Shown here piece after piece: positions 1 to 64,000 of a DNA stretch of 64,000 nt. How positions within the stretch are numbered: the first letter of the stretch is position 1; each line of letters opens with the position of its first letter. The stretch is from Candidatus Spongiisociaceae bacterium (lineage in GTDB: Bacteria > Actinomycetota > Acidimicrobiia > Spongiisociales > Spongiisociaceae): contig OZ251578.1 of the NCBI GenBank assembly GCA_965243835.1, forward strand, positions 277,573-341,572, in the 5' to 3' direction. The position numbers and the translations under genes were made by a program. The notes under the pieces are model-generated. The model was not told the origin of the DNA and searched no databases. It saw only the letters and a program-made list of their open reading frames with translations.

Positions 1-810
1 ACCGGTTCCTGCGCGATGGGACGACAGGTGGCCCCGGCGGTGGCCGGTCGGCTGGGCCGGTCGCTGTTGGAGTTGGGCGGCAACAACGCGATGATCGTGA
101 TGGACGACGCCGACCTGGATTTGGCGGTGCGGGCGGCCGTATTCGCGGCGGTGGGAACCGCCGGGCAACGATGCACCACCCTGCGCCGCCTGATCGTCCA
201 CTCCGATATCGCGGCGGACGTAACCGGACGGCTGGTCGAGGCTTACCGGAACATACCCATCGGCGACCCGTTGCGGGAGGGGATCCTGATGGGCCCGCTC
301 ATCTCCGACGAGGCGGTGGATGCCATGACAGCGGCCCTGGAAACCGCCCGCGGGCAGGGGGGCGAGATCCTGACCGGCGGCCAACGGGTGGCCATCGCGG
401 GCTTGGCCGACCGGTTCGTAACGCCCGCCCTGGTGCGCATCGGCCGGGACGCCCCCGTCTTGGCCGAGGAAACTTTCGCCCCCGTCCTGTATGTGACGGA
501 GGCACGCTCCTTGGAGGAGGCGATTGAGATCAACAACTCCGTCCCCCAGGGGCTGTCCTCGGCACTGTTCACCGATTCCCTGGCCGGGGCGGAGCGGTTT
601 CTGTCCCCCGAAGGTTCGGATTGCGGGCTGGCCAACATAAACGTCGGCACTTCCGGGGCGGAGATCGGCGGGGCCTTCGGAGGAGAGAAGGACACCGGCG
701 GCGGGAGGGAATCCGGTTCCGACGCCTGGAAAGCCTATATGCGCCGCCAGACCTGCACCGTCAGCCGGGGCGGGGAGTTGCCGTTGGCGCAGGGCATCGA
801 GTTCGGATGA
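1..810 (+). CDS. Aldehyde dehydrogenase family protein (ALDH7/piperideine-6-carboxylate dehydrogenase-like), 5' end outside window
   Basis: [10 protein letters not shown], catalytic [13 protein letters not shown]-terminal [29 protein letters not shown] typical of the ALDH7 subfamily; reading frame is open from nt 1. Confidence 0.8.
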
Positions 811-1478
811 CCGGGATGGACGAGTCCGCCGGCCACACCGCCCCCGATTCGGTGCACGAAAGCGGCACCGTCGCCGCCTGGAACGAACGTTATTCCACTC
901 GGGGGATGGTATGGGGCCGGGAGCCGAACCGGTTCGTAGCCGAGTTCGCGGCCGACCTGGAACCGCGCCGGGTGTTGGACCTGGGGTGCGGGCAGGGCCG
1001 CAACGCGGTGTGGCTGGCCGAACGGGGGCATCGTGTGACCGGGGTGGACCTGTCCGACGCGGGGATCGCCGACGCCCGCTCCCTGGCCGGGGAAGCGGGA
1101 GTGGAGGTTGATTTCCTGGTGGCGGATTTAGCAGGGGAGTGGACCCCGCCCGCCGGGGCCTTCGACCTGGTTCTGCTTTCCTATCTGCAACTTCCGCCGG
1201 AGAAACGGATACCGGTCCATGCTGAAGCGGCGCGGGCCCTGGCCCCGGGCGGGCAGTTGTTTCTGATCGCGCACCATAGCGACAACATCGAACGCGGGGT
1301 GGGCGGCCCGCCCTATCCGGAAGTGCTGTTCGACGAGGACCTTCTCGCCTCCGACTTCGCCGATCTGGAAATCCTGCGCAACGAGAAGGTTTTCCGACCG
1401 GTGGAGGGGCCGGACGGCGCGGTGCGCGACGCCCACGATGTTCTGTTCCTAGGCCGCAAACCGGTTCCGGCGGACTGA
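807..1478 (+). CDS. Class I SAM-dependent methyltransferase
   Basis: ATG overlaps the upstream stop (ATGA); motif [29 protein letters not shown]. Confidence 0.7.
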
Positions 1479-1653
1479 ACGGAGGCCGCCCGCTCCTCCC
1501 CGATTTTGGGGATGCGCCGCCGGGCGGCTAAAGTAAAGCGCAACGCCCCGCGTCCCCGGGAGTCGTCTTCCCGAGGACGGCGGGCGGCGAATTAAATAGG
1601 ACTTCGTCTTCGCCGGCGCTTACGGCGGGGCGCTAGTTGAAAAGGAGGACAAA

Positions 1654-2676
1654 TTGTCTTATCGGGCAATGTACATATGGTCGGACGGGACCGAGCCGAT
1701 GCCGTTGTTGCGCTCCAAGACCCACGTTTTCCCGGACGGGAAAGAGCCGGGCATCTGGGGTTTTGACGGGTCCAGCACCATGCAGGCCACCGGCGACGAT
1801 TCGGATGTGGTGTTGAACCCGGTGAAAGTGGTCCCGGACCCGTTGCGGGGCGGCGACGATGTATTGGTGCTCGCCGAATGCCTCAACACCGACAGTGAAA
1901 GGACGCCCCACCGGACCAACACCCGCGCCGCCTGCATGGCCGCCGCCGAGCGCTACCGCAGCCACGAGACCTGGTTCGGCATGGAGCAGGAGTACACGTT
2001 CTTCCAGGATGGCGGCCCGCTCGGTTTCCCGCGGCGGGGCTTTCCCGGACCGCAGGGTCCCTACTACTGCGGGGTGGGGGCCGGACGGGCGGCCGGTCGG
2101 GAAATCGTGGACAAGCACAGCCAGGCCTGCATGGACATCGGGTTGGCCCTCGTCGGCACCAACGCCGAAGTGCTGGTCGGACAGTGGGAGTTTCAGGTCG
2201 GCCCGTTGCCTTTGGAGGAAATGGCCGACCAGTTGACGCTGGCCCGGTGGCTTCTGTTGCGCATCGCCGAGGACTACGGCGTGGAGGTCAGTTTCGACGC
2301 CAAGCCGGTCCCGGGCGACTGGAACGGCGCCGGATGCCACACCAACTTCTCCACCCGGGAAATGCGGGAAAACTACGACGCCATCATCGAAGCCTGCGAG
2401 GCCCTCGGCCAGCCGGATCGGGTGACCCTGCACATCGCCAACTACGGGCACGGCATTGAGGACCGCCTGACCGGTCATCACGAAACCCAGCGCTACGACA
2501 CCTTCTCCTGGGGGGTGTCGGACCGGGGGGCTTCCATCCGCATTCCCTGGCATGTGCCCCACGAGGGCGGAGGATATGCGGAGGACCGCCGGCCCAACGC
2601 CAACTGCGACCCCTACCTGGTCACCCGGCTCATCACCGAGACGGTGTGCGAGGCCATCGAGGCGCAGGAGCAATAA
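1654..2676 (+). CDS. glnII: Glutamine synthetase type II (GSII)
   Basis: 340 aa; YIWSDGTEP...LRSKT...IWGFDGSST...FGMEQEYTFF matches eukaryote-like GSII of actinomycetes. Confidence 0.85.
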   Translation: MSYRAMYIWSDGTEPMPLLRSKTHVFPDGKEPGIWGFDGSSTMQATGDDSDVVLNPVKVVPDPLRGGDDVLVLAECLNTDSERTPHRTNTRAACMAAAERYRSHETWFGMEQEYTFFQDGGPLGFPRRGFPGPQGPYYCGVGAGRAAGREIVDKHSQACMDIGLALVGTNAEVLVGQWEFQVGPLPLEEMADQLTLARWLLLRIAEDYGVEVSFDAKPVPGDWNGAGCHTNFSTREMRENYDAIIEACEALGQPDRVTLHIANYGHGIEDRLTGHHETQRYDTFSWGVSDRGASIRIPWHVPHEGGGYAEDRRPNANCDPYLVTRLITETVCEAIEAQEQ

Positions 2677-2702
2677 GCGGCCAAGGGGGGAGGTGGGCGG
2701 AC

Positions 2703-2761
2703 GGGGGCTGGCTCGACAAGGGCCGGCCCCCATCTTTTAGGCCTCTTTAGGCCTTTTTTTG
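2703..2761 (+). terminator. Tandem GC hairpins, the second (aggcctctttaggcct) followed by a 7-T run; likely intrinsic terminator of glnII
   Basis: gggggctggc...gccggccccc then aggcc/ggcct stem and ttttttt, immediately after the glnII stop. Confidence 0.45.
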
Positions 2762-2796
2762 GGACTCTTAGGCGGGCGGCCCGGGCCGGAGGTCGC

Positions 2797-3450
2797 TCAG
2801 GTGCTTCCCTGCAGGATGATGTTGCGTATGTCGTCCGCCGCCAGATCGAACCCTTCGGCCTCGGCGCGGAACTTGAGCAGGGCGGTGCGCCGCAACTCCC
2901 CGGTGTCGGGGGCCCGCAGTCCCTGCAGGACTTCGCTGGCCGCGGCCGCGATCTGCAACGACGACTGCTGGGCGAATTGGTGGGCTTCGGTCAAGCCGGC
3001 CTGGGAGGCGGGGGGCGTGCGCAGGTCCACCGTTTGGCTGAACACCAAGGCGCGCGCTTCCAACTCTTCCATGGCGGTTTCGGTTTCCGAATAGGTGACA
3101 CCGCTTTCGTCCCGGTTGTCCCAGTCGGCGTTGGCCCGGTCCATATCCACCACCAGCTCGGCCAGGGTCTGCTGATCCTGGGTCAGGTTGTCCAGGTAGG
3201 TCTGCAGTTCGGCGGACAGCAGGGTGGTGGTGGTCGTGGACGGCTCTTCCACGGCCGGGTCTCCGGGGGCGGCGGTGGTAGCGGAGGGGGCGATGGTAGT
3301 GGTGGTGGAAGTAGTGGTGGAGGGGGGTTCGTCTTCGGGAATCTCGTCGGGGGAGAGACGTTGCACGAAAAACCAGGTGAAAGCGACCATGCCCAACACC
3401 ACAATCGGCAACACCCACCGTCCGGGTTTGGGATCAGGATTTCGGTACAT
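2797..3450 (-). CDS. Hypothetical membrane-anchored protein with Thr/Ser-rich linker
   Basis: N-terminal TM helix (WVLPIVVLGMVAFTWFF), PSTTTSTTTTIAPSATT low-complexity linker; no recognisable domain. Confidence 0.45.
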   Translation of the reverse strand: MYRNPDPKPGRWVLPIVVLGMVAFTWFFVQRLSPDEIPEDEPPSTTTSTTTTIAPSATTAAPGDPAVEEPSTTTTTLLSAELQTYLDNLTQDQQTLAELVVDMDRANADWDNRDESGVTYSETETAMEELEARALVFSQTVDLRTPPASQAGLTEAHQFAQQSSLQIAAAASEVLQGLRAPDTGELRRTALLKFRAEAEGFDLAADDIRNIILQGST

Positions 3451-3618
3451 CGCCTTTAACCATAGTGGGCAACTTGCGTCTAATCAGGATACCACTGAAA
3501 ACCGCAACCGCCGGTCAGCCTCCGCCTGCGTCCGAAACAAGAACGGCGGGAGCGGGACAGCAGCCCCGGCGCCTGTCCTTCCCGTTCCCTGTCGCCGGGG
3601 AATGATATTCTGAATTTT

Positions 3619-4860
3619 GTGCGACCAGAACTACGCCCGGTGACCAAGGAGCGAAGTAACCAGAACGGGTTTTCGCCGGACACGCAAAAGTGGCTGGCCG
3701 CGGCCCCGCGGGAGCGTCGCAAGCGATTGGGCCAATATATGACGCCCGCCCTGCTCCGGGACAGGCTCCTGGAACAGTGCGACCTTTTCGCCGGTATGCG
3801 GGTGCTGGATCCGGGGGCGGGGACCGGCGAATTCCTCAAATCGGTACTCGATCGCCAGCCGCAGGCGGAGGCGCATGGGTGGGATGTGGACCCGTCGGTT
3901 CTGTCGGTCGCGTGCGCCAACGCACCGGCGGCGCGCTTGGAGGAGCGCTCGGCGTTGGAGCCCTATCAGGGCGAGCCGTTTGACCTGGTGATCGGCAACC
4001 CCCCTTATTTTCAGTTCAACGCCCCCCGGGAAATCAGAACCTACTACGCCCGCGTGATTTCCGGCCGCGTAAATATTTTCTCCCTGTTTTTCCAAGCCGG
4101 TTTGGAGGCCCTCCGCCCCGGCGGGCAGTTGGCCTATGTAATACCCCCTTCTATGAACAACGGGGCCTACTTCGAGCGGTTGCGCGATTTTCTGATTGAG
4201 CATGCGGCGATCGAATTTTTGGAAATTCATCGCGACCAGGCGTTGTTCGACGGCGCCCAGACCCCGGTCCAGTTGCTCGTTCTCCGCAAGGGGGAGGCGG
4301 ACGCCGGCCGCCATGTGTTTATCAGGCGGAGCAGTCGCAACGGGTTTCGGCGCACCATTTTCTCGGAGCATCCGGCCGAGATGGAAGCTTCGTTTGCGGG
4401 TCGGAGCACCTTGTTCGATCTGGGGTATGAGGCCGTGACCGGTACCGTTGCCTGGAATCAACACAAGGCGGCCCTCCGCCGGGAGGAAGGGTCCGGGGTG
4501 GTGCCCTTGCTATGGGCGCACAACGTCCGGGACCAGGTTCGGTTGATGATGGACCACAAGCGGCCGCAGTTCATAACGAAGGATCGGCCCACCCTGTTCG
4601 GGCCCGCCATCGTGTCCAACCGCATCGTGGGGGCGGTCGGTTCCGCGGAGTTCAGGTGCGCGCTGGTGCCCGAAGGCATGGAGTTCGCAGCGGAGAATCA
4701 CATAAATGTAATTAGACGACATGGACAGTTTCCACCCAAGGCGACTTGGCGCGAGTTGCTGGATTCCCTGCAAGCCCCGCCGACGGCAACGCGGGTCGGC
4801 CTGCTCACCGGCAACACGCAGGTGTCGGCCACGGAACTGACACACCTTTTGCCTGTATGA
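3619..4860 (+). CDS. N6-adenine DNA methyltransferase (gamma-class; Eco57I/TaqI-like)
   Basis: GTG start; motif X GQYMTPALL, motif I VLDPGAGTGEF, motif IV VIGNPPYF. Confidence 0.8.
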   Translation: MRPELRPVTKERSNQNGFSPDTQKWLAAAPRERRKRLGQYMTPALLRDRLLEQCDLFAGMRVLDPGAGTGEFLKSVLDRQPQAEAHGWDVDPSVLSVACANAPAARLEERSALEPYQGEPFDLVIGNPPYFQFNAPREIRTYYARVISGRVNIFSLFFQAGLEALRPGGQLAYVIPPSMNNGAYFERLRDFLIEHAAIEFLEIHRDQALFDGAQTPVQLLVLRKGEADAGRHVFIRRSSRNGFRRTIFSEHPAEMEASFAGRSTLFDLGYEAVTGTVAWNQHKAALRREEGSGVVPLLWAHNVRDQVRLMMDHKRPQFITKDRPTLFGPAIVSNRIVGAVGSAEFRCALVPEGMEFAAENHINVIRRHGQFPPKATWRELLDSLQAPPTATRVGLLTGNTQVSATELTHLLPV

Positions 4861-4873
4861 GAAGCAAGGCTCG

Positions 4874-5752
4874 TTATCGGTCGATCCACAGATGGAAGCA
4901 GGCCGTCCTTACCCAGTGTTTAGCCGCAACACGCCCTTCCTTGCCCTGGTATGAGTTCTTATAGTTCGGGTAGATACGAACGGTGCGGTTGGACGAGATC
5001 CCCCGCACCCTGGCCTGCGCTCTGGGTATCCGAGATCCGCGGTTGGCGCCGGCTTTTCGAAAAATATAGTCGACGATGATGACTTCGTCTGCTTCAAAAG
5101 GGTTGGTTACCTTGACCCATCCCTTGCGCCAGTCGGCGTGCAACACGGTAGGCGCCGGCCATTCGGATTCCGGCTGTCCCAGAAGAGGGACTACCGCGCT
5201 TTTCTGCGTTATCCCATGGGCTACCGCGCGGGCGTAGTGCGCTACACGGTCGGGAGCGGGTTTTTCAACCGTGAGACGCTCCCGGAAATAATCGTACAGC
5301 CGCTCCACCGTACGTTCCTGCGAAGCCCGAACCCCCGCGAAGTCGCCGGCCAGCGCCATGCGACGGCGTTCCTGCATGGGGGCCGCCATGATGGAGTGGA
5401 GTTCCGTTTCATCTTCCATCATCCAGGCCACGGTTGAAATGCCCAGGTTGGCGTCCGTGACCTTTCCCGTCTTGAGCTCGATTTCCCTGTCGGAGCCGAC
5501 GACGGCCAGGTCCGAGCCTTTGATGTTGAGGTCGCTGGTACGGAAATTCGCATCCACTCCGAACATTTCCGCCAGCGTCTGACAAGCCCGTCGGATCCAC
5601 AAGCCCATCTCCTCCGGGGTTTTCCCCTTGAACAGGCCGGGACGGCGCTGGTCGGGCAGACAGGCGAGCCTGGGAACCAGGCCTTGCACGCAGTAGACGG
5701 GCACGGTCATTGCCTGATTGATCAGCCGTTCGAATTCGTCGAAGTTCGGCAT
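4874..5752 (-). CDS. Hypothetical protein convergent with the methyltransferase; candidate Type II restriction endonuclease
   Basis: Convergent, 13 nt from the MTase stop; possible PD-(D/E)XK arrangement GSDLAVVGSDREIELKTGK; no other recognisable domain. Confidence 0.35.
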   Translation of the reverse strand: MPNFDEFERLINQAMTVPVYCVQGLVPRLACLPDQRRPGLFKGKTPEEMGLWIRRACQTLAEMFGVDANFRTSDLNIKGSDLAVVGSDREIELKTGKVTDANLGISTVAWMMEDETELHSIMAAPMQERRRMALAGDFAGVRASQERTVERLYDYFRERLTVEKPAPDRVAHYARAVAHGITQKSAVVPLLGQPESEWPAPTVLHADWRKGWVKVTNPFEADEVIIVDYIFRKAGANRGSRIPRAQARVRGISSNRTVRIYPNYKNSYQGKEGRVAAKHWVRTACFHLWIDR

Positions 5753-5897
5753 AATGACCTCCTGACCTGGGCTTTTGCCGGTTTAGGGCCGGTTGGAAAA
5801 TAGGCGAAACAAGCTACTTGTCTTGGATCTTTTAATGGGGTATGTTGGTTAATGCGGGACAAACGAGCGAGGACGGGGGTGGAAACGGAGGACGGCG

Positions 5898-6719
5898 ATG
5901 TCCGCTTCTAGTTCACCCGAAGCCGGGGATGTGGTCACCGAGCACATCCCCTGGGAACAACTTACCATCCAACCGCCCAAGGACCGCAGGATGCTGTGGT
6001 ACGGGATCGCCGCCGGGGTGCTGGTGGTGGGCCTGCTGGCGGTGGTCATTTCCCGACTGGGCTCGTCGGGGGAGATGCAGCCGGTCATGCCGGCGGCCGC
6101 TCCCGCAGCGGCGGTTGCGCAACCGGCTCCGCCCCCGGCGGCTCCGGACCCGCTGGCGGTCGCCCCGGCGGCGGCCCCCGCTCCGGTTCCGGTGGCGGCT
6201 CCGCTCGCGGAACGGTCCCTGCTGTCGGAGGCCGACTTGATGGCCTCCGGCGGGGATGTTTCCCTGCGGTCGGCGGCGGCCGGCGCCGAATGGTTCGTGC
6301 TGGAGTTCTTCACCCTGGACCCGTCCGAGCCGTGGTTGGAGCGGGTAACCGCGGCTTCCGGGATGAGCATTCCCGCCGCGGCCGCCCCCGTCCCGCCCGG
6401 GGAGGAAACCGTCTCCTATGTGGAGTGGACCCGGGCCCGCTCGGTGGAGCAGATCGGCGCGGACCGCTTCCGGGTGTCGGTGTTGATGAGACGGATGGTC
6501 GCGCGGGACGGGTTGGTCTATCGCCGGCTCCCCGCGGAAGAAGCGGTGGTGGAAATGACTTTGGAGCCGGACGGCGCGGCGCGGGCGGCCTCCTTGCCCG
6601 TTCTGGGCCGCCCGGCGGCGTCGGCGCCCCGGGCACTGTCCCCGGAAACCATCGTGCGCCGTACGGACGAAACCGGCGTGGACTGGCCCGCTTCCGTCTT
6701 GGCGGCCGCCATGAGTTGA
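5898..6719 (+). CDS. Hypothetical Ala/Pro-rich membrane-anchored protein
   Basis: TM segment WYGIAAGVLVVGLLAVVI followed by a PAAAPAAAVAQPAPPPAAP linker; no domain recognised. Confidence 0.45.
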   Translation: MSASSSPEAGDVVTEHIPWEQLTIQPPKDRRMLWYGIAAGVLVVGLLAVVISRLGSSGEMQPVMPAAAPAAAVAQPAPPPAAPDPLAVAPAAAPAPVPVAAPLAERSLLSEADLMASGGDVSLRSAAAGAEWFVLEFFTLDPSEPWLERVTAASGMSIPAAAAPVPPGEETVSYVEWTRARSVEQIGADRFRVSVLMRRMVARDGLVYRRLPAEEAVVEMTLEPDGAARAASLPVLGRPAASAPRALSPETIVRRTDETGVDWPASVLAAAMS

Positions 6720-6751
6720 ACGCGACCTGCGCCGGCCGGCGACCCGCGCTT

Positions 6752-7009
6752 TCAGTCCGGGTAACGGGTTTCCAGGATGGAGCGGGCCCGGGGGATGATG
6801 GCCGCCCAATCGGCGTCGTCGGTTTTGGAGACGGTGAAGAAATCGGCGGTCAGGAACACGCTCGTCACTCCCTCCACGGCCAGCAACTCCGCGGCCGCCG
6901 GGTGCTCCGCGGTCGCGGCGTCCGTGTAGGAGGCCGGGCCCCCCACCGGTCGGCCGATCGTGAATTTACAGGCGTTGGGGTTGGGAGTGGGCTGGGCGTC
7001 GACCGTCAT
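6752..7009 (-). CDS. Nfu/NifU N-terminal domain-like scaffold protein (short)
   Basis: MTVDAQPTPNPNACKFTIGRPV...EGVTSVFLTADFFTVSK resembles Nfu_N; only the 3' 258 nt of a long spurious ORF is coding. Confidence 0.55.
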   Translation of the reverse strand: MTVDAQPTPNPNACKFTIGRPVGGPASYTDAATAEHPAAAELLAVEGVTSVFLTADFFTVSKTDDADWAAIIPRARSILETRYPD

Positions 7010-7120
7010 TTTCTTCTCCTCGGCGTCCCGTCGCTCCTTCCGACGCGACCGGTTCCTCCATCGTACCAGACCGCTCCTTCCCCCGCCGGAGGACGGGCTG
7101 GAGGGCGGCCGGAGGGCGTT

Positions 7121-8575
7121 ATGTCCGCCGCGGGTATTACCATCAACCCTATGTTGCGGATGTTGGAGTCGGAACTGCGGGGCATTCTGGGCGATGACCG
7201 GGTGCTGTCGGACCCGTTGGAGCGGTACGTGTTCGGCAAAGACGCCGGAATCGACCGGGGCGACCCCAGCCTGGTGGTGTTCCCGCACAACACCGGAGAG
7301 GTGGCCGCCGTCGTCAAATCCGCCAAAAAGCACGGGACGGCGGTGATCCCCCGCGGGGCGGGCACCGGCCTGGCGGGAGGAACGGTGCCCACCGGCCCGT
7401 CCGTGTTGCTGGTGGTCACCCGGATGAACCGGATCGGCGAAGTGTCGACGGAGGACCGGTGCGTATGGGTGCAGCCGGGGGTGGTCAACCTGGATTTGAC
7501 CAGGCACGTCACCCCCTTCGGGTTCCATTTCGCCCCCGACCCGTCCTCGCAGTCGGCATGCACCATCGGCGGCAACGTAGCCAACAATTCCGGCGGGCCG
7601 CATTGCCTGGCCGAAGGCACCACCGTCAATCACGTCTTGGCGATGGAGGTGGTCGTTTCCGACGGCGAGGTGATTACCGTGGGCGGAGCCGCCCCCGACC
7701 CGCCCGGCCTGGATTTGCGGGCCGCCCTGGTCGGATCCGAGGGGACGTTGGGGATCGTAACCGACGTGCTGGTCAAACTCACTCCCAACCCCCCGCAGGT
7801 GGGCACCCTGCTTTTGGCCTTCGAGCGGGTGACCGAGGCGGCGGCCACGGTGTCGGAGGTGATCGCCGCCGGGGTGGTGCCCGCCGCCTTGGAGATGATG
7901 GACCAGGCGATGGTGGAGGCGGTGGAACGGTTCGCCCGGGCCGGGTTCCCCACCGAGGCGGGGGCGGTGCTGATCGCCGAAGTGACCGGCCATCCCACGG
8001 CGGTGGAGGCCGAGTCCCTGCTCATCCGGCGCACCGCGGAGCGGAACGGGGCGTTCATCGTGCGGACGGCGGCCGATGAAGCCGAACGGGAGGACATTTG
8101 GCGGGGGCGGAAAGCGGCTTTCGGGGCCATCGCCCAGATGAAACCCGACTATTACCTGCATGACACGGTGGTTCCCCGCACCCGGTTGGCGGAGGCCATC
8201 GCCGGCGTCTACGAGATTTCCCGCCGGCATGACATCCCCATGCTGAACGTGTTTCACGCCGGGGACGGCAACCTGCATCCGCTGATGACTTTCGACGCCT
8301 CCGAGCCGGGGGTGCGGGAGCGGGTGGCGGCGGCCGGCAAAGACCTGATCGAGATGTGCGTGAAACTGGGCGGCGCGCTGTCCGGGGAACACGGGATCGG
8401 AGTGGAGAAACGGGACTTTATGCCGCTGGTGTTCACCGAAACCGACCTGGACGCGCAGGCCCGCATCCGGGAGGCTTTCGACCCGGACGGCCGGCTCAAC
8501 CCCAACAAGATCCTCCCCGAAGGCTCCCGCTGTTTTGATTTCGGCCGTCCGCCCCCCGAGGGCGCCTGGGTGTGA
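7121..8575 (+). CDS. glcD: Glycolate oxidase subunit GlcD (FAD-linked oxidase)
   Basis: FAD-binding PCMH domain (VIPRGAGTGLAGG), C-terminal GEHGIGVEKRDFM. Confidence 0.85.
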   Translation: MSAAGITINPMLRMLESELRGILGDDRVLSDPLERYVFGKDAGIDRGDPSLVVFPHNTGEVAAVVKSAKKHGTAVIPRGAGTGLAGGTVPTGPSVLLVVTRMNRIGEVSTEDRCVWVQPGVVNLDLTRHVTPFGFHFAPDPSSQSACTIGGNVANNSGGPHCLAEGTTVNHVLAMEVVVSDGEVITVGGAAPDPPGLDLRAALVGSEGTLGIVTDVLVKLTPNPPQVGTLLLAFERVTEAAATVSEVIAAGVVPAALEMMDQAMVEAVERFARAGFPTEAGAVLIAEVTGHPTAVEAESLLIRRTAERNGAFIVRTAADEAEREDIWRGRKAAFGAIAQMKPDYYLHDTVVPRTRLAEAIAGVYEISRRHDIPMLNVFHAGDGNLHPLMTFDASEPGVRERVAAAGKDLIEMCVKLGGALSGEHGIGVEKRDFMPLVFTETDLDAQARIREAFDPDGRLNPNKILPEGSRCFDFGRPPPEGAWV

Positions 8576-9657
8576 CGGCCGCGCCGGAGGCCGGGCGGGG
8601 CCCGTCCCATCCGCCGCGGGCGGTCCCGGAGACCGCCGAGGAGGCGGCCCGCTTGCTGGCCGACGCCTCCGCCGCCGGAACCCGGGTCCGGTTGCGGGGG
8701 GGCGGGACCGGGCAGGGCATCGGCTACCCGTTTCAGCCGGATTTAACGGTGTCCGCCGCCGGTTTGCGGCGGATCGTCGCCTGGGAGCCGGAGGACCTGA
8801 CGGTGGTAGTGGAGGCGGGCATGCCCATCCGGGAGTTGGAGGAAACCCTGGCGGAACGGGGCCAGACGGCGGTTCTGACCGAACGCCCCGGGGAGGGCAC
8901 GGTGGGAGGGGCTTTGGCGGCCGGGCGGTCGGGGTGGCGCCGGTTCCGCTACGGCCCGCTCCGGGACCGGGCTTTGGAAGTCACGTTGGCCACCGGGGAC
9001 GGGCGGCTGGTCACCGGCGGGGGGCGGCTGGTGAAAAACGTCACCGGCTACGACCTGCCCCGGCTGGCGGTGGGTTCGCTGGGTTCGCTGGGAATGATCG
9101 TCCGGGTCTGCCTGAAATTGTGGCCGTTGCCCCCGGCCCGGGCCACCGTGCGCGTCTCCTCCGCCGAGGAGGCTTTGGCCAAGTCCTACCGCCCGCTGGC
9201 CGTTTTGGAAACCGAACGGGGGGCTTCCGTGTTCCTGACGGGCACCCCGGAGGAAGTGGAGGGCCAGTCGGCCGCCCTGGGGGGAGACTCCTCCGCCGGC
9301 TGGGACTGGCCCGACCCGCCCGCCGGTCCGGTCCGGTTTTCGGTGCGCACCCCCCCTTCCCGGTTGCGGTCGGTCGCGGCCCGGTTGCGCTCCGCCGGTT
9401 TGTCCTATGCGGCGCAGTTCGGGGTGGGGGAGGCGACCGCGGCCGGGGAAGCCGACCCCGATTTCCTGAACGGCCTGCGCTCCCGGGCCGAAGCCGACGG
9501 CGGGAGCCTGGTGTTGTGGGACGCCCCCGCCGCGGTGCGGGAAGAGGTCGACCCGTGGGGAACCCCGCCCGCCTCGCTTCCCGTCCAACGGAAACTGGTT
9601 TCCCTGTTCGACCCGGAGCGGGTGGTTAATCCGGGCATCCTGCCGGGGCGTTTGTAA
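8572..9657 (+). CDS. glcE: Glycolate oxidase FAD-binding subunit GlcE
   Basis: GTGA overlap with the glcD stop; VRLRGGGTGQGIGYP, LVKNVTGYDL. Confidence 0.8.
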   Translation: MTAAPEAGRGPSHPPRAVPETAEEAARLLADASAAGTRVRLRGGGTGQGIGYPFQPDLTVSAAGLRRIVAWEPEDLTVVVEAGMPIRELEETLAERGQTAVLTERPGEGTVGGALAAGRSGWRRFRYGPLRDRALEVTLATGDGRLVTGGGRLVKNVTGYDLPRLAVGSLGSLGMIVRVCLKLWPLPPARATVRVSSAEEALAKSYRPLAVLETERGASVFLTGTPEEVEGQSAALGGDSSAGWDWPDPPAGPVRFSVRTPPSRLRSVAARLRSAGLSYAAQFGVGEATAAGEADPDFLNGLRSRAEADGGSLVLWDAPAAVREEVDPWGTPPASLPVQRKLVSLFDPERVVNPGILPGRL

Positions 9658-10874
9658 TGGGCTGGGTGACCGAACACGCCCCCCTGTGGGAGGATCTGAA
9701 CGGGTGCATCCAATGCGGCCTGTGCCTGCCGGTCTGCCCCACTTTCCGACTCACCGGCCAGGAAACCGCCTCCCCCCGGGGCCGGTTGACGGCCATGTCG
9801 GCCGTGGCGTTGGGGATGCCCGTGGACGACCGGTTCGCCGGAATGATGGGATTGTGCCTGCAGTGCCGGGCGTGCGAAACCGCCTGTCCGTCGTTCGTCC
9901 CGTTCGGCCGGGCGATGGAGGGGGCCCGGGCGGAGGTTGCGGCCCAGGCGCCGGGGGCGGGGCGGCGGGTGCGCCGTCTGGTCACCACCCGCTTGTTGCG
10001 CAGCCGCCGCGCCCTGCGTTCTCTCACCCTGCTGGCGGGAGCGGCCCGCCGCACCGGCCTGCACCGGCTGGCCCCCCGAACCATACGGGCTTCCATAACC
10101 GGTTTGCGCCCTCCGCCGCGGCGTCCTCGCCCGGAGCTGGCCCGCCCCGCGGCGGGGCGGTCGCGGGGCCGGGCGGCCCTGCTGACCGGGTGCGTGATGG
10201 ACGTTTGGTTTCCCGAGGTGCACGAGGCGGCGGCGGATTTGCTGGCCCGGGCCGGCTACGAGGTGATCGTCCCCCCCGACCAGACTTGTTGCGGGGCCCT
10301 GGCCGCCCACGACGGCTGGGCGGACGAAGCCCGGCGGATGGCGGCGGTCAACCGGGAGGCTTTCCGGGAAGCCGACCTGGTGGTGGCCGACGCCGCCGGG
10401 TGCGGGGCCCATTTGAAGGAATACGGACATTGGACGGAAGGCGGAGAGGAGTTGGCGGCCAAGACGGCGGACATCACCGAGGTGGTGGCGGAGGCGATCG
10501 CCGACGGGCGGTTGCCCCGGTTGCCGGAGGGGGGGAGGGAGGCGGCGGTGCAGGACCCGTGCCATCTGCGCCACGCGCAACGCATCGTCGACCAGCCCCG
10601 GGCGGTGCTGGCCGCGGCCGGTTTGCGTCCGGTGGAGATCGACCCGGGCGGGCAGTGTTGCGGAGCGGCCGGCCTGTACTCCGCGTTGGAACCGGAGATG
10701 TCGGCCATGCTGGGCCGGGCCAAGGCCGACCAGGTGCGGGTCAGCGGGGCGGACACGGTGGCTTCCGCCAACCCGGGATGCGAAATCCAGTTGCGGACTT
10801 TCCTGGGCCGGGAGGCGAGGGTGGCCCATCCGGTGGAGTTGTACCGGGAGGCGTTGGCGGAGGCGGGCCGGTGA
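9657..10874 (+). CDS. glcF: Glycolate oxidase iron-sulfur subunit GlcF
   Basis: Two 4Fe-4S motifs (CIQCGLCLPVCP, CLQCRACETACP) and CCG cysteine-rich domains; 1-nt overlap with glcE. Confidence 0.85.
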   Translation: MGWVTEHAPLWEDLNGCIQCGLCLPVCPTFRLTGQETASPRGRLTAMSAVALGMPVDDRFAGMMGLCLQCRACETACPSFVPFGRAMEGARAEVAAQAPGAGRRVRRLVTTRLLRSRRALRSLTLLAGAARRTGLHRLAPRTIRASITGLRPPPRRPRPELARPAAGRSRGRAALLTGCVMDVWFPEVHEAAADLLARAGYEVIVPPDQTCCGALAAHDGWADEARRMAAVNREAFREADLVVADAAGCGAHLKEYGHWTEGGEELAAKTADITEVVAEAIADGRLPRLPEGGREAAVQDPCHLRHAQRIVDQPRAVLAAAGLRPVEIDPGGQCCGAAGLYSALEPEMSAMLGRAKADQVRVSGADTVASANPGCEIQLRTFLGREARVAHPVELYREALAEAGR

Positions 10875-11506
10875 GCGGGTTGCGGGACGGCTGGTCCCGT
10901 CTGCGGTCGGGGGAGGGGATGCCCGGTTTCCTGCAAGCCGGTTCGGAGTTCCGCCGCTGGGCGGGGCTGTCCCTGCGTTCGCTGCGCACCGTGTGGGGGG
11001 TGGGGTTGGCGGTGGCGGGGACGGCGGTGACCGGAGCCGGGCTGGGCTTGTTGCTGCACGGGACCGGGGTGCGGACGTTGGACATGGCCCGGCCGGATTC
11101 CGAGGCCCTGTCGTCTGGGTTGGTGACCGCCCTCATCGGGACTTTTTTGCTGGGGCTGGCGGTGGAAAGCGGCCTGCGGGTCTTGGAGGACGCGCCCGGT
11201 GTCAAGGCCTGGGAGTCGGCGTTGGCGGCGGCGGCGGGCCTGGTGGCCTTCGTTCCGGTGACGTGGCTGTTGGCCGGGTTCGCCGACCGCCTGGTCGTCT
11301 TCTCCGACCTGTTCGGTTTAATCCCGGAGCAGCTTTTCCTGGTGGGGCGGAGCGGCGTTTCGGCGGCTCTGGCGGCGGGGGTTCCGCTGATGTGGCTGTT
11401 GCGGCATTTCGCCTCCCCCCGCTGGCGGGAGCACGCCCCGGCCCTGCTGTACGCGGCCTGGCTGACCGGTTTCATCTGGCTGTACCGCCCCCTCCTCCCC
11501 GCCTGA
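10871..11506 (+). CDS. Hypothetical polytopic membrane protein
   Basis: GTG start overlapping the glcF stop; several hydrophobic helices; its 3' end is the template for a degenerate copy at 11888-12015. Confidence 0.5.
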   Translation: MSGLRDGWSRLRSGEGMPGFLQAGSEFRRWAGLSLRSLRTVWGVGLAVAGTAVTGAGLGLLLHGTGVRTLDMARPDSEALSSGLVTALIGTFLLGLAVESGLRVLEDAPGVKAWESALAAAAGLVAFVPVTWLLAGFADRLVVFSDLFGLIPEQLFLVGRSGVSAALAAGVPLMWLLRHFASPRWREHAPALLYAAWLTGFIWLYRPLLPA

Positions 11507-11530
11507 CCGCCCATCCCGCGTAACGCCCCG

Positions 11531-11600
11531 CATAGAAACGACCCGCCCCCGGAGGGACGGGCCGTTTTAACCATAGGCATGCCTATGGCGCAGTTCTGAC
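11531..11600. repeat. R1 bipartite palindromic repeat (hairpin aaacgacccgcccc..gggacgggccgttt plus perfect palindrome ccataggcatgcctatgg)
   Basis: Three copies in this intergenic region (R1-R3). Confidence 0.8.
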
Positions 11601-11727
11601 GAGAAAGTATAGACGCCCGAAGGAACCCGTCAAGCCCTTCCCGCGTCGTCGGCAGTCGCGGGTGGAGCGGCAACGTCTGTTGCGGGTTACGACAGCGATG
11701 GGACAAGTGCCGGGGGCAGGCCCCCGT

Positions 11728-11796
11728 CATAGAAATGACCCGCCCCCGAAGGGACGGGTCATTCTGCCATGAGCGTACCCATGGCTGTGATGCGAC
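11728..11796. repeat. R2 copy of the same bipartite palindromic repeat (more diverged)
   Basis: catagaaatgacccgcccccgaagggacgggtcatt...gccatgagcgtacccatggc. Confidence 0.7.
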
Positions 11797-11887
11797 ATAC
11801 AAGTATACATGACCGCGACAACCCCGTCAATTCGGTTTCTCCGCTATCGACGTAACGGTGGGCGACGCCTGCTGCCGCAGGACGGGG

Positions 11888-12015
11888 GATTCCGTTGAGG
11901 CGGTTGTTGCGGCGCTTCGCCTCTCCCCGCTGGCAGGAGCGCGCCCCTGCGTCGCCGCCTGCGGGACGGCTGTCCGGTTTCATCCGGGCGTACCGCCCCC
12001 TCCTCCCCGCCTGGG
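11888..12015 (+). pseudogene. Degenerate (~80% identical) duplicate of the last ~125 nt of the upstream membrane-protein gene (11380-11506)
   Basis: gttgcggcgcttcgcctctccccgctggcaggagc...ccggtttcatccgggcgtaccgccccctcctccccgcctgg against the original gttgcggcatttcgcctccccccgctggcgggagc...ccggtttcatctggctgtaccgccccctcctccccgcctga. Confidence 0.7.
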
Positions 12016-12089
12016 CCTCCGGTCCCGCATACGCCCGGCCCGGGTTTATCATGACGGCTACGGCATAACCGCTGGGGTCCGGTTCCCGA

Positions 12090-12159
12090 CATAGAAACGA
12101 CCCGCCCCCGGAGGGACGGGCCGTTTTAACCATAGGTATACCTATGGCGCAGTTCTGAC
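12090..12159. repeat. R3 copy of the bipartite palindromic repeat; its tail supplies the RBS of the NYN gene
   Basis: Same hairpin; the second palindrome ccataggtatacctatgg carries compensatory changes relative to R1. Confidence 0.8.
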
Positions 12160-12171
12160 AAAGGAGTATAG

Positions 12172-12834
12172 GTGTCTGAAAACCATCTGTCAAATCGGTC
12201 ACGCGTATTCGGCTATGTGGATGGCTACAACGTCTACTACGGATTGCTGAGCAAAGGCTGGAAAAGGTTCTACTGGCTTGATTTACGGGCTTTGTTCACC
12301 ACTCTCTTGCTTCCGGGCGATGAGCTGGTTGCTGTCAAGTATTTCACCGCTAGAGGGCGAGGCCCCCAAGACTCCAACCGTCGCCAAGCTATTTACTTAG
12401 GGGCTCTCTCCTCGTCAGGCGGAGTGGAGATAATCAGCGGCCGGTTCGCCAGGCGGACGCGTAAGCACTGTTCCTACTGCGGGAATTATCTTCAGTGCCT
12501 GAAGTGCGAACGCAGCGACAGGCGGAACCAGGAAAAAACGACCGATGTCGCTATCGGCGTTAATTTGGTTGCGGATGCGCACGAAGGGCTGTACGACAAG
12601 GCCTTTCTGATGACCGGCGACAGCGACCTCATACCGGCGGTCAAGCATGTGGTGGACAGGTTGGGTAAAAGGGTGGTCGTTACCCCGCCGCCCGGACGAA
12701 GATCTGATCACCTGAATGAGGTGGGCTCCGGGGTGGCGTACTTTTCCGTCGGGGCCTTTAGGCGATCCCAGTTGCCGGAAGTGGTGATGGGGAGCGGGGG
12801 GCGGGAGTATCGGCGACCCGCCGCGTGGAGATGA
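12172..12834 (+). CDS. NYN/LabA-like (PIN-fold) nuclease domain protein with central zinc ribbon
   Basis: GTG start with aaggag RBS; FGYVDGYNVYY and TDVAIGVNLVADAHEGLYDKAFLMTGDSDLIPAV (NYN); CSYCGNYLQCLKCE. Confidence 0.7.
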   Translation: MSENHLSNRSRVFGYVDGYNVYYGLLSKGWKRFYWLDLRALFTTLLLPGDELVAVKYFTARGRGPQDSNRRQAIYLGALSSSGGVEIISGRFARRTRKHCSYCGNYLQCLKCERSDRRNQEKTTDVAIGVNLVADAHEGLYDKAFLMTGDSDLIPAVKHVVDRLGKRVVVTPPPGRRSDHLNEVGSGVAYFSVGAFRRSQLPEVVMGSGGREYRRPAAWR

Positions 12835-12844
12835 CGACGCCGGG

Positions 12845-14611
12845 TTACATCCGGTCGGGAATTTCGATGCCCAGCAGGTCCAGCAACAGTTCCAGGGCGC
12901 GGCGGACGACGGCGACCAGGGTAAGCCAAGAGGCCCGCCGGTGCGGGTCGGGTTCGGTGAGGATGTGGCAGGATTCGTAGAAGGAACTGAACCCGGCGGC
13001 CAGTTGGTATGCGTATTCGGCCAGCTGGTTGGGTGCCCGCAACTCCTCCGCCCGTTCCAGGGCTTCCGGCAGGGCCAGCAGATGCAACCACAGGCGCCGT
13101 TCCGGGCCGGCGTCGGGGGCGATGACCGGGCCGGGGGACAGGTCGCGCTCCCCGGCTTTGGCGAGGATGGAGGCCATCCGCACCGCCGCCATCTGCAGGT
13201 AGGGGCCGGTTTTGCCTTCCAGGGAGGTGAACCGTTTCGGTTGGAACACGTAGTTGGAGGTCCGGTTGTTGATCAGGTCCCCGAATTTGAGGGCGGCCAA
13301 GCCCACCTGCCGGGAGATGCGGTCCCGTTCCGCGTCCGGGTAGTCGGCGGCCAGGTCCGATTCGTCCAGTCGCCGGCGGGCTTCTTCGGCCACCAGCCGG
13401 ATCAGATCCTGCAAGGCCAGCACCTCCCCGGCCCGGGTTTTGTAGGGTTTGCCGTCTTTGCCGTTCATCGTCCCGAACGGGATGTGCTCCATCCGGGCGC
13501 GGGGGGCGATGCCGGTGCGCCGGGCGGCCCGGAACACCTGGGTGAAATGGTAGGACTGGCGGGCGTCCACCACGTACAGGATCAGGTCGGCCTCCAGCTC
13601 CTCGACCCGCATCCCAATGGCGGCCAGGTCGGTGGTGGAGTACAGGTAAGCCCCGCGCGAGGTGCGGACGACCAGCGGCGCGATTTCGGTTTTGTCGTCT
13701 TCTTCGGCTACTTCTACGACCACCGCCCCCTCCGACTCGCGGGCGACCCCGGCGGCGAGGGCGCCTTCCACCAGGGGGGCGAGGCGGTCCCGCACATCGC
13801 TTTCCCCATGCCACAAATCGAATTCCACTCCCAGGTCGGCGAAGTCCCGCTTTTGGGAGCGGCGGGAAACGGTCACGAAATGGTTCCACAGGGCTAGGTA
13901 GCCGGGGCGTCCCGCCTGCAGTTCGCCGGTGGCCCGGCGGGCGGCATCGGCGGTTTCCTCGTCGCGCTCGGCTTGGGCGGCGATCTGCGGATACCATTCC
14001 TGCAGGTCGGCCAGCGCGACCGGGGGTTCCTCCGGGTAGGGGCCGGAGCGGTCGGGGTCGAAGTAGGGGAGGTCGGGGAGGCGCCGTTGGGCGGCCACGA
14101 TCAGCATTCCCATCTGCAGGCCCCAGTCCCCGAAGTGGGCGTCCCCCCACACCCGGTGGCCGCGGAACCGGAGCAGGCGCTTCAGGCTGTCGCCGATGAT
14201 GGTGGAGCGCAAATGTCCGACATGCATGGCTTTGGCCACATTGGGCCCGGCGTAATCCACCACGATGTTGAGGGGATTTTCCACCGGCGGCGCCCCCGCC
14301 CGTTGCGGGTCGGCGGCCACCCGGTTCGCATATTCGGCCAAGGCGCGGTCGGTGAGGGAGAGGTTGATGAACCCGGGCCCCGCTACCGAGGCCTCGGCCA
14401 GCCGCGGGTCATCGGCGAGGCGGGCCGCCGCCTGTTCCGCCACCTCCCGGGGATTGCGCCCCCCGGATTTGGCGGCGGGCAGGGCCCCGTTGCATTGGAA
14501 CTGCCCCAAGTCCGGCCGGTTGGACGCCACTACCAACCCGTACCCGGGGTCGAACCCCAAGTCGGCGAAGGCGTTCCCCAGCAGGGCGGAGAGGTCGGAC
14601 AGCACGCTCAT
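12845..14611 (-). CDS. argS: Arginine--tRNA ligase
   Basis: 588 aa; class I aaRS HIGH-like motif (PNVAKAMHVGHLRST) and DALR anticodon-binding C-terminus. Confidence 0.9.
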   Translation of the reverse strand: MSVLSDLSALLGNAFADLGFDPGYGLVVASNRPDLGQFQCNGALPAAKSGGRNPREVAEQAAARLADDPRLAEASVAGPGFINLSLTDRALAEYANRVAADPQRAGAPPVENPLNIVVDYAGPNVAKAMHVGHLRSTIIGDSLKRLLRFRGHRVWGDAHFGDWGLQMGMLIVAAQRRLPDLPYFDPDRSGPYPEEPPVALADLQEWYPQIAAQAERDEETADAARRATGELQAGRPGYLALWNHFVTVSRRSQKRDFADLGVEFDLWHGESDVRDRLAPLVEGALAAGVARESEGAVVVEVAEEDDKTEIAPLVVRTSRGAYLYSTTDLAAIGMRVEELEADLILYVVDARQSYHFTQVFRAARRTGIAPRARMEHIPFGTMNGKDGKPYKTRAGEVLALQDLIRLVAEEARRRLDESDLAADYPDAERDRISRQVGLAALKFGDLINNRTSNYVFQPKRFTSLEGKTGPYLQMAAVRMASILAKAGERDLSPGPVIAPDAGPERRLWLHLLALPEALERAEELRAPNQLAEYAYQLAAGFSSFYESCHILTEPDPHRRASWLTLVAVVRRALELLLDLLGIEIPDRM

Positions 14612-14694
14612 GGCCTCCCAGCCTAAACCACCCGCCCGCCTACCGGGACCGCTATACTTTTAACCCTTGGTAACCGCCCAACAGGAACAGGCAG

Positions 14695-16686
14695 ATGCCG
14701 CTACGTGAAACCCTGGACAACATCCGCAACGGACCCACCCCCGGCAACGAGGAGTCGGCCAAGATGTGGATTCTGGTTCCCATCCTTCAGGATTTGGGTT
14801 GGCAACCGTTTGATATCCAGTGGGAATATCAGGTGGGCCGGAGCAAAGGAAGGGTGGATGCCGCCCTAACTGGGCCAAAGGGAGTTACGGCTTTCATCGA
14901 AGCCAAAGCCCCCGGCAACCGTTTGGACGATCACGTCGAGCAGGTTTTGGGATACGCGTTCCAGGAGGGGGCGAACATCTGCGCGCTGACCACCGGCCTG
15001 GAGTGGTGGTTGTACCTGCCCGCCGAGACGGACTACAACTTCGACGAACGCCGTTTCGCCGAGTTGCGTCTCAAGGACGACCCGGTGGAACAACTGGCCA
15101 CCGATTTCGTCGCCTTCCTAGGCAAGGAAACATTATTAGACGGAGAAGCCGAGAAAAAGGCCAAGCAAGTCCTAAAAGCCCGCCGCGAGGCCGAACACTT
15201 GGACAAGGAGGTCCCCGGCATCTGGCGCGAAATGCTGGTAACCCCCGACGAAGAGCTGATAGAGCTGGTAAGCAAACGCGTCTACGAAAAAACTAACCTC
15301 CGCCCCACCTCTCAACAGGTAAACTTCGCCCTCACAGGCCGCCTTTCCCCACCCTCTACCAGCCCACGACGACCCGTTGACCCCCCAAATAAAGAGATTA
15401 AACCACCAACCAGCACGCCAGGACCTACGGCGATTCGATTGTGGGGAGAGACACAATCAGTTAAAAGCAATGCGGATATTCTTAGATGCGTTATTGATGG
15501 TCTTCTCGAACGAGGTGAGACTGAGTTTGAGAATATACCTGGAATAGGCGGTATCACTCGTACTCCTTATCAGCCCAAAATGAAGGATTATTATCAAGTG
15601 GGCTCCACCGGCATTTACTTTGTTACAGGAAAGGGCAGAGCCGTTATTGAAGATACTTATCGGCTATTAGAACACTTTGATTATACCCGTTCAGATTTAG
15701 AAATTATATATGGCAAGATGCCTCCACCAAATGGTATGAAATTGTGGGGAAAATACTATCAAGTTAAATCTTGGATTAGCATTTTGGATATTGTAGTAGA
15801 TTCTCTCTATGAACGCCATGGACACAATTTTGAACCTGGACTCGAGCTTCGTAATCAAAGAGGACCTTATATTTCTCGGGAATCTTCAGATATAGAAAGG
15901 CCCCGTCAGGTAGGCGCAAAGGATCTCTATTTGGATCGTAACATCGGACATTTGGAGGTTAAAGAACGCGCCAAAGAATTGCTTGAGGCTTTTGGATACA
16001 AAGCTTCTGATCTAGAAATTATAGAGAAAGAAAAAGCAAGCGGCTTTGAGTTCTTGGGTAAATACCATGAGGTGAAGCACAATTATCAAGTGCTGGTTGG
16101 TGTCGCCGAAGTTCTCTTCGAACAGCATGGTAACGATTTTGAAGGGGCCCTTGATTTGAAAGGTATATTACGTAAACCTGAGAGTGTCTCTCCTAAAAAT
16201 TATCGCGAAGTGGGCTCTTCGGGTATTTTTGTGAGATTGCCGGACGCTAAATTTTTTTCTAGGTCTTATCAATTGGTAGAATACTTTGGGTATAAAGCCA
16301 GTGCTTTAAGAATTGATACTACAACAGGTTCAGTAAATTATTCTACATTAGATATATCCAGAAGCAAGAGATATGTAAAGCCGGTTCGTATTAGACTGTT
16401 TGACGAGTACCATAAAGTCAAACTATGGAAAGAGATAATAATGCGGCTTGCGGATGTGCTTTATAGACGGCATCGCTCTGATTTTGATCGTGTGTTGGGT
16501 TTAGGGACTGAAAAGAACCCTTATGCTTCTCGCCTTTCTGTAGTGTTGGAGTCAGCGTATGAAGTTGGTAATTCGGGTATTTATATCGAAACAGGGCTAA
16601 GTTCCGATAATGTCAAAAGGCGCTCCAAGAAATTGTTAGAAGAATTCGGATACAAACCCGAAGAGTTAGAAATACTGTTTGATTAG
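14695..16686 (+). CDS. HsdR_N-like (PD-(D/E)XK) nuclease domain protein with Pro/Thr linker and four tandem copies of a novel ~85-aa module
   Basis: N-terminus EYQVGRSKGRVDAALTG...AFIEAKAPG...ALTTGLEWWLY matches the Type I R-subunit N-terminal fold. Four repeats carry (W/F)G.Y..VK......LY.RH..dFe then Y.VGsSGIY....LLE.FGY...L.I. The repeat region is about 40% GC. Confidence 0.75.
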   Translation: MPLRETLDNIRNGPTPGNEESAKMWILVPILQDLGWQPFDIQWEYQVGRSKGRVDAALTGPKGVTAFIEAKAPGNRLDDHVEQVLGYAFQEGANICALTTGLEWWLYLPAETDYNFDERRFAELRLKDDPVEQLATDFVAFLGKETLLDGEAEKKAKQVLKARREAEHLDKEVPGIWREMLVTPDEELIELVSKRVYEKTNLRPTSQQVNFALTGRLSPPSTSPRRPVDPPNKEIKPPTSTPGPTAIRLWGETQSVKSNADILRCVIDGLLERGETEFENIPGIGGITRTPYQPKMKDYYQVGSTGIYFVTGKGRAVIEDTYRLLEHFDYTRSDLEIIYGKMPPPNGMKLWGKYYQVKSWISILDIVVDSLYERHGHNFEPGLELRNQRGPYISRESSDIERPRQVGAKDLYLDRNIGHLEVKERAKELLEAFGYKASDLEIIEKEKASGFEFLGKYHEVKHNYQVLVGVAEVLFEQHGNDFEGALDLKGILRKPESVSPKNYREVGSSGIFVRLPDAKFFSRSYQLVEYFGYKASALRIDTTTGSVNYSTLDISRSKRYVKPVRIRLFDEYHKVKLWKEIIMRLADVLYRRHRSDFDRVLGLGTEKNPYASRLSVVLESAYEVGNSGIYIETGLSSDNVKRRSKKLLEEFGYKPEELEILFD

Positions 16687-16701
16687 AAAGGAAGGAACAG
16701 T

Positions 16702-18960
16702 ATGTCTGGCTTGATTGACGTTAAATTGATAGACGGTACGGCGCGTACTATACGTGAGCTGTTTACCGGGCGTAAGTACGGGATAGAGTACTACCAGCGT
16801 GAATACACTTGGACGGAGTCCAATGTGGTGGAGTTGCTTGATGACCTAACCACTCGTTTTCTGGATGAATATACGGAAGGCGATGAGCGTCATAAGGTCG
16901 CCTCTTACCGTTATTATTTCCTGGGACCAATAGTTACCAACCTATCCGAAGAAGGGATACGTTACTTGGTGGATGGACAGCAACGCCTTACTACCCTAAC
17001 CTTATTGTTGATTTGTCTAGATCATATGTCTAAAGATGAGGATGGGGTGGAAAGTTTGGAACAGTTAGTTTATTCGCAAAAGTTCGGTTCACGCACATTT
17101 AACATAAACGTAGACGAGCGTGAAGAAGTGATGGCTACTATTCTGGATGGTTCTTCCTCTTTTGATACGGAGGACAAGTCGATATCGGTTCGCAATATAT
17201 GGGAGAGATATCAGAATGTAGTGGATCATTTTCCTGAAGAACTCAAAGGAGAATCATTAGTGTTTTTTATTGATTGGTTACTGGAACGGGTGGTACTAGT
17301 CGAGATAGGCACCACCGACCAGGATATGGCATTAGAGGTTTTTGAAACAATGAACGACCGGGGTTTGCGTTTATCCAATACCGATATGTTGAAAGCTTTT
17401 CTACTGAGCAAACTTGACGACCGTCAGCGAATTGAAAAGACGAACGAGCTATGGCGTAATCGTATAACGGAGCTGGCAGATTTAGATAAGAATGCTGACT
17501 CGGATTTTCTGAAGCATTGGTTACGCGGGCATTACGCCGATTCAATCCGGGAACAGAAACGGGGTGCTACTCCACGCGACTTCGATATAATTGGTACCGC
17601 GTATCATAAATGGGTGCGCGATAATTGTGAAAGAATAGGGTTGTATAATTCTAGTGATTTCATGGGTTTTGCCTATCAAGACTTTGACCGAATGAGCAAT
17701 AGATACAAGCAACTTCTGCAGGCTAGCTGGGAAATGACCCCTGGTTTGGAGCACTTATTTTACAACGCCACAGTGGGAATAACACTCCAATACTTGCCTA
17801 TTATAGCGGCTTTAACTCCCGATGATGATGAAGAAATTTTTCGATCAAAAACTCGTCTTATATCTGCTTATATTGACTTGTGGATGGCGAGGCTTATGGT
17901 TAACTATCGTAACTATGGATATTCAACTATTTTACATAGAATGTTTCGATTGAGTAAAGAACTCCGTAATCGAGAATTGCATGAAGTTCAAGAAATATTG
18001 GCGAATTGGGTAGCTGGCTTACCAGATTCCTTTGAGGGCGTTATGCATTTTCGGCTTCACGGTCAGAATCGTTGGCGCATTAAATACTTGTTGTCACGGA
18101 TGACAGCTTGGGTTGAGGCGAATTGCGACGGTAGCGGTCAGTTTGTTGATTATATGGATTCACAACGCCAAAGCCCTTATGAGGTGGAACATATTTGGGC
18201 TAATAAATACGCTCGACATATAGATGAGTTTGACAGCCCGGATGACTTCGATCGTAGTAGAAATCGTTTTGGTGCTTTAGTGCTTTTACCGAAGAGTTTC
18301 AACGCCAGCTATGGTGATAAGCCTTATTCAGAAAAGGTAGAACATTATTACGGTCAGAATTTATTGGCACGGTCGCTTCACCCTAGAACCTACGAGAATA
18401 ATCCTTCTTTTAAAGGATTTATAGCGAAGACAGGGTTGCCTTTTAAACCTTATCCCGATTCTTTTACAAAGGATAATATAGAAGAGAGACAGGATTTGTA
18501 TCGTCAGATTTGTGAGCAGATTTGGGATCCGGACACCTTGGGTTTGGGCGGAGGCGCATCACAATCAATCCCTAAAAGTACTAACCCTAAAATGACTAAA
18601 AGAAATATGTCTACATATGACATTTTGGGATTGGAGTTGTTTGGTGAATATTATCAGGCGGAACATAAATACCCAAAATACCAAGTACTACAAATTGTTG
18701 CTGATGAAGTCTACAAGAGGCACCGTGATGATTTTCATCGGGCGTTGGAGATCGGCGGCTTTGTAAGTGAGCCTTCTCCTCAAAACCCTGATGAATATTA
18801 TAAGATAGGGTCATCGGGAGTATATGTTCTTGCCGCCTCGGGGCTTTTTGATAAGTCGTATAAACTATTGGACCTTTTTGGTTACCAACGGGGGGCTCTT
18901 AGAATTGACACTTCGGAAGGGCCCATCAACCCTTCAACTTATGAGGTGGATGATGAGTAG
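16702..18960 (+). CDS. DUF262/DUF1524 (GmrSD/BrxU-like) Type IV restriction-type protein with one C-terminal copy of the shared module
   Basis: DUF262 hallmark YLVDGQQRLTTLTLLL; DUF1524 His-Me motif YEVEHIWANKYARH; C-terminal LGLELFGEYYQAEHKYPKYQVLQIVADEVYKRHRDDF...YYKIGSSGVYVL...LLDLFGYQRGALRI; RBS gaaaggaagg 7 nt upstream. Confidence 0.8.
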   Translation: MSGLIDVKLIDGTARTIRELFTGRKYGIEYYQREYTWTESNVVELLDDLTTRFLDEYTEGDERHKVASYRYYFLGPIVTNLSEEGIRYLVDGQQRLTTLTLLLICLDHMSKDEDGVESLEQLVYSQKFGSRTFNINVDEREEVMATILDGSSSFDTEDKSISVRNIWERYQNVVDHFPEELKGESLVFFIDWLLERVVLVEIGTTDQDMALEVFETMNDRGLRLSNTDMLKAFLLSKLDDRQRIEKTNELWRNRITELADLDKNADSDFLKHWLRGHYADSIREQKRGATPRDFDIIGTAYHKWVRDNCERIGLYNSSDFMGFAYQDFDRMSNRYKQLLQASWEMTPGLEHLFYNATVGITLQYLPIIAALTPDDDEEIFRSKTRLISAYIDLWMARLMVNYRNYGYSTILHRMFRLSKELRNRELHEVQEILANWVAGLPDSFEGVMHFRLHGQNRWRIKYLLSRMTAWVEANCDGSGQFVDYMDSQRQSPYEVEHIWANKYARHIDEFDSPDDFDRSRNRFGALVLLPKSFNASYGDKPYSEKVEHYYGQNLLARSLHPRTYENNPSFKGFIAKTGLPFKPYPDSFTKDNIEERQDLYRQICEQIWDPDTLGLGGGASQSIPKSTNPKMTKRNMSTYDILGLELFGEYYQAEHKYPKYQVLQIVADEVYKRHRDDFHRALEIGGFVSEPSPQNPDEYYKIGSSGVYVLAASGLFDKSYKLLDLFGYQRGALRIDTSEGPINPSTYEVDDE

Positions 18961-20626
18961 TTTTTTGGTTAAGGGGCCGGCTCAACTGAGCGGGCACTTT
19001 CAGCCGGTGGGGAACAAGAATGCGGCCCTGCCGATTATCGCCGCCTGTTTGCTGGCGGAGGGGCCGGTTACTTTGCGCAACGTGCCGATGATCGGGGATG
19101 TGGAGTCGCTACTGGCCATCCTGGAGGAAATGGGGGCCGCGGTGGACCGCCGGGGAGGGGGAACCATCCGCATCGACGCCCGCAATGTGGACTCGCCTGC
19201 GGTTTCGGCGGAGCTGGCGGGGGCGATTCGGGCCTCCATCCTGCTCGCCGGACCACTCTTGGCCCGGTTCGGGCAGGTGACAATTCCGCCTCCCGGCGGG
19301 GACGTCATCGGGCGTCGTCGCATCGACACGCATGTGCGGGGGCTGACCGCCATCGGCGCCCGCTACAAATACGAGGGCGGGCATTCTTTCACCGCCGACT
19401 CCCTCACCGGCGCCGACGTGTTCTTGGACGAGCCGTCGGTCACCGCCACCGAAAACCTGATAATGGCCGCTTCCAAAGCATGGGGCACCACCGTCATCCA
19501 GAACGCCGCCTGCGAACCGCACATCCAGGACCTGTGTCATTTCCTGAACTCGCTGGGGGCGCGCATCACCGGCATCGGCAGCAACATTCTCACCATCGAG
19601 GGGGCGGATTCGCTGAGCGGCGGCGAGCACGACATCGTTCCCGACCATATTGAGATCGGAAGCATGATCGTGTTGGCCGCCGTAACCGGTTCCGAAATAA
19701 CCATCGGCGGGATACGCTCCGGTGAGATCAGGCCCATCAACCTGGCTTGGCAACGGCTGGGCATCGATTACCACCTGCAAGCGGACGGCTCCGCCCTGGT
19801 CTGCGCCCATCAGAACCTCACCGTGTCCCCCGACTTGGGCGGCGCGGTGCCCAAAATAGAGGACGGGCCGTGGCCGTCCTTCCCGGCCGACCTGACCAGC
19901 ATCGCGGTGGTGGCCGCCACCCAGGCCACCGGTTCCATAATGATCCACGAGAAAATGTTCGAGTCGCGAATGTTCTTCGTGGACCGGCTGATCGGGATGG
20001 GGGCCCGCATCGTGCTGTGCGACCCGCACCGGGTGATGGTGCTCGGCCCCACCCCCTTGCATGCCAGCCCGGTGGCCAGCCCCGACATCCGGGCCGGGAT
20101 GGCCCTGCTCATCGCCGCCCTGGCCGCCGAAGGCCAAAGTCGCATCGATAACGTGGAACAGATCGAACGGGGCTACGAAGCCCTCGACAGCCGACTCACC
20201 GCCCTAGGAGCCCAAATCGAACGCCTCGACGGGTTGGAAAGCACCAGATCGGCGGTAGCCAAAAAACCGAAAACCAGGAAACGTTCCCAAACCCCTCCTC
20301 CTGCGGGTCTGCAAATACTAGGCCGCGAATTGCAACCGACGTCTTGGGCGGATGCAGTCCGGGAGACTGTTCGAGAGATGCTCGCCCGCCACCCCGATAT
20401 TTACCAGGAGACTATGTTGGGCCTCCCACGGTGGATTGATAGTAGTGGCGATAGCCGTCTCGCCTATCCGCTAGAATCCAGGCCGCCACACAGATACGGC
20501 ACAGTTATCGGCGGAGTAAGAGTATTTGATAATTACAACGCAATAGGAGCGAAAGAGGCTGTTGACATTGTTTTAAACGGATTTGGCTACCAAGCCGACG
20601 CCGTTCGCGAATGGACTTTGACATAG
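18950..20626 (+). CDS. murA: UDP-N-acetylglucosamine 1-carboxyvinyltransferase (MurA) homolog with ~130-aa C-terminal extension carrying the shared module
   Basis: [40 protein letters not shown] and a full two-lobe MurA/EPSPS core. Asp replaces the catalytic Cys ([15 protein letters not shown]). Tail ...[30 protein letters not shown]...[12 protein letters not shown]...[17 protein letters not shown]. The ATG overlaps the upstream gene by 11 nt. Confidence 0.85.
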
Positions 20627-20638
20627 GGGCCCCGCTGG

Positions 20639-20700
20639 GGTACAGTTTTTGTGAATGCTCCCCGCCGTCTGGGGCCAACCTGGACTGGCGGGGCTTATTT
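20639..20700. repeat. X1 repeat: hairpin gctccccgcc...ggcggggc with T-rich tail, directly after the murA stop
   Basis: A second copy (X2) lies at 20897-20960; could act as the murA terminator. Confidence 0.55.
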
Positions 20701-20721
20701 ATGGATAGGTGATATCCGATG

Positions 20722-20815
20722 CCTGCTGTAGGGAAACGATCACCGACCGGTTGACGCAGAACATTCGAATGCAACGGTTCAATCGCCAGCCGCACCCCCG
20801 CCGCCGTTGCCTCCT
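20722..20815 (-). pseudogene. Degenerate (~85% identical) duplicate of an internal segment (22575-22670) of the sugar-phosphate isomerase gene
   Basis: cctgctgtagggaaacgatcaccgaccggttgacgcagaacat... against cttgccgcagggaaacgatcaccgaccggtcggcgcagaacat...; the minus-strand translation retains RLAIEPLH. Confidence 0.7.
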
Positions 20816-20896
20816 CCTCCGCCTAAGTGCTCACCCTGTGGCGGAGCCGCGCGAAGCCGTTCGTCAATAGACGATTTGACAGGGGGTCCCGGTGGT

Positions 20897-20960
20897 GTAT
20901 AGTTTCTGTTAATGCTCCCCGCTGTCCGGGTCCTTGGGGCCTGAACTGGCGGGGATTTAG
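20897..20960. repeat. X2 repeat (second copy of the X1 hairpin element)
   Basis: gtatagtttctgttaatgctccccgctgtccgggtccttggggcctgaactggcggggattt. Confidence 0.55.
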
Positions 20961-21137
20961 TTATAGGGGCTTTGCGTTGAGGGGGAGTGAGGGTGAGGGT
21001 AAGTTCCGGTTGGGTTTGCCGGTGTAGAGGAGCACTTGGGTTCTGTCGTTACGGAATCCGAAGGCTCCGCCACCCCCTCCACCCCCACTATCTCCACCTC
21101 CCCCGAGTGTTCCACCCAGACGACGCGGCGTGTTGGT

Positions 21138-21950
21138 TTACAGGTTGGGAGGGACGGTAGTCATTTTATTCAAGGTTTCCTTGTCTAAATCGATAATGTT
21201 ATCCGCTAGTTTAGAAAGCTCACGGGACACACTATTCCGGTTGGGAGTAGCAACCGATACTCGAGTTCCCATATTTTGGGCGACACGTACAGCCTCCGTA
21301 AAGTCCCCATCTCCCGCAATGAGCACCGCCTTATCAATCTTTCCTTGTTGCGCCAACATCACCAAATCCAACACTAGCAAGGTATCCACTCCTTTCTGTT
21401 TGTGTTCTGGCTCGAAAGCCCCATTTTTTTCTAACTCGTTTATGAATTGAATTGGATCCTGCCCTAAATCGGACACCATTTTATTGAGGGTAGCTCTTAG
21501 ATCGCGTTCGTTTTTAGGTCTTATTTCAACTATACGTCCCAGTCGGAGTTCAAAGTCAGGGATCTGCACTAATTCAGACAGGATTTTTCGTTGAAATTTT
21601 GCTGATTTGTGGTAAGCGGGATAAGCACCATCATACCAATAGGTTTTATGAAGGTGTCCTTCGATGCCTCTGCACCAATCTGCAATCTCTTTGGTATTCA
21701 TTTGTATTCGCGTTTTGGGTATTGAATTACCGGAGAAATTTTTGCCTTCCGCTCGTAAATATCCAACATCTATAAAAACGGCATAACGAGAAGATGGTTC
21801 GTTTTGTTCGGCTGTCGTTGTGTTTTCTAGGAGTTTGAAAAAATACGTCTTGGTTTCGCCGATTTTTGCTCGTCTTTCGAGCTTGAGTGTTTCTTCTGGG
21901 TTGTCGGCGATGTCATAGTTTCCTGTATTTATTTTATTGTTTTCTTTCAT
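21138..21950 (-). CDS. NYN/LabA-like (PIN-fold) nuclease domain protein
   Basis: RYAVFIDVGYL...GVDTLLVLDLVMLAQQGKIDKAVLIAGDGDFTEAVRVAQNMGTRVSVA. Start chosen at MKENNK because of the gggagaag RBS; the ORF is open up to 22148. AT-rich. Confidence 0.65.
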   Translation of the reverse strand: MKENNKINTGNYDIADNPEETLKLERRAKIGETKTYFFKLLENTTTAEQNEPSSRYAVFIDVGYLRAEGKNFSGNSIPKTRIQMNTKEIADWCRGIEGHLHKTYWYDGAYPAYHKSAKFQRKILSELVQIPDFELRLGRIVEIRPKNERDLRATLNKMVSDLGQDPIQFINELEKNGAFEPEHKQKGVDTLLVLDLVMLAQQGKIDKAVLIAGDGDFTEAVRVAQNMGTRVSVATPNRNSVSRELSKLADNIIDLDKETLNKMTTVPPNL

Positions 21951-22231
21951 TTTTCTTTCTTCTCCCGTATCGGGTGGATTCCGCTTGTGTGCGGGTATCC
22001 CTTGTAATTTACCTAAAGGGGGGTAAGTTTCGGCTTTGTAAAATATTTCTAGGTGTTTGACAAAAAATCCCATAGGAAGCCCCAACGATGTCCCATAGGG
22101 GACCGTTGCTACCCCCTCTAGGGAAATCCAGTTTAGGGCAACGCCCAATATTTGTCAAACGGGCATCTACCTGGGCTTTTGCCAGGGGCAGGAGCGGGGT
22201 TCGTTGGACGGCGGCCCGTTCAGGGGGACGG

Positions 22232-23086
22232 TTATAGGTGGGGGGCTACCAGGGAGTTGTAGCGTTCTGTCATTTTTTTCAGGACCTGGGGGCCGGGTTG
22301 GTTCCAGATTTCCCGGTTGAAGATTTCCACTTCCACCGGGCCGGTGTAGCCGGCGGCGGCTACCGCTTGGGTGAAGCGGGCGAAATCGATCACGCCGTCG
22401 CCCATCATTCCCCGGCCTAGCAGCACATCGGGCAACGGGTCCAGCCAGTCGCATACCTGGTAGGAAAAAATCCTCCGTCCCGCCCGGTCGATCTGCTCCC
22501 ATGCCTGCGGGTCCCACCACATATTGAAAGTATCCACCGTTACCCCCACCGTCTCCTCGGGAAAGCCTTCGGCTATGTCCAGCGCTTGCCGCAGGGAAAC
22601 GATCACCGACCGGTCGGCGCAGAACATGGGGTGCAATGGTTCGATCGCCAGCCGCACCCCCGCCTCCCTCGCCGTTGGGACCACCGCCGCGATCCCCTCC
22701 TCCACCTGCCGTCGGGAAGCCTCCAAACCCGCCCCCTTGACCCCTCCGCACACCAGCACTATCACTTCGCACCCCACGGCCGCCGACTCCTCCACCACTC
22801 GCCGGTTCTCCTCCACCGCCCGCCGCCGACCGTCGGCGGAGTCGGCGGTGAAAAACCCTCCCCGGCAGTAGGTGGACACCCGCAGGCCGGCCTCCCGCAC
22901 CATGCGCCCCGCCGCCTCCGCACCGCCCGCGGCCCGCACCTGCTCCCGCCACAAGCCGATCCATCCGATGCTGGCCCGCACGCACCCGGCCGCCGCCTCC
23001 TCTACGCTCCAGTATTCGGTGGTTTTCTGGTTGAGGCTGAGCCGGCCCCCCCGGCCATCCCGCCCCGACCGTTCCGGCCCGGGCAT
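22232..23086 (-). CDS. Sugar phosphate isomerase/epimerase (xylose isomerase-like TIM barrel)
   Basis: AGVRLAIEPLH...TVGVTVDTFNMWWD; the start overlaps the upstream stop (ATGA). Confidence 0.75.
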   Translation of the reverse strand: MPGPERSGRDGRGGRLSLNQKTTEYWSVEEAAAGCVRASIGWIGLWREQVRAAGGAEAAGRMVREAGLRVSTYCRGGFFTADSADGRRRAVEENRRVVEESAAVGCEVIVLVCGGVKGAGLEASRRQVEEGIAAVVPTAREAGVRLAIEPLHPMFCADRSVIVSLRQALDIAEGFPEETVGVTVDTFNMWWDPQAWEQIDRAGRRIFSYQVCDWLDPLPDVLLGRGMMGDGVIDFARFTQAVAAAGYTGPVEVEIFNREIWNQPGPQVLKKMTERYNSLVAPHL

Positions 23087-24237
23087 CAAACTACTCCGGC
23101 GCAGGCCAGCACCGGGCGCATGCGACGGGCGGCCGCCTCCGGGTCGGACAGGACCCCGGCCGCATCCGCCAACCGCACCAGCTCGGCCAGGTGAATAATG
23201 GAACGGGCCCCCTCCTGTCCGTCCAGCATCCGGAAATGATCCTGGTGGCCGTTCAGATAGGCCAAAAACACCAACCCGGTTTTGTAATGAAACGTGGGGG
23301 GTTGGAAAATGTGGCGGGACAGGGGCACGGTGGGGGCCAGAATCCGGTGAAACTCTTCCGCATCCCCCCGGTCCAAGGCCGCCAAAGCCGCCGCCGCCGC
23401 GGGCGCGATAGCGTCGAAAATCCCCAGCAGGGCGTCGCTGTGACCCATGTCGTCGCCCGCAATCAGGTTGGGGAAGTTGAAGTCGTCCCCGGTGTAGCAA
23501 CGAACCCTCTCCGGCAGGCGCCGCCGGAACTCCACCTCCAACTCTTCGTCCAGCATGGACACTTTCACCCCCTCCACCGCCCGGGCATTGTCCGCGACGA
23601 TCGCAACCAGCGCCTCCATGGCCCGTTGCGGGTCGGCCCAACCCCAGTATCCTTGCAACGCCGGGTCGAACATCGGCCCCAGCCAATGCAGGATCACCGG
23701 CCGGTCCGCCTCCCCCAGCACCCGCTGATACACCCGGGCGTAATCCTCCGGCCCGCGCGCGCAGGCCGCCACCGCCCGGCTGGCCATCATCACCGCCGTC
23801 CCTCCCCGTTCCTGCACGAAAGCCAACTGCTCCAGATAGGCCGCCGTCGCCGCCTCCAGCGACCACCGCCCCTCCTCCAGTTCGTCGGTGTTGATTCCGC
23901 ACACCGCCCATCCCCCCTCCGCCCGCGCCTCAGCCAGGCACCGGTCGATCAGGATGCGCACCGCCCCCGCAGGCAGGCCCGTTCCCCGCTGGGCGGTGTC
24001 CATCGCCTCCGCCACCCCCAACCCGGCGGACCACAGAAAACGGCGATAGGACAGGGTGGCCTCCCAGTCCACGGCCCCCGTCCCCACCGGGTCGCCCCGC
24101 GGGTCGGCCGCCACATGGGCGGCCGCCAACGCCGCCCGCGACCGGGGAGGCCCGGCCGGGGCCGCGATTGGAGCGGCCCGGCCCAGGCGGTAGGTTTCCA
24201 CCGTCCCCTCCCGGGTGGGAAGGGGCAACTCGGTCAC
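23086..24237 (-). CDS. DUF993-like (DapA-like TIM-barrel) family protein
   Basis: GTGA overlap with the upstream gene; sits in a Gfo/Idh/MocA - DUF993 - xylose isomerase-like cluster; assignment from overall similarity only. Confidence 0.45.
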   Translation of the reverse strand: MTELPLPTREGTVETYRLGRAAPIAAPAGPPRSRAALAAAHVAADPRGDPVGTGAVDWEATLSYRRFLWSAGLGVAEAMDTAQRGTGLPAGAVRILIDRCLAEARAEGGWAVCGINTDELEEGRWSLEAATAAYLEQLAFVQERGGTAVMMASRAVAACARGPEDYARVYQRVLGEADRPVILHWLGPMFDPALQGYWGWADPQRAMEALVAIVADNARAVEGVKVSMLDEELEVEFRRRLPERVRCYTGDDFNFPNLIAGDDMGHSDALLGIFDAIAPAAAAALAALDRGDAEEFHRILAPTVPLSRHIFQPPTFHYKTGLVFLAYLNGHQDHFRMLDGQEGARSIIHLAELVRLADAAGVLSDPEAAARRMRPVLACAGVV

Positions 24238-25379
24238 GGCCGCACTTCGGCCAGGTCCGCCCAGCGCCGCTCCCGCCAGGAAAGCAGGGCCGCCTCCACC
24301 AGTTCCAAACCCCGCACCGCCCCGGCGAAAGTCCAGGGAAAAGGCTCCCCGGCCGCTACGTAACGCAGGAACGCCTCCCACTGCAGTTTGAAACCGTTGT
24401 CGGACGGCGGTTGCTCCACGGCCGTCCATCCCGCCCGGAAATCAATCGGGTTGGGAACATCCGGGTTCCACACCGGGCGGGGAGCGGCGGCCCGGTCCTG
24501 CCGGCGGCACTCGCGCAGGCCGGCCACCGCCGAGCCGTCCACGCCGTCCACTTGGAACATCGCCAAATCGTCCCGGTAGACCCTGGTCGTCCAGGAAGAG
24601 TTGATCTGGACCACCGCCCCCTCCCGCAACCGCATAATGGCGTAGGCGGCGTCGTCGGCGGTGGCCGGATAGGCCACCCCGTCTTCGTAACGGACGGGAA
24701 TGTGGGTTTGCCCCAGCGCGCACACCGACTCGATTTCCCCGAACAGGTCCTCCACCACGTACTGCCAGTGCGGAAACATGTCCAGGATGATGGAACCCCC
24801 CTCCTCGGCCCGGTAGTTCCAAGCGGGGCGTTGCGCCTCTCCGTCCAACCCTTCGTTTACCCAGTAGCCGAAATCGACCCGCACCGACAGGATGCGGCCG
24901 AAAAACCCCTGATCCAGCAGGGTGCGCAACCCCCGCAACCCGGGCAGGAACAACTTGTCGGCCACGATCCCGTGTTTGACCTCCTCCCGCTCGGCCCGGG
25001 CCAGCAGGCGCCGGGCGTCGGCGGCCGACTCCGCCAAAGGCTTCTCGCAGTAGACGGCTTTGCCCGCCTCCAAGGCCGCCTCCACCGCCTCCGCCCGCCG
25101 GTTGGTGGACTGCGCGTCGAAGTAGATTTCCACCTCCGGGTCGTCCAGGACTTCCCGCACATCGCAGGTCCACAGCTCCACATCGTGGGCGGCGGCCACC
25201 GCGGCCACCTTCTCCGGGTTGCGGCCCACCAGCACCGGCTCCGGAATGAGGCGGGAGCCGTCGGGCAGGGCGACCCCGCCCTGGTCGCGCAGGGGGATGA
25301 GGGAGCGGGCCAGGTGCTGGTTGCGCCCCATCCGCCCGGTGACCCCGTTCATGGCGATGCGGATGATCCGGTCTACCAT
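24234..25379 (-). CDS. Gfo/Idh/MocA family oxidoreductase
   Basis: N-terminal Rossmann IAMNGVTGRMG, EKPLAESAADARRL. Confidence 0.8.
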   Translation of the reverse strand: MVDRIIRIAMNGVTGRMGRNQHLARSLIPLRDQGGVALPDGSRLIPEPVLVGRNPEKVAAVAAAHDVELWTCDVREVLDDPEVEIYFDAQSTNRRAEAVEAALEAGKAVYCEKPLAESAADARRLLARAEREEVKHGIVADKLFLPGLRGLRTLLDQGFFGRILSVRVDFGYWVNEGLDGEAQRPAWNYRAEEGGSIILDMFPHWQYVVEDLFGEIESVCALGQTHIPVRYEDGVAYPATADDAAYAIMRLREGAVVQINSSWTTRVYRDDLAMFQVDGVDGSAVAGLRECRRQDRAAAPRPVWNPDVPNPIDFRAGWTAVEQPPSDNGFKLQWEAFLRYVAAGEPFPWTFAGAVRGLELVEAALLSWRERRWADLAEVRP

Positions 25380-25394
25380 CAGCCGTCCCCCGGT

Positions 25395-26459
25395 TTAGTC
25401 CCAGTCCAGCCAGGAGGGGAGCCGGTTCCGCTCCCGCAACGTGCCCACGATCCCGGACGGGAAAAACAGCAAAATCAACACCATCAAGGCCCCGGTGATG
25501 GCCAGGTTGATCTCCGAACCCCCGAACCACGTAAGCGAAATTTCGTCGAATGCTACGATCAGGATGGCCCCGATGACCGGTCCGGCCACCGCTCCCCGCC
25601 CGCCCACGATGGCCATCAGCACCATGCGGGCCGCCATGGCGATGATCAGGAAAATTACCGGCCGCAGGTAGGCGATCGAATACCCCCACAAGGCCCCCGC
25701 CACTCCGGGGAAGAAGGCGCTCAGGGCGAAGGCCATCAGCTTGTAACGCCGGGTGTTGATGCCCGACACTTCCGCTTTGACCTCGTCGGCGGCGATGGCC
25801 CGCAACGCCAAACCGAACTTGGAATGGGCCACCCGGTAGCCGAGGGCCACCGCCCCGACGGCCGCGGCCAGCATCGCATAGTAGAAAGGGACTTTTATCC
25901 AGGTCACGTCCAGCGGAACAAGGGGCAGGCTCACGCCGTTGGACCCGCCCAGGTAACTCCAGTTGTCCATCAGCAGGGTCACCACCAGCAACAGGGCGAT
26001 GGTGGAAATGATAAAAGACGGCCCCCGCGTCCGGTACGTGATCAGCCCGGCCACCACCCCCAGGCCCATGGCCACCGCCCCGGCCAGCAAAGCGGTGGCG
26101 AACGGGGACCAGCCGAACTCCAAAAGCAACATGCCGGAAACGTAACCGCCCACTCCCCAGAACACGTTGTGTCCCAGGGAGATGTAGCCGGTGTATCCCC
26201 CCAGGATGTTCCAGCTGGAGGTCAAGGCGATCCACATAAACGCCACCGTCCCCAACTGCAGCACGTAGTTGTAGGAGTCCATGCCCCGCCACAGCGGCAG
26301 GATTACGGATACGGCGATCGCCGTCCACAGCACCGTCCGGCGCAACGCCCCCGAGGGGCGCCGGCCTTCCTTGGGCGGCGGGGCGGCGGGGGAGGGGCCC
26401 CCGGTCGTTTCCTCCTCCTGTTGCGCGGTCGCGGGGGAGAGGGGGCGTTCTCCGGTCAT
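25395..26459 (-). CDS. Branched-chain amino acid ABC transporter permease (LivM-like)
   Basis: Ten or so TM helices with LivM-type conserved blocks; start set at MTGERP. Confidence 0.8.
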   Translation of the reverse strand: MTGERPLSPATAQQEEETTGGPSPAAPPPKEGRRPSGALRRTVLWTAIAVSVILPLWRGMDSYNYVLQLGTVAFMWIALTSSWNILGGYTGYISLGHNVFWGVGGYVSGMLLLEFGWSPFATALLAGAVAMGLGVVAGLITYRTRGPSFIISTIALLLVVTLLMDNWSYLGGSNGVSLPLVPLDVTWIKVPFYYAMLAAAVGAVALGYRVAHSKFGLALRAIAADEVKAEVSGINTRRYKLMAFALSAFFPGVAGALWGYSIAYLRPVIFLIIAMAARMVLMAIVGGRGAVAGPVIGAILIVAFDEISLTWFGGSEINLAITGALMVLILLFFPSGIVGTLRERNRLPSWLDWD

Positions 26460-27328
26460 ATCCGCACCTTTTTGCCGAACAGCCCGTGCGGGCGGATGAG
26501 CAACACGATGAACAGCACCCCGAAGAACGTGATGGGGGCCCACACCGGCCCGATGGTGTCGCTCACGAAGGAGGAAATGACCGCCAGCCCCAACGCCCCG
26601 ATCACCGCCCCTTTCAGACTGCCCAAACCGCCCAGCACGATCAGGGAGAGCAGGATGGCGATCCACTGCCAGTGCCGGGAGGGGAAGAAGGGGAATATGA
26701 AACTCACCAACGCCCCGGCCGCGCCCGCCACCGCCATCCCGATGCCGAAGGCGATGGTGGACACCCGGCGCACATCCACCCCCACGATCTGGGCCGCGTC
26801 CCGGTTTTGCATGGTGGCCCGCACCCCGTACCCGAGGCGGGTGAATTTGAGAAACAGCCACAGACCGGTGAGCAACAGGGAGCTGGTCAGCAGGGCGTAG
26901 AACTGGCCAGCGGGGATGAACAGGTCTCCCAAGGTGAACGCCTCCCGGGCGTAGGAGGTGTTGACGGTGCGGAAAATGCCGGTGAAGAAATAGGACATCA
27001 GGCCTTCCAGGACGAACGCCAGCCCGAAGGTGAGCAACACGGTCATTTCCGGGAACTTGGGGGAGCCTTCGATGCGGGGGAAAAGCAGGCGGTAGAGGCC
27101 CGCTCCCAGCAGGAAAAACAGGGGCAGGGCGGCCAGCATGGACAGCAACGGATCCACCCCCCAGCCCGCGAACAGGTAATAGCTGAAATAGGCGGCCAGC
27201 ACCACGAAGGCGGCGTGCGACAGGTTGACCACCCGCATCACCCCGAAGAGCAGGGTCAAGCCGGAGGCCATCAGCGCGTACACGCCCCCCAGCAATATCC
27301 CCAGAATCAGAACCTGAACGTAATGCAT
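26456..27328 (-). CDS. Branched-chain amino acid ABC transporter permease (LivH-like)
   Basis: MHYVQVLILGILLGGVYALMASGLTLLFGV. Confidence 0.8.
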   Translation of the reverse strand: MHYVQVLILGILLGGVYALMASGLTLLFGVMRVVNLSHAAFVVLAAYFSYYLFAGWGVDPLLSMLAALPLFFLLGAGLYRLLFPRIEGSPKFPEMTVLLTFGLAFVLEGLMSYFFTGIFRTVNTSYAREAFTLGDLFIPAGQFYALLTSSLLLTGLWLFLKFTRLGYGVRATMQNRDAAQIVGVDVRRVSTIAFGIGMAVAGAAGALVSFIFPFFPSRHWQWIAILLSLIVLGGLGSLKGAVIGALGLAVISSFVSDTIGPVWAPITFFGVLFIVLLIRPHGLFGKKVRI

Positions 27329-28080
27329 TACGACTCCGTCGCCGGGCCCGCCGGGGCGGCCAGCGACCCCAGGTAGAGGTCCCGGAGGCGCGGGTCGTCC
27401 AGTATCCGGTCGGAGGGCCCCTCGAACCGTTTGGTGCCCAAATCCAGCACAAAGGCCCGGTCGGTCGCCTCCAAACCTTTTTTGACGTTCTGCTCCACCA
27501 ACACCACCGTGATGCCCATCTCCGAGACCAATCGGCGGATGGCGTCGAACACCACCGCGTTGATCTGCGGGGCCAGCCCCAGGCTGGGTTCGTCGATCAT
27601 CATCAGTTTCGGTTCGATCATAAGGGCCCGGGCCAGGGCCAGAATCTGCTGTTCCCCGCCGGACATGGTTTGCGCCAGTTGCGAGGAACGTTCCGCCAAC
27701 CGGGGGAACATGGCAAAGGCCCGCTCCGTCCGATCCTCGATGAGTCGGCGATCGCGTACCAGGTATCCGCCCATTACCAGGTTTTCCTTGACGGTCATCT
27801 CCGGAAACAATGTTCGGTCCTGGGGGACGAAACAAACTCCGGCCCGCAACACCCGGTCCGGGCGCAACCCGCCGATGGGTTGGTCGGCGAAGGTGATGGT
27901 TCCGTCCCGGGGGGCCAGCAAGCCGGCCACCGTTTTCAGCAAGGTGGATTTGCCGGCCCCGTTGGGCCCGATTATGCAGTAGGCGCCTCCCTCTTCCATG
28001 CTCATCGACACGTCGGTGAGGATGTCCGGCCCCGGCCCGTATCCGGCCCGCACCCCGGAAATTTCCAGCAACGCCATCAC
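27328..28080 (-). CDS. ABC transporter ATP-binding protein (LivF-like)
   Basis: Walker A GPNGAGKST, signature LSGGEQQ, Walker B LMMIDEPS. Confidence 0.85.
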   Translation of the reverse strand: MMALLEISGVRAGYGPGPDILTDVSMSMEEGGAYCIIGPNGAGKSTLLKTVAGLLAPRDGTITFADQPIGGLRPDRVLRAGVCFVPQDRTLFPEMTVKENLVMGGYLVRDRRLIEDRTERAFAMFPRLAERSSQLAQTMSGGEQQILALARALMIEPKLMMIDEPSLGLAPQINAVVFDAIRRLVSEMGITVVLVEQNVKKGLEATDRAFVLDLGTKRFEGPSDRILDDPRLRDLYLGSLAAPAGPATES

Positions 28081-28811
28081 CCTTCTCCCAGGTAGGCGTC
28101 CAGCACCCGCCGGTCTTCCCGCACCGCCTGCGGCTCGTCTTGGATCACCACCTGTCCGTGGGCCATCACCACGATGGATTGGCCCAAGCGCATCACCAAA
28201 TCCATATTGTGCTCCACGATCAGAAAAGTGGTTCCTTGACGGTTCAGTTCCTGAATGCGGTCCATTATCCGCTCCAGCAGGGCCGGGTTGACGCCTCCGG
28301 CCGGTTCGTCCAGCAACACCATTTTCGGTTCGGACATCAAAATGGAAGCCAGTTCCAGCAGTTTGCGCTGGCCGTAGGAAAGCCGTTTGGCGGGTTCCTC
28401 GGCCAGACGTTCGATGCCGACGAACGTCAGGATGTCCATGGCCCGCCCCCGTTCCGCGGAGCGCATGCGCCCGCCCAGCAGGCTGGAGAGGTTGTTGGGC
28501 ACGGTGGAGGCCATCATATTTTCCAGCACGGTCATTTCCCGCAACTCCCGGGTGATTTGAAAGGTGCGCCCCATGCCCTGCTTGGCGATCTTGTGGGCCA
28601 TCAATCCGGTGATGTCCCGCCCTTCGAAGAGGACCCGCCCCGAGTCGGGAACCACCACCCCGGAGATGACGTCGAAGGCGGTGGTTTTGCCCGCCCCGTT
28701 GGGGCCGATGAGGGCCGTTATGGACCCGGCGGCCACCGAGAAGGACGCCCGGTCGACCGCCACCAACCCGCCGTAGGTTTTGGTGAGGTCGCGGATTTCC
28801 AGCAAGGCCAT
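28077..28811 (-). CDS. ABC transporter ATP-binding protein (LivG-like)
   Basis: Walker A GPNGAGKTT, signature SYGQRK, Walker B LLDEPAGG. Confidence 0.85.
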   Translation of the reverse strand: MALLEIRDLTKTYGGLVAVDRASFSVAAGSITALIGPNGAGKTTAFDVISGVVVPDSGRVLFEGRDITGLMAHKIAKQGMGRTFQITRELREMTVLENMMASTVPNNLSSLLGGRMRSAERGRAMDILTFVGIERLAEEPAKRLSYGQRKLLELASILMSEPKMVLLDEPAGGVNPALLERIMDRIQELNRQGTTFLIVEHNMDLVMRLGQSIVVMAHGQVVIQDEPQAVREDRRVLDAYLGEG

Positions 28812-28924
28812 CGGGGGTGATTCCGGTCAGGGAGCTCGGCGCCCCCTCAGCGCATCCCGGCGCGGCGGGCGGGGGAGGGGTCCGTTGTCACCGGGCCCCT
28901 CCCCGTCCTGACGCGTATGCCGGT

Positions 28925-30253
28925 TTACCAGTCCGGCTTGGGGTACTGCAGGTCGGTGGTTCCGGGGAACTCGCCTACCGGATACACGAACTCCAACTCT
29001 CCGTCTTGCCACTGGTTGACCAGGAAGCTGCGGGCCAAGGGCAGGCCCCGGTCGTCCCAGGAGAAGTCCCCCATAATGGTGGACACCGGGTTCTCCGGGG
29101 TGCGGGCGTGCAACCACTGCGACATGGCGGCGTTGTCGGGTCCCCCCGCGCCTTCTATGGCCTGGGCCATTCCCTGGCACACCGCAAACGGGATGGCTTC
29201 GTCCTCGTCCGGGGCTTTGCCGAAGTCTTCGGTGAAACCGTCGATGAAGTCCTGGTTGGTGTAGGTCTGACCGGCCAGGGAGCCGGAGAAGTTGGCCAAG
29301 GGGCTCCACACGGAGTGGATGACGATCCCGTTGGCGGTATCGCCCAGCGCGTCGTAGAACTCGGACTGGGCCCCCTGCGACATATACACCAGCGGAATCT
29401 GCGCGCCCACCGTTTGCAGGGCCTGCGCCAGCGAGATGGCTTCGTCGGGGGAGGCGGTGGCCGCCGCCAAAAAGTCCGGGTTGGCGGCGCTGATGGAGTT
29501 GGCCAGGGTCAGCCAGTCGGTGTACCCCACCGGCCACACCTCGTCGAAAACCAGTTCCATGCCCATATCGGTCAGATATCCGGGGGCCAGGGGGTAGGTC
29601 TCGTCCGAGCCGGGGATGCTCACGTCGCCGCCCATAAAGCCGTTGGCGATGGCCCCGGCGAAGAAGTCATCGGCGGCCACCACCGCGGCCCGCACCGGAG
29701 CGTTCTCGATGAGGCCCGACCCGGTGTAGTAGCCCACCAGGTCCACGATGGAGGAGCCGGTCAACTCGGCCGGCAACTGCTGGAAGTAGAACAGGTTCTG
29801 GTAGCCGCGGGCGTAGAGCCGCATGGCCCCGCTGGAGGGAACCGGGTAGACGTAGCCGTTCTGCTCGGCGACAGTGGAGGCCGGGAAGCCGAGCAGGCTG
29901 GAGAAGGTGCCCAGCAAGGCGTCCACGTTTTCCACGTTGATGAAGCGCTCGGTTTGGGTGACCGTTACTTCGGTGTCGCTGCGGTTGTCCTCCAACAGCA
30001 ACTCCACCGGACGGCCCAGGATTCCGCCCCGCTCGTTCAACTCGGCCACGCAGAACCGGTAACCGTCGGCGTGCTTGGAGCCGGGAATGGAGAACTCCCC
30101 GGTCAGGGGCAACGAAGCTCCCAGCACGATCGGGTCCGGCTCCTCCATAACGGGGGCGGCGGTGGTGGTAGTCGGGTCGGAGCCCGAATCGCCGCAGGCG
30201 GCCGCCGCCAGCGCCAATACCGCAATCAACGTTGTCCATTTCCAAGTTTTCAT
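28925..30253 (-). CDS. ABC transporter substrate-binding lipoprotein (LivK/Leu-Ile-Val binding family)
   Basis: Signal peptide with lipobox LAAAACG; ggagg RBS before MKTWKW; periplasmic binding protein type I fold. Confidence 0.8.
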   Translation of the reverse strand: MKTWKWTTLIAVLALAAAACGDSGSDPTTTTAAPVMEEPDPIVLGASLPLTGEFSIPGSKHADGYRFCVAELNERGGILGRPVELLLEDNRSDTEVTVTQTERFINVENVDALLGTFSSLLGFPASTVAEQNGYVYPVPSSGAMRLYARGYQNLFYFQQLPAELTGSSIVDLVGYYTGSGLIENAPVRAAVVAADDFFAGAIANGFMGGDVSIPGSDETYPLAPGYLTDMGMELVFDEVWPVGYTDWLTLANSISAANPDFLAAATASPDEAISLAQALQTVGAQIPLVYMSQGAQSEFYDALGDTANGIVIHSVWSPLANFSGSLAGQTYTNQDFIDGFTEDFGKAPDEDEAIPFAVCQGMAQAIEGAGGPDNAAMSQWLHARTPENPVSTIMGDFSWDDRGLPLARSFLVNQWQDGELEFVYPVGEFPGTTDLQYPKPDW

Positions 30254-30310
30254 CGTAACCTCCATGGTTATTGCCCGTCGCCGAGCCTTGGTCCGGGATT
30301 TGAGCCCATT

Positions 30311-30330
30311 ATACAAACGATTGCGAAAGG
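30311..30330. promoter_or_regulatory. Candidate LacI-family operator (tACAAACGATTGcg), site 1
   Basis: AA-N-CG-N-TT near-palindrome; same 12-mer recurs at 35106, 37375 and 38449. Confidence 0.4.
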
Positions 30331-30399
30331 GGCAAACGCCTGCTAAGGGGCGCGTCCAATTAATCGGCCATGTTAAAGGCCATGTTAAATAGGACCGTT

Positions 30400-31572
30400 T
30401 TATCGGGCGGGGCGCCGGGTTTCCGGCACCAGCGCCGCCGTTCCCCAGAATACCAGCAAAGTGAAAATCAGCAACGGGGCGGCGGCCGCCTCCCGTCCCC
30501 AGTTTTCGAACAGGGCGGCCGTTATAACCGGAGCGGCCAGAAAAGCGGCGTCGCCGGTGAGACGGTACGCCCCCAGGCGCCGTCCCAGTTTACCGTCCCC
30601 TTCGCTCAGGTCGGCCAGCGCCGCGTTGCCCACGTTCACGGCCACCGAACCCAGGGTGAGGAAAATGATGGCCGCCCACCAACCGGTGGGACCCCGCAAC
30701 CAGCCGAAGGCGGCCACGCCCAGCGCCTGCAGCCCCAGTCCGGGCAGCAAAGCCGCCTTGCGGCCCACCCGGTCGGCCGCATGTCCGGCGGCCAGGGCGG
30801 CCAGGAAGCGGATGGCCCCGCCCGCCCCGATGGCCAGGCCCACCGCGCCCGGCCCCCATCCCAGCTCCCCGTCTCCCACCAGCGGGATCAGGGTTTGAAT
30901 CAGGGCCCCGAAAACCGCGAACTGCGCGGCCGGGATCAGGTAGAGGACCGCCAAGGCCCGGGGGCGCGCCCGGACGGCGGATGAGGCCTCCCCGGAGGGG
31001 TCGGAGCCGAGCCGCACTCCCTTTCCCGAAAACAGATAGAAGAGGCCCATGGCCGCCGCCAGCCCCGCCCCGGCCGCGAACGCCCCCCGCCACCCCAGGA
31101 GGGAACCCAGCCCTCCCCCCGCCGCCGGGCCCGCCGCCTGTCCGGCCAGCATGGCCCCCGCGAACAGGGAAAGGGAGAGGCCGCGCCGGGCGCGGGGGAC
31201 GGCCGCGAAGGCGGCGGTGGCGGTGGTTATGGTCAAGGTGGACCCCGCCCCCATCACCAGGGCCGCCCCGTAGAGAAGCCCCGGGCCGGGGGCGAGGGCC
31301 GCGGCCAGGCCCCCCGCGGCCACTATGGCGGCCGCAACCATCATCAACCGGTCCGAGCGGCGATGTTCGATGGCCCATCCGGCGGGGAGGTCGGCCAGCA
31401 GGCGCCCCAGCGCGAACACCGACAGCAGACCGCCCAGCCCGGTGGCCGATATTTCCAGGTCCCGCCCGATGCCGGGCAGAAGGGGAGGGCGGAAGAAAGC
31501 GGCCGCGGTCAGGACGAACACGCCTAAGCCCACCCCGACCAGGGGCCCCCGTCCCCGGAGGGGGGAGGTCAA
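30400..31572 (-). CDS. MFS transporter
   Basis: 12 predicted TM helices; typical MFS loop 2-3 motif GRLLADLPAGW. Confidence 0.75.
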   Translation of the reverse strand: MTSPLRGRGPLVGVGLGVFVLTAAAFFRPPLLPGIGRDLEISATGLGGLLSVFALGRLLADLPAGWAIEHRRSDRLMMVAAAIVAAGGLAAALAPGPGLLYGAALVMGAGSTLTITTATAAFAAVPRARRGLSLSLFAGAMLAGQAAGPAAGGGLGSLLGWRGAFAAGAGLAAAMGLFYLFSGKGVRLGSDPSGEASSAVRARPRALAVLYLIPAAQFAVFGALIQTLIPLVGDGELGWGPGAVGLAIGAGGAIRFLAALAAGHAADRVGRKAALLPGLGLQALGVAAFGWLRGPTGWWAAIIFLTLGSVAVNVGNAALADLSEGDGKLGRRLGAYRLTGDAAFLAAPVITAALFENWGREAAAAPLLIFTLLVFWGTAALVPETRRPAR

Positions 31573-32591
31573 GGCCGGGCCGGAGCGGTGGAGGAGCGGA
31601 CTTCCAAAGTGGGCCGGAGGCGCACCGAGGAGACGGGGCGGGACTCGTCGGCCATCAGGGACAGCAGGGCCTCCCCCGCCGCGCCCCCCATCTCCCGGTA
31701 GGGAACGCGCACCGCCGTCATAGGGGGTTGCATCATTTCCAGCAGGGGCATGTCGTTGTAGCCGGTGACGGAAATGTCCCGCCCCGGTTCACGGCCCAGG
31801 GCCCGGATGGCCCGGTAGCATCCCAGCCCCAGCAGATCGTTGCCGGCCACGATGGCGGTCAGGTCGGGACGGCGCCCCAGCAAGGCCAAGCCCGCCCGGT
31901 AGCCGGGTTCCACCTGGAACCAGTCGGCTTCCTCCACCCGTCCCGGATCCGCCTCCAGCCCCTCGGCTTCCATCCACTCCAAAAAGGCCCGCCGGCGGGC
32001 CCAACCGGTGGACAGCCAGGACGGCCCCGCGATATGCCCGATGCGGCGATGTCCCAGTTCGGCCAGGTGCCGCACCGCCAAACCTACGCCCATGCGGTCG
32101 TCTCCCGCGATGGACGGGACGGACTCATCGTCCACCGTCCGGTTGACCAACACCACCGGAACCCCGCGTCCGGCGACGGCCGTCACCGAGGGATCGCGGC
32201 GGCTGACGGCGGCCACTAGCAGGCCGTCCGCCTGCCGGTCCAACATGGCCCTGATCACCGACTCGGCCTCCTGCTCCCCGTAGTCGGAGTTGCCGATCAG
32301 GGTCGAATATCCGCTTTCCGCCAACACCGCCTCCGCCCCGGCGATGATGGGTCCGAACAGCGGGTTCTCGATGTCGGGGATGACCATCCCCACCGACATG
32401 GTGCGGTTGGTGCGCAACCCCCGGGCCAGCGGGTGGGGGCGGTAGCCGAGGGCCCGGGCCGCTTCCAACACCCGCTTTTGGGTCTGCGGTTTGACCGCCG
32501 CCGCGGTGCGGGGGTTGAGAGCGCGGGAAACGGTGGAGGCATGCACTCCGGTTTTCCGGGCGATGTCCTGGAGGGTGGCGCGGCCGGTCAC
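31569..32591 (-). CDS. LacI family transcriptional regulator
   Basis: N-terminal HTH ATLQDIARKTGVHASTVSRALN; periplasmic-binding-like C-terminus. Confidence 0.85.
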   Translation of the reverse strand: MTGRATLQDIARKTGVHASTVSRALNPRTAAAVKPQTQKRVLEAARALGYRPHPLARGLRTNRTMSVGMVIPDIENPLFGPIIAGAEAVLAESGYSTLIGNSDYGEQEAESVIRAMLDRQADGLLVAAVSRRDPSVTAVAGRGVPVVLVNRTVDDESVPSIAGDDRMGVGLAVRHLAELGHRRIGHIAGPSWLSTGWARRRAFLEWMEAEGLEADPGRVEEADWFQVEPGYRAGLALLGRRPDLTAIVAGNDLLGLGCYRAIRALGREPGRDISVTGYNDMPLLEMMQPPMTAVRVPYREMGGAAGEALLSLMADESRPVSSVRLRPTLEVRSSTAPARP

Positions 32592-32642
32592 GGCCTTAGA
32601 GAATAACGACCGGGGCGGCCGTCCGGCGCGATACGGGTTCGG

Positions 32643-34217
32643 TCATTTTCGGTCCGCCAGGACGGCTTCCAGGGACAGGCCCAAGTCGGAGAGGAGCACC
32701 CGGGCCGCGTTGCGGCCGGGGGCGGCCGAGACGGAACCGCCGGGGTGGGTGGTGGCCCCCGTCTGGTAGAGGCCGGGGAGGGGAGTGCGGTGTCCTGCCC
32801 ATCCCGGAGCGGGCCGCAGGAGCCCGGACTGGGAGGGGTCCATGTCCCCGCCGTGACAGGAACCGTGCCAGTTGTGGGCGTTCATCCGTTCCAGGTCCAG
32901 CGGGCTTTTTACATGGGAGGCCAGAATGCGCTGGTCGGGGAAGGCGGCGTAACGGCGCAGATGCTCCAGGTGGGCCCGGGCCGTCTCCTCTTTTATTTCG
33001 TCCCAATGCCGGGGACCCTCGGCCAGCCGGTAGGGATGAAACCCCACCACCTTCAATGTGTGGCGTCCCGCCGGGGCCCGGTCGGGGTCGGTCACGGTGG
33101 GGCACAGCACCAGCAAGGGCGGGTCGTCCGTGGCCGCCCGCCCGGCGCGGAAATCGTCGGCGATGCGCAACAGCCGCTCCGCGGAGTGGGGGAGGCCCGC
33201 GGCCAGCGGAGCCAGCCCGGACCGGTCGAAGAGAGCCGGGGCGTTGGTGGCGTAGTGGGCGGCGAACATGGCCACTCCCGGTTGCCAGGCGCGCACCGCT
33301 TCCCGGAAATCGGCGTCCCACACCGCGGCGGGGGCCATTTCCGCCAAGTGCTTGATGTGAATGCCGGACAGCACCGCCCGCCGCGCCCGCAATCGCTCCC
33401 CTCCCTCCAACTCCACCCCCGCGCACCGCCCCCCTTCCCGGAGCAGGCCGGTCACCGCCCGCCCGGTGCGGATGACCCCGCCCCCGTCTTCGATCACCCG
33501 GGCCAAAGACAAAGGGAGGGCGGCCGATCCGCCCCGGGGGATGATCCAGGAGTTGGCCTGCCGTCCGTAGGGCAGGGAGAAAGCCAAGCGGGCGGTGCCC
33601 GCCCGTTGCGGGGGTTGCATGGTCATAAAGGCCATCCACAGCAGCGCCGCCCGGGAGGAAGGGTGCCGGAACCGTTCCTCGATGACTTGCAGGGCGGAGC
33701 GATGCCGCAACCGGCGCCAGCGGGCTCCCAGGGGATGGTCGGTCAACCGCTGGTCCAGGTCCGGCCCCCAGCCGAGGGGGGTGTGGTCGAAGGCGGAAAA
33801 CACCCCTTTGATGCGGTCGTATTCCTCGATCAGCGACCGGTAGCCGTCCCCGTCGGAGGGGGACAGGCGGGCGAACTCGGCGCAGGTGGCTTCCAGGTCC
33901 CGCCAGATGGTGATCGAGGTTCCGTCCGGGAAGGGGAGGTGGACCACCGGGTCCGGTTTCAGATATTCCAGGCCGTGTTCCCGCAGTCCCAGTTCATCGT
34001 TGCGCAACATGGGGTTGGATTGAATGATGTTGTGGGCGGTGGAGCAGGTGTCGTGCCGGAAGCCGGGCAGGGTCAGTTCCTCGGAGGCGGTGTCGCCGCC
34101 CACCGTCTCCCGGGCTTCCACCACCGTCACCGACAGCCCGGCCCGCACCAGGTAGGCGGCGGCCGCCAGGTTGTTGTGGCCCGCTCCGGCCACCGCCACG
34201 TCGCAATCGAAACTCAT
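32643..34217 (-). CDS. Phytoene desaturase-family NAD(P)/FAD-dependent oxidoreductase
   Basis: N-terminal DVAVAGAGHNNLAAAAYLVRAGLSVTVVE; C-terminal GLYQTGATTHPGGSVSAAPGRNAA. Confidence 0.75.
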   Translation of the reverse strand: MSFDCDVAVAGAGHNNLAAAAYLVRAGLSVTVVEARETVGGDTASEELTLPGFRHDTCSTAHNIIQSNPMLRNDELGLREHGLEYLKPDPVVHLPFPDGTSITIWRDLEATCAEFARLSPSDGDGYRSLIEEYDRIKGVFSAFDHTPLGWGPDLDQRLTDHPLGARWRRLRHRSALQVIEERFRHPSSRAALLWMAFMTMQPPQRAGTARLAFSLPYGRQANSWIIPRGGSAALPLSLARVIEDGGGVIRTGRAVTGLLREGGRCAGVELEGGERLRARRAVLSGIHIKHLAEMAPAAVWDADFREAVRAWQPGVAMFAAHYATNAPALFDRSGLAPLAAGLPHSAERLLRIADDFRAGRAATDDPPLLVLCPTVTDPDRAPAGRHTLKVVGFHPYRLAEGPRHWDEIKEETARAHLEHLRRYAAFPDQRILASHVKSPLDLERMNAHNWHGSCHGGDMDPSQSGLLRPAPGWAGHRTPLPGLYQTGATTHPGGSVSAAPGRNAARVLLSDLGLSLEAVLADRK

Positions 34218-35095
34218 CAGGTTCCGGAGAGGACGACCAGCAAGGACCCGCCCAACACGGCCGTTGCGCCGCCTATCAGCGGCGGGGAGGGCCGTTCCCG
34301 GGCCCCTCCCACCAACAAGGGGGCGGCGATGATCACGGTGGGGACGGCCAGCTGGTTCAAGGTGACCCCCACCGCCACCGTCACGATGTCAAAGGCTATC
34401 CACTGCACGGCGATGCAGAAGGAGACCAGGGCCCCGCCGGTCATCACCCACCGCCAGGCGGCTTTGGGGATGGGTCCGCCCGCCCGCCGGGAGCGGGTGG
34501 CCCCCAGCGCGATGCCGTAGGCCAGGGTGGAGGAAATAATTCCGATGGTCACGCCCAGCAGGGGGGAGTCCAAACCCTCCAGGCCGCGGCGGATGAACAG
34601 GGGGCTGGCGGCCCAGGTGAGGGCGGTGGCCACCGCGAACCAGGGCACCGCGCGCAGGGAAAGCGCGCCTCTGTTCCGCAACGACAGGACCGCCAGTCCC
34701 GTCACCACCAGCGACAACCCGGCCAGCATCACCAGGGTGAGCGGTTCGCCCAGGACCAGGGCGGCCAGGACGGCCCCCAGCAGGGGCGCGGAACCGGCCA
34801 CCGCCCCGGTGACGGCCGCCCCCGCTTTCTGCTGGCTGAGGGACAGGCAAGTCCACCCGACGAAGAAATGCACCAGGCCCGCCCCGGCGTAATACAGGTA
34901 AGAGACCAGGGGGGCGGAAGCCAGCAGGGCCAAGTCCTCGGCCGCGGCCACCCACGTGATCAACGCCGCCGCCGCCGTCGCCTGCACGATGAAAATCGCC
35001 CGGTAGGCGTCCAGTTGCTGGTTGGCCCGCCGGTTCACCGCCTGGAAAATCCCGAACCCGACGCCGGCCAGGGAGGCGTAGATGACTCCGGTCAT
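34217..35095 (-). CDS. EamA/DMT family transporter
   Basis: Ten TM helices, duplicated EamA halves. Confidence 0.75.
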   Translation of the reverse strand: MTGVIYASLAGVGFGIFQAVNRRANQQLDAYRAIFIVQATAAAALITWVAAAEDLALLASAPLVSYLYYAGAGLVHFFVGWTCLSLSQQKAGAAVTGAVAGSAPLLGAVLAALVLGEPLTLVMLAGLSLVVTGLAVLSLRNRGALSLRAVPWFAVATALTWAASPLFIRRGLEGLDSPLLGVTIGIISSTLAYGIALGATRSRRAGGPIPKAAWRWVMTGGALVSFCIAVQWIAFDIVTVAVGVTLNQLAVPTVIIAAPLLVGGARERPSPPLIGGATAVLGGSLLVVLSGT

Positions 35096-37347
35096 TCGCT
35101 CATCATACAATCGTTTGTAAAGCGGGCGGCCTCCTGTATGGCCCGCCACACCCGAAACGGGGTGAGCGGCGGGTCCAGCTGGCGCACCCCCAGCGGCCAC
35201 AGGGCGTCCGCCGTTGCGTTGAGAACTGCCGCAGGCAATCCGATGCACCCCGACTCCCCGGCTCCTTTCGCCCCCAACGGATTGGAAGGGGCCGGGGAGG
35301 AGAAGCGCCGGGTGGCAAAGGAGGGGACCTCGACGGCGGTGGGAAGGGGATAGTCCATGAAAGTGGAGGTGAGCGGTTGCCCGTCCGCGTCGTAGCGGAA
35401 CTCCTCGCACAGGGCCTCTCCCAGGCCTTGGGCCAGGGAGCCGTGCGCCTGCCCTTCCACGATCATCGGGTCCAGCACGGTTCCGCAATCGTCCACCGCC
35501 GCCGCCCGCACCAGCCGCACCTCCCCGGTGGCCGCCTCCGCCTCCACCTCCGCTACGTGCACGCCGTAGGGAAAGGTCTGCGCCCCCGCCGAGAAGCGCT
35601 CTTCCGCGGCCAGCGGCCCGGAGCGGGCCGTTTCCCACAGGGAAACCCCCGTCCCGGGGGCCCCCGCTACCCGGAACATTCCCTCCCGGTAGCGGAGGTC
35701 GGCGGGGTCCGCTTCCAGCATCCCCGCCGCCCGCCGGCGGGCTTCCTCCAGGACCCGGCGGGCGGCCCGCACCGCGGCCGAGGCCCCCAGCTGCGCGGAG
35801 CGGGAGGCGAAGGAGCCGGTCCCCTCCGCCACCAGGGCGGTGTCCCCGGCGATGACGCGCACCGGCCCGGTCTCGAAAATGCCGGAGGCCAGGTTGCTCC
35901 ACACCCGGGCGTGCCCTTGGCCGGAGTCTGCGGAACCGGTGCGCACCGTTATCTCCCGGCGCCGGGGGTCGACTTCCACCCGGGCGTATTCGTCGGAACG
36001 GGGGTCTCCGCCCGCCCGCTCTATAAAAGCCCCCACCCCCGCCCCTATCCAAGGTTGGCCCGGGCGGCGGCGGGCTTGGCGGCGGCGCAGGTCGGGCAGG
36101 TTCAGGAACTCCGCCGCCCGGCGCAAGGCCCGCGGGTAGTCGCCCGAGTCGTACCGGGCGCCTGCCGGGGCGGTCATCGGCAACCGGCGGGGCGGGATCA
36201 TGTTGCGCAGGCGCACCGCCACCGGGTCCAGGCCCAGGCGGCGGGCGAAGACGTCCACGGCCCGCTCCAAGGCCAGGGCCGCCTCCGGCCGCCCCGCCCC
36301 CCGGTAGGAGCCGGTGGGGGCGGTGTTGGTGACCACCGTCGTAGTTTCCACCTCCAGGCGCGGTATGTCGTAGAGGCCGGTGGCCACCAGACGGGAAAAA
36401 CGCGGGATCTGCGATCCGTTGTGGGGGTAGGCCCCCACCTCGGCCAGGATCTCGAGGCGGAGCCGGCGCAGGCGGCCGTCGGCGTCCCCCTCCAGAGCGA
36501 CCCGGTAGCGCTGGGCGCGTCCGTGGGTTCCGATCAGAAACTGCTCCCGGCGGGAGGCCGCCCACAGCACGGGGCGGTCCAGGCGGAGGGCGGCGGCCGC
36601 CGTCGTCAGGTATTCGGGAAAGAGCATCCCTTTCATGCCGAAGGCCCCGCCCACGTCGGGGACCGTCACCCGGATCCGGTCCGGTTCCATTCCCAGTCCG
36701 GCGGCCAGTTGCCCCCGCAACCGGTGCGGAGCCTGGTGTCCGCACCAGACGCGCAAACCGTCCCCGTCGGGGCGGGCCAGGATGGAGACCGGTTCGATGG
36801 GGGAGGGGGCCAGCCGCTGTCCGCCGATTTCCACGGTTACCCGGACCGCGGTCGGGCCGGGATCCTCCCCCGCCTCCAGGCATTCGGTCGCAACCACATT
36901 TCCCCCCGCGAACAGGGGCGGTCCCCCGGCCGCCCGCCGGGGGTCGGTCACCGCGGGGAGTTCCTCCAGGTCCGGCCACACCAATCCGGCGGCGTCTTCG
37001 GCCGCGGGCGCGGTGCGGGCGATGGCCACCGCCAGCGGGTCCCCCACGAAACGGGCCCGTTCCCGCACCAGGGGCGGACGGGTCATGGCCGGGGCGGGGG
37101 GTCCGCGTCCGGTGTTGCCGGGGATGTCCGCCAAGTCCAGGTCGGCGGCCCCGAAGACGGCCACCGTGCCGGGGAGGGCGACGGCCTCGGCTACGTCGAG
37201 GGAGCGGAGCAGGGCGTGGGGCAGGGGGCTGCGAACGAACCAGGCATGCAGGGTGGAGGAGTCGGCCAGGTCCGCTACGTAGCGGCCGGCCCCGGTCACC
37301 AGCCGCTCGTCGCCGGGTCGGCGATTGTTTCCGAATGAGTCGGCCAC
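35092..37347 (-). CDS. Xanthine dehydrogenase family molybdopterin-binding subunit (aldehyde oxidase/CO-DH large-subunit-like)
   Basis: 751 aa; GGAFGMKG, TGSYRGAG, AGESGCIG motifs. Confidence 0.85.
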   Translation of the reverse strand: MADSFGNNRRPGDERLVTGAGRYVADLADSSTLHAWFVRSPLPHALLRSLDVAEAVALPGTVAVFGAADLDLADIPGNTGRGPPAPAMTRPPLVRERARFVGDPLAVAIARTAPAAEDAAGLVWPDLEELPAVTDPRRAAGGPPLFAGGNVVATECLEAGEDPGPTAVRVTVEIGGQRLAPSPIEPVSILARPDGDGLRVWCGHQAPHRLRGQLAAGLGMEPDRIRVTVPDVGGAFGMKGMLFPEYLTTAAAALRLDRPVLWAASRREQFLIGTHGRAQRYRVALEGDADGRLRRLRLEILAEVGAYPHNGSQIPRFSRLVATGLYDIPRLEVETTTVVTNTAPTGSYRGAGRPEAALALERAVDVFARRLGLDPVAVRLRNMIPPRRLPMTAPAGARYDSGDYPRALRRAAEFLNLPDLRRRQARRRPGQPWIGAGVGAFIERAGGDPRSDEYARVEVDPRRREITVRTGSADSGQGHARVWSNLASGIFETGPVRVIAGDTALVAEGTGSFASRSAQLGASAAVRAARRVLEEARRRAAGMLEADPADLRYREGMFRVAGAPGTGVSLWETARSGPLAAEERFSAGAQTFPYGVHVAEVEAEAATGEVRLVRAAAVDDCGTVLDPMIVEGQAHGSLAQGLGEALCEEFRYDADGQPLTSTFMDYPLPTAVEVPSFATRRFSSPAPSNPLGAKGAGESGCIGLPAAVLNATADALWPLGVRQLDPPLTPFRVWRAIQEAARFTNDCMMSE
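35106..35124. promoter_or_regulatory. Candidate LacI-family operator, site 2 (tacaatcgtttgta, near-perfect palindrome)
   Basis: Immediately upstream of the EamA gene start. Confidence 0.4.
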
Positions 37348-37374
37348 TAGTCGGCCAAACTATCACAAACCGCG

Positions 37375-37394
37375 TCGCAAACGATTGCGCTGCG
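37375..37394. promoter_or_regulatory. Candidate LacI-family operator, site 3 (cgcaaacgattgcg)
   Basis: In the divergent promoter region between the Mo-enzyme and amidohydrolase genes. Confidence 0.4.
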
Positions 37395-37422
37395 GGGGCG
37401 CGGGGCCGGTTACGCTTGCGGA

Positions 37423-38421
37423 GTGATAATCGACGTGCACGCCCATTGCGTCCCTCCCGCTTTTTGGGAATGGTTGCGGGACAACGCCTCCCGGATGGGG
37501 ATGCGCCGGGAGGCGGACGGGGGCCTGCGCCTGCCCGGCGGGACGGCCGTCGGGCGGCCCCTGCCGGAACTGTCGGACTTGCCGGCCCGGTTGCGGGCTA
37601 TGGACCGCATGGGGATCGACCTCCAACTGCTGTCGGGCTGGATCGACCTGACCGCCTATCAGCTGGCCCCCCGCGAAGGGGAGGAATACGCCCGGGCCCA
37701 CAACCGGGCGTTGGCGGAGGAGGCCGCCCGTCGCCCCGACCGCTTGCGCGCCCTGGCCACCGTCCCCCTGCAGTCCCCGGACGCGGCGGCGGTCGCGTTG
37801 CGGGAGGCGATGGAGGAGATGGGCATGCGGGGAGCGCAGATCGCCACCACCGTGGCCGGAAAACGTTTGGATCGGGCCGGACTGGACCCTTTCTGGGCGG
37901 AGGCCGACCGGCTGGGGGCGGTGATTTTCCTGCATCCCCTGCATCCGTTGGCGGGCGTGGACCTGGAGGGGTATTTTCTGGAAAATGCGGTGGGGCGTCC
38001 GGCCGCCACCGCGGTGGCCGCCGCCGGCCTGATTATGTCGGGGACGGCGGAGCGTTATCCGGGAATCCGTTTCCTGCTGGCCCACGGCGGGGGTTTTCTT
38101 CCCTATCAGATGGGGCGCCTGGACCGGGCCTTCGCGGTCCGGCCCGACTTGGCGGCGGCCCGCATCCCCCGCCCGCCCGGTTATTACCTGCGGCGAATGT
38201 ACGCGGACACGGTACTGCACAACCCGTCGGTGCTGTCTTTTTTGGCGGAAACCCTGGGTCCGGGACGGGTTTTGTTGGGGAGCGACTATCCGTTTGCGAT
38301 GGGCCAGTCCGATCCGGCGGGAGCGGTGCGGGCGGCGGCTAGACTGCGGGACGCGGATCGCAGGGCGATCCTGGGGGAGAGCGCCGCCCGGCTCTTCAAA
38401 CTGGGCGACCACCGCCGATAG
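37423..38421 (+). CDS. Amidohydrolase-2 family protein (ACMSD-like metal-dependent hydrolase)
   Basis: GTG start; IIDVHAHCVPP metal-binding start, ...LAHGGG. Confidence 0.8.
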   Translation: MIIDVHAHCVPPAFWEWLRDNASRMGMRREADGGLRLPGGTAVGRPLPELSDLPARLRAMDRMGIDLQLLSGWIDLTAYQLAPREGEEYARAHNRALAEEAARRPDRLRALATVPLQSPDAAAVALREAMEEMGMRGAQIATTVAGKRLDRAGLDPFWAEADRLGAVIFLHPLHPLAGVDLEGYFLENAVGRPAATAVAAAGLIMSGTAERYPGIRFLLAHGGGFLPYQMGRLDRAFAVRPDLAAARIPRPPGYYLRRMYADTVLHNPSVLSFLAETLGPGRVLLGSDYPFAMGQSDPAGAVRAAARLRDADRRAILGESAARLFKLGDHRR

Positions 38422-38448
38422 CCCGCCCCGCCGGGCCCGGCGCCGAAA

Positions 38449-38469
38449 AAGCAAACGATTGCGAAAAGA
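38449..38469. promoter_or_regulatory. Candidate LacI-family operator, site 4 (agcaaacgattgcg)
   Basis: 10-30 nt upstream of the 38478 start. Confidence 0.4.
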
Positions 38470-38477
38470 GGAAGACC

Positions 38478-39413
38478 ATGCCCGAAAACGGATTCAACCA
38501 CCGGGTTGGCTGGATAGGCACCGGGCGAATGGGGTTCGCCTTGGCCAACCGGTTGCTGGACGCCGGCGCCGACTTGTGGGTTTACAACCGCACCCGTTCC
38601 AAAGCGGAGCCGTTGGCGGACAAAGGGGCGGTCATCGTCGACTCCCCGGACGGGTTGGCGGGGCGGGACATCGTGTTCACGATGGTGGCCGGGCCGGCCG
38701 ATGTGCTGGAGGTGACCCTGGGGTCCGGGGGGGTGCTGACCGCTTCCTCCGGTCGGCCCCGGGTGGTGGTGGACTCCACCACCATCGATCCCGCCAGTTC
38801 CCGGGAGTTGCGGGAGCGGGCGGCGGCGGCGGGAACCGAAGTGCTGGCCGCCCCGGTGTCGGGCAATCCGAAAGTGGTGGAGTCGGGGGGGATGACCGCG
38901 GTGGTGTCCGGCTCTGCGCAGGCCTGGGAAACCGCCCGCCCCTATCTGGAATGCCTGGGACGCAAGGTCACCTACGTGGGGGAGGGCGACTCGGCCCGTT
39001 TGGTCAAGATTTGCCACAACCTGATGCTGGGGGTGGTTGCCCAGTCCATGGCCGAAATCACCATGTTGGCCGAGGCGGCCGGGGTGTCCCGGGCCGACTT
39101 TCTGGAGTTCCTGAACGACAGCGTGATGGGTTCCGCATTCACCCGCTACAAGACCCCCGCCTTCGTGAACCTGGACTACGAGCCCACCTTTACCTGGCAT
39201 CTGCTGCGCAAAGACTTCGAACTGGGGTTGGCCGCCGGACGGGAGATGAACGTCCCGTTGCCGGTGTCCTCCCTGGTGCATCAAATGGTGATAGACGGCA
39301 TCGGACGCGGCTTCGGCGACCGGGACTTCGCGGCCTTGCTGAGCCGCCTGGCGGAGGGGTCGGGCCGGAATTTGCAACCGGAGGACCTCCAAGTTTCGGA
39401 CGGGTTGGGTTGA
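38478..39413 (+). CDS. NAD(P)-dependent oxidoreductase (3-hydroxyisobutyrate/6-phosphogluconate dehydrogenase NAD-binding family)
   Basis: VGWIGTGRMGFALANRLLDAGADLWVYNRT. Confidence 0.8.
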   Translation: MPENGFNHRVGWIGTGRMGFALANRLLDAGADLWVYNRTRSKAEPLADKGAVIVDSPDGLAGRDIVFTMVAGPADVLEVTLGSGGVLTASSGRPRVVVDSTTIDPASSRELRERAAAAGTEVLAAPVSGNPKVVESGGMTAVVSGSAQAWETARPYLECLGRKVTYVGEGDSARLVKICHNLMLGVVAQSMAEITMLAEAAGVSRADFLEFLNDSVMGSAFTRYKTPAFVNLDYEPTFTWHLLRKDFELGLAAGREMNVPLPVSSLVHQMVIDGIGRGFGDRDFAALLSRLAEGSGRNLQPEDLQVSDGLG

Positions 39414-39414
39414 G

Positions 39415-40890
39415 ATGACCGCCGCCTTGGGGCAAGCGGCCCTGACCCGGCTTCGGGAGGCGGGCCGGGACCGGATGCTGATCGGGGGGGAATGGACGCC
39501 CGCTTCCGACCGCGCGCAACTGGAGGTGCTGGACCCGGCCACCGCCCGCCCGGTGGCCGTCGTCCCCAACGGGTCGACCGACGACGCCCGGGCGGCGGTG
39601 GACGCGGCCGCGCAGGCCCTGCCGTCGTGGGCGCGCACCCCTCCCCGCCGCCGGGCCGGGATTCTGCGCCGTTGTTTTGAGTTGATGACGGACCGGGCCG
39701 ACGAACTAGCCGCCCTCATCGTGTTGGAAATGGGCAAAACTTTTGCCGAATCCCGGGGGGAAGTCGCCTACGCGGCCGAGTTTTTCCGGTGGTTTTCGGA
39801 GGAGGCGGTGCGGGCGGAGGGGTCCCTGTCCATCGCCCCCGCCGGGGACAAGCGCATTATGGCCATCGGACAGCCGAGCGGGGTGTGCCTGCTGATTACC
39901 CCGTGGAACTTCCCGGCCGCGATGGCGACCCGCAAGCTGGCCCCGGCCTTGGCCGCCGGATGCTCCGTCATTCTGAAACCGGCCTCCGACACGCCCCTCA
40001 CCGCCTTGGCGGTGGCCGGTTTGATGGAAGAAGCGGGGGTTCCGCCGGGGGTGGTGAACGTTCTGCCCTCCAACCGTTCGGCGGAGGCGGTTCCCGTCAT
40101 CCTGCGCGACCCGCGCGTGCGCAAGTTGTCCTTCACCGGCTCCACCGAAGTGGGGCGCATTCTGCTGGAGCAAGCGGCCGAAAACATCGTTTCCGCCTCC
40201 ATGGAGTTGGGCGGCAACTCCCCTTTTCTGGTGTTGGAGGACGCGGACGTAGCGGCGGCGGTGGAGGGGGCGATGGTCGCCAAGATGCGCAACGGCGGCC
40301 AGTCGTGCATAGCCGCCAACCGGTTTTACGCGCACGCCGCGGTAGCGGACGAGTTCGCCCGGATGTTCAGCGCCGCCATGAGCCGGATGCGGGTCGGTCC
40401 GGGAATGGAAGAGGGAGTGGACCTGGGTCCGCTCATCAACCGCCGGGCGCAACGGGACATGGAGGAGACGGTGGCCGCCGCCCGGGATTCGGGTTCCCGC
40501 CTGCTCACCGGCGGGGCCGCCCCCGACCGGGAAGGGTTCTTCTTCGCGCCCACCGTTTTGCACCAAACGCCCGCCGACTCGCCGGTTCTGGACAACGAGA
40601 TTTTCGGTCCCGTAGCCCCCATCACCGTCTTTGAAAGCGAGGAGCGGGCCATCGCCTTGGCCAACGACGCCGTGCACGGGTTGGCCGCCTATGTGTACAG
40701 CTCCGACCTGTCCCGGGCCTTGCGGACGGCCGAAGCCCTGGAGTCGGGGATGGTGGGGATCAACCGGGGGCTGATTTCCGATCCGGCCGCCCCCTTCGGA
40801 GGGGTGAAGCAGAGCGGACTGGGACGGGAAGGCGGGCACGAGGGAATGAAAGAGTTCCAAGAAATCAAATACATAGCCGTCGACTGGTAA
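39415..40890 (+). CDS. NAD(P)-dependent aldehyde dehydrogenase (succinate-semialdehyde dehydrogenase-like)
   Basis: MELGGNSPFLV, catalytic NGGQSCIAANRFY. Confidence 0.85.
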   Translation: MTAALGQAALTRLREAGRDRMLIGGEWTPASDRAQLEVLDPATARPVAVVPNGSTDDARAAVDAAAQALPSWARTPPRRRAGILRRCFELMTDRADELAALIVLEMGKTFAESRGEVAYAAEFFRWFSEEAVRAEGSLSIAPAGDKRIMAIGQPSGVCLLITPWNFPAAMATRKLAPALAAGCSVILKPASDTPLTALAVAGLMEEAGVPPGVVNVLPSNRSAEAVPVILRDPRVRKLSFTGSTEVGRILLEQAAENIVSASMELGGNSPFLVLEDADVAAAVEGAMVAKMRNGGQSCIAANRFYAHAAVADEFARMFSAAMSRMRVGPGMEEGVDLGPLINRRAQRDMEETVAAARDSGSRLLTGGAAPDREGFFFAPTVLHQTPADSPVLDNEIFGPVAPITVFESEERAIALANDAVHGLAAYVYSSDLSRALRTAEALESGMVGINRGLISDPAAPFGGVKQSGLGREGGHEGMKEFQEIKYIAVDW

Positions 40891-40976
40891 CCCCGTCCGA
40901 CGCCGGAGCCCGATGGTTCGGGAGGGCGGGGGCGACCCGGGGCGGGGTAGCGGGGCGGGGGTTGTAATATGGGGGT

Positions 40977-41840
40977 ATGAACAACCTGAAGACGGTGGCT
41001 CTGCTGAGCTTCATGAGCGCCTTGGTGTGGCTGTTGGGGATCGCCCTGTTCCGGGGGGTGACGGGGATCGTCATCGGACTGGCGCTGGCGGTGGGTATCA
41101 ACCTGGTCGTCTACTTCTTCTCCGACAAGTTGGCCTTGCGGGCCAGCAAGGCCCGGCCGCTGGAGGAGCATGAGGCCCCCGGCCTTTACTCCACCGTCCG
41201 CCACCTGGCCGCCCTCGCCGAAATGCCGATGCCGTCCCTGCACATCATCGACTCCCCCCAGCCCAACGCCTTCGCCACCGGGCGCCACCCCCGCCATGCG
41301 GCGGTGGCGGTCACCACCGGCATCCTGGAGGTTATGACGCAGGACGAGCTGGAGGGGGTGCTGGCCCACGAACTGTCCCATGTCCGCAACCGGGACATCC
41401 TCATTTCCTCCATCGCGGCCATGCTGGCCGCCGCCCTGACCATCTTCGCCCGCATGGCTTTCTGGTTCGGAGGCGGCCGGGATCGCAACGCCCTCAACCT
41501 GATCCTGACCATCGCGGCCCTGATTCTGGCCCCGGTGGCGGGCGTCATTATCCGCATGGCCATCTCCCGGGCCCGGGAATATCAGGCGGACGCCACCGGA
41601 GCCGAGATGACCGGGCAACCGCTCAGCCTGGCCCGGGCTTTGGACAAGATCGGATCGGCCACCAAACGGACGCCGCTGGAGGTCAATCCCACGGTCAGCC
41701 CCCTGTTCATCGACGACCCTTTGAAAGCCTTCGGACGCCGGGACGGCCGGCGCCCGGGGACCTTTGGGAAAATGTTCGCCACCCATCCGCCGATCGAGGA
41801 TCGCATCCGCCGCCTGGAGGAGATGTATTACCGCCACTGA
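40977..41840 (+). CDS. htpX: Zinc metalloprotease HtpX (M48)
   Basis: HELSHVRNRD zinc motif, N-terminal TM helices. Confidence 0.85.
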   Translation: MNNLKTVALLSFMSALVWLLGIALFRGVTGIVIGLALAVGINLVVYFFSDKLALRASKARPLEEHEAPGLYSTVRHLAALAEMPMPSLHIIDSPQPNAFATGRHPRHAAVAVTTGILEVMTQDELEGVLAHELSHVRNRDILISSIAAMLAAALTIFARMAFWFGGGRDRNALNLILTIAALILAPVAGVIIRMAISRAREYQADATGAEMTGQPLSLARALDKIGSATKRTPLEVNPTVSPLFIDDPLKAFGRRDGRRPGTFGKMFATHPPIEDRIRRLEEMYYRH

Positions 41841-41917
41841 ACCGCGGCGGTTGGTTTCCCAAACCTTTCGCCTGCGGCTAGTATTCGCAAACCGCCCGCG
41901 CCGGGCGGCGCCTCGGA

Positions 41918-42001
41918 GCCGGGATGCCCGAGCGGCCAAAGGGAGCAGACTGTAAATCTGCCGGCTAAGCCTACGGAGGTTCGAATCCTTCTCCCGGCAC
42001 C
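41918..42001 (+). tRNA. tRNA-Tyr (GTA)
   Basis: Acceptor gccggga/tcccggc, anticodon loop actgtaaatc, long variable arm, TPsiC ggttcgaatcc. Confidence 0.8.
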
Positions 42002-42049
42002 GACCAGAACCGGACCGAACCCGGAACTGGTATCCTGACAAGACCCATC

Positions 42050-42123
42050 GCCCCCTTAGCTCAGTTGGCCAGAGCGCCTCCATGGTAAGGAGGAGGTCTC
42101 CGGTTCGAATCCGGAAGGGGGCT
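42050..42123 (+). tRNA. tRNA-Thr (GGT)
   Basis: Acceptor gccccct/agggggc, anticodon loop atggtaa. Confidence 0.8.
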
Positions 42124-42144
42124 CGACGGCCTTGGGCCGCAGGC

Positions 42145-42218
42145 GGCGGCGTAGCTCAGTCGGTAAGAGCGCTCGACTCATAATCGAGAGGTCGGCAGTT
42201 CAAGTCTGCCCGCCGCTA
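42145..42218 (+). tRNA. tRNA-Met (CAT), elongator type (could be tRNA-Ile2/lysidine)
   Basis: D arm gctcagtcggtaagagc, anticodon loop ctcataa, T arm ggcagttcaagtctgcc; anticodon stem lacks the initiator 3xGC signature. Confidence 0.7.
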
Positions 42219-42297
42219 CAATCAACCCGAATCAACCCGACCAACCCGTAAAACACCCGGTCAACCGGACCGCAAAGACGCAAAGGAGGAGCAAACG

Positions 42298-43488
42298 ATG
42301 GCTAAGGCGAGGTTTGAGCGTTCGAAGCCGCATGTGAATGTGGGGACGATGGGTCATATTGATCATGGGAAGACGACGTTGACGGCGGCGGTGACGCGGG
42401 TGTTGGCGGAGCGGGTGGGGGGTGTGAATGTTTTTTCGGCGTTTGAGGATATTGATAAGGCGCCGGAGGAGCGGGAGCGGGGGATTACGATTTCGATTGC
42501 GCATGTGGAGTATGAGACGGCTTTGCGTCATTATGCGCATGTGGATATGCCGGGGCATGCGGATTATATTAAGAATATGATTACGGGGGCGGCGCAGGTG
42601 GATGGGGCGGTGTTGGTGGTGTCGGCGGCGGATGGGCCGATGCCGCAGACGCGGGAGCATGTGTTGTTGGCGCGGCAGGTGGGGGTGCCGTGTGTGGTGG
42701 TGGCGTTGAATAAGGTGGATTTGGTGGATGATGGGGAGTTGTTGGATTTGGTGGAGTTGGAGGTGCGGGAGTTGTTGGGGGAGTATGGGTTTGATGGGGA
42801 TGGGGCGCCGGTGGTGCGGGTGTCGGCCCTGTTGGCGTTGGAGGGTGATGAGGGGGCGGGGGATGGGGTGATGGAGCTTTTGGGGGCGGTGGATGGGTTT
42901 GTGCCGGTGCCGGAGCGGCCGGTGGATTTGCCGTTTTTGATGCCGATTGAGGATGTGTTTTCGATTACGGGGCGGGGGACGGTGGTGACGGGGAAGGTGG
43001 AGTCGGGGGTGTTGCGGGTGGGGGGGGATGTGGAGGTGGTGGGGATTAGGGAGACGCGGCGGTCGGTGGCGACGGGGGTGGAGATGTTTCGGAAGTTGTT
43101 GGATGAGGGGAGGGCGGGGGATAATGTGGGTGTGTTGCTGAGGGGGGTGGGGAAGGATGAGGTGGAGCGGGGGCAGGTGTTGGCGGCTCCGGGGTCGATT
43201 ACGCCGCATACGGTGTTTGATGCGCAGGTGTATGTGTTGACTAGGGAGGAGGGGGGTCGGCATAATCCGTTTTTCGGGGGTTATCAGCCGCAGTTTTATT
43301 TCCGGACGACGGACGTGACGGGTCGGGTGGAGTTGCCGGGGGGGGTGGAGATGGTGATGCCGGGGGATAACACGGTGATGACCGTCACCCTGGGTTCCCC
43401 GATCGCGATGGACGAGGGGCTGCGGTTCGCCATCCGGGAAGGCGGACGCACCGTCGGCGCCGGCACCGTCACCAAAATCCACAAATAG
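42298..43488 (+). CDS. tuf: Elongation factor Tu, with highly anomalous G/T-only third-position codon usage over the first ~360 codons
   Basis: G1 [11 protein letters not shown]3 DMPGHADY, G4 NKVD; aaggagga RBS; codon anomaly described in findings. Confidence 0.85.
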
Positions 43489-43515
43489 GATCATCCGCCG
43501 ACCAAGGGAGGCGTA

Positions 43516-43695
43516 ATGGCTAAAAAAGGCAATCGCATCAAAATCACCCTGGAATGCACCGAGGCCAAGGCGGAGGGCAGGCCCCCGTCCCGGTACATCA
43601 CCACCAAGAACCGCAACAACACGCAGGGGCGGTTGGAGCTCCGCAAATACAATCCGTTCCTGCGCCGGCACACCCTGCACCGCGAGATCCGTTAG
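43516..43695 (+). CDS. rpmG: 50S ribosomal protein L33
   Basis: [59 protein letters not shown]; aagggagg RBS; not in the supplied ORF track because it is under 60 aa. Confidence 0.85.
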
Positions 43696-43739
43696 GCCGC
43701 CGGCCCGCGCCGGACGGGTTGCGCAAGGCGGGCGGAACG

Positions 43740-44612
43740 GTGAGTTCCCTGGAATCCCTGGCGGGGCGTTCCTATGGGCCCTTTCGGTTGCGGCTGGCGG
43801 CCGAGAAGGTAGCCGAATACGTGCACGCCACGGGCGATGAACCGGAGCGCTGGACCGAATACGCCCCGCCCTCCTATGCGGGAGCGGTTCTGTTTACGGC
43901 CGCCCCCTCCTTTCTGAACGATCCGCAGGCGGCCGCCGCCGCCCGGTTGCTCATCCACGGCGAGCAGACTTTCCGCTGGCCCGCCCCTTGGCGGGTCGAT
44001 GCGCGGGTCGTCGCCCGGGGGCGGGTGGAGCGCATCCGGGAACGGGGGGGAGTGGCTTTCGCCACATTTGTGATGGAGGCCTCCGACGAGGCGGGGCGGC
44101 CGGTGCTGTCTTCCAAATCGGTGTTTTTGATGTCGGGGGAGCGCCCCCCCGGGGGAGAGGCCCCGGAGCGCCCGCCGCCCACCCCCGAAGCCCGGCGGGA
44201 AACCGCCCTCCCCGTTCCGGGTCCGGTTCCCGAGGCGGGAGGTTCCTTTCCGCCTTTGCCCAAGTCGGCCAGCCGGGCCGACCTGGTGCGCTACGCGGCC
44301 GCGGCCGCCGATTTCAACCCGGTGCATTGGGATCACCGCCGGGCGGTGGAGTCGGGGGTGGGCGGGGTGATCTGCCACGGCCTGCTGTTGGCGGCCTGGG
44401 CGACGCAACCCGCCGTGGCCGCCGTCCGCCGCCCCGACCCGCTGGCCGAGGCCCGATTTCGGTTCCGGGCCCCGTTGCCCCCCGACGTCCAAGCCCGGGT
44501 GGAGGCGGCGGTTGCGGAACGCTCCGGGGGGTCGGCGACGGTGAAATCAACCGTGGCGTCGGGGTCGGAAGAGAACGTGTCCGCTTCCCTGCACCTGCGG
44601 GAGGATCTATGA
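43740..44612 (+). CDS. Fused double hotdog (MaoC-like) (3R)-hydroxyacyl-ACP dehydratase, HadA/HadB-like
   Basis: GTG start; C-terminal hydratase motif DFNPVHWDHRRA...GGVICHG; position between rpmG and tRNA-Trp matches mycobacterial hadABC. Confidence 0.7.
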   Translation: MSSLESLAGRSYGPFRLRLAAEKVAEYVHATGDEPERWTEYAPPSYAGAVLFTAAPSFLNDPQAAAAARLLIHGEQTFRWPAPWRVDARVVARGRVERIRERGGVAFATFVMEASDEAGRPVLSSKSVFLMSGERPPGGEAPERPPPTPEARRETALPVPGPVPEAGGSFPPLPKSASRADLVRYAAAAADFNPVHWDHRRAVESGVGGVICHGLLLAAWATQPAVAAVRRPDPLAEARFRFRAPLPPDVQARVEAAVAERSGGSATVKSTVASGSEENVSASLHLREDL

Positions 44613-44708
44613 CGGGTTCGGGCGGCGGGGTTGCGGTAGGGTGGCGGTGATGAACGCGCGCGCCGCATCCGGGACGGGGGAGAACGCGCCGCCCTGCGGG
44701 AGGGGCCG

Positions 44709-45284
44709 GTGACCGCGCCTGGTAACCCGGCCCCCGACCGGCGGGTCAAAACGGACATCAGCCGCTTGGTAGAGCGCTCTCGGCAGGGCGACGGGGCGGC
44801 CTTCAGCGAGTTGGTTCGCATACATCAACCGGAGGTTTACACTTTGGCCGTTCGTTTGACGGGCGACCGCACTTTGGCGGCGGACGTAACCCAGGAGGCG
44901 ATGGTGCGCGCGTGGCGTTCCATCGGCCGCTTCCGCGGGGAGGCGGCTTTCTCCACCTGGCTGTACCGGATCACCGCCAATACGGCTTGGACCTGGAAAG
45001 GACGGGCCGCTCGGCATGCCGGGGCGGAGCTGGACCAGGCTCCCCCCCGGTTGCTCGCCGACCGGAGCCGCGACCCGGAAGCGGCCGGGGAACGGGCCGA
45101 GTTGCGGGCCCGGTTGGATCGGGCCCTGGGCCAGTTGCCCGCCGCGCAGCGGAGCATGGTGATTCTCAAAGACGTATACGGATGGTCGCATAAGGAGATC
45201 GCCGACGCGTTGTCCATTTCGGTGACGGCGGCCAAGGTGCGGTTGCACCGCGCTCATCTCAAACTGCGGGAACTGCTGAGGTGA
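44709..45284 (+). CDS. ECF-type RNA polymerase sigma factor
   Basis: Region 2 FSELVRIHQPEVYTLAVRLTGDRTLAADVTQEAMVRAW, region 4 SMVILKDVYGWSHKEIADALSISVTAAKVRLHRA. Confidence 0.8.
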   Translation: MTAPGNPAPDRRVKTDISRLVERSRQGDGAAFSELVRIHQPEVYTLAVRLTGDRTLAADVTQEAMVRAWRSIGRFRGEAAFSTWLYRITANTAWTWKGRAARHAGAELDQAPPRLLADRSRDPEAAGERAELRARLDRALGQLPAAQRSMVILKDVYGWSHKEIADALSISVTAAKVRLHRAHLKLRELLR

Positions 45285-45288
45285 GACA

Positions 45289-45702
45289 ATGACCGGCTCC
45301 CGCGCCTGGACCGCCCGCCTCGCCCGCTCCCGCCCGGGACGGGAACTGGCGCGCCGCGGCCGGTGCGCGGCGGCGTCCGCCCTCCTCTATTCGGTGGAGT
45401 CGGGGGAGCGCGCCTTCCCCGCCCCGTTGCGCCGTCACTTTCGGTCCTGCCTGTCCTGTCAGGCGGCGGCCGGTCGGCAACGGCGGGCGCTGAGCCTGTT
45501 GCGGTCGTTGCGGGAAGTCGTCGAGCCGCTCCCTCCCGGTTGGTCCGCCGTTCCCTTTCCGTCCGCGGTGCGGGTCCCCTCCTTTGCGGAAACCCTTTCT
45601 CGCCGGAGTCGGGCGGCGATGGTTTCCACGGTGTCGGTGGTGTCGGTGGCGGCGGTGGGGGCGGCCTGGGCCGGGATCAAAGCCCGCGCCCAGACCGGCT
45701 GA
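45289..45702 (+). CDS. Zinc-finger anti-sigma factor (HxxxCxxC) with C-terminal TM helix
   Basis: HFRSCLSC motif; TM MVSTVSVVSVAAVGAAWAGI; ATG 4 nt after the sigma gene stop. Confidence 0.65.
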   Translation: MTGSRAWTARLARSRPGRELARRGRCAAASALLYSVESGERAFPAPLRRHFRSCLSCQAAAGRQRRALSLLRSLREVVEPLPPGWSAVPFPSAVRVPSFAETLSRRSRAAMVSTVSVVSVAAVGAAWAGIKARAQTG

Positions 45703-45747
45703 CCCGCCCCGGTTTCCATCCGCGGGCTCTCCCCATCGCGCATTGTC

Positions 45748-45778
45748 CGGCCATCGGTTTAGACAGCGGAGGGCATCT
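45748..45778 (+). promoter_or_regulatory. Sigma-70-like promoter upstream of tRNA-Trp/secE (-35 ttagac, 18-nt spacer, -10 tataat)
   Basis: ggtttagacagcggagggcatctcgtatataatggg, about 25 nt before the tRNA. Confidence 0.45.
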
Positions 45779-45801
45779 CGTATATAATGGGGGTCCGGCC
45801 G

Positions 45802-45877
45802 AGGGGCGTAGCTCGAAATTGGTTAGAGCGCCGGTCTCCAAAACCGGAGGTTGGGGGTTCGAGTCCCTCCGCCCCTG
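45802..45877 (+). tRNA. tRNA-Trp (CCA)
   Basis: Acceptor aggggcg/cgcccct, anticodon loop ctccaaa. Confidence 0.85.
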
Positions 45878-45907
45878 CCCCGCTAAAACACCCGACAGGA
45901 AGAAAAA

Positions 45908-46222
45908 ATGAACCGCGAGATGAGACGACTCGCCGAGCGCGAGGAACGCCGCAAAGGCGGGCGCGAAGAGCGCGGCCGCCGGTCGCCCACGACCGGGTCC
46001 GGTGCTCCCGCCGGCGAGAAACAAAATATATTTAAACGGTTGCTCGGGTTCCTGCGCGAGGTACGGGTGGAACTTATGCGGGTGGCTTGGCCGAGCCGCA
46101 AGCAGATGGTCGCTTTTACCACCGTTACCCTTATCACCTCCGCCGCCCTTACCGGGTTCGTTTTCCTGCTGGACATCGCCTTCGGGCGGGTGGTGATCAC
46201 CTTTATCCGGACGTTGACGTAA
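45908..46222 (+). CDS. secE: Preprotein translocase subunit SecE
   Basis: Basic N-terminus, single C-terminal TM helix, conserved position before nusG. Confidence 0.85.
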   Translation: MNREMRRLAEREERRKGGREERGRRSPTTGSGAPAGEKQNIFKRLLGFLREVRVELMRVAWPSRKQMVAFTTVTLITSAALTGFVFLLDIAFGRVVITFIRTLT

Positions 46223-47229
46223 TGAGCGCGTCCGAGCGCTCCCCCGACCTTGAGGTCGAAACCGTCGAGGAAGATTCTTCTTCGGTCGGCACCTTGGGGG
46301 CCGCTTTCCTGCAGGCCGGGTTCGGCGCCGACGGCACCATGCTCCCGCCGGAGGAACTCCCCGAAATACCCGAGGAGGAGGCTCCGGCAGCGGAGGAGGG
46401 AGCCGAGGGCTCGCTGGACGATGAACTGCCGGAGTGGGCCAGGCGAAGTGCCCCCGAACCCGATGAAGACCCCGATCCGTGGGGGTTGACATCTGCCGCG
46501 CAGGCGGTCGCGCCTGCGGCCTTGGACGACGCGGAGGCGACCGGTCCCCCGCCCGGCTCGGAGGAGGCTTGGTCCTTCAGCGAGGGAGTGGCGGCCCGGT
46601 CGGAGAGGACGGAGGGCGTCGCCCCCCCCGCGGTTGTCGAGCCGGAGCCGGAGCCGGCGGAAGCCGGGGAGGAGGACCCGACCAGTCCCTTCGACCTGCC
46701 CGGCGACTGGTTTGTGATCAACTCCTACTCCGGGCATGAGAAAAAGGTGAAAGCCAACCTGTCCACCCGCACCACCACCATGCATATGGAAGATCGCATC
46801 TTCGACGTGGTCATCCCCACCGAGAAGGTGGTGGAAATCAAAGGGGGGCGCAAGGAGGAAGTGGAACGCAAAATGTTCCCCGGTTACCTCTTGGTGCGGA
46901 TGTATATGGACGACGATTCCTGGCTGATGGTGCGGAATACGCCGGGGGTGACCGCTTTCGTGGGCAGCGGAACCAAGCCGGTTCCCCTTTCCCGCCGGGA
47001 AGTGGAGCGGTTTCTGGGTCTCAAAAAAGAAGCCTCCAAGAAGCCGCCCCGGTTCAAGCCCGCCTGGGAGATCGGGGAGACGGTGCGGGTGGTGGCCGGT
47101 CCCTTCGCCGACTTCAACGGGATCGTGGAGGACATCAACGTCGATCAACAGAAGGTGACCGTTCTGGTGGAAATTTTCGGCCGGGATACCCCGACCGAGC
47201 TCGGGTTCGAGGACATTCAGAAGCAGTGA
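46222..47229 (+). CDS. nusG: Transcription termination/antitermination factor NusG, with long acidic Pro/Glu-rich N-terminal extension
   Basis: TAATG overlap with secE; NGN domain WFVINSYSGHEKKV, C-terminal KOW ETVRVVAGPFADFNGIVEDIN. Confidence 0.85.
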   Translation: MSASERSPDLEVETVEEDSSSVGTLGAAFLQAGFGADGTMLPPEELPEIPEEEAPAAEEGAEGSLDDELPEWARRSAPEPDEDPDPWGLTSAAQAVAPAALDDAEATGPPPGSEEAWSFSEGVAARSERTEGVAPPAVVEPEPEPAEAGEEDPTSPFDLPGDWFVINSYSGHEKKVKANLSTRTTTMHMEDRIFDVVIPTEKVVEIKGGRKEEVERKMFPGYLLVRMYMDDDSWLMVRNTPGVTAFVGSGTKPVPLSRREVERFLGLKKEASKKPPRFKPAWEIGETVRVVAGPFADFNGIVEDINVDQQKVTVLVEIFGRDTPTELGFEDIQKQ

Positions 47230-47238
47230 GGACTGATA

Positions 47239-47667
47239 ATGGGTAGAAAAACGGTAACCGCCATTCTGAAACTGCAGATACCGGCCGGGGAGGCCAGTCC
47301 GGCCCCTCCGGTTGGGCCGGCCTTGGGTCAGTACGGGGTGAACATTATGGAGTTCGTCAAGGCGTACAACGACGCCACTGCCGGCCAGGCGGGCACCATT
47401 ATCCCCGCCGAGATCACCATCTACGGCGACCATTCGTTCACTTTCATCACCAAAACCCCCCCGGCGGCGGTGTTGCTCCGGCAAGCGGCCCGGATCGAGA
47501 AAGGCTCCGCCGAGCCGCATGTCGACAAGGTGGCGACGGTAACCAGGGAGCAGTTGCGCGGCATCGCCGAAACCAAACTGCCCGATCTGAACACCGACGA
47601 TGTGGAAAGCGCCATGAAGATCGTGGCCGGAACCGCCCGTTCCATGGGAATAGAAGTCGAGAGCTAG
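47239..47667 (+). CDS. rplK: 50S ribosomal protein L11
   Basis: [31 protein letters not shown]. Confidence 0.9.
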
Positions 47668-47723
47668 GTCTCGCAAGTTGGGAGAGCCGCCGCCGGCGGT
47701 TCGCACGGACCAAGGAGGAAAAG

Positions 47724-48431
47724 ATGGCCCGTTCGGGTAAAAGATACAACGCGGCGCGGGCGTCCTACGACAAGTACGCCGCCTATCAGCCGGAGCAGGC
47801 GGTGGAGTTGGTCAAGCAGATGGCCACCGCCTCCTTCGACGAGACGGTGGAGGCCGCTTACCGGTTGGGGATCGACGCCCGCCAGGCCGATCAGGGGTTG
47901 CGGGGCACGGTCAGTTTGCCGCACGGCACCGGCAAGACGGTGCGGGTGGCGGTGTTCGCCTCCGGCGAACGTCAGAATGAAGCCGAGCAGGCCGGGGCCG
48001 AGGTGGTGGGCGGCGAGGAGTTGGTGGAGTCCATCGCCGGCGGCGGGGAGTTGGCTTTCGACGTGGCCATCGCCACCCCCGACATGATGCCCAAAGTAGG
48101 CAAGTTGGGGAAGGTGCTGGGCCCGCGCGGCCTGATGCCCAACCCCAAGTCCGGCACCGTGACCATGGAGGTGGGCCGGACTGTGGAAGAGTTCAAGGGG
48201 GGCCGGATCGAATACCGCAACGACCGGTTGGGAAACGTGGCCGCCCCCATCGGCCGGGCCTCTTTCGAGGCGCGCTCCCTGTTCGAGAACCTGGCGGCCC
48301 TGACCGCCGAGATCCTGCGGGCCAAACCGCCTTCCGCCAAAGGGGCCTACGTGCGCAACCTGTCCCTGTCCTCCACCATGGGCCCCGGCGTCAAAGTGGA
48401 CGTCTCCCGCCTGGACCGCCTAACGGCCTAA
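47724..48431 (+). CDS. rplA: 50S ribosomal protein L1
   Basis: aaggagga RBS; [18 protein letters not shown]. Confidence 0.9.
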
Positions 48432-48483
48432 CCCGCCCCCGGCCGGGGCGCGGGCTGGGCCCGTACGACTTGCGGGCGGGGGG

Positions 48484-49692
48484 TCAGATGCCGGGGGAAC
48501 CGGAGGCGGGGGAACCGGGTTCGGGGCCGGTGGCCGCGGGCAGGGAGGCCGCCGACCAGTCCGACCACGATCCGGGGTAGAGCATCGGTTCCGGGTAGCC
48601 GGCCATGCGCAAGGCCAGAATGTTGTGGCAGGCGGTCACCCCGCTGCCGCAGGAACTGACAATCGGGCGCTCCGGGTCCAACCCCAGGTCGGCGAACCGG
48701 GCAGCCAGGTCGTCCGGGCTTTTGAACACCCCTTCTTCGGTCAGGTTGCCGGCGTAGGGCGCGGAGAGGGCGGTGGGGATGTGTCCGGCGACGGGATCCA
48801 CCGTTTCTTCCTCCCCCCGGTAACGTTCCGCCTCCCGGGCGTCGATAACCTGCACCGCTCCCAGCCGGGACAGCAGTTCGTCGCGGTCGATGACGGAGGT
48901 GGGGTCGGAGGCCGCCTCGTAAACGACCGGCTCCGGGGAGGGTGTAACCCCGGTGGTCAGATAGCCTTCCGCCGTCCAGCGGGCGAAGCCTCCGTCCAAC
49001 ACGCTCACCCGCCCATGGCCGAGGTTGCGCAACATCCACCACAGCCGGGCGGCGATGGCTCCCGGTCCCTGGTCGTAGACCACGACATGATGGCGGGGCC
49101 CGATTCCGCACGAGCCGAGGAGGGCCGCAAACTCGTTCCGGTCGGGGAGCGGATGACGCCCCGGCCCCTCCGCCGCCGACAAGTGTTTTTCCACATCCAG
49201 GAATACGGCTCCCGGCAGGTGGGACTCATCGTATTCCCGTCGGCCTTGCTCGACATCGGCCAGGTACCAGCGGGTGTCCACGATCCGCACCGCGCGGTCG
49301 GTCAGACGGGAGGCCAGCCATTCGCAGGAGACGATCGGTTGCTCCGCGGCTCCGCACCCCACCCGTTGCACGATTTTACGGGTGGCGTCGGCGGTGGTTT
49401 TAGCGGTGGTTTTAGCGGCCGTTTTGACCGTGGAGCCGGTGGCCCCCGCCAACGTTCCCAGGGCCTGGCCGGCTCCGGCCCGCACCTGCGGGTCGCGCAC
49501 CGTCTTCGACAGAGCCGAACCCAGGTGCCGGGTGGCGGATTTGAACTCGTCCCAGGCGTCCTTCACCTCGCCGCTTTCTTCGTCCGGGCCGCCGGTGAAA
49601 TGGGCCCCCAGACGGGAACCCAAGTCGGAGAACTTTTCGTTGACCTCCCGCCAAGTGGGCTCGGCGGGGCCCTCTCCTCTAACATCTTCCAT
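48484..49692 (-). CDS. Sulfurtransferase (tandem rhodanese domains, SseA-like) with ~110-aa N-terminal extension
   Basis: Two rhodanese domains, active-site CGSGVTAC. Confidence 0.8.
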   Translation of the reverse strand: MEDVRGEGPAEPTWREVNEKFSDLGSRLGAHFTGGPDEESGEVKDAWDEFKSATRHLGSALSKTVRDPQVRAGAGQALGTLAGATGSTVKTAAKTTAKTTADATRKIVQRVGCGAAEQPIVSCEWLASRLTDRAVRIVDTRWYLADVEQGRREYDESHLPGAVFLDVEKHLSAAEGPGRHPLPDRNEFAALLGSCGIGPRHHVVVYDQGPGAIAARLWWMLRNLGHGRVSVLDGGFARWTAEGYLTTGVTPSPEPVVYEAASDPTSVIDRDELLSRLGAVQVIDAREAERYRGEEETVDPVAGHIPTALSAPYAGNLTEEGVFKSPDDLAARFADLGLDPERPIVSSCGSGVTACHNILALRMAGYPEPMLYPGSWSDWSAASLPAATGPEPGSPASGSPGI

Positions 49693-49693
49693 T

Positions 49694-50569
49694 ATGAAAC
49701 TCCATCTGCTCGATGCTACCTATGAGTTGTTTCGGGCCTATTTCGGGTTTCCGTCCCGGCAGGCTCCCGACGGCTCCGAAGTCGGGGCCGTATACGGCAT
49801 TTTAGATACCACCCTGAGACTACTCGGACAACGGGACGTAACCCATTTGGGGGCGGCCACGGACCAGGTGATCGAGTCGTTCCGCAACCGGATGTTCGAC
49901 GGCTACAAAACGGGGGAGGGGGTGGAGCCGGAGCTCTTGGCGCAGTTTCCGCTGGCCGAGGAGGCGTTGCGGGCCTTGGGGGTGACGGTGTGGGCCATGC
50001 GGGAGTTCGAAGCGGACGACGCCCTGGCCACCGCCGCCCTGCGCTGGTCCGGGGATGTGGAGCAGGTGGTGATTCTCAGCCCGGACAAGGACCTGATGCA
50101 GTGCGTGGTGGGCGACCGGGTGGTGTCCTACAACCGGCGGGAGCGCAAGCTCTACGACGAGGCGGGGGTGGTGGAGAAGTTCGGGGTTCCGCCGGTGTCG
50201 ATCCCCGACTACCTGGCCCTGGTGGGGGACAGCGCCGACGGGGTGCCGGGAATAGCCGGGTGGGGGGCCAAATCCACCGCCGCGGTGCTGGCCCGCTACG
50301 GCAAGCTGGAACGAATCCCGACCGAGGCGGCCCGGTGGGAGGCGACGGTGCGGGGGGCGGCCCGCCTGTCGGCCAATCTGGAGGCGGACCGGGAGCGCGC
50401 CCTGCTCTACCGGAGATTGACCCGCCTGCGCCGGGACGTCCCCCTGGACGAGTCGCTGTCGGACCTGCAGTGGCGGGGGGCCCGCCCCCGGGAGTTCACC
50501 GCCCTGTGCGACCGCCTCGGCTTCCCCAACCTGGCCCGCCGCCCCCATCGCTGGCTCCCCGACTCCTAG
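49694..50569 (+). CDS. 5'-3' exonuclease (FEN/Pol I N-terminal domain family)
   Basis: LLDATYELFRAYFG, EADDALAT, H3TH LVGDSADGVPGIAGWGAKSTAAVL. Confidence 0.75.
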   Translation: MKLHLLDATYELFRAYFGFPSRQAPDGSEVGAVYGILDTTLRLLGQRDVTHLGAATDQVIESFRNRMFDGYKTGEGVEPELLAQFPLAEEALRALGVTVWAMREFEADDALATAALRWSGDVEQVVILSPDKDLMQCVVGDRVVSYNRRERKLYDEAGVVEKFGVPPVSIPDYLALVGDSADGVPGIAGWGAKSTAAVLARYGKLERIPTEAARWEATVRGAARLSANLEADRERALLYRRLTRLRRDVPLDESLSDLQWRGARPREFTALCDRLGFPNLARRPHRWLPDS

Positions 50570-51110
50570 CCCAGCCGTTGGCAAAAGGTTCGGTCTCGGG
50601 CGGAATCGGGGAGGCCGCCCGCGTTCGGCGGCAGATTTTGACCAAGGCGATGACGGGCAGGCTCACCATTACGGCCACCGTCGCCAACGCGATCCAGCCA
50701 TGGTTACGCAACAGAAAGGCCGCCCCCAGGCAGGAAAGGGTAAGAATGAAGGAAGTTATCATTCCCGCCGTCTCGGTGCGGAACGCGGATTTGACGTCTT
50801 TGAACTCTTTGCCCCTCCGCTGGTTGCCGATTTGCTCGGACAGGTCGAACAATTGACGAGCCGTGCCCGGTGATTGCTCCTCCGCTTTGCCCAGAGCCTG
50901 CGGGGATAGAACAGGGCCGGGAATTGCCAGTTCGGTCCAGGCTTGGGACATGTCGCCGAACACCATTTGCCAGTCCCGTTCCCAAGCCTTCCCCGGTTGC
51001 GACGCCGACCCGTTATTTCCGCCGTCGATGCCGCCCAACAGGTCGTAGCAACGCACCACCCCGCGCCAGAATGAGGGAGGGGAGGCAAACAGGCGGTTGG
51101 CGAGGGTCAT
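50496..51110 (-). CDS. Hypothetical membrane protein (start uncertain; overlaps the 3' end of the exonuclease gene)
   Basis: Two TM helices (ITSFILTLSCLGAAFLL, IALATVAVMVSLPVIAL); no domain recognised. Confidence 0.3.
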   Translation of the reverse strand: MTLANRLFASPPSFWRGVVRCYDLLGGIDGGNNGSASQPGKAWERDWQMVFGDMSQAWTELAIPGPVLSPQALGKAEEQSPGTARQLFDLSEQIGNQRRGKEFKDVKSAFRTETAGMITSFILTLSCLGAAFLLRNHGWIALATVAVMVSLPVIALVKICRRTRAASPIPPETEPFANGWARSRGASDGGGGPGWGSRGGRTGR

Positions 51111-51144
51111 GGTTAGCTCCTTGGCGAAGATTGCCGTAGGGAGG

Positions 51145-51591
51145 TTAGCGGCGGGAGCGGGCTTGGGTTACCAGGGTGAGGAACTCGGGCACCGGGTAGC
51201 GGCCTATGGCCTCGCCGATCACCTCCAAGGGCAGGTGCTCCAGTTTGCGGAACCGGATGCAACTTTTGCCCATGTCCAGCCGCTTGCCGGTGGCCCGGTA
51301 GGCGTCCAGGAAACTTTCCCGGGCCTGGTCGTCGGCGTACACCCCGGTCAGGTAGACGGCCATGTGATTCTTCTGGGAGGCCAAAGCGGCGTACATCAGC
51401 GGCTGGCCGTTGTAGGTGTCGGGCTGGACGGCCAGCGGCACCTCGTAGGCGATCATCCCCCAGCGCATCGCCTCCTCGTAGCCCTCCGGCAGGTTGGACA
51501 GGATAACGTCCCGCACCGTCCCGATCGCCGCCCGCCGCTCCTCCGGCAACCCGGCCAGATATTCGTCCACCGTGGCCGCGTCCGAACGCAT
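51145..51591 (-). CDS. DUF1801 (YdhG-like) domain protein
   Basis: TVDEYLAGLPEERRAAIGTVRDVIL...GKSCIRFRKLEHLP. Confidence 0.55.
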   Translation of the reverse strand: MRSDAATVDEYLAGLPEERRAAIGTVRDVILSNLPEGYEEAMRWGMIAYEVPLAVQPDTYNGQPLMYAALASQKNHMAVYLTGVYADDQARESFLDAYRATGKRLDMGKSCIRFRKLEHLPLEVIGEAIGRYPVPEFLTLVTQARSRR

Positions 51592-51673
51592 GGCCCGCCT
51601 CCTTTCCGTTGGCTCCGCCGCCCCGCACGCTAGCAGGAGCGCCCGCCGCCCCGCCCTCCGCCGCCGGGCTGGT

Positions 51674-51702
51674 TTGACACCCCGTCCGGATGGTGTAACA
51701 TA
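51674..51702 (+). promoter_or_regulatory. Candidate promoter (-35 ttgaca, -10 taacat) driving the SAM riboswitch
   Basis: ggtttgacaccccgtccggatggtgtaacatag. Confidence 0.35.
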
Positions 51703-51713
51703 GACGGCACGAC

Positions 51714-51800
51714 GCGCTCATCCAGAGCGGTGGAGGGACAGGCCCTGCGAAACCGCGGCAACCGTATGACCGGTGCCAATGCCTGAACGATGAGATAAGC
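51714..51800 (+). promoter_or_regulatory. SAM-I (S-box) riboswitch aptamer
   Basis: ctcatccagagcggtggagggacaggccctgcgaaaccgcggcaaccgtatgaccggtgccaatgcctgaacgatgag matches the S-box consensus (P1 ctcatc/gatgag, GGTGGAGGGAC, GGCAACC, GGTGCCAAT). Confidence 0.7.
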
Positions 51801-51861
51801 CGACGGCGGTAACTCCGCTCGCGGCGCTTCGAGGAGCGCGTAGGACGAGAGGAGAAAAACG

Positions 51862-51966
51862 ATGGGAAACCAACCTCTCCCGACCGCCCCCCTGCGGGGC
51901 GGGGGATTCATGTGTTGTCCGGGCTCTCGGGTGATCCACCCGGGCGGCCCGCAACGTCGCTCGTAA
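51862..51966 (+). CDS. Small ORF (34 aa, MGNQPLPTAPLRGGGFMCCPGSRVIHPGGPQRRS) downstream of the riboswitch with a gaggag RBS; possibly a leader peptide
   Basis: RBS plus ATG only; no homology evidence. Confidence 0.2.
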   Translation: MGNQPLPTAPLRGGGFMCCPGSRVIHPGGPQRRS

Positions 51967-52077
51967 CGAACGCACCACCCGAGAGCAAACCCAAGCCCGC
52001 GGCGGCTTGGCGCGGCGTTCAGAAACCCACCTAAGGGGCCGGGCCCCTCGACCAACCCCGGGCGCGCCCCCTGTTTC

Positions 52078-52104
52078 ACAACTACGCAACTACGCAACTA
52101 CGCA
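52078..52104 (+). repeat. Tandem octamer repeat (caactacg x3) directly upstream of the OsmC-like gene RBS
   Basis: acaactacgcaactacgcaactacgcaa. Confidence 0.8.
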
Positions 52105-52119
52105 AAAGGAGATGATGGA

Positions 52120-52680
52120 ATGACTGTTACGGCAACCCCCGTGGCCAACGGGGTCAACGTGGAAGCCCTGCTGGGGGCCCGGGACGCCCTGGGCGAGACC
52201 CCGGAGGCGGGCCGGTTCACCTGGCGGGCCACCAACGAGTGGGTGCACGGAACCCACAGCCGCTCTTCGGTGGAAGGCTATTTCGGCCTGGGCGAGGAGC
52301 ACAACCACAAGGCGGCCTACGACTTCGAGGCCGATCATCCGCTGGTGTTCGCCGCCGAGGACAACGCGGCCACTCCGGTGGAAATCGTGCTGGTGGGGCT
52401 GGCCAGCTGCCTGACGGCCGGCGTTGCGGCGGTGGCCCAGAACCGGGAAATCCAGTTGCGGTCGGTGAAAGCCACCGTGGAAGGCGACATGGACATCGCC
52501 GGCATCCTGGGGGCCGACCCCGACGTCCGCAACGGGTTCAGCGACATCCGGGTTACCTACGACATCGACGCCGACGGCTCCCCGGAGGACATCCAAGCCT
52601 TGGTGGCCCAAAGCCAGAAGCGGTCGGCGGTGTTCGACATCGTCACCAACCCGACCAACGTGCGCGTCGCGGTCGCCTAG
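52120..52680 (+). CDS. OsmC/Ohr family peroxiredoxin-like protein
   Basis: aaaaggag RBS; LVGLASCLTAGVAAVA with conserved Cys, DIVTNPTNV. Confidence 0.8.
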   Translation: MTVTATPVANGVNVEALLGARDALGETPEAGRFTWRATNEWVHGTHSRSSVEGYFGLGEEHNHKAAYDFEADHPLVFAAEDNAATPVEIVLVGLASCLTAGVAAVAQNREIQLRSVKATVEGDMDIAGILGADPDVRNGFSDIRVTYDIDADGSPEDIQALVAQSQKRSAVFDIVTNPTNVRVAVA

Positions 52681-52687
52681 CCGGACT

Positions 52688-53941
52688 ATGCGCGTCGACG
52701 CGGTCGTAATCGGGGCCGGGCACGCCGGCTTGGCGGTGAGCCGCCTCCTCACCGCCCGCTCCATCGAGCATGTGGTGCTGGAGCGGGGGGAGGTGGCCCA
52801 GTCCTGGCGCACCCAGCGCTGGGATTCGTTGCGGTTGCTCACCCCCAACTGGCTGACCCGCCTGCCCGGTTTGGAATACGACGGCGACGACCCGGACGGG
52901 TTTATGACCATGCCGGAGGTGATCGACTTCATCGACCGCTACGCCCTGCTGGCCGACGCCCCGGTGCGCACCAACACCCGGGTTACCGCCCTGCGCCCCG
53001 CCGACGACGGCTTCCGGGTGGCGACCGACCGGGGGGAGTGGACCTGCCGGACGGCGGTGCTGGCCACCGGCGGGTTCAACCTCCCCCGGGTGCCGCCGCT
53101 GGTGGCGGGGTTTCCCAACTCCATCGACTCGGTTACCCCCTACGATTACCGCCGCCCGTCCGACTTGGCGGAGGGGGGCGTGCTGGTGGTGGGGGCGTCG
53201 GCTACCGGCATCCAACTGGCCGAAGAGATTCACGCCTCCGGGCGGCCGGTCACGTTGGCGGTGGGGGAGCATGTGCGGATGGTGCGCACCTACCGGGGCA
53301 AGGACATCCAATGGTGGATGTTGCGCACCGGCCGGCTGGACGAACGATACGACCAAGTGGAGGACCTGGCCCGGGCCCGGCGGGTCCCCTCCCCGCAGTT
53401 GATCGGTTCCCCGGAGCGGCGCACCCTGGACTTGAACGGCCTCGCCGACCAAGGGGTGCGGCTGGCGGGCCGTCTGGCCGGAGTCTCGGGGTCCACCCTG
53501 CAGTTCTCCGGGTCGTTGCGCAACAAATGCCAACTGGCCGACCTGAAACTGGGGCGGTTGCTGGACGAGTTCGACGAATGGGCCCGGCACGCCGGGCGCA
53601 ACGGGGAGTTCGGCCCCGCCCGCCGCCCGGAGCCGACCCGGGTGGAGGACTCGCCTTTGCTGACCCTGGACTTGTCCCGCGGAGAGATAAAAACGGTGCT
53701 GTGGGCCACCGGCTTCGATCCGGACTATTCCTGGTTGGAGGTCCCGGTCCTGGACCGCAAAGGCCGGTTGCGCCACCAGGGCGGGGTGGTGACCGACTGG
53801 CCCGGGATGTACCGGATCGGGTTGAACTTCCTGCGCCGCCGCAAGTCCAGTTTCATCCACGGCGCGGGAGACGACGCCCGCGACCTGGTGGACCACTTGG
53901 AGCGCCACCTGCGCCGCCGGGTCCCGGCCGGAGTGTGCTGA
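52688..53941 (+). CDS. FAD-dependent oxidoreductase (flavin monooxygenase-like)
   Basis: VDAVVIGAGHAGLAVSRLL, second dinucleotide motif VLVVGASATGIQLAEEI. Confidence 0.7.
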   Translation: MRVDAVVIGAGHAGLAVSRLLTARSIEHVVLERGEVAQSWRTQRWDSLRLLTPNWLTRLPGLEYDGDDPDGFMTMPEVIDFIDRYALLADAPVRTNTRVTALRPADDGFRVATDRGEWTCRTAVLATGGFNLPRVPPLVAGFPNSIDSVTPYDYRRPSDLAEGGVLVVGASATGIQLAEEIHASGRPVTLAVGEHVRMVRTYRGKDIQWWMLRTGRLDERYDQVEDLARARRVPSPQLIGSPERRTLDLNGLADQGVRLAGRLAGVSGSTLQFSGSLRNKCQLADLKLGRLLDEFDEWARHAGRNGEFGPARRPEPTRVEDSPLLTLDLSRGEIKTVLWATGFDPDYSWLEVPVLDRKGRLRHQGGVVTDWPGMYRIGLNFLRRRKSSFIHGAGDDARDLVDHLERHLRRRVPAGVC

Positions 53942-54107
53942 AACCGACTCCCGGGGGGCCGCCGCAGACAGGACGGCGCCCCTCCCTCATTTCCGAAGAG
54001 CCCCTGAACCGCTAGTTGGCCGTTTGCCACGGGTAAAATGTCACAGGGGCGGGTTATGTTGAAAGCAGGTTACGGGAAATACCCGTGGACCTCCCGGGAA
54101 AGGAGGC

Positions 54108-57086
54108 ATGATGGCCCAGGCGGGAGCGAGGACGGCGGAGATGGCCGGCAGGGTTATCTCCGGGCAAGCCGAGGACGACATCAGAGCCGCCCTGCGCAAC
54201 CTGTTAGAAGAGATGGGCGCCGCACGCGCCGCGCAACTTTCGTTCGCCGGCGGCGATGAAGCGGATATGGTGATTGAGGAGTGGTCCGTCGTCATCGAGA
54301 CCAAAAGCAAGGGCATTAGCGACTTCTCGGCTCCGGGTAGCGGAAGCCGCGTCGGGGAAACCGCTTTTGATCAACTGGGCCGTTATCATGGTCATTTGGA
54401 TGGCCTTCCCGAATACACGCAACAAAAGGGTAGTTGGCTAGGTGTTATTACCAACGGCAGACGGTGGTCGACGCGGATCTGGTCGGATCAGGGCGCGGTG
54501 GAGCTGGCAAGCGATCGGGAGTTTCTGCCGGGAAACGAAGCCGCCTTGATAGAATGGTTGTCTAACTTGTTGATAGAAAGGCGAAAGTATCAACCTTTCC
54601 CATCGGATCCGGGTGAAGTATTTAATCCTTTTGCCAACGAACTTTTGATGATGACCCAGACGGACTGGCCTAATTCTCAAAAGAAATCCTATGCTACGCA
54701 AAAGGATTTGTGGCTGGAAATACTTGAAGGATCAGGTATGGGGGTAGTTACCGACGAGGAAGCTTTGTTTCGCCGTCATTGTTTTCTAGTATCGCTAGCG
54801 CGAGCGGTGGAAGCGTCTATGGAGAAGGACCCTCCCCCTGTTCTTGATTCAAATAGGATGGTGGGATTTTCATCTTGGGTGGCAGAAACGAATGATGGTA
54901 GAGAGTGGTTGGATAAAATGTACAAACAAGTGCTTTCTTATGATTGGCAGAATACAGGTCGTGACGCTTTACGTGAAGTGTATGAAACAACCGTAGACAA
55001 AAGAAACCGGCACGCGTTTGGAGAATACTATACCCCTGGTTGGGTGGCGGCTATGGTGGTAGAGCGGGTATTGGATGATGACTGGCTCAGCCGCTGTTTA
55101 ACGGCCGGTGAGAGCCCTCAGCCCGGCTACGGTGTTCTGGATCCCGCTTGTGGTTCCGGCACCTTTTTGTATCATGCGGCCAAAAGAATATACTCTTATT
55201 TGAACACCGCACCGGACGCATCCCGGCTACTGGATGTACAGAAGGCGGATATTGTGGCTAATCTGGTTGTGGGAATAGATATTCATCCGGTTGCAGTGGA
55301 GTTGGCGAAGATTACGTTGCTCACGGCCTTTCCGCCCGGGGTTTCACCTCGCAGGGGAAAAGACGCCCTGAGGGTTTTCCAAGGGGATGCGTTGCTGGCT
55401 GATTGGCAGACGCATGCCCTGTTTCGTAATCCCGAGTTGGAAGGCGAATTATATGAGTTTGAATCACCTCAAGGAAGAGAATATTTTATACCTCGCTTTT
55501 TTGCCCTCCGGCCTGAATTTGGGCAACAGATTAAGACGATGTTGGATGCTGTTATTCGCGGCGATCATCTTCCCCGGCATTTGTTGGAAGGTGACGAAAG
55601 TTTGGATCAGTTGTTATTGGAAAGTTATGATACTCTAAAAACTCTCGTACAAGTAGAGCAAAATGGGGTTTGGGCGTGGCGTATTTTCAATTCCGTATCT
55701 CCGCTACTGCTCTCCTTAACCAAGGTAGATAGAATTGTGGCTAACCCACCGTGGGTGGTAATGTCTTCTATACAAGATCGCCGGAAAAGGGTTTGCGAAA
55801 GCCTGCTTAAAGATCATCAACTTTGGCCTGGAAAGAATTTGGCCGCTAAAACCAATCTGGCGGCTCTTTTCGTATTCCGTACGGCAGTCGAATATTTACA
55901 CTATAAACGAAAAGGAAATTTCGCCTGCGGTTGGGTACTTCCCTGGGGATCTTTGCAAGGTGAAAACTGGGGGTTTTTGCGAGAGAAGATTAGTCCCGAA
56001 ACACTAGATTTGGGCGATGTCAAACAGCCTCCTTTTACTGGTGATGTGTCCTGTGTTTGGTTTGAAGGATCTGCTATAACCGATGATAAATTAAATAAGA
56101 TAGCTAATAACGTTTCCGGCCAAATTGTGTCGCGCGATGCCGACGATTGGAGTTTAGCCCAAACCAGACTCAGAATTTCAACAGCTGAAATACCCCGCCA
56201 AGAAACTTCCGGCTACTACGACGGGAAAAAATCATTGTTTAGGCAAGGTGCCTCCCTTGTACCTCATACCCTGGTCAAGATACAAGAATCTCGGACGTCG
56301 CCATCCGGAAACGACCGTTTGTTAATTACAACGGCCGCCAGCGTAAAAGGTGTCTGGGCCAATATCTCTCCTCATAAAGACCAAGAGATTCCAAAAAGAT
56401 GGTCCAAGGAAACCGCGGGGGGAGAACACCTGCTTCCCTTCGTATTAAGGATGCCCTTTGATAGATTCGTCATCCCTGTTAACTCTACGGGGAAGAATCT
56501 AATGTCGGAATCAGCATCATTGCAAGAAGAATATTGGTGGAACGCCAACAAGGATTATTCCGAAAATGCGGGGGGCGGACAGAGCACTCCTAGAACTTTA
56601 TATTCCCAAATAGATCATCATCAAAAATTGTCTTCTCAATTATCAAGGAAAGATGGTTGGGTAGTAACCTACAATAAATCTGGTTCTAGATTAAGGTCCG
56701 CCCGTACTAATAAACGCCGTTTAATACTTATGGATCAGCTTTATTGGTATACGTGCGACTCCGAGGAGGAGTCTGGATACCTGGTTAGTTTGATGAACTC
56801 TGATTACCTACAGGTACATTTTAGATACGCAAAAACCTCCTGGCGTGATTTTCATACCAACCCCTGGAAAAAGGTGCCGATACCAAAGTACGACCCTGGC
56901 GACGCTACTCACCGAAAACTGGCGAATCTGTGTTTGGATGCCGAAAGTATCGCCATGGGATTTCTCCGGAGTAGCACCGCCCGGGGCTTGGGGCAGCCGG
57001 CAACTTCCAAATTGATAAGAGCCGAGATCGTCGAAAACGGCCTGATGGCGGCAATAGACAACCAGGTCGAAAAAATAATTCCCTAA
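54108..57086 (+). CDS. Type IIG/IIL-like fused restriction endonuclease - N6-adenine DNA methyltransferase (MmeI-like architecture)
   Basis: N-terminal HsdR_N/Mrr-like PD-(D/E)XK (GGDEADMVIEEWSVVIETKSKG...GVITNGRRWSTRIW). MTase motif X EYYTPGWV, motif I VLDPACGSGTFLY, motif IV IVANPPWV. Long C-terminal putative specificity region. About 45% GC after a GC-rich first 300 nt. Confidence 0.7.
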   Translation: MMAQAGARTAEMAGRVISGQAEDDIRAALRNLLEEMGAARAAQLSFAGGDEADMVIEEWSVVIETKSKGISDFSAPGSGSRVGETAFDQLGRYHGHLDGLPEYTQQKGSWLGVITNGRRWSTRIWSDQGAVELASDREFLPGNEAALIEWLSNLLIERRKYQPFPSDPGEVFNPFANELLMMTQTDWPNSQKKSYATQKDLWLEILEGSGMGVVTDEEALFRRHCFLVSLARAVEASMEKDPPPVLDSNRMVGFSSWVAETNDGREWLDKMYKQVLSYDWQNTGRDALREVYETTVDKRNRHAFGEYYTPGWVAAMVVERVLDDDWLSRCLTAGESPQPGYGVLDPACGSGTFLYHAAKRIYSYLNTAPDASRLLDVQKADIVANLVVGIDIHPVAVELAKITLLTAFPPGVSPRRGKDALRVFQGDALLADWQTHALFRNPELEGELYEFESPQGREYFIPRFFALRPEFGQQIKTMLDAVIRGDHLPRHLLEGDESLDQLLLESYDTLKTLVQVEQNGVWAWRIFNSVSPLLLSLTKVDRIVANPPWVVMSSIQDRRKRVCESLLKDHQLWPGKNLAAKTNLAALFVFRTAVEYLHYKRKGNFACGWVLPWGSLQGENWGFLREKISPETLDLGDVKQPPFTGDVSCVWFEGSAITDDKLNKIANNVSGQIVSRDADDWSLAQTRLRISTAEIPRQETSGYYDGKKSLFRQGASLVPHTLVKIQESRTSPSGNDRLLITTAASVKGVWANISPHKDQEIPKRWSKETAGGEHLLPFVLRMPFDRFVIPVNSTGKNLMSESASLQEEYWWNANKDYSENAGGGQSTPRTLYSQIDHHQKLSSQLSRKDGWVVTYNKSGSRLRSARTNKRRLILMDQLYWYTCDSEEESGYLVSLMNSDYLQVHFRYAKTSWRDFHTNPWKKVPIPKYDPGDATHRKLANLCLDAESIAMGFLRSSTARGLGQPATSKLIRAEIVENGLMAAIDNQVEKIIP

Positions 57087-57105
57087 GACCGGTTGCCGGA
57101 AGAGG

Positions 57106-57663
57106 TCATGGAGGGCTTGGCGGGCGGCTCCGACTCCGCACATTCCGCGCACGCCGGGCCCGGGCGGGGCCCAGGGCCCCGGCGGCGATGTCCCCGCCCC
57201 GGTAGTTGGGGTTGTATTCCTCCAGGTCGGCGGGGGTCAGCACATTGCGGGCCAGCATCGCGTCGCCGAAGCCGGGCGCGTACCGCTCGATTTGCCCCTC
57301 GATCAGTTCCCACATCGCAGGACCCTCCCGGGACTCATCGCGATACCCGTTGGGAACCTGGGCGTACGCCCAGGTGGTGTGGCGCCCCGGCGGGGCCCGG
57401 CCGGGATCGAATAGGCTTTGCTGGCCGACCAGAACGAAGGGATGCCGCGCCGCCCGCCCCGCGGCTACGGAGCGCAGGGCGGCGTCTACCTCCCCGGCTT
57501 CGCCTCCCAGATGCACCACCCCCGCCCGATGGCATTCGGGAGCGGTCCACGGGATGGGCGCGGCCAAGGCGTAGTCCGCTTTGTAGCAAGAGGGTGACAA
57601 CGTTGCCGTTTTGCCGCCTCCCGCTCCTAGTTCAACACGAGGATGGGCGCCAGGTCCAGGCAA
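57106..57663 (-). pseudogene. Remnant (C-terminal ~185 aa) of a phytoene desaturase-family FAD oxidoreductase, lacking the N-terminal FAD-binding domain and with a corrupted 3' end
   Basis: DPGRAPPGRHTTWAYAQVP...IERYAPGFGDAMLARNVLTPADLEEYNPNYRGGDI matches the C-terminal block of the intact paralog at 32643-34217; no Rossmann N-terminus upstream. Confidence 0.45.
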
Positions 57664-57750
57664 ATAGGGGCGGCCGGTGGGACTCCGGGGGGTCCTGTTA
57701 TGCGACCACCCCCGTGTTCGCGCGGAACGGGTTGCCGGTTGAGCCCGGTC

Positions 57751-58836
57751 TCAGGCGACATCGGCGGCGGATGTTGCGACGGGCGGGTTCCGGCGGTCCG
57801 CCAGCCGGGGCGTAGCCTGCGGTGAAGGAGGCGGGTCGGCGCGCAATGCGGACACCGCATTCACCTTGCGTTGCAACACGTTGGTGCGGGTGGAGGTTAG
57901 AGCTCCAAAAGACTTGTTCAAGGCGTTCAAGTCTTTTTCCACTTTGTTCGCCGCTACAATGTAGAGGTCCCATTGTTGTTCAAATTCGGATACCGCCTTG
58001 ATAATTTCCTGTCCGTGGGCCACCATCTGGAACGCGTCCATAACACTGCGGATCATCATCAGAATCGGAAACAGGTTGGCGGGTGAACACAAAACTACCT
58101 TGCGGGTTTCCGTGTATCGCACCAGGGAATTCTTCTGTTGCAAGATGATGCCCCACACCGATTCCACCGGGATGAACAGCAACGTGAACCCCACCCCGTC
58201 CTCATCTTGAACGTATCCCCGCTTTGTTATCGTTTTGACATGGCGATCTACATCAGACATAAACCGTTTTAGATGTTGATCCGCCTCCGGTTTGGTTTCG
58301 GCTTCCGCGTAGCGGCGGTAGTTGTCCAGCGGGAATTTGACATCCATATGCAACACCTTACCCTCCGGTAGCAGGAAAGTGAAGTCGGGCTTTGTACCGT
58401 TGGCTATTTTTGCCTGCTTGCGGTAGTTGACCTCTTCCATCATCCCCGCCGCCCGGATTACGTCCTCCGCCATCCGCTCCCCCCAGAGTCCCCGGTTTCG
58501 GGAATCATCCAGCAGGTTCTGCAACTGGCCGGTAGCGGCGGTCAGGGCGTCGTTGCTTTTGGCCACCTCCGACAGCCGTTCCCCGGTTTTCCCGCCTTGT
58601 TCCGCCAAGTCTTTCATCAGGCCTTGCACCTTGTCCAGCGATTCGCGCATCTGTTCGCGAACCCCTTCCAGGCCGGTCGTCAGGCCGGCGCTCAAAGCCG
58701 CCAGCGGGTCCGGGGCCGGGATCGCCTCCGCCGCTTCCCTCCGCCGGTTGCGTTTCCGCAGGGCGCTTGCCGTCCACCAAACCGCCGGCGCAACCAGCAG
58801 GATAAAGAGCGCAATGCCGATAATGGTGGCATCCAT
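57751..58836 (-). CDS. rmuC: DNA recombination protein RmuC
   Basis: N-terminal TM helix, coiled-coil, C-terminal RmuC block (LLFIPVESVWG...VVLCSPANLFPILMMI). Confidence 0.8.
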   Translation of the reverse strand: MDATIIGIALFILLVAPAVWWTASALRKRNRRREAAEAIPAPDPLAALSAGLTTGLEGVREQMRESLDKVQGLMKDLAEQGGKTGERLSEVAKSNDALTAATGQLQNLLDDSRNRGLWGERMAEDVIRAAGMMEEVNYRKQAKIANGTKPDFTFLLPEGKVLHMDVKFPLDNYRRYAEAETKPEADQHLKRFMSDVDRHVKTITKRGYVQDEDGVGFTLLFIPVESVWGIILQQKNSLVRYTETRKVVLCSPANLFPILMMIRSVMDAFQMVAHGQEIIKAVSEFEQQWDLYIVAANKVEKDLNALNKSFGALTSTRTNVLQRKVNAVSALRADPPPSPQATPRLADRRNPPVATSAADVA

Positions 58837-59087
58837 AGTTGCATCCTCCTTTGCCAATCGGGGCATGTATTGCCGATGTAAGGCAGTGTAAAGAGGGGGT
58901 GTGACAAACGGACGGCTATTCCCGTAACAGCCCCCGTTCCATGGAGGTGACATCCCTTTCAGGTTTCATCACCGGGGCGGCTGTGCACTTAGGGACGATT
59001 TAGCGGAGCTCCGATTACCTAGGAGGGAGACGATCGCGGCCGCGTGGGTGCTGGATGATGTGGATGCGGCCCGGCCCGGCGCGCCGA

Positions 59088-59729
59088 TTACCCTAGGAGG
59101 GCGACGATCGCGGCGCCCAATATTAGGGCCGCCGCCATTAGAACCGTTAAGCCAAACACGGATAGGCATCCCCGTTTGGGGGAACCGGTTTGGTATTGAT
59201 AGCCTGGTCGCTCCCGTTTCGAATACTGTGATGTCGTGCTTTCGGATTCCAAATACCCTTTGATGCGGTCTGCGGCGGAGGAGGCTTTGGAATGTATTTC
59301 CTCCAACGCCGCGAGCAGATTGGGCGTTTCCCGGTCGGCGGTTGCCGCCATCATCTCAAAGTTATGACGCATTCCCTGCTTGGTAAGGTTGGCCGACCCC
59401 AACAAGACGGCGCTTTTTGTCCGACCCTTGACAATCCAAGCCTTAGCGTGGGCGATAGATTCCCCGCCCGCCGTGTTTTTGCTGTACCAGTTCAATACAT
59501 TGACATCCCGGCGGTCAAGGAACTCCAAGGCTGTTTCATTGTCTTCTTCCGTAGCCTTGTCGAAACGGAACCGTTTGGCTTCACCGATAATCAGCGTTAC
59601 GGGCCGGCCGATGGTGCGCTTATGCAACCAGGCCAACCCCCAGACGCTGGTGTATCCGGTCAGAACAAACAGGCGGCCATGCGGATGCTCATCCAGGAAC
59701 TTGATGATGCGGTCTTCAGCGTTGGGCAT
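59088..59729 (-). CDS. Phospholipase D-like (single HKD motif) nuclease-family protein with C-terminal TM anchor
   Basis: HKD motif HAKAWIVKGRTKSAVLLGSANLT; C-terminal LSVFGLTVLMAAALILGAAIVALLG. Confidence 0.6.
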   Translation of the reverse strand: MPNAEDRIIKFLDEHPHGRLFVLTGYTSVWGLAWLHKRTIGRPVTLIIGEAKRFRFDKATEEDNETALEFLDRRDVNVLNWYSKNTAGGESIAHAKAWIVKGRTKSAVLLGSANLTKQGMRHNFEMMAATADRETPNLLAALEEIHSKASSAADRIKGYLESESTTSQYSKRERPGYQYQTGSPKRGCLSVFGLTVLMAAALILGAAIVALLG

Positions 59730-59764
59730 ATGGCGTCCTTTCGGTTAGGGGAGTCGGGGAGATT

Positions 59765-60538
59765 TTAGCGGGCGGTCCAGCCGCCGTCCACGGGCAACAC
59801 CGTTCCGGTGATGTAACTGGCGGCGTCGGAGGCGAGGAACAAGGCCGCCCCTTGGATTTCACATAGCTCCCCCCACCGTTTCAAGGCCACATCCTGGTTT
59901 ATAACCCGCACTGCGTGCGGGGTGTGTTGATGGTCGATGTTGAGGGCGGTGAGGAAGGGGCCGGGGGCGATGGCGTTGACCAGTACGCCGGCGTCCGCCC
60001 ATTCCATGGCCAGGGCCCGGGTGAGTTGGATGATCGCCCCTTTGCTGGTGGTGTAGGCGGTGCGGTCGGCCACTCCCACCAGTCCGAAAGTGGAGGAAAT
60101 GTTTACGACCCTCCCCTGGCCGGATTTTTTGAGGTGCGGGGCGGCGGCTTTGCACATCGCCCACGCCCCGGTCAGGTTGACCGCCATGGAACGTTCAAAA
60201 TCGGCTCGGCTGATTTCGTCTATGGGGCCGCGCACGATGATGCCCGCGTTGTTGACCAGAATGTCAAGGCCGCCCAGTTCGTCCGCCGTCCGGGCGACCG
60301 CCCGGGTTGCGTCCTCGTCCAAACTCACATCTCCCGGAATGGCGATGACCGTCCCGCCGGTGGTTTCCCCGATCCGCCGGGCGGTGTCGCTCAGGGTTTG
60401 CGGGTTGCGGCTCATCACGGCCACGGACGCCCCCGCCCAAGACAGGGCTTCGGCGATCGCCTCCCCCAACCCTTGAGACCCCCCGGTAACCAAAGCCGCC
60501 CGCCCCGTCAGCCGAAACATTTCAAGAGGATTTTCCAA
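59765..60538 (-). CDS. SDR family oxidoreductase
   Basis: TGGSQGLGEAIAEAL, NNAG, catalytic YTTSKGA. Confidence 0.85.
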   Translation of the reverse strand: MENPLEMFRLTGRAALVTGGSQGLGEAIAEALSWAGASVAVMSRNPQTLSDTARRIGETTGGTVIAIPGDVSLDEDATRAVARTADELGGLDILVNNAGIIVRGPIDEISRADFERSMAVNLTGAWAMCKAAAPHLKKSGQGRVVNISSTFGLVGVADRTAYTTSKGAIIQLTRALAMEWADAGVLVNAIAPGPFLTALNIDHQHTPHAVRVINQDVALKRWGELCEIQGAALFLASDAASYITGTVLPVDGGWTAR

Positions 60539-60682
60539 ACCCGCCTCCCATTGCGATACGCCGTAGGCCGAACTCTACCCATTCCTGCCGCGTTTCCATA
60601 TAAGTATGGCAATTACCCAAACGCCAAGTAAGCCGCCGCCCCCCACAGGAACACAAAGAGGCGATGAACGAGAGCCCAAAGG

Positions 60683-63600
60683 GCCGCAATGAGGGAGGGG
60701 CGAATTCGCCCCTCGTAGGTACGATTATTTTTGGATATGGCATTCACCCGTTTCTGCCGCAATGAGGGAGGGGCGAATTCGCCCCTCGTAGGCCGGCGAT
60801 CCAGTCCGGGTTGGCGGCGGCGGCGGTGCCGCAATGAGGGAGGGGCGAATTCGCCCCTCGTAGGCCGAAGCCGAACGCCGATAATGACCCCCCAACGCCA
60901 GCCGCAATGAGGGAGGGGCGAATTCGCCCCTCGTAGCCAACCATAAGTTTTTGGTGTTGTCCTGGTCTTCCGGGCCGCAATGAGGGAGGGGCGAATTCGC
61001 CCCTCGTAGGGTAGACCCAAGACGCCGCCGCTACATCGTATACGAGCCGCAATGAGGGAGGGGCGAATTCGCCCCTCGTAGAACCGGTTCCCCGGGGTTC
61101 GCCGCCGGCGCGGGTCGGCCGCAATGAGGGAGGGGCGAATTCGCCCCTCGTAGGAATCTCGTCCGTGTCCGGTTCCACCGGGATCACCTGCCGCAATGAG
61201 GGAGGGGCGAATTCGCCCCTCGTAGCCTTACGAACTGCGTGAAATGGCCGAGCGGGGGAAGCCGCAATGAGGGAGGGGCGAATTCGCCCCTCGTAGTCGG
61301 GAATGCTCTTTCCGGCTCGTTCGGCTTCTTCCACGCCGCAATGAGGGAGGGGCGAATTCGCCCCTCGTAGCGCCCCCCCCGGCCTATCCCGCCCGAACCC
61401 CTACCCGGCCGCAATGAGGGAGGGGCGAATTCGCCCCTCGTAGTGCCATCATTGACGTGTTTGTCAACAAGGTAGAAATCAAGCCGCAATGAGGGAGGGG
61501 CGAATTCGCCCCTCGTAGTCCGCCCGTTAGAGGCTTCTACGCCGGCTTCTATCGCGCCGCAATGAGGGAGGGGCGAATTCGCCCCTCGTAGCCACAAGAA
61601 ATCACCCAACACCTGCCCCACACTTCCGGCCGCAATGAGGGAGGGGCGAATTCGCCCCTCGTAGCCGCCGGACGGGGGGGTGGTAGATTCTTGGTTGTCA
61701 TGCCGCAATGAGGGAGGGGCGAATTCGCCCCTCGTAGGGCCGGGTTTTATGATGTGTCTCCATAGCCAGAAGGCGCCGCAATGAGGGAGGGGCGAATTCG
61801 CCCCTCGTAGGGGGCATTGGGGGACGGCTTCTAGCCGATGGGGGACTGCCGCAATGAGGGAGGGGCGAATTCGCCCCTCGTAGGGATTTGCCGAGGCCTC
61901 CCCTAACCGGATACCAGCCGCCGCAATGAGGGAGGGGCGAATTCGCCCCTCGTAGCCTCCTCCGCGGCCTCTGCGGTAGGCCTGCGGGAGCGGGCCGCAA
62001 TGAGGGAGGGGCGAATTCGCCCCTCGTAGCCGGCGCATCAGCTCTGGGAAGGTGTCCGCCCTCGTGCCGCAATGAGGGAGGGGCGAATTCGCCCCTCGTA
62101 GGAAGACCCCATCACCTTCACCTGCCCATCCACAACCCGCCGCAATGAGGGAGGGGCGAATTCGCCCCTCGTAGTCTATAGGCTCAGCAATGAAGTTGTT
62201 AGTTCCTACGCAGCCGCAATGAGGGAGGGGCGAATTCGCCCCTCGTAGTAAGAAACCTCGTTCCCTTCCCCGCCGATAATATAGGGCCGCAATGAGGGAG
62301 GGGCGAATTCGCCCCTCGTAGACCCGGACGATCCGGGCGGGGGCAACCCTCCCCCGGTGCCGCAATGAGGGAGGGGCGAATTCGCCCCTCGTAGGCGGGC
62401 GGTAAAGCGAGCGGTGAGGGCTCCACGAACAAGCCGCAATGAGGGAGGGGCGAATTCGCCCCTCGTAGCTCCGCGTAATCCTTCGCGGCCGAATCGCATA
62501 GACGAGCCGCAATGAGGGAGGGGCGAATTCGCCCCTCGTAGAGACACTGGCCGGATTACCATCGCTGGCCTGGGCGGTGCCGCAATGAGGGAGGGGCGAA
62601 TTCGCCCCTCGTAGTGGCCTGATGGCCTGGCGATCTCGCCGATGTCGGCCTGCCGCAATGAGGGAGGGGCGAATTCGCCCCTCGTAGACGGGCGGGTAAG
62701 TTGCGTGATATTGGCTCTTTCGTTGCCGCAATGAGGGAGGGGCGAATTCGCCCCTCGTAGGCAAACCGGCTCCCCCCGGCGCCAACCAGTGAAAGGGCCG
62801 CAATGAGGGAGGGGCGAATTCGCCCCTCGTAGATTTGCGGGGCAAGCCACTCCGCCGCCGTGTCCGGGCTGCCGCAATGAGGGAGGGGCGAATTCGCCCC
62901 TCGTAGGGCCCCGATACACTGTCCGCCAGCTGCTCCTGGAGCCGGCCGCAATGAGGGAGGGGCGAATTCGCCCCTCGTAGGGTGGGGGCTTTGCCGGGGG
63001 AACAAATGGGACTATTCGGGCCGCAATGAGGGAGGGGCGAATTCGCCCCTCGTAGCGCCATCACCGCCATCACCGACCTACTCACCACCCTGCCGCAATG
63101 AGGGAGGGGCGAATTCGCCCCTCGTAGACGCCCTGGCCGAGAGCGCAGTGTCCTTGATGCCCGCGCCGCAATGAGGGAGGGGCGAATTCGCCCCTCGTAG
63201 GTTTTATAGTTCATTCTTGGCCTTCGTTCTTATCCAGGCCGCAATGAGGGAGGGGCGAATTCGCCCCTCGTAGGGGCTTGTCCGTCTTCGTCTATCGTCC
63301 CTTCCGGGTAGCCGCAATGAGGGAGGGGCGAATTCGCCCCTCGTAGGAGCAGAAGCGGAGGGGGCTGGGGGGGAGGGGGAGACGCCGCAATGAGGGAGGG
63401 GCGAATTCGCCCCTCGTAGTCACCGCCCCGCCAATCACCGCCCCCCGCCACCGCCCGCCGCAATGAGGGAGGGGCGAATTCGCCCCTCGTAGGCGCTGGA
63501 GCGAGGGAAGCGTATCCGGCCTCATATCCGGCCGCAATGAGGGAGGGGCGAATTCGCCCCTCGTAGTTCCGGGTCGGCGGCGACCCGGCGGGCGGCTTGG

Positions 63601-64000
63601 TCGCCGCAATGAGGGAGGGGCGAATTCGCCCCTCGTAGGGGTGGATCAGCCGCTGAACGAGTTGCTGGTGGACAGGCCGCAATGAGGGAGGGGCGAATTC
63701 GCCCCTCGTAGTCGGGGAGCATTGCGCTCCCCCCTCATTGAAGCGGTGCCGCAATGAGGGAGGGGCGAATTCGCCCCTCGTAGAACACATCCCCCGACAA
63801 CCCATACTCCTGGCTAACGTGCCGCAATGAGGGAGGGGCGAATTCGCCCCTCGTAGACGTCCTTTCTTGTTAGGGTTTTATTCCCCTCCGTTGGCCGCAA
63901 TGAGGGAGGGGCGAATTCGCCCCTCGTAGTAGGACCACCCTCGTTGCCGGGCCGCCTGGTTAGCGAGCCGCAATGAGGGAGGGGCGAATTCGCCCCTCGT
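60683..64000. CRISPR. CRISPR array: 36-bp repeat GCCGCAATGAGGGAGGGGCGAATTCGCCCCTCGTAG, 46 repeats (last truncated by the window end), 45 spacers of 34-41 bp
   Basis: Repeat starts located by eye at 60683, 60756, 60828, 60901, 60974 ... 63967, period about 73 bp; the repeat contains a perfect 16-nt palindrome GGGGCGAATTCGCCCC; no cas genes in the window. Confidence 0.95.

What the first reader, a model, noticed from the sequence alone, without database searches (positions are those of the whole stretch)
60683..64000. Large CRISPR array (45 spacers) with a palindromic 36-bp repeat and no cas genes in view
The repeat GCCGCAATGAGGGAGGGGCGAATTCGCCCCTCGTAG does not end in the familiar GAAAC/ATAAACCG-type handles. 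It contains a perfect 16-nt palindrome. All repeats I inspected are identical, including the first one next to the SDR gene. That gives no degenerate terminal repeat to orient the array, so the leader and cas operon are presumably beyond nt 64000. The 130-bp stretch 60540-60682 is the only candidate leader here. Spacer content is unexplored. Some spacers are low-complexity G-rich (63347-63383 gagcagaagcggagggggctgggggggagggggagac; 63420-63456).
Basis: seen in the sequence. Interest (0 to 1): 0.5.

Follow-up and report, generated by a model that had tools for sequence, protein, structure and literature searches.

The report
Ordinary type I-G-family CRISPR array
This is a real, large CRISPR array whose repeat looks unusual only because it was read on the wrong strand; on the other strand it is a slightly divergent member of the well-studied type I-G repeat family, so it is an ordinary bacterial immune locus.

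Summary
There are 45 complete, identical 36-nt repeats from 60683, a 46th cut by the window end, and 45 unique spacers of 35-39 nt. No cas gene was found among the 41 ORFs scanned in the 60 kb upstream.

The repeat is not exotic. On the minus strand it reads CUAC-GAGGGGCG-AAUU-CGCCCCUC-CCUC-AUUGCGGC. That is the architecture of the characterised Thioalkalivibrio sulfidiphilus type I-G repeat: 36 nt, a 5'-proximal hairpin, CCUC, then an 8-nt handle (AUUGAAGC there).

A stem-only scan of reference genomes returned 32 array loci with 24 distinct repeats. All carry CCUCAUUGAAG, which was not in the query. In 17 of 18 loci with enough flank, cas4g/cas1g-cas2 lies about 0.5-0.6 kb upstream on the crRNA strand. 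In 0 of 18 does it lie on the trailer side.

I therefore read the array as transcribed on the minus strand, with leader and cas genes beyond nt 64000. The 60580-60682 stretch is then the trailer, not a leader. This is inferred, not seen.

Spacers match no phage, plasmid or window sequence.

One side finding deserves a look. Spacer 42 is a near-complete copy of a different, canonical I-G repeat.

Novelty: new member of a known kind. Interest is low.

The parts
60683..64000 (-). CRISPR array: 45 complete identical 36-nt repeats, a 46th truncated by the window end, and 45 spacers of 35-39 nt. Predicted crRNA sense is the minus strand.
   Evidence: Searches give the exact counts and spacing; a covariance model of type I-G family repeats hits all 46 copies on the minus strand at 21.6 bits. 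On the plus strand it reaches 15.7 bits in the 26 hits listed, and those cover only the palindrome.
60683..60718 (-). Predicted trailer-end (oldest) repeat, not degenerate. On the minus strand it reads CUAC / GAGGGGCG-AAUU-CGCCCCUC (8-bp hairpin) / CCUC / AUUGCGGC (predicted 8-nt 5' handle). Predicted Csb2 cleavage lies between window positions 60691 and 60690.
   Evidence: the MFE fold is an 8-bp stem with a 4-nt loop and a 12-nt single-stranded 3' tail. It has the same shape as the T. sulfidiphilus I-G repeat. The cleavage position is inferred from PMC9638904.
60580..60682 (.). Array-specific flank of 103 nt, predicted to be the trailer. It has no detectable homology to the relatives' sequence at this site and contains no degenerate repeat.
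   Evidence: homology to relatives starts at 60569-60579; the best identity to the repeat in the flank (20/36, at an offset whose last 11 nt overlap the first real repeat) is within the range seen in random window segments.
63967..64000 (-). The 46th repeat, cut by the window end. The array, the predicted leader and the predicted cas2-cas4g/cas1g continue beyond the window.
   Evidence: The layout is inferred.
63712..63747 (+). Spacer 42. On the + strand it reads TC-GGGGAGC-ATTGC-GCTCCCC-CCTC-ATTGAAGC-GGT. This is 33 nt of a different, canonical type I-G repeat plus 3 nt, in inverted orientation relative to the host repeats.
   Evidence: positions 22-35 match every family repeat; the family model hits 63719-63744 on the + strand at 17.8 bits, E about 0.006; it folds into a 7-bp stem with a 5-nt loop, as the T. 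sulfidiphilus repeat does.

Best explanation
This is a chromosomal CRISPR array of the type I-G (formerly I-U, 'GSU0054') repeat family, in an uncultured, probably actinobacterial genome. The mechanism below is inferred by homology.

1. The array is transcribed on the minus strand from a leader beyond nt 64000.
2. Each repeat folds into an 8-bp GC-rich hairpin.
3. The Cas6-like domain of Csb2 (a Cas5-Cas6 fusion) binds the hairpin and cuts 4 nt 3' of its base, after CCUC.
4. Mature crRNAs then carry the 8-nt 5' handle AUUGCGGC, a 35-39-nt spacer and a 28-nt 3' hairpin tail.
5. A Cas7g/Cas8g/Csb2 complex with Cas3g would use them against DNA.
6. New spacers would be added by Cas4g/Cas1g-Cas2 at the end beyond nt 64000.

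The end at 60683, next to the SDR gene, is the old (trailer) end.
For: SHOWN
- The array anatomy.
- The minus-strand repeat folds as 4 nt + 8-bp stem + 4-nt loop + 12-nt tail, at -17.2 kcal/mol; 0 of 200 shuffles fold as well.
- The characterised T. sulfidiphilus I-G repeat, GUCAUCCGCGGCAUUUAGCCGCGGCCUCAUUGAAGC, is also 36 nt. It has a 7-bp stem, and Csb2 cuts 4 nt 3' of it to leave the handle AUUGAAGC (PMC9638904). Our repeat shares CCUCAUUG in exactly the same register.
- I scanned GTDB reference genomes using only the stem (GGGGCGnnnnCGCCCC, twice, 45-65 nt apart). Thirty-two of the 119 loci it returned hold CRISPR-like arrays, with 24 distinct repeats, and all of them end in CCTCATTGAAG[C/T/G] (one has CTTC). 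That motif was not in the query.
- The two outer stem pairs differ from the family in a compensatory way (G-C and A-U in ours, C-G and C-G in the family).
- Family spacers are 35-41 nt with a mode of 37, as ours are.
- The family arrays are flanked by Cas4g/Cas1g (NF049935, 817 bits against a cutoff of 560), Cas2, Csb1/Cas7g, Csb2 and Cas3g.
- In 17 of 18 loci with at least 1 kb on the 5' side, cas4/1 lies upstream on the crRNA strand, 510-594 nt from the first repeat (1207 nt in one locus). In 0 of 18 is it on the trailer side.
- A covariance model built from the family plus T. sulfidiphilus, without our repeat, hits all 46 copies on the minus strand at 21.6 bits (E about 4e-4). Plus-strand hits score 15.7 bits and cover only the palindrome. 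Nothing else in the window scores below E = 0.8 except spacer 42.
- The closest relative (93.6% nt identity) keeps one degenerate repeat (33/36) at the same junction and in the same orientation.
- The 60 kb on the predicted trailer side shows no cas gene among the ORFs scanned. This fits the family layout.

INFERRED
- Transcription direction, the cleavage site, and the presence and type of cas genes.
Against: - No cas gene, leader or transcript is seen, because the window stops inside the array.
- The last four handle bases are CGGC. The family has AAG followed by C, T or G, so the handle matches only 6 of 8.
- The four bases 5' of the stem do not match the family.
- The stem identity with the 24 retrieved family repeats was imposed by my search pattern. 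Only the tail and the outer pairs are independent evidence.
- The exact repeat, and a relaxed pattern keeping GCAATGAGG, are absent from GTDB representative genomes and from JGI metagenomes. No close homologue with visible cas genes was therefore found.
- The trailer-end repeat is perfect, whereas several family arrays end in a degenerate copy.
- No protospacer was found, so no PAM could confirm the orientation.
- The model's E-values are rough because calibration was shortened.
Confidence: 0.8

Rival explanations
1. The array belongs to the type I-G family, but it is a secondary or orphan array. The genome's cas operon would be elsewhere, lost, or of another type that borrows these crRNAs, rather than just beyond nt 64000.
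For: - Some genomes in the family hold several separate arrays. OZ219754 has L020 and L043; OZ241350 has L069, L074 and L091.
- L009 has 3 kb of 5' flank without cas4/1.
- The locus is unstable in this lineage. The closest relative keeps only one degenerate repeat, and others have an amino-acid permease gene there instead.
Against: - 17 of 18 family loci with readable 5' flank have cas4g/cas1g-cas2 directly upstream.
- 46 perfectly identical repeats argue for a maintained, recently active array rather than a decaying orphan.
Confidence: 0.15
2. The array is transcribed on the plus strand from a leader in 60540-60682, and is processed by a different Cas6-type enzyme.
For: - The hairpin is a perfect palindrome and folds equally well on both strands, at -18.7 kcal/mol on the plus strand.
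- The repeat adjacent to this stretch is not degenerate.
- The stretch contains an AT-rich patch (ccatataagtatgg).
Against: - On the plus strand the hairpin is followed by only 4 nt (GUAG). No 8-nt handle could be cut 3' of the stem.
- The family model scores 6 bits lower on the plus strand.
- In related arrays the leader and cas genes are always on the other side.
- No promoter-like site was found in 60300-61000.
- I saw no copy of the conserved family leader motif there (by eye only).
- Bases 60540-60579 are conserved SDR-upstream sequence in relatives that lack an array.
Confidence: 0.04
3. It is not a CRISPR array but another tandem-repeat element, or a repetitive protein-coding gene. Long minus-strand ORFs cross it.
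For: the ORF listing reports ORFs of 676, 237 and 191 aa on the minus strand inside the array.
Against: - The period is 71-75 nt, mostly 73, which is not a multiple of 3. Any reading frame therefore changes at almost every unit.
- The spacers are all unique and of CRISPR-typical length.
- The ORFs exist only because the repeat has no stop codon in any minus-strand frame (read directly from the sequence).
- The repeat is homologous to repeats flanked by cas genes.
Confidence: 0.01

Closest known systems
Type I-G CRISPR repeat of Thioalkalivibrio sulfidiphilus (GUCAUCCGCGGCAUUUAGCCGCGGCCUCAUUGAAGC; Shangguan et al. 2022, PMC9638904)
   Same: - 36 nt long.
- GC-rich hairpin starting 4-5 nt from the 5' end.
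- A 12-nt single-stranded 3' tail.
- Identical CCUCAUUG in the same register.
- In that system Csb2 cuts 4 nt 3' of the stem to give an 8-nt handle.
   Different: - Different stem sequence, and 8 bp with a 4-nt loop here instead of 7 bp with a 5-nt loop.
- The handle ends in CGGC instead of AAGC.
- No cas genes are visible here, and processing is not shown.
Repeat family GTTTCCGGGGCGnnnnCGCCCCGGCCTCATTGAAGC. It occurs in 32 loci with 24 distinct repeats, in MAGs of Binatia, Gemmatimonadota (Longimicrobiales, Palauibacter), Alpha-, Gamma- and Deltaproteobacteria and Dehalococcoidia. The arrays are flanked by cas4g/cas1g, cas2, csb1, csb2 and cas3g.
   Same: - Same length, the same six inner stem pairs, and in some members the same AATT loop.
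- Same CCTCATTG.
- Same spacer-length distribution, with a mode of 37.
- 26 of 36 positions are identical to the nearest member (L054/L119).
   Different: - The two outer stem pairs are swapped in a compensatory way.
- The four 5' bases differ.
- The handle is ATTGCGGC, not ATTGAAG[C/T/G].
- The stem identity was imposed by the search pattern.
Geobacter sulfurreducens type I-U/I-G system (Almendros et al. 2019, PMC6547450) and Bifidobacterium animalis subsp. lactis type I-G (PMC9335239)
   Same: - Gene order in G. sulfurreducens is cas4/1-cas2-leader (205 bp)-array, with a predominant 36-bp spacer.
- B. lactis mature crRNA carries an 8-nt 5' handle.
- These are the layout and the product predicted here.
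   Different: - The PAM (TTN in Geobacter, TAT/TAC in B. lactis) could not be tested here, because no protospacer was found.
- I did not compare their repeat sequences with tools.

Membership tests
CRISPR array (generic) | Many near-identical direct repeats of 23-50 nt separated by unique spacers of similar length | tested here: met
   46 identical 36-nt repeats and 45 unique spacers of 35-39 nt.
Type I-G (I-U) CRISPR repeat family | 36-37-nt repeat with spacers of about 35-41 nt | tested here: met
   The repeat is 36 nt and the spacers are 35-39 nt (mode 37). The family has a mode of 37 and a range of 35-41. The T. sulfidiphilus repeat is 36 nt.
Type I-G (I-U) CRISPR repeat family | A 7-8-bp hairpin starting 4-5 nt from the 5' end, followed by a 12-nt unpaired tail (4 nt plus an 8-nt handle) | tested here: met
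   The minus-strand fold is ....((((((((....))))))))............. The T. sulfidiphilus repeat has the same shape.
Type I-G (I-U) CRISPR repeat family | Conserved CCUCAUUG immediately 3' of the stem | tested here: met
   It is identical in our repeat, in T. sulfidiphilus and in 23 of 24 family repeats; the remaining one has CTTC. The family model scores 21.6 bits, E about 4e-4, on the minus strand.
Type I-G (I-U) CRISPR repeat family | 8-nt handle AUUGAAGC | tested here: inconclusive
   Ours is AUUGCGGC, a 6 of 8 match. The last base already varies within the family (C, T or G), but the CG-for-AA change occurs in none of the 25 reference repeats. Whether Csb2 or the effector tolerates it is unknown. 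In T. sulfidiphilus, Csb2 does not bind the isolated handle, and in the complex the handle contacts no subunit other than Cas7.1.
Type I-G (I-U) CRISPR-Cas system | cas4g/cas1g fusion and cas2 directly upstream of the leader | not testable with these tools
   The predicted position is beyond nt 64000. The source contig could not be retrieved: P0001 is 100% identical and sits on a 3.18-Mb contig, but the look-up failed. The feature is present in 17 of 18 related loci.
Type I-G (I-U) CRISPR-Cas system | Effector genes csb1 (cas7g), csb2 (cas5-cas6 fusion), cas8g and cas3g in the genome | not testable with these tools
   None was found among the 41 window ORFs scanned. The rest of the genome was not available.
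Rfam CRISPR-DR families | A score at or above a family's gathering threshold | tested here: not met
   There was no CRISPR-DR hit at gathering score. The best hit was CRISPR-DR20 at 16.1 bits against a threshold of 42, E = 3, on the minus strand.

The most novel reading that the evidence does not exclude
Spacer 42 is a captured piece of a second, canonical type I-G repeat (stem GGGGAGC/GCUCCCC, handle AUUGAAGC). The closest relative carries a solitary, slightly degenerate copy of this array's own repeat about 0.5 kb from a phage prohead-protease gene fragment.

The most novel reading is a CRISPR-versus-CRISPR-mimic conflict. Mobile elements of this lineage would carry I-G repeats, as arrays, mini-arrays or solitary-repeat RNA anti-CRISPRs of the Racr kind (PMC10651486). 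The host array would have acquired immunity against one of them.
Probability: 0.15. Interest if true: 0.5.

Novelty: new member of a known kind. Interest (0 to 1): 0.2.

Why it matters
It matters little for CRISPR biology as such.

- It adds a divergent repeat (handle AUUGCGGC, swapped outer stem pairs) to the type I-G family, in an uncultured and probably actinobacterial lineage.
- It shows the locus is variable between close relatives: a full array here, a single relic repeat in one relative, and no repeat in others.
- The reading lesson is useful. A 'strange' repeat should be checked on both strands before it is called atypical.
- The 45 spacers are a potential host-virus link for this lineage once viromes from its habitat are available.
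- Spacer 42 is a small, concrete lead on conflict between CRISPR-bearing elements.

Tried and rejected
1. Rfam, both at gathering score and at permissive E-value: no CRISPR-DR family matched.
2. Exact repeat in GTDB representative genomes and in JGI metagenome contigs: 0 hits. A relaxed pattern, GCAATGAGGnnGGGGCGnnnnCGCCCC, in metagenomes: 0 hits.
3. Retrieving the source contig to read past nt 64000. Exact-protein look-ups of the SDR (two possible start codons), of the PLD nuclease and of the 100%-identical database protein P0001 all returned 'not on record'.
4. Look-ups of five relatives' SDR proteins. Four place an amino-acid permease gene at this site; one has a solo repeat. None has cas genes.
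5. blastn of the whole array against 50,697 phage records and 72,556 plasmid records. Only chance-level hits appeared (E = 0.02-0.9). No related repeat was found on plasmids.
6. IMG/VR exact scans for 28-nt cores of spacers 43, 44 and 45, and for the repeat copied in spacer 42: 0 hits.
8. Self-targeting within the window: none. The longest matches are 13-19 nt, in GC-rich or low-complexity sequence.
9. Search for a degenerate terminal repeat in 60480-60682: nothing above background.
10. Promoter and terminator scan of 60300-61000: nothing found.
11. A single-structure covariation count across all I-G repeats was abandoned. Repeats with 4-nt loops and those with 5-nt loops pair in different registers in an ungapped alignment.
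Full report
OBSERVATION

The region 60683-64000 holds 45 complete, identical copies of GCCGCAATGAGGGAGGGGCGAATTCGCCCCTCGTAG. A 46th copy is cut by the window end at 63967-64000. The repeats are separated by 45 different spacers of 35-39 nt, of which 25 are 37 nt. No other copy, even with six mismatches, occurs in the window. The perfect palindrome inside the repeat is 20 nt (GAGGGGCGAATTCGCCCCTC), not 16.

The neighbouring gene at 59765-60538 (minus strand) is a short-chain dehydrogenase. I scanned 41 ORFs: 40 against Pfam and 10 against PADLOC, with 9 in both sets. None is a cas gene. The window is ordinary chromosome. It carries EF-Tu, NusG, L1, ArgRS, four tRNAs and a SAM riboswitch, interspersed with restriction-type defence genes. 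The factual part of the finding stands.

WHAT THE REPEAT IS

On the minus strand it reads CUAC GAGGGGCG AAUU CGCCCCUC CCUC AUUGCGGC. This folds as an 8-bp hairpin that starts after 4 nt and is followed by a 12-nt unpaired tail.

That is the architecture of the only biochemically dissected type I-G repeat, from Thioalkalivibrio sulfidiphilus: GUCAUCCGCGGCAUUUAGCCGCGGCCUCAUUGAAGC. It is 36 nt with a 7-bp stem. Csb2 cuts it 4 nt 3' of the stem, leaving the 8-nt handle AUUGAAGC (PMC9638904). The eight bases CCUCAUUG are identical and in the same register in both repeats.

RELATED ARRAYS

The exact repeat is absent from GTDB representative genomes and from JGI metagenomes. I then scanned the genomes with only the stem, required twice at CRISPR spacing. 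Among the 119 loci returned, 32 hold CRISPR-like arrays with a period of 72-75 nt, and together they have 24 distinct repeats. All have the form nnnnCCGGGGCGnnnnCGCCCCGGCCTCATTGAAG[C/T/G].

The tail motif was not part of the query, so its presence in every array is independent evidence that our repeat belongs with them. The chance of CCTCATTG appearing in register is about 1.5e-5. Our two outer stem pairs (G-C, A-U) differ from the family's (C-G, C-G) on both sides, so pairing is preserved. Family spacers are 35-41 nt with a mode of 37, like ours.

A covariance model built from these repeats plus T. sulfidiphilus, without ours, hits all 46 window repeats on the minus strand at 21.6 bits (E about 4e-4, rough calibration). 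Plus-strand hits reach only 15.7 bits and cover just the palindrome.

WHICH CAS GENES GO WITH THIS FAMILY

The flanks of the family arrays encode:
- Cas4g/Cas1g (NCBIfam NF049935, 817 bits against a cutoff of 560)
- Cas2
- Csb1/Cas7g
- Csb2 (the Cas5-Cas6 fusion)
- Cas3g

. In L084 the order is csb1, csb2, an unidentified ORF, cas4g/cas1g, cas2, about 200 nt of leader, then the array.

In 17 of 18 loci with at least 1 kb on the 5' (GTTTCC) side, cas4/1 lies upstream on the crRNA strand. The distance to the first repeat is 510-594 nt, and 1207 nt in one locus. In 0 of 18 loci with at least 1 kb on the other side is it downstream. This matches the Geobacter sulfurreducens I-U/I-G layout of cas4/1, cas2, a 205-bp leader and the array, with 36-bp spacers and a TTN PAM (PMC6547450). 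It also matches the 8-nt handle seen by small-RNA sequencing in Bifidobacterium lactis (PMC9335239).

CONSEQUENCE FOR THE WINDOW (INFERRED)

The array is transcribed on the minus strand. Its leader, cas2 and cas4g/cas1g should lie beyond nt 64000. The end at 60683 is the trailer end. The 60 kb on that side shows no cas gene among the ORFs scanned, which is what the family layout predicts.

The candidate 'leader' at 60540-60682 is not supported:
- Bases up to 60569-60579 are conserved SDR-upstream sequence in relatives that lack the array.
- By eye I saw no copy of the duplicated CGCTCGAAA/GGTCGCAA-like motif that family leaders carry at about -55 and -155.
- No promoter-like site was found.

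One atypical point remains. The trailer-end repeat is perfect and no degenerate copy follows it, whereas several family arrays end in a degenerate copy.

GENOMIC CONTEXT AND RELATIVES

A 100%-identical SDR protein exists on a 3.18-Mb NCBI/ENA contig, but that contig could not be fetched.

Relatives with 91-93% identical SDR proteins (about 80-83% nt identity where measured, in L120 and L124) keep the SDR-PLD nuclease-RmuC block, mostly followed by a WhiB gene. This points to Actinomycetota. They have an amino-acid permease gene where our array sits.

The closest relative (L126/L127, 93.6% nt identity) has one solitary, slightly degenerate repeat at that junction: CTGCGAGGGGCGAATTCGCCCCTCCATCGTTGCGGC, 33 of 36 identical. 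It has the same orientation and lies 25 nt from the conserved block. No further repeat occurs in the 777 nt up to the contig end, where a fragment of a phage prohead-protease gene lies. A CRISPR locus at this site therefore predates the split of these two lineages, or has been exchanged between them, and the site is unstable.

SPACERS

blastn of the array against INPHARED phages and PLSDB plasmids gave only chance-level hits. Three leader-proximal spacers have no exact 28-nt match in IMG/VR. No spacer matches the rest of the window.

One spacer is remarkable. Spacer 42 (63712-63747) reads on the plus strand TC GGGGAGC ATTGC GCTCCCC CCTC ATTGAAGC GGT. That is 33 nt of a different type I-G repeat with the canonical handle, plus 3 nt of whatever followed it. 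It is inverted relative to the host repeats.

It is flanked by normal host repeats at normal spacing, so it is a true spacer taken from another I-G repeat unit. The source could be a second array in this genome, or a mobile element carrying an array, a mini-array or a solitary repeat. Phage-borne solitary repeats can act as RNA anti-CRISPRs (PMC10651486). That repeat is not in IMG/VR.

VERDICT

This is a genuine but ordinary CRISPR array and a new, somewhat divergent member of the type I-G repeat family. My confidence is:
- about 0.99 that it is a CRISPR array
- about 0.8-0.85 that it is an I-G-family array transcribed on the minus strand
- about 0.65 that I-G cas genes lie immediately beyond the window

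What is new is minor: the handle variant AUUGCGGC, presence/absence polymorphism of the locus among relatives, and a spacer copied from another CRISPR repeat.

Noticed in passing
window 63712-63747 (+): Spacer 42 is a near-complete copy (33 of 36 nt, plus 3 nt) of a different type I-G CRISPR repeat: stem GGGGAGC/GCTCCCC, loop ATTGC, then CCTC and the canonical handle ATTGAAGC. It is inverted relative to the host repeats. The array has therefore captured a piece of another I-G repeat unit, whose source is unknown.
   Followed up: partly
L126 778-813 (also L127 753-788); corresponds to the junction at window ~60580: The closest relative (93.6% nt identity over SDR-PLD-RmuC) has a single, slightly degenerate copy (33/36) of this array's repeat, 25 nt from the conserved SDR-upstream block. 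No other repeat lies in the 777 nt upstream. A phage prohead-protease (Peptidase_S78) gene fragment sits at the contig end. It could be an array relic or a solitary repeat unit on a phage-like element.
   Followed up: partly
window 60569-60580 versus L120, L124, L128, L130 (~9880-10000): Relatives with 91-93% identical SDR protein have an amino-acid permease gene directly upstream of the SDR gene, where this genome has the CRISPR array. The array site is a point of presence/absence variation. On the other side, synteny also breaks after RmuC at window ~57763: most relatives have WhiB there, while this genome has a type IIG enzyme.
   Followed up: partly
window 61184-63214, 62206-62919, 63230-63805 (-): Long minus-strand ORFs (676, 237 and 191 aa) run through the array because the repeat has no stop codon in any minus-strand frame. 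Gene callers could emit spurious proteins here. In relative L126, the SDR gene call was extended to 299 aa straight through the solo repeat.
   Followed up: yes
window 54108-57086 (+), 57751-58953 (-), 59088-59729 (-), 16702-18960 (+), 3619-4860 (+): Defence-type genes surround the array and are scattered in the window: a 992-aa type IIG restriction-methyltransferase with low third-position GC (probably acquired), RmuC, a PLD-family nuclease (DrmC/ZacB-like), a GmrSD-type type IV restriction enzyme, and a type II methyltransferase. ORFs 14695-16686 (663 aa), 57093-57815 and 4874-5752 have no family match.
   Followed up: partly
L009, L010, L012, L013, L054, L058, L060, L082, L094, L098, L110 and others; about 160 nt upstream of the first repeat: Leaders of the type I-G family arrays share a duplicated motif (GCGGTCGCA / CCGCTCGAAA-like) at roughly -55 and -155 from the first repeat, across several phyla. 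It may be a leader-recognition element. I saw it by eye only.
   Followed up: no
L029, L048, L059, L096, L106, L112 and many two-copy loci from Phycisphaerales MAGs: The stem-only pattern also hit short-period (31-44 nt) palindromic repeats that are not CRISPR arrays, in Prevotella, Pseudomonas and Phycisphaerales genomes. They look like REP-like elements sharing the GGGGCGnnnnCGCCCC hairpin.
   Followed up: no
window 51715-51796 (+); 41918-42218 and 45802-45877 (+): A SAM (S-box) riboswitch scoring 69.6 bits, and four tRNA genes flanking the tuf / nusG-rplK-rplA region. The NusG ORF as listed (380 aa, from a TTG start) places about 200 residues before the NusG domain.
   Followed up: no
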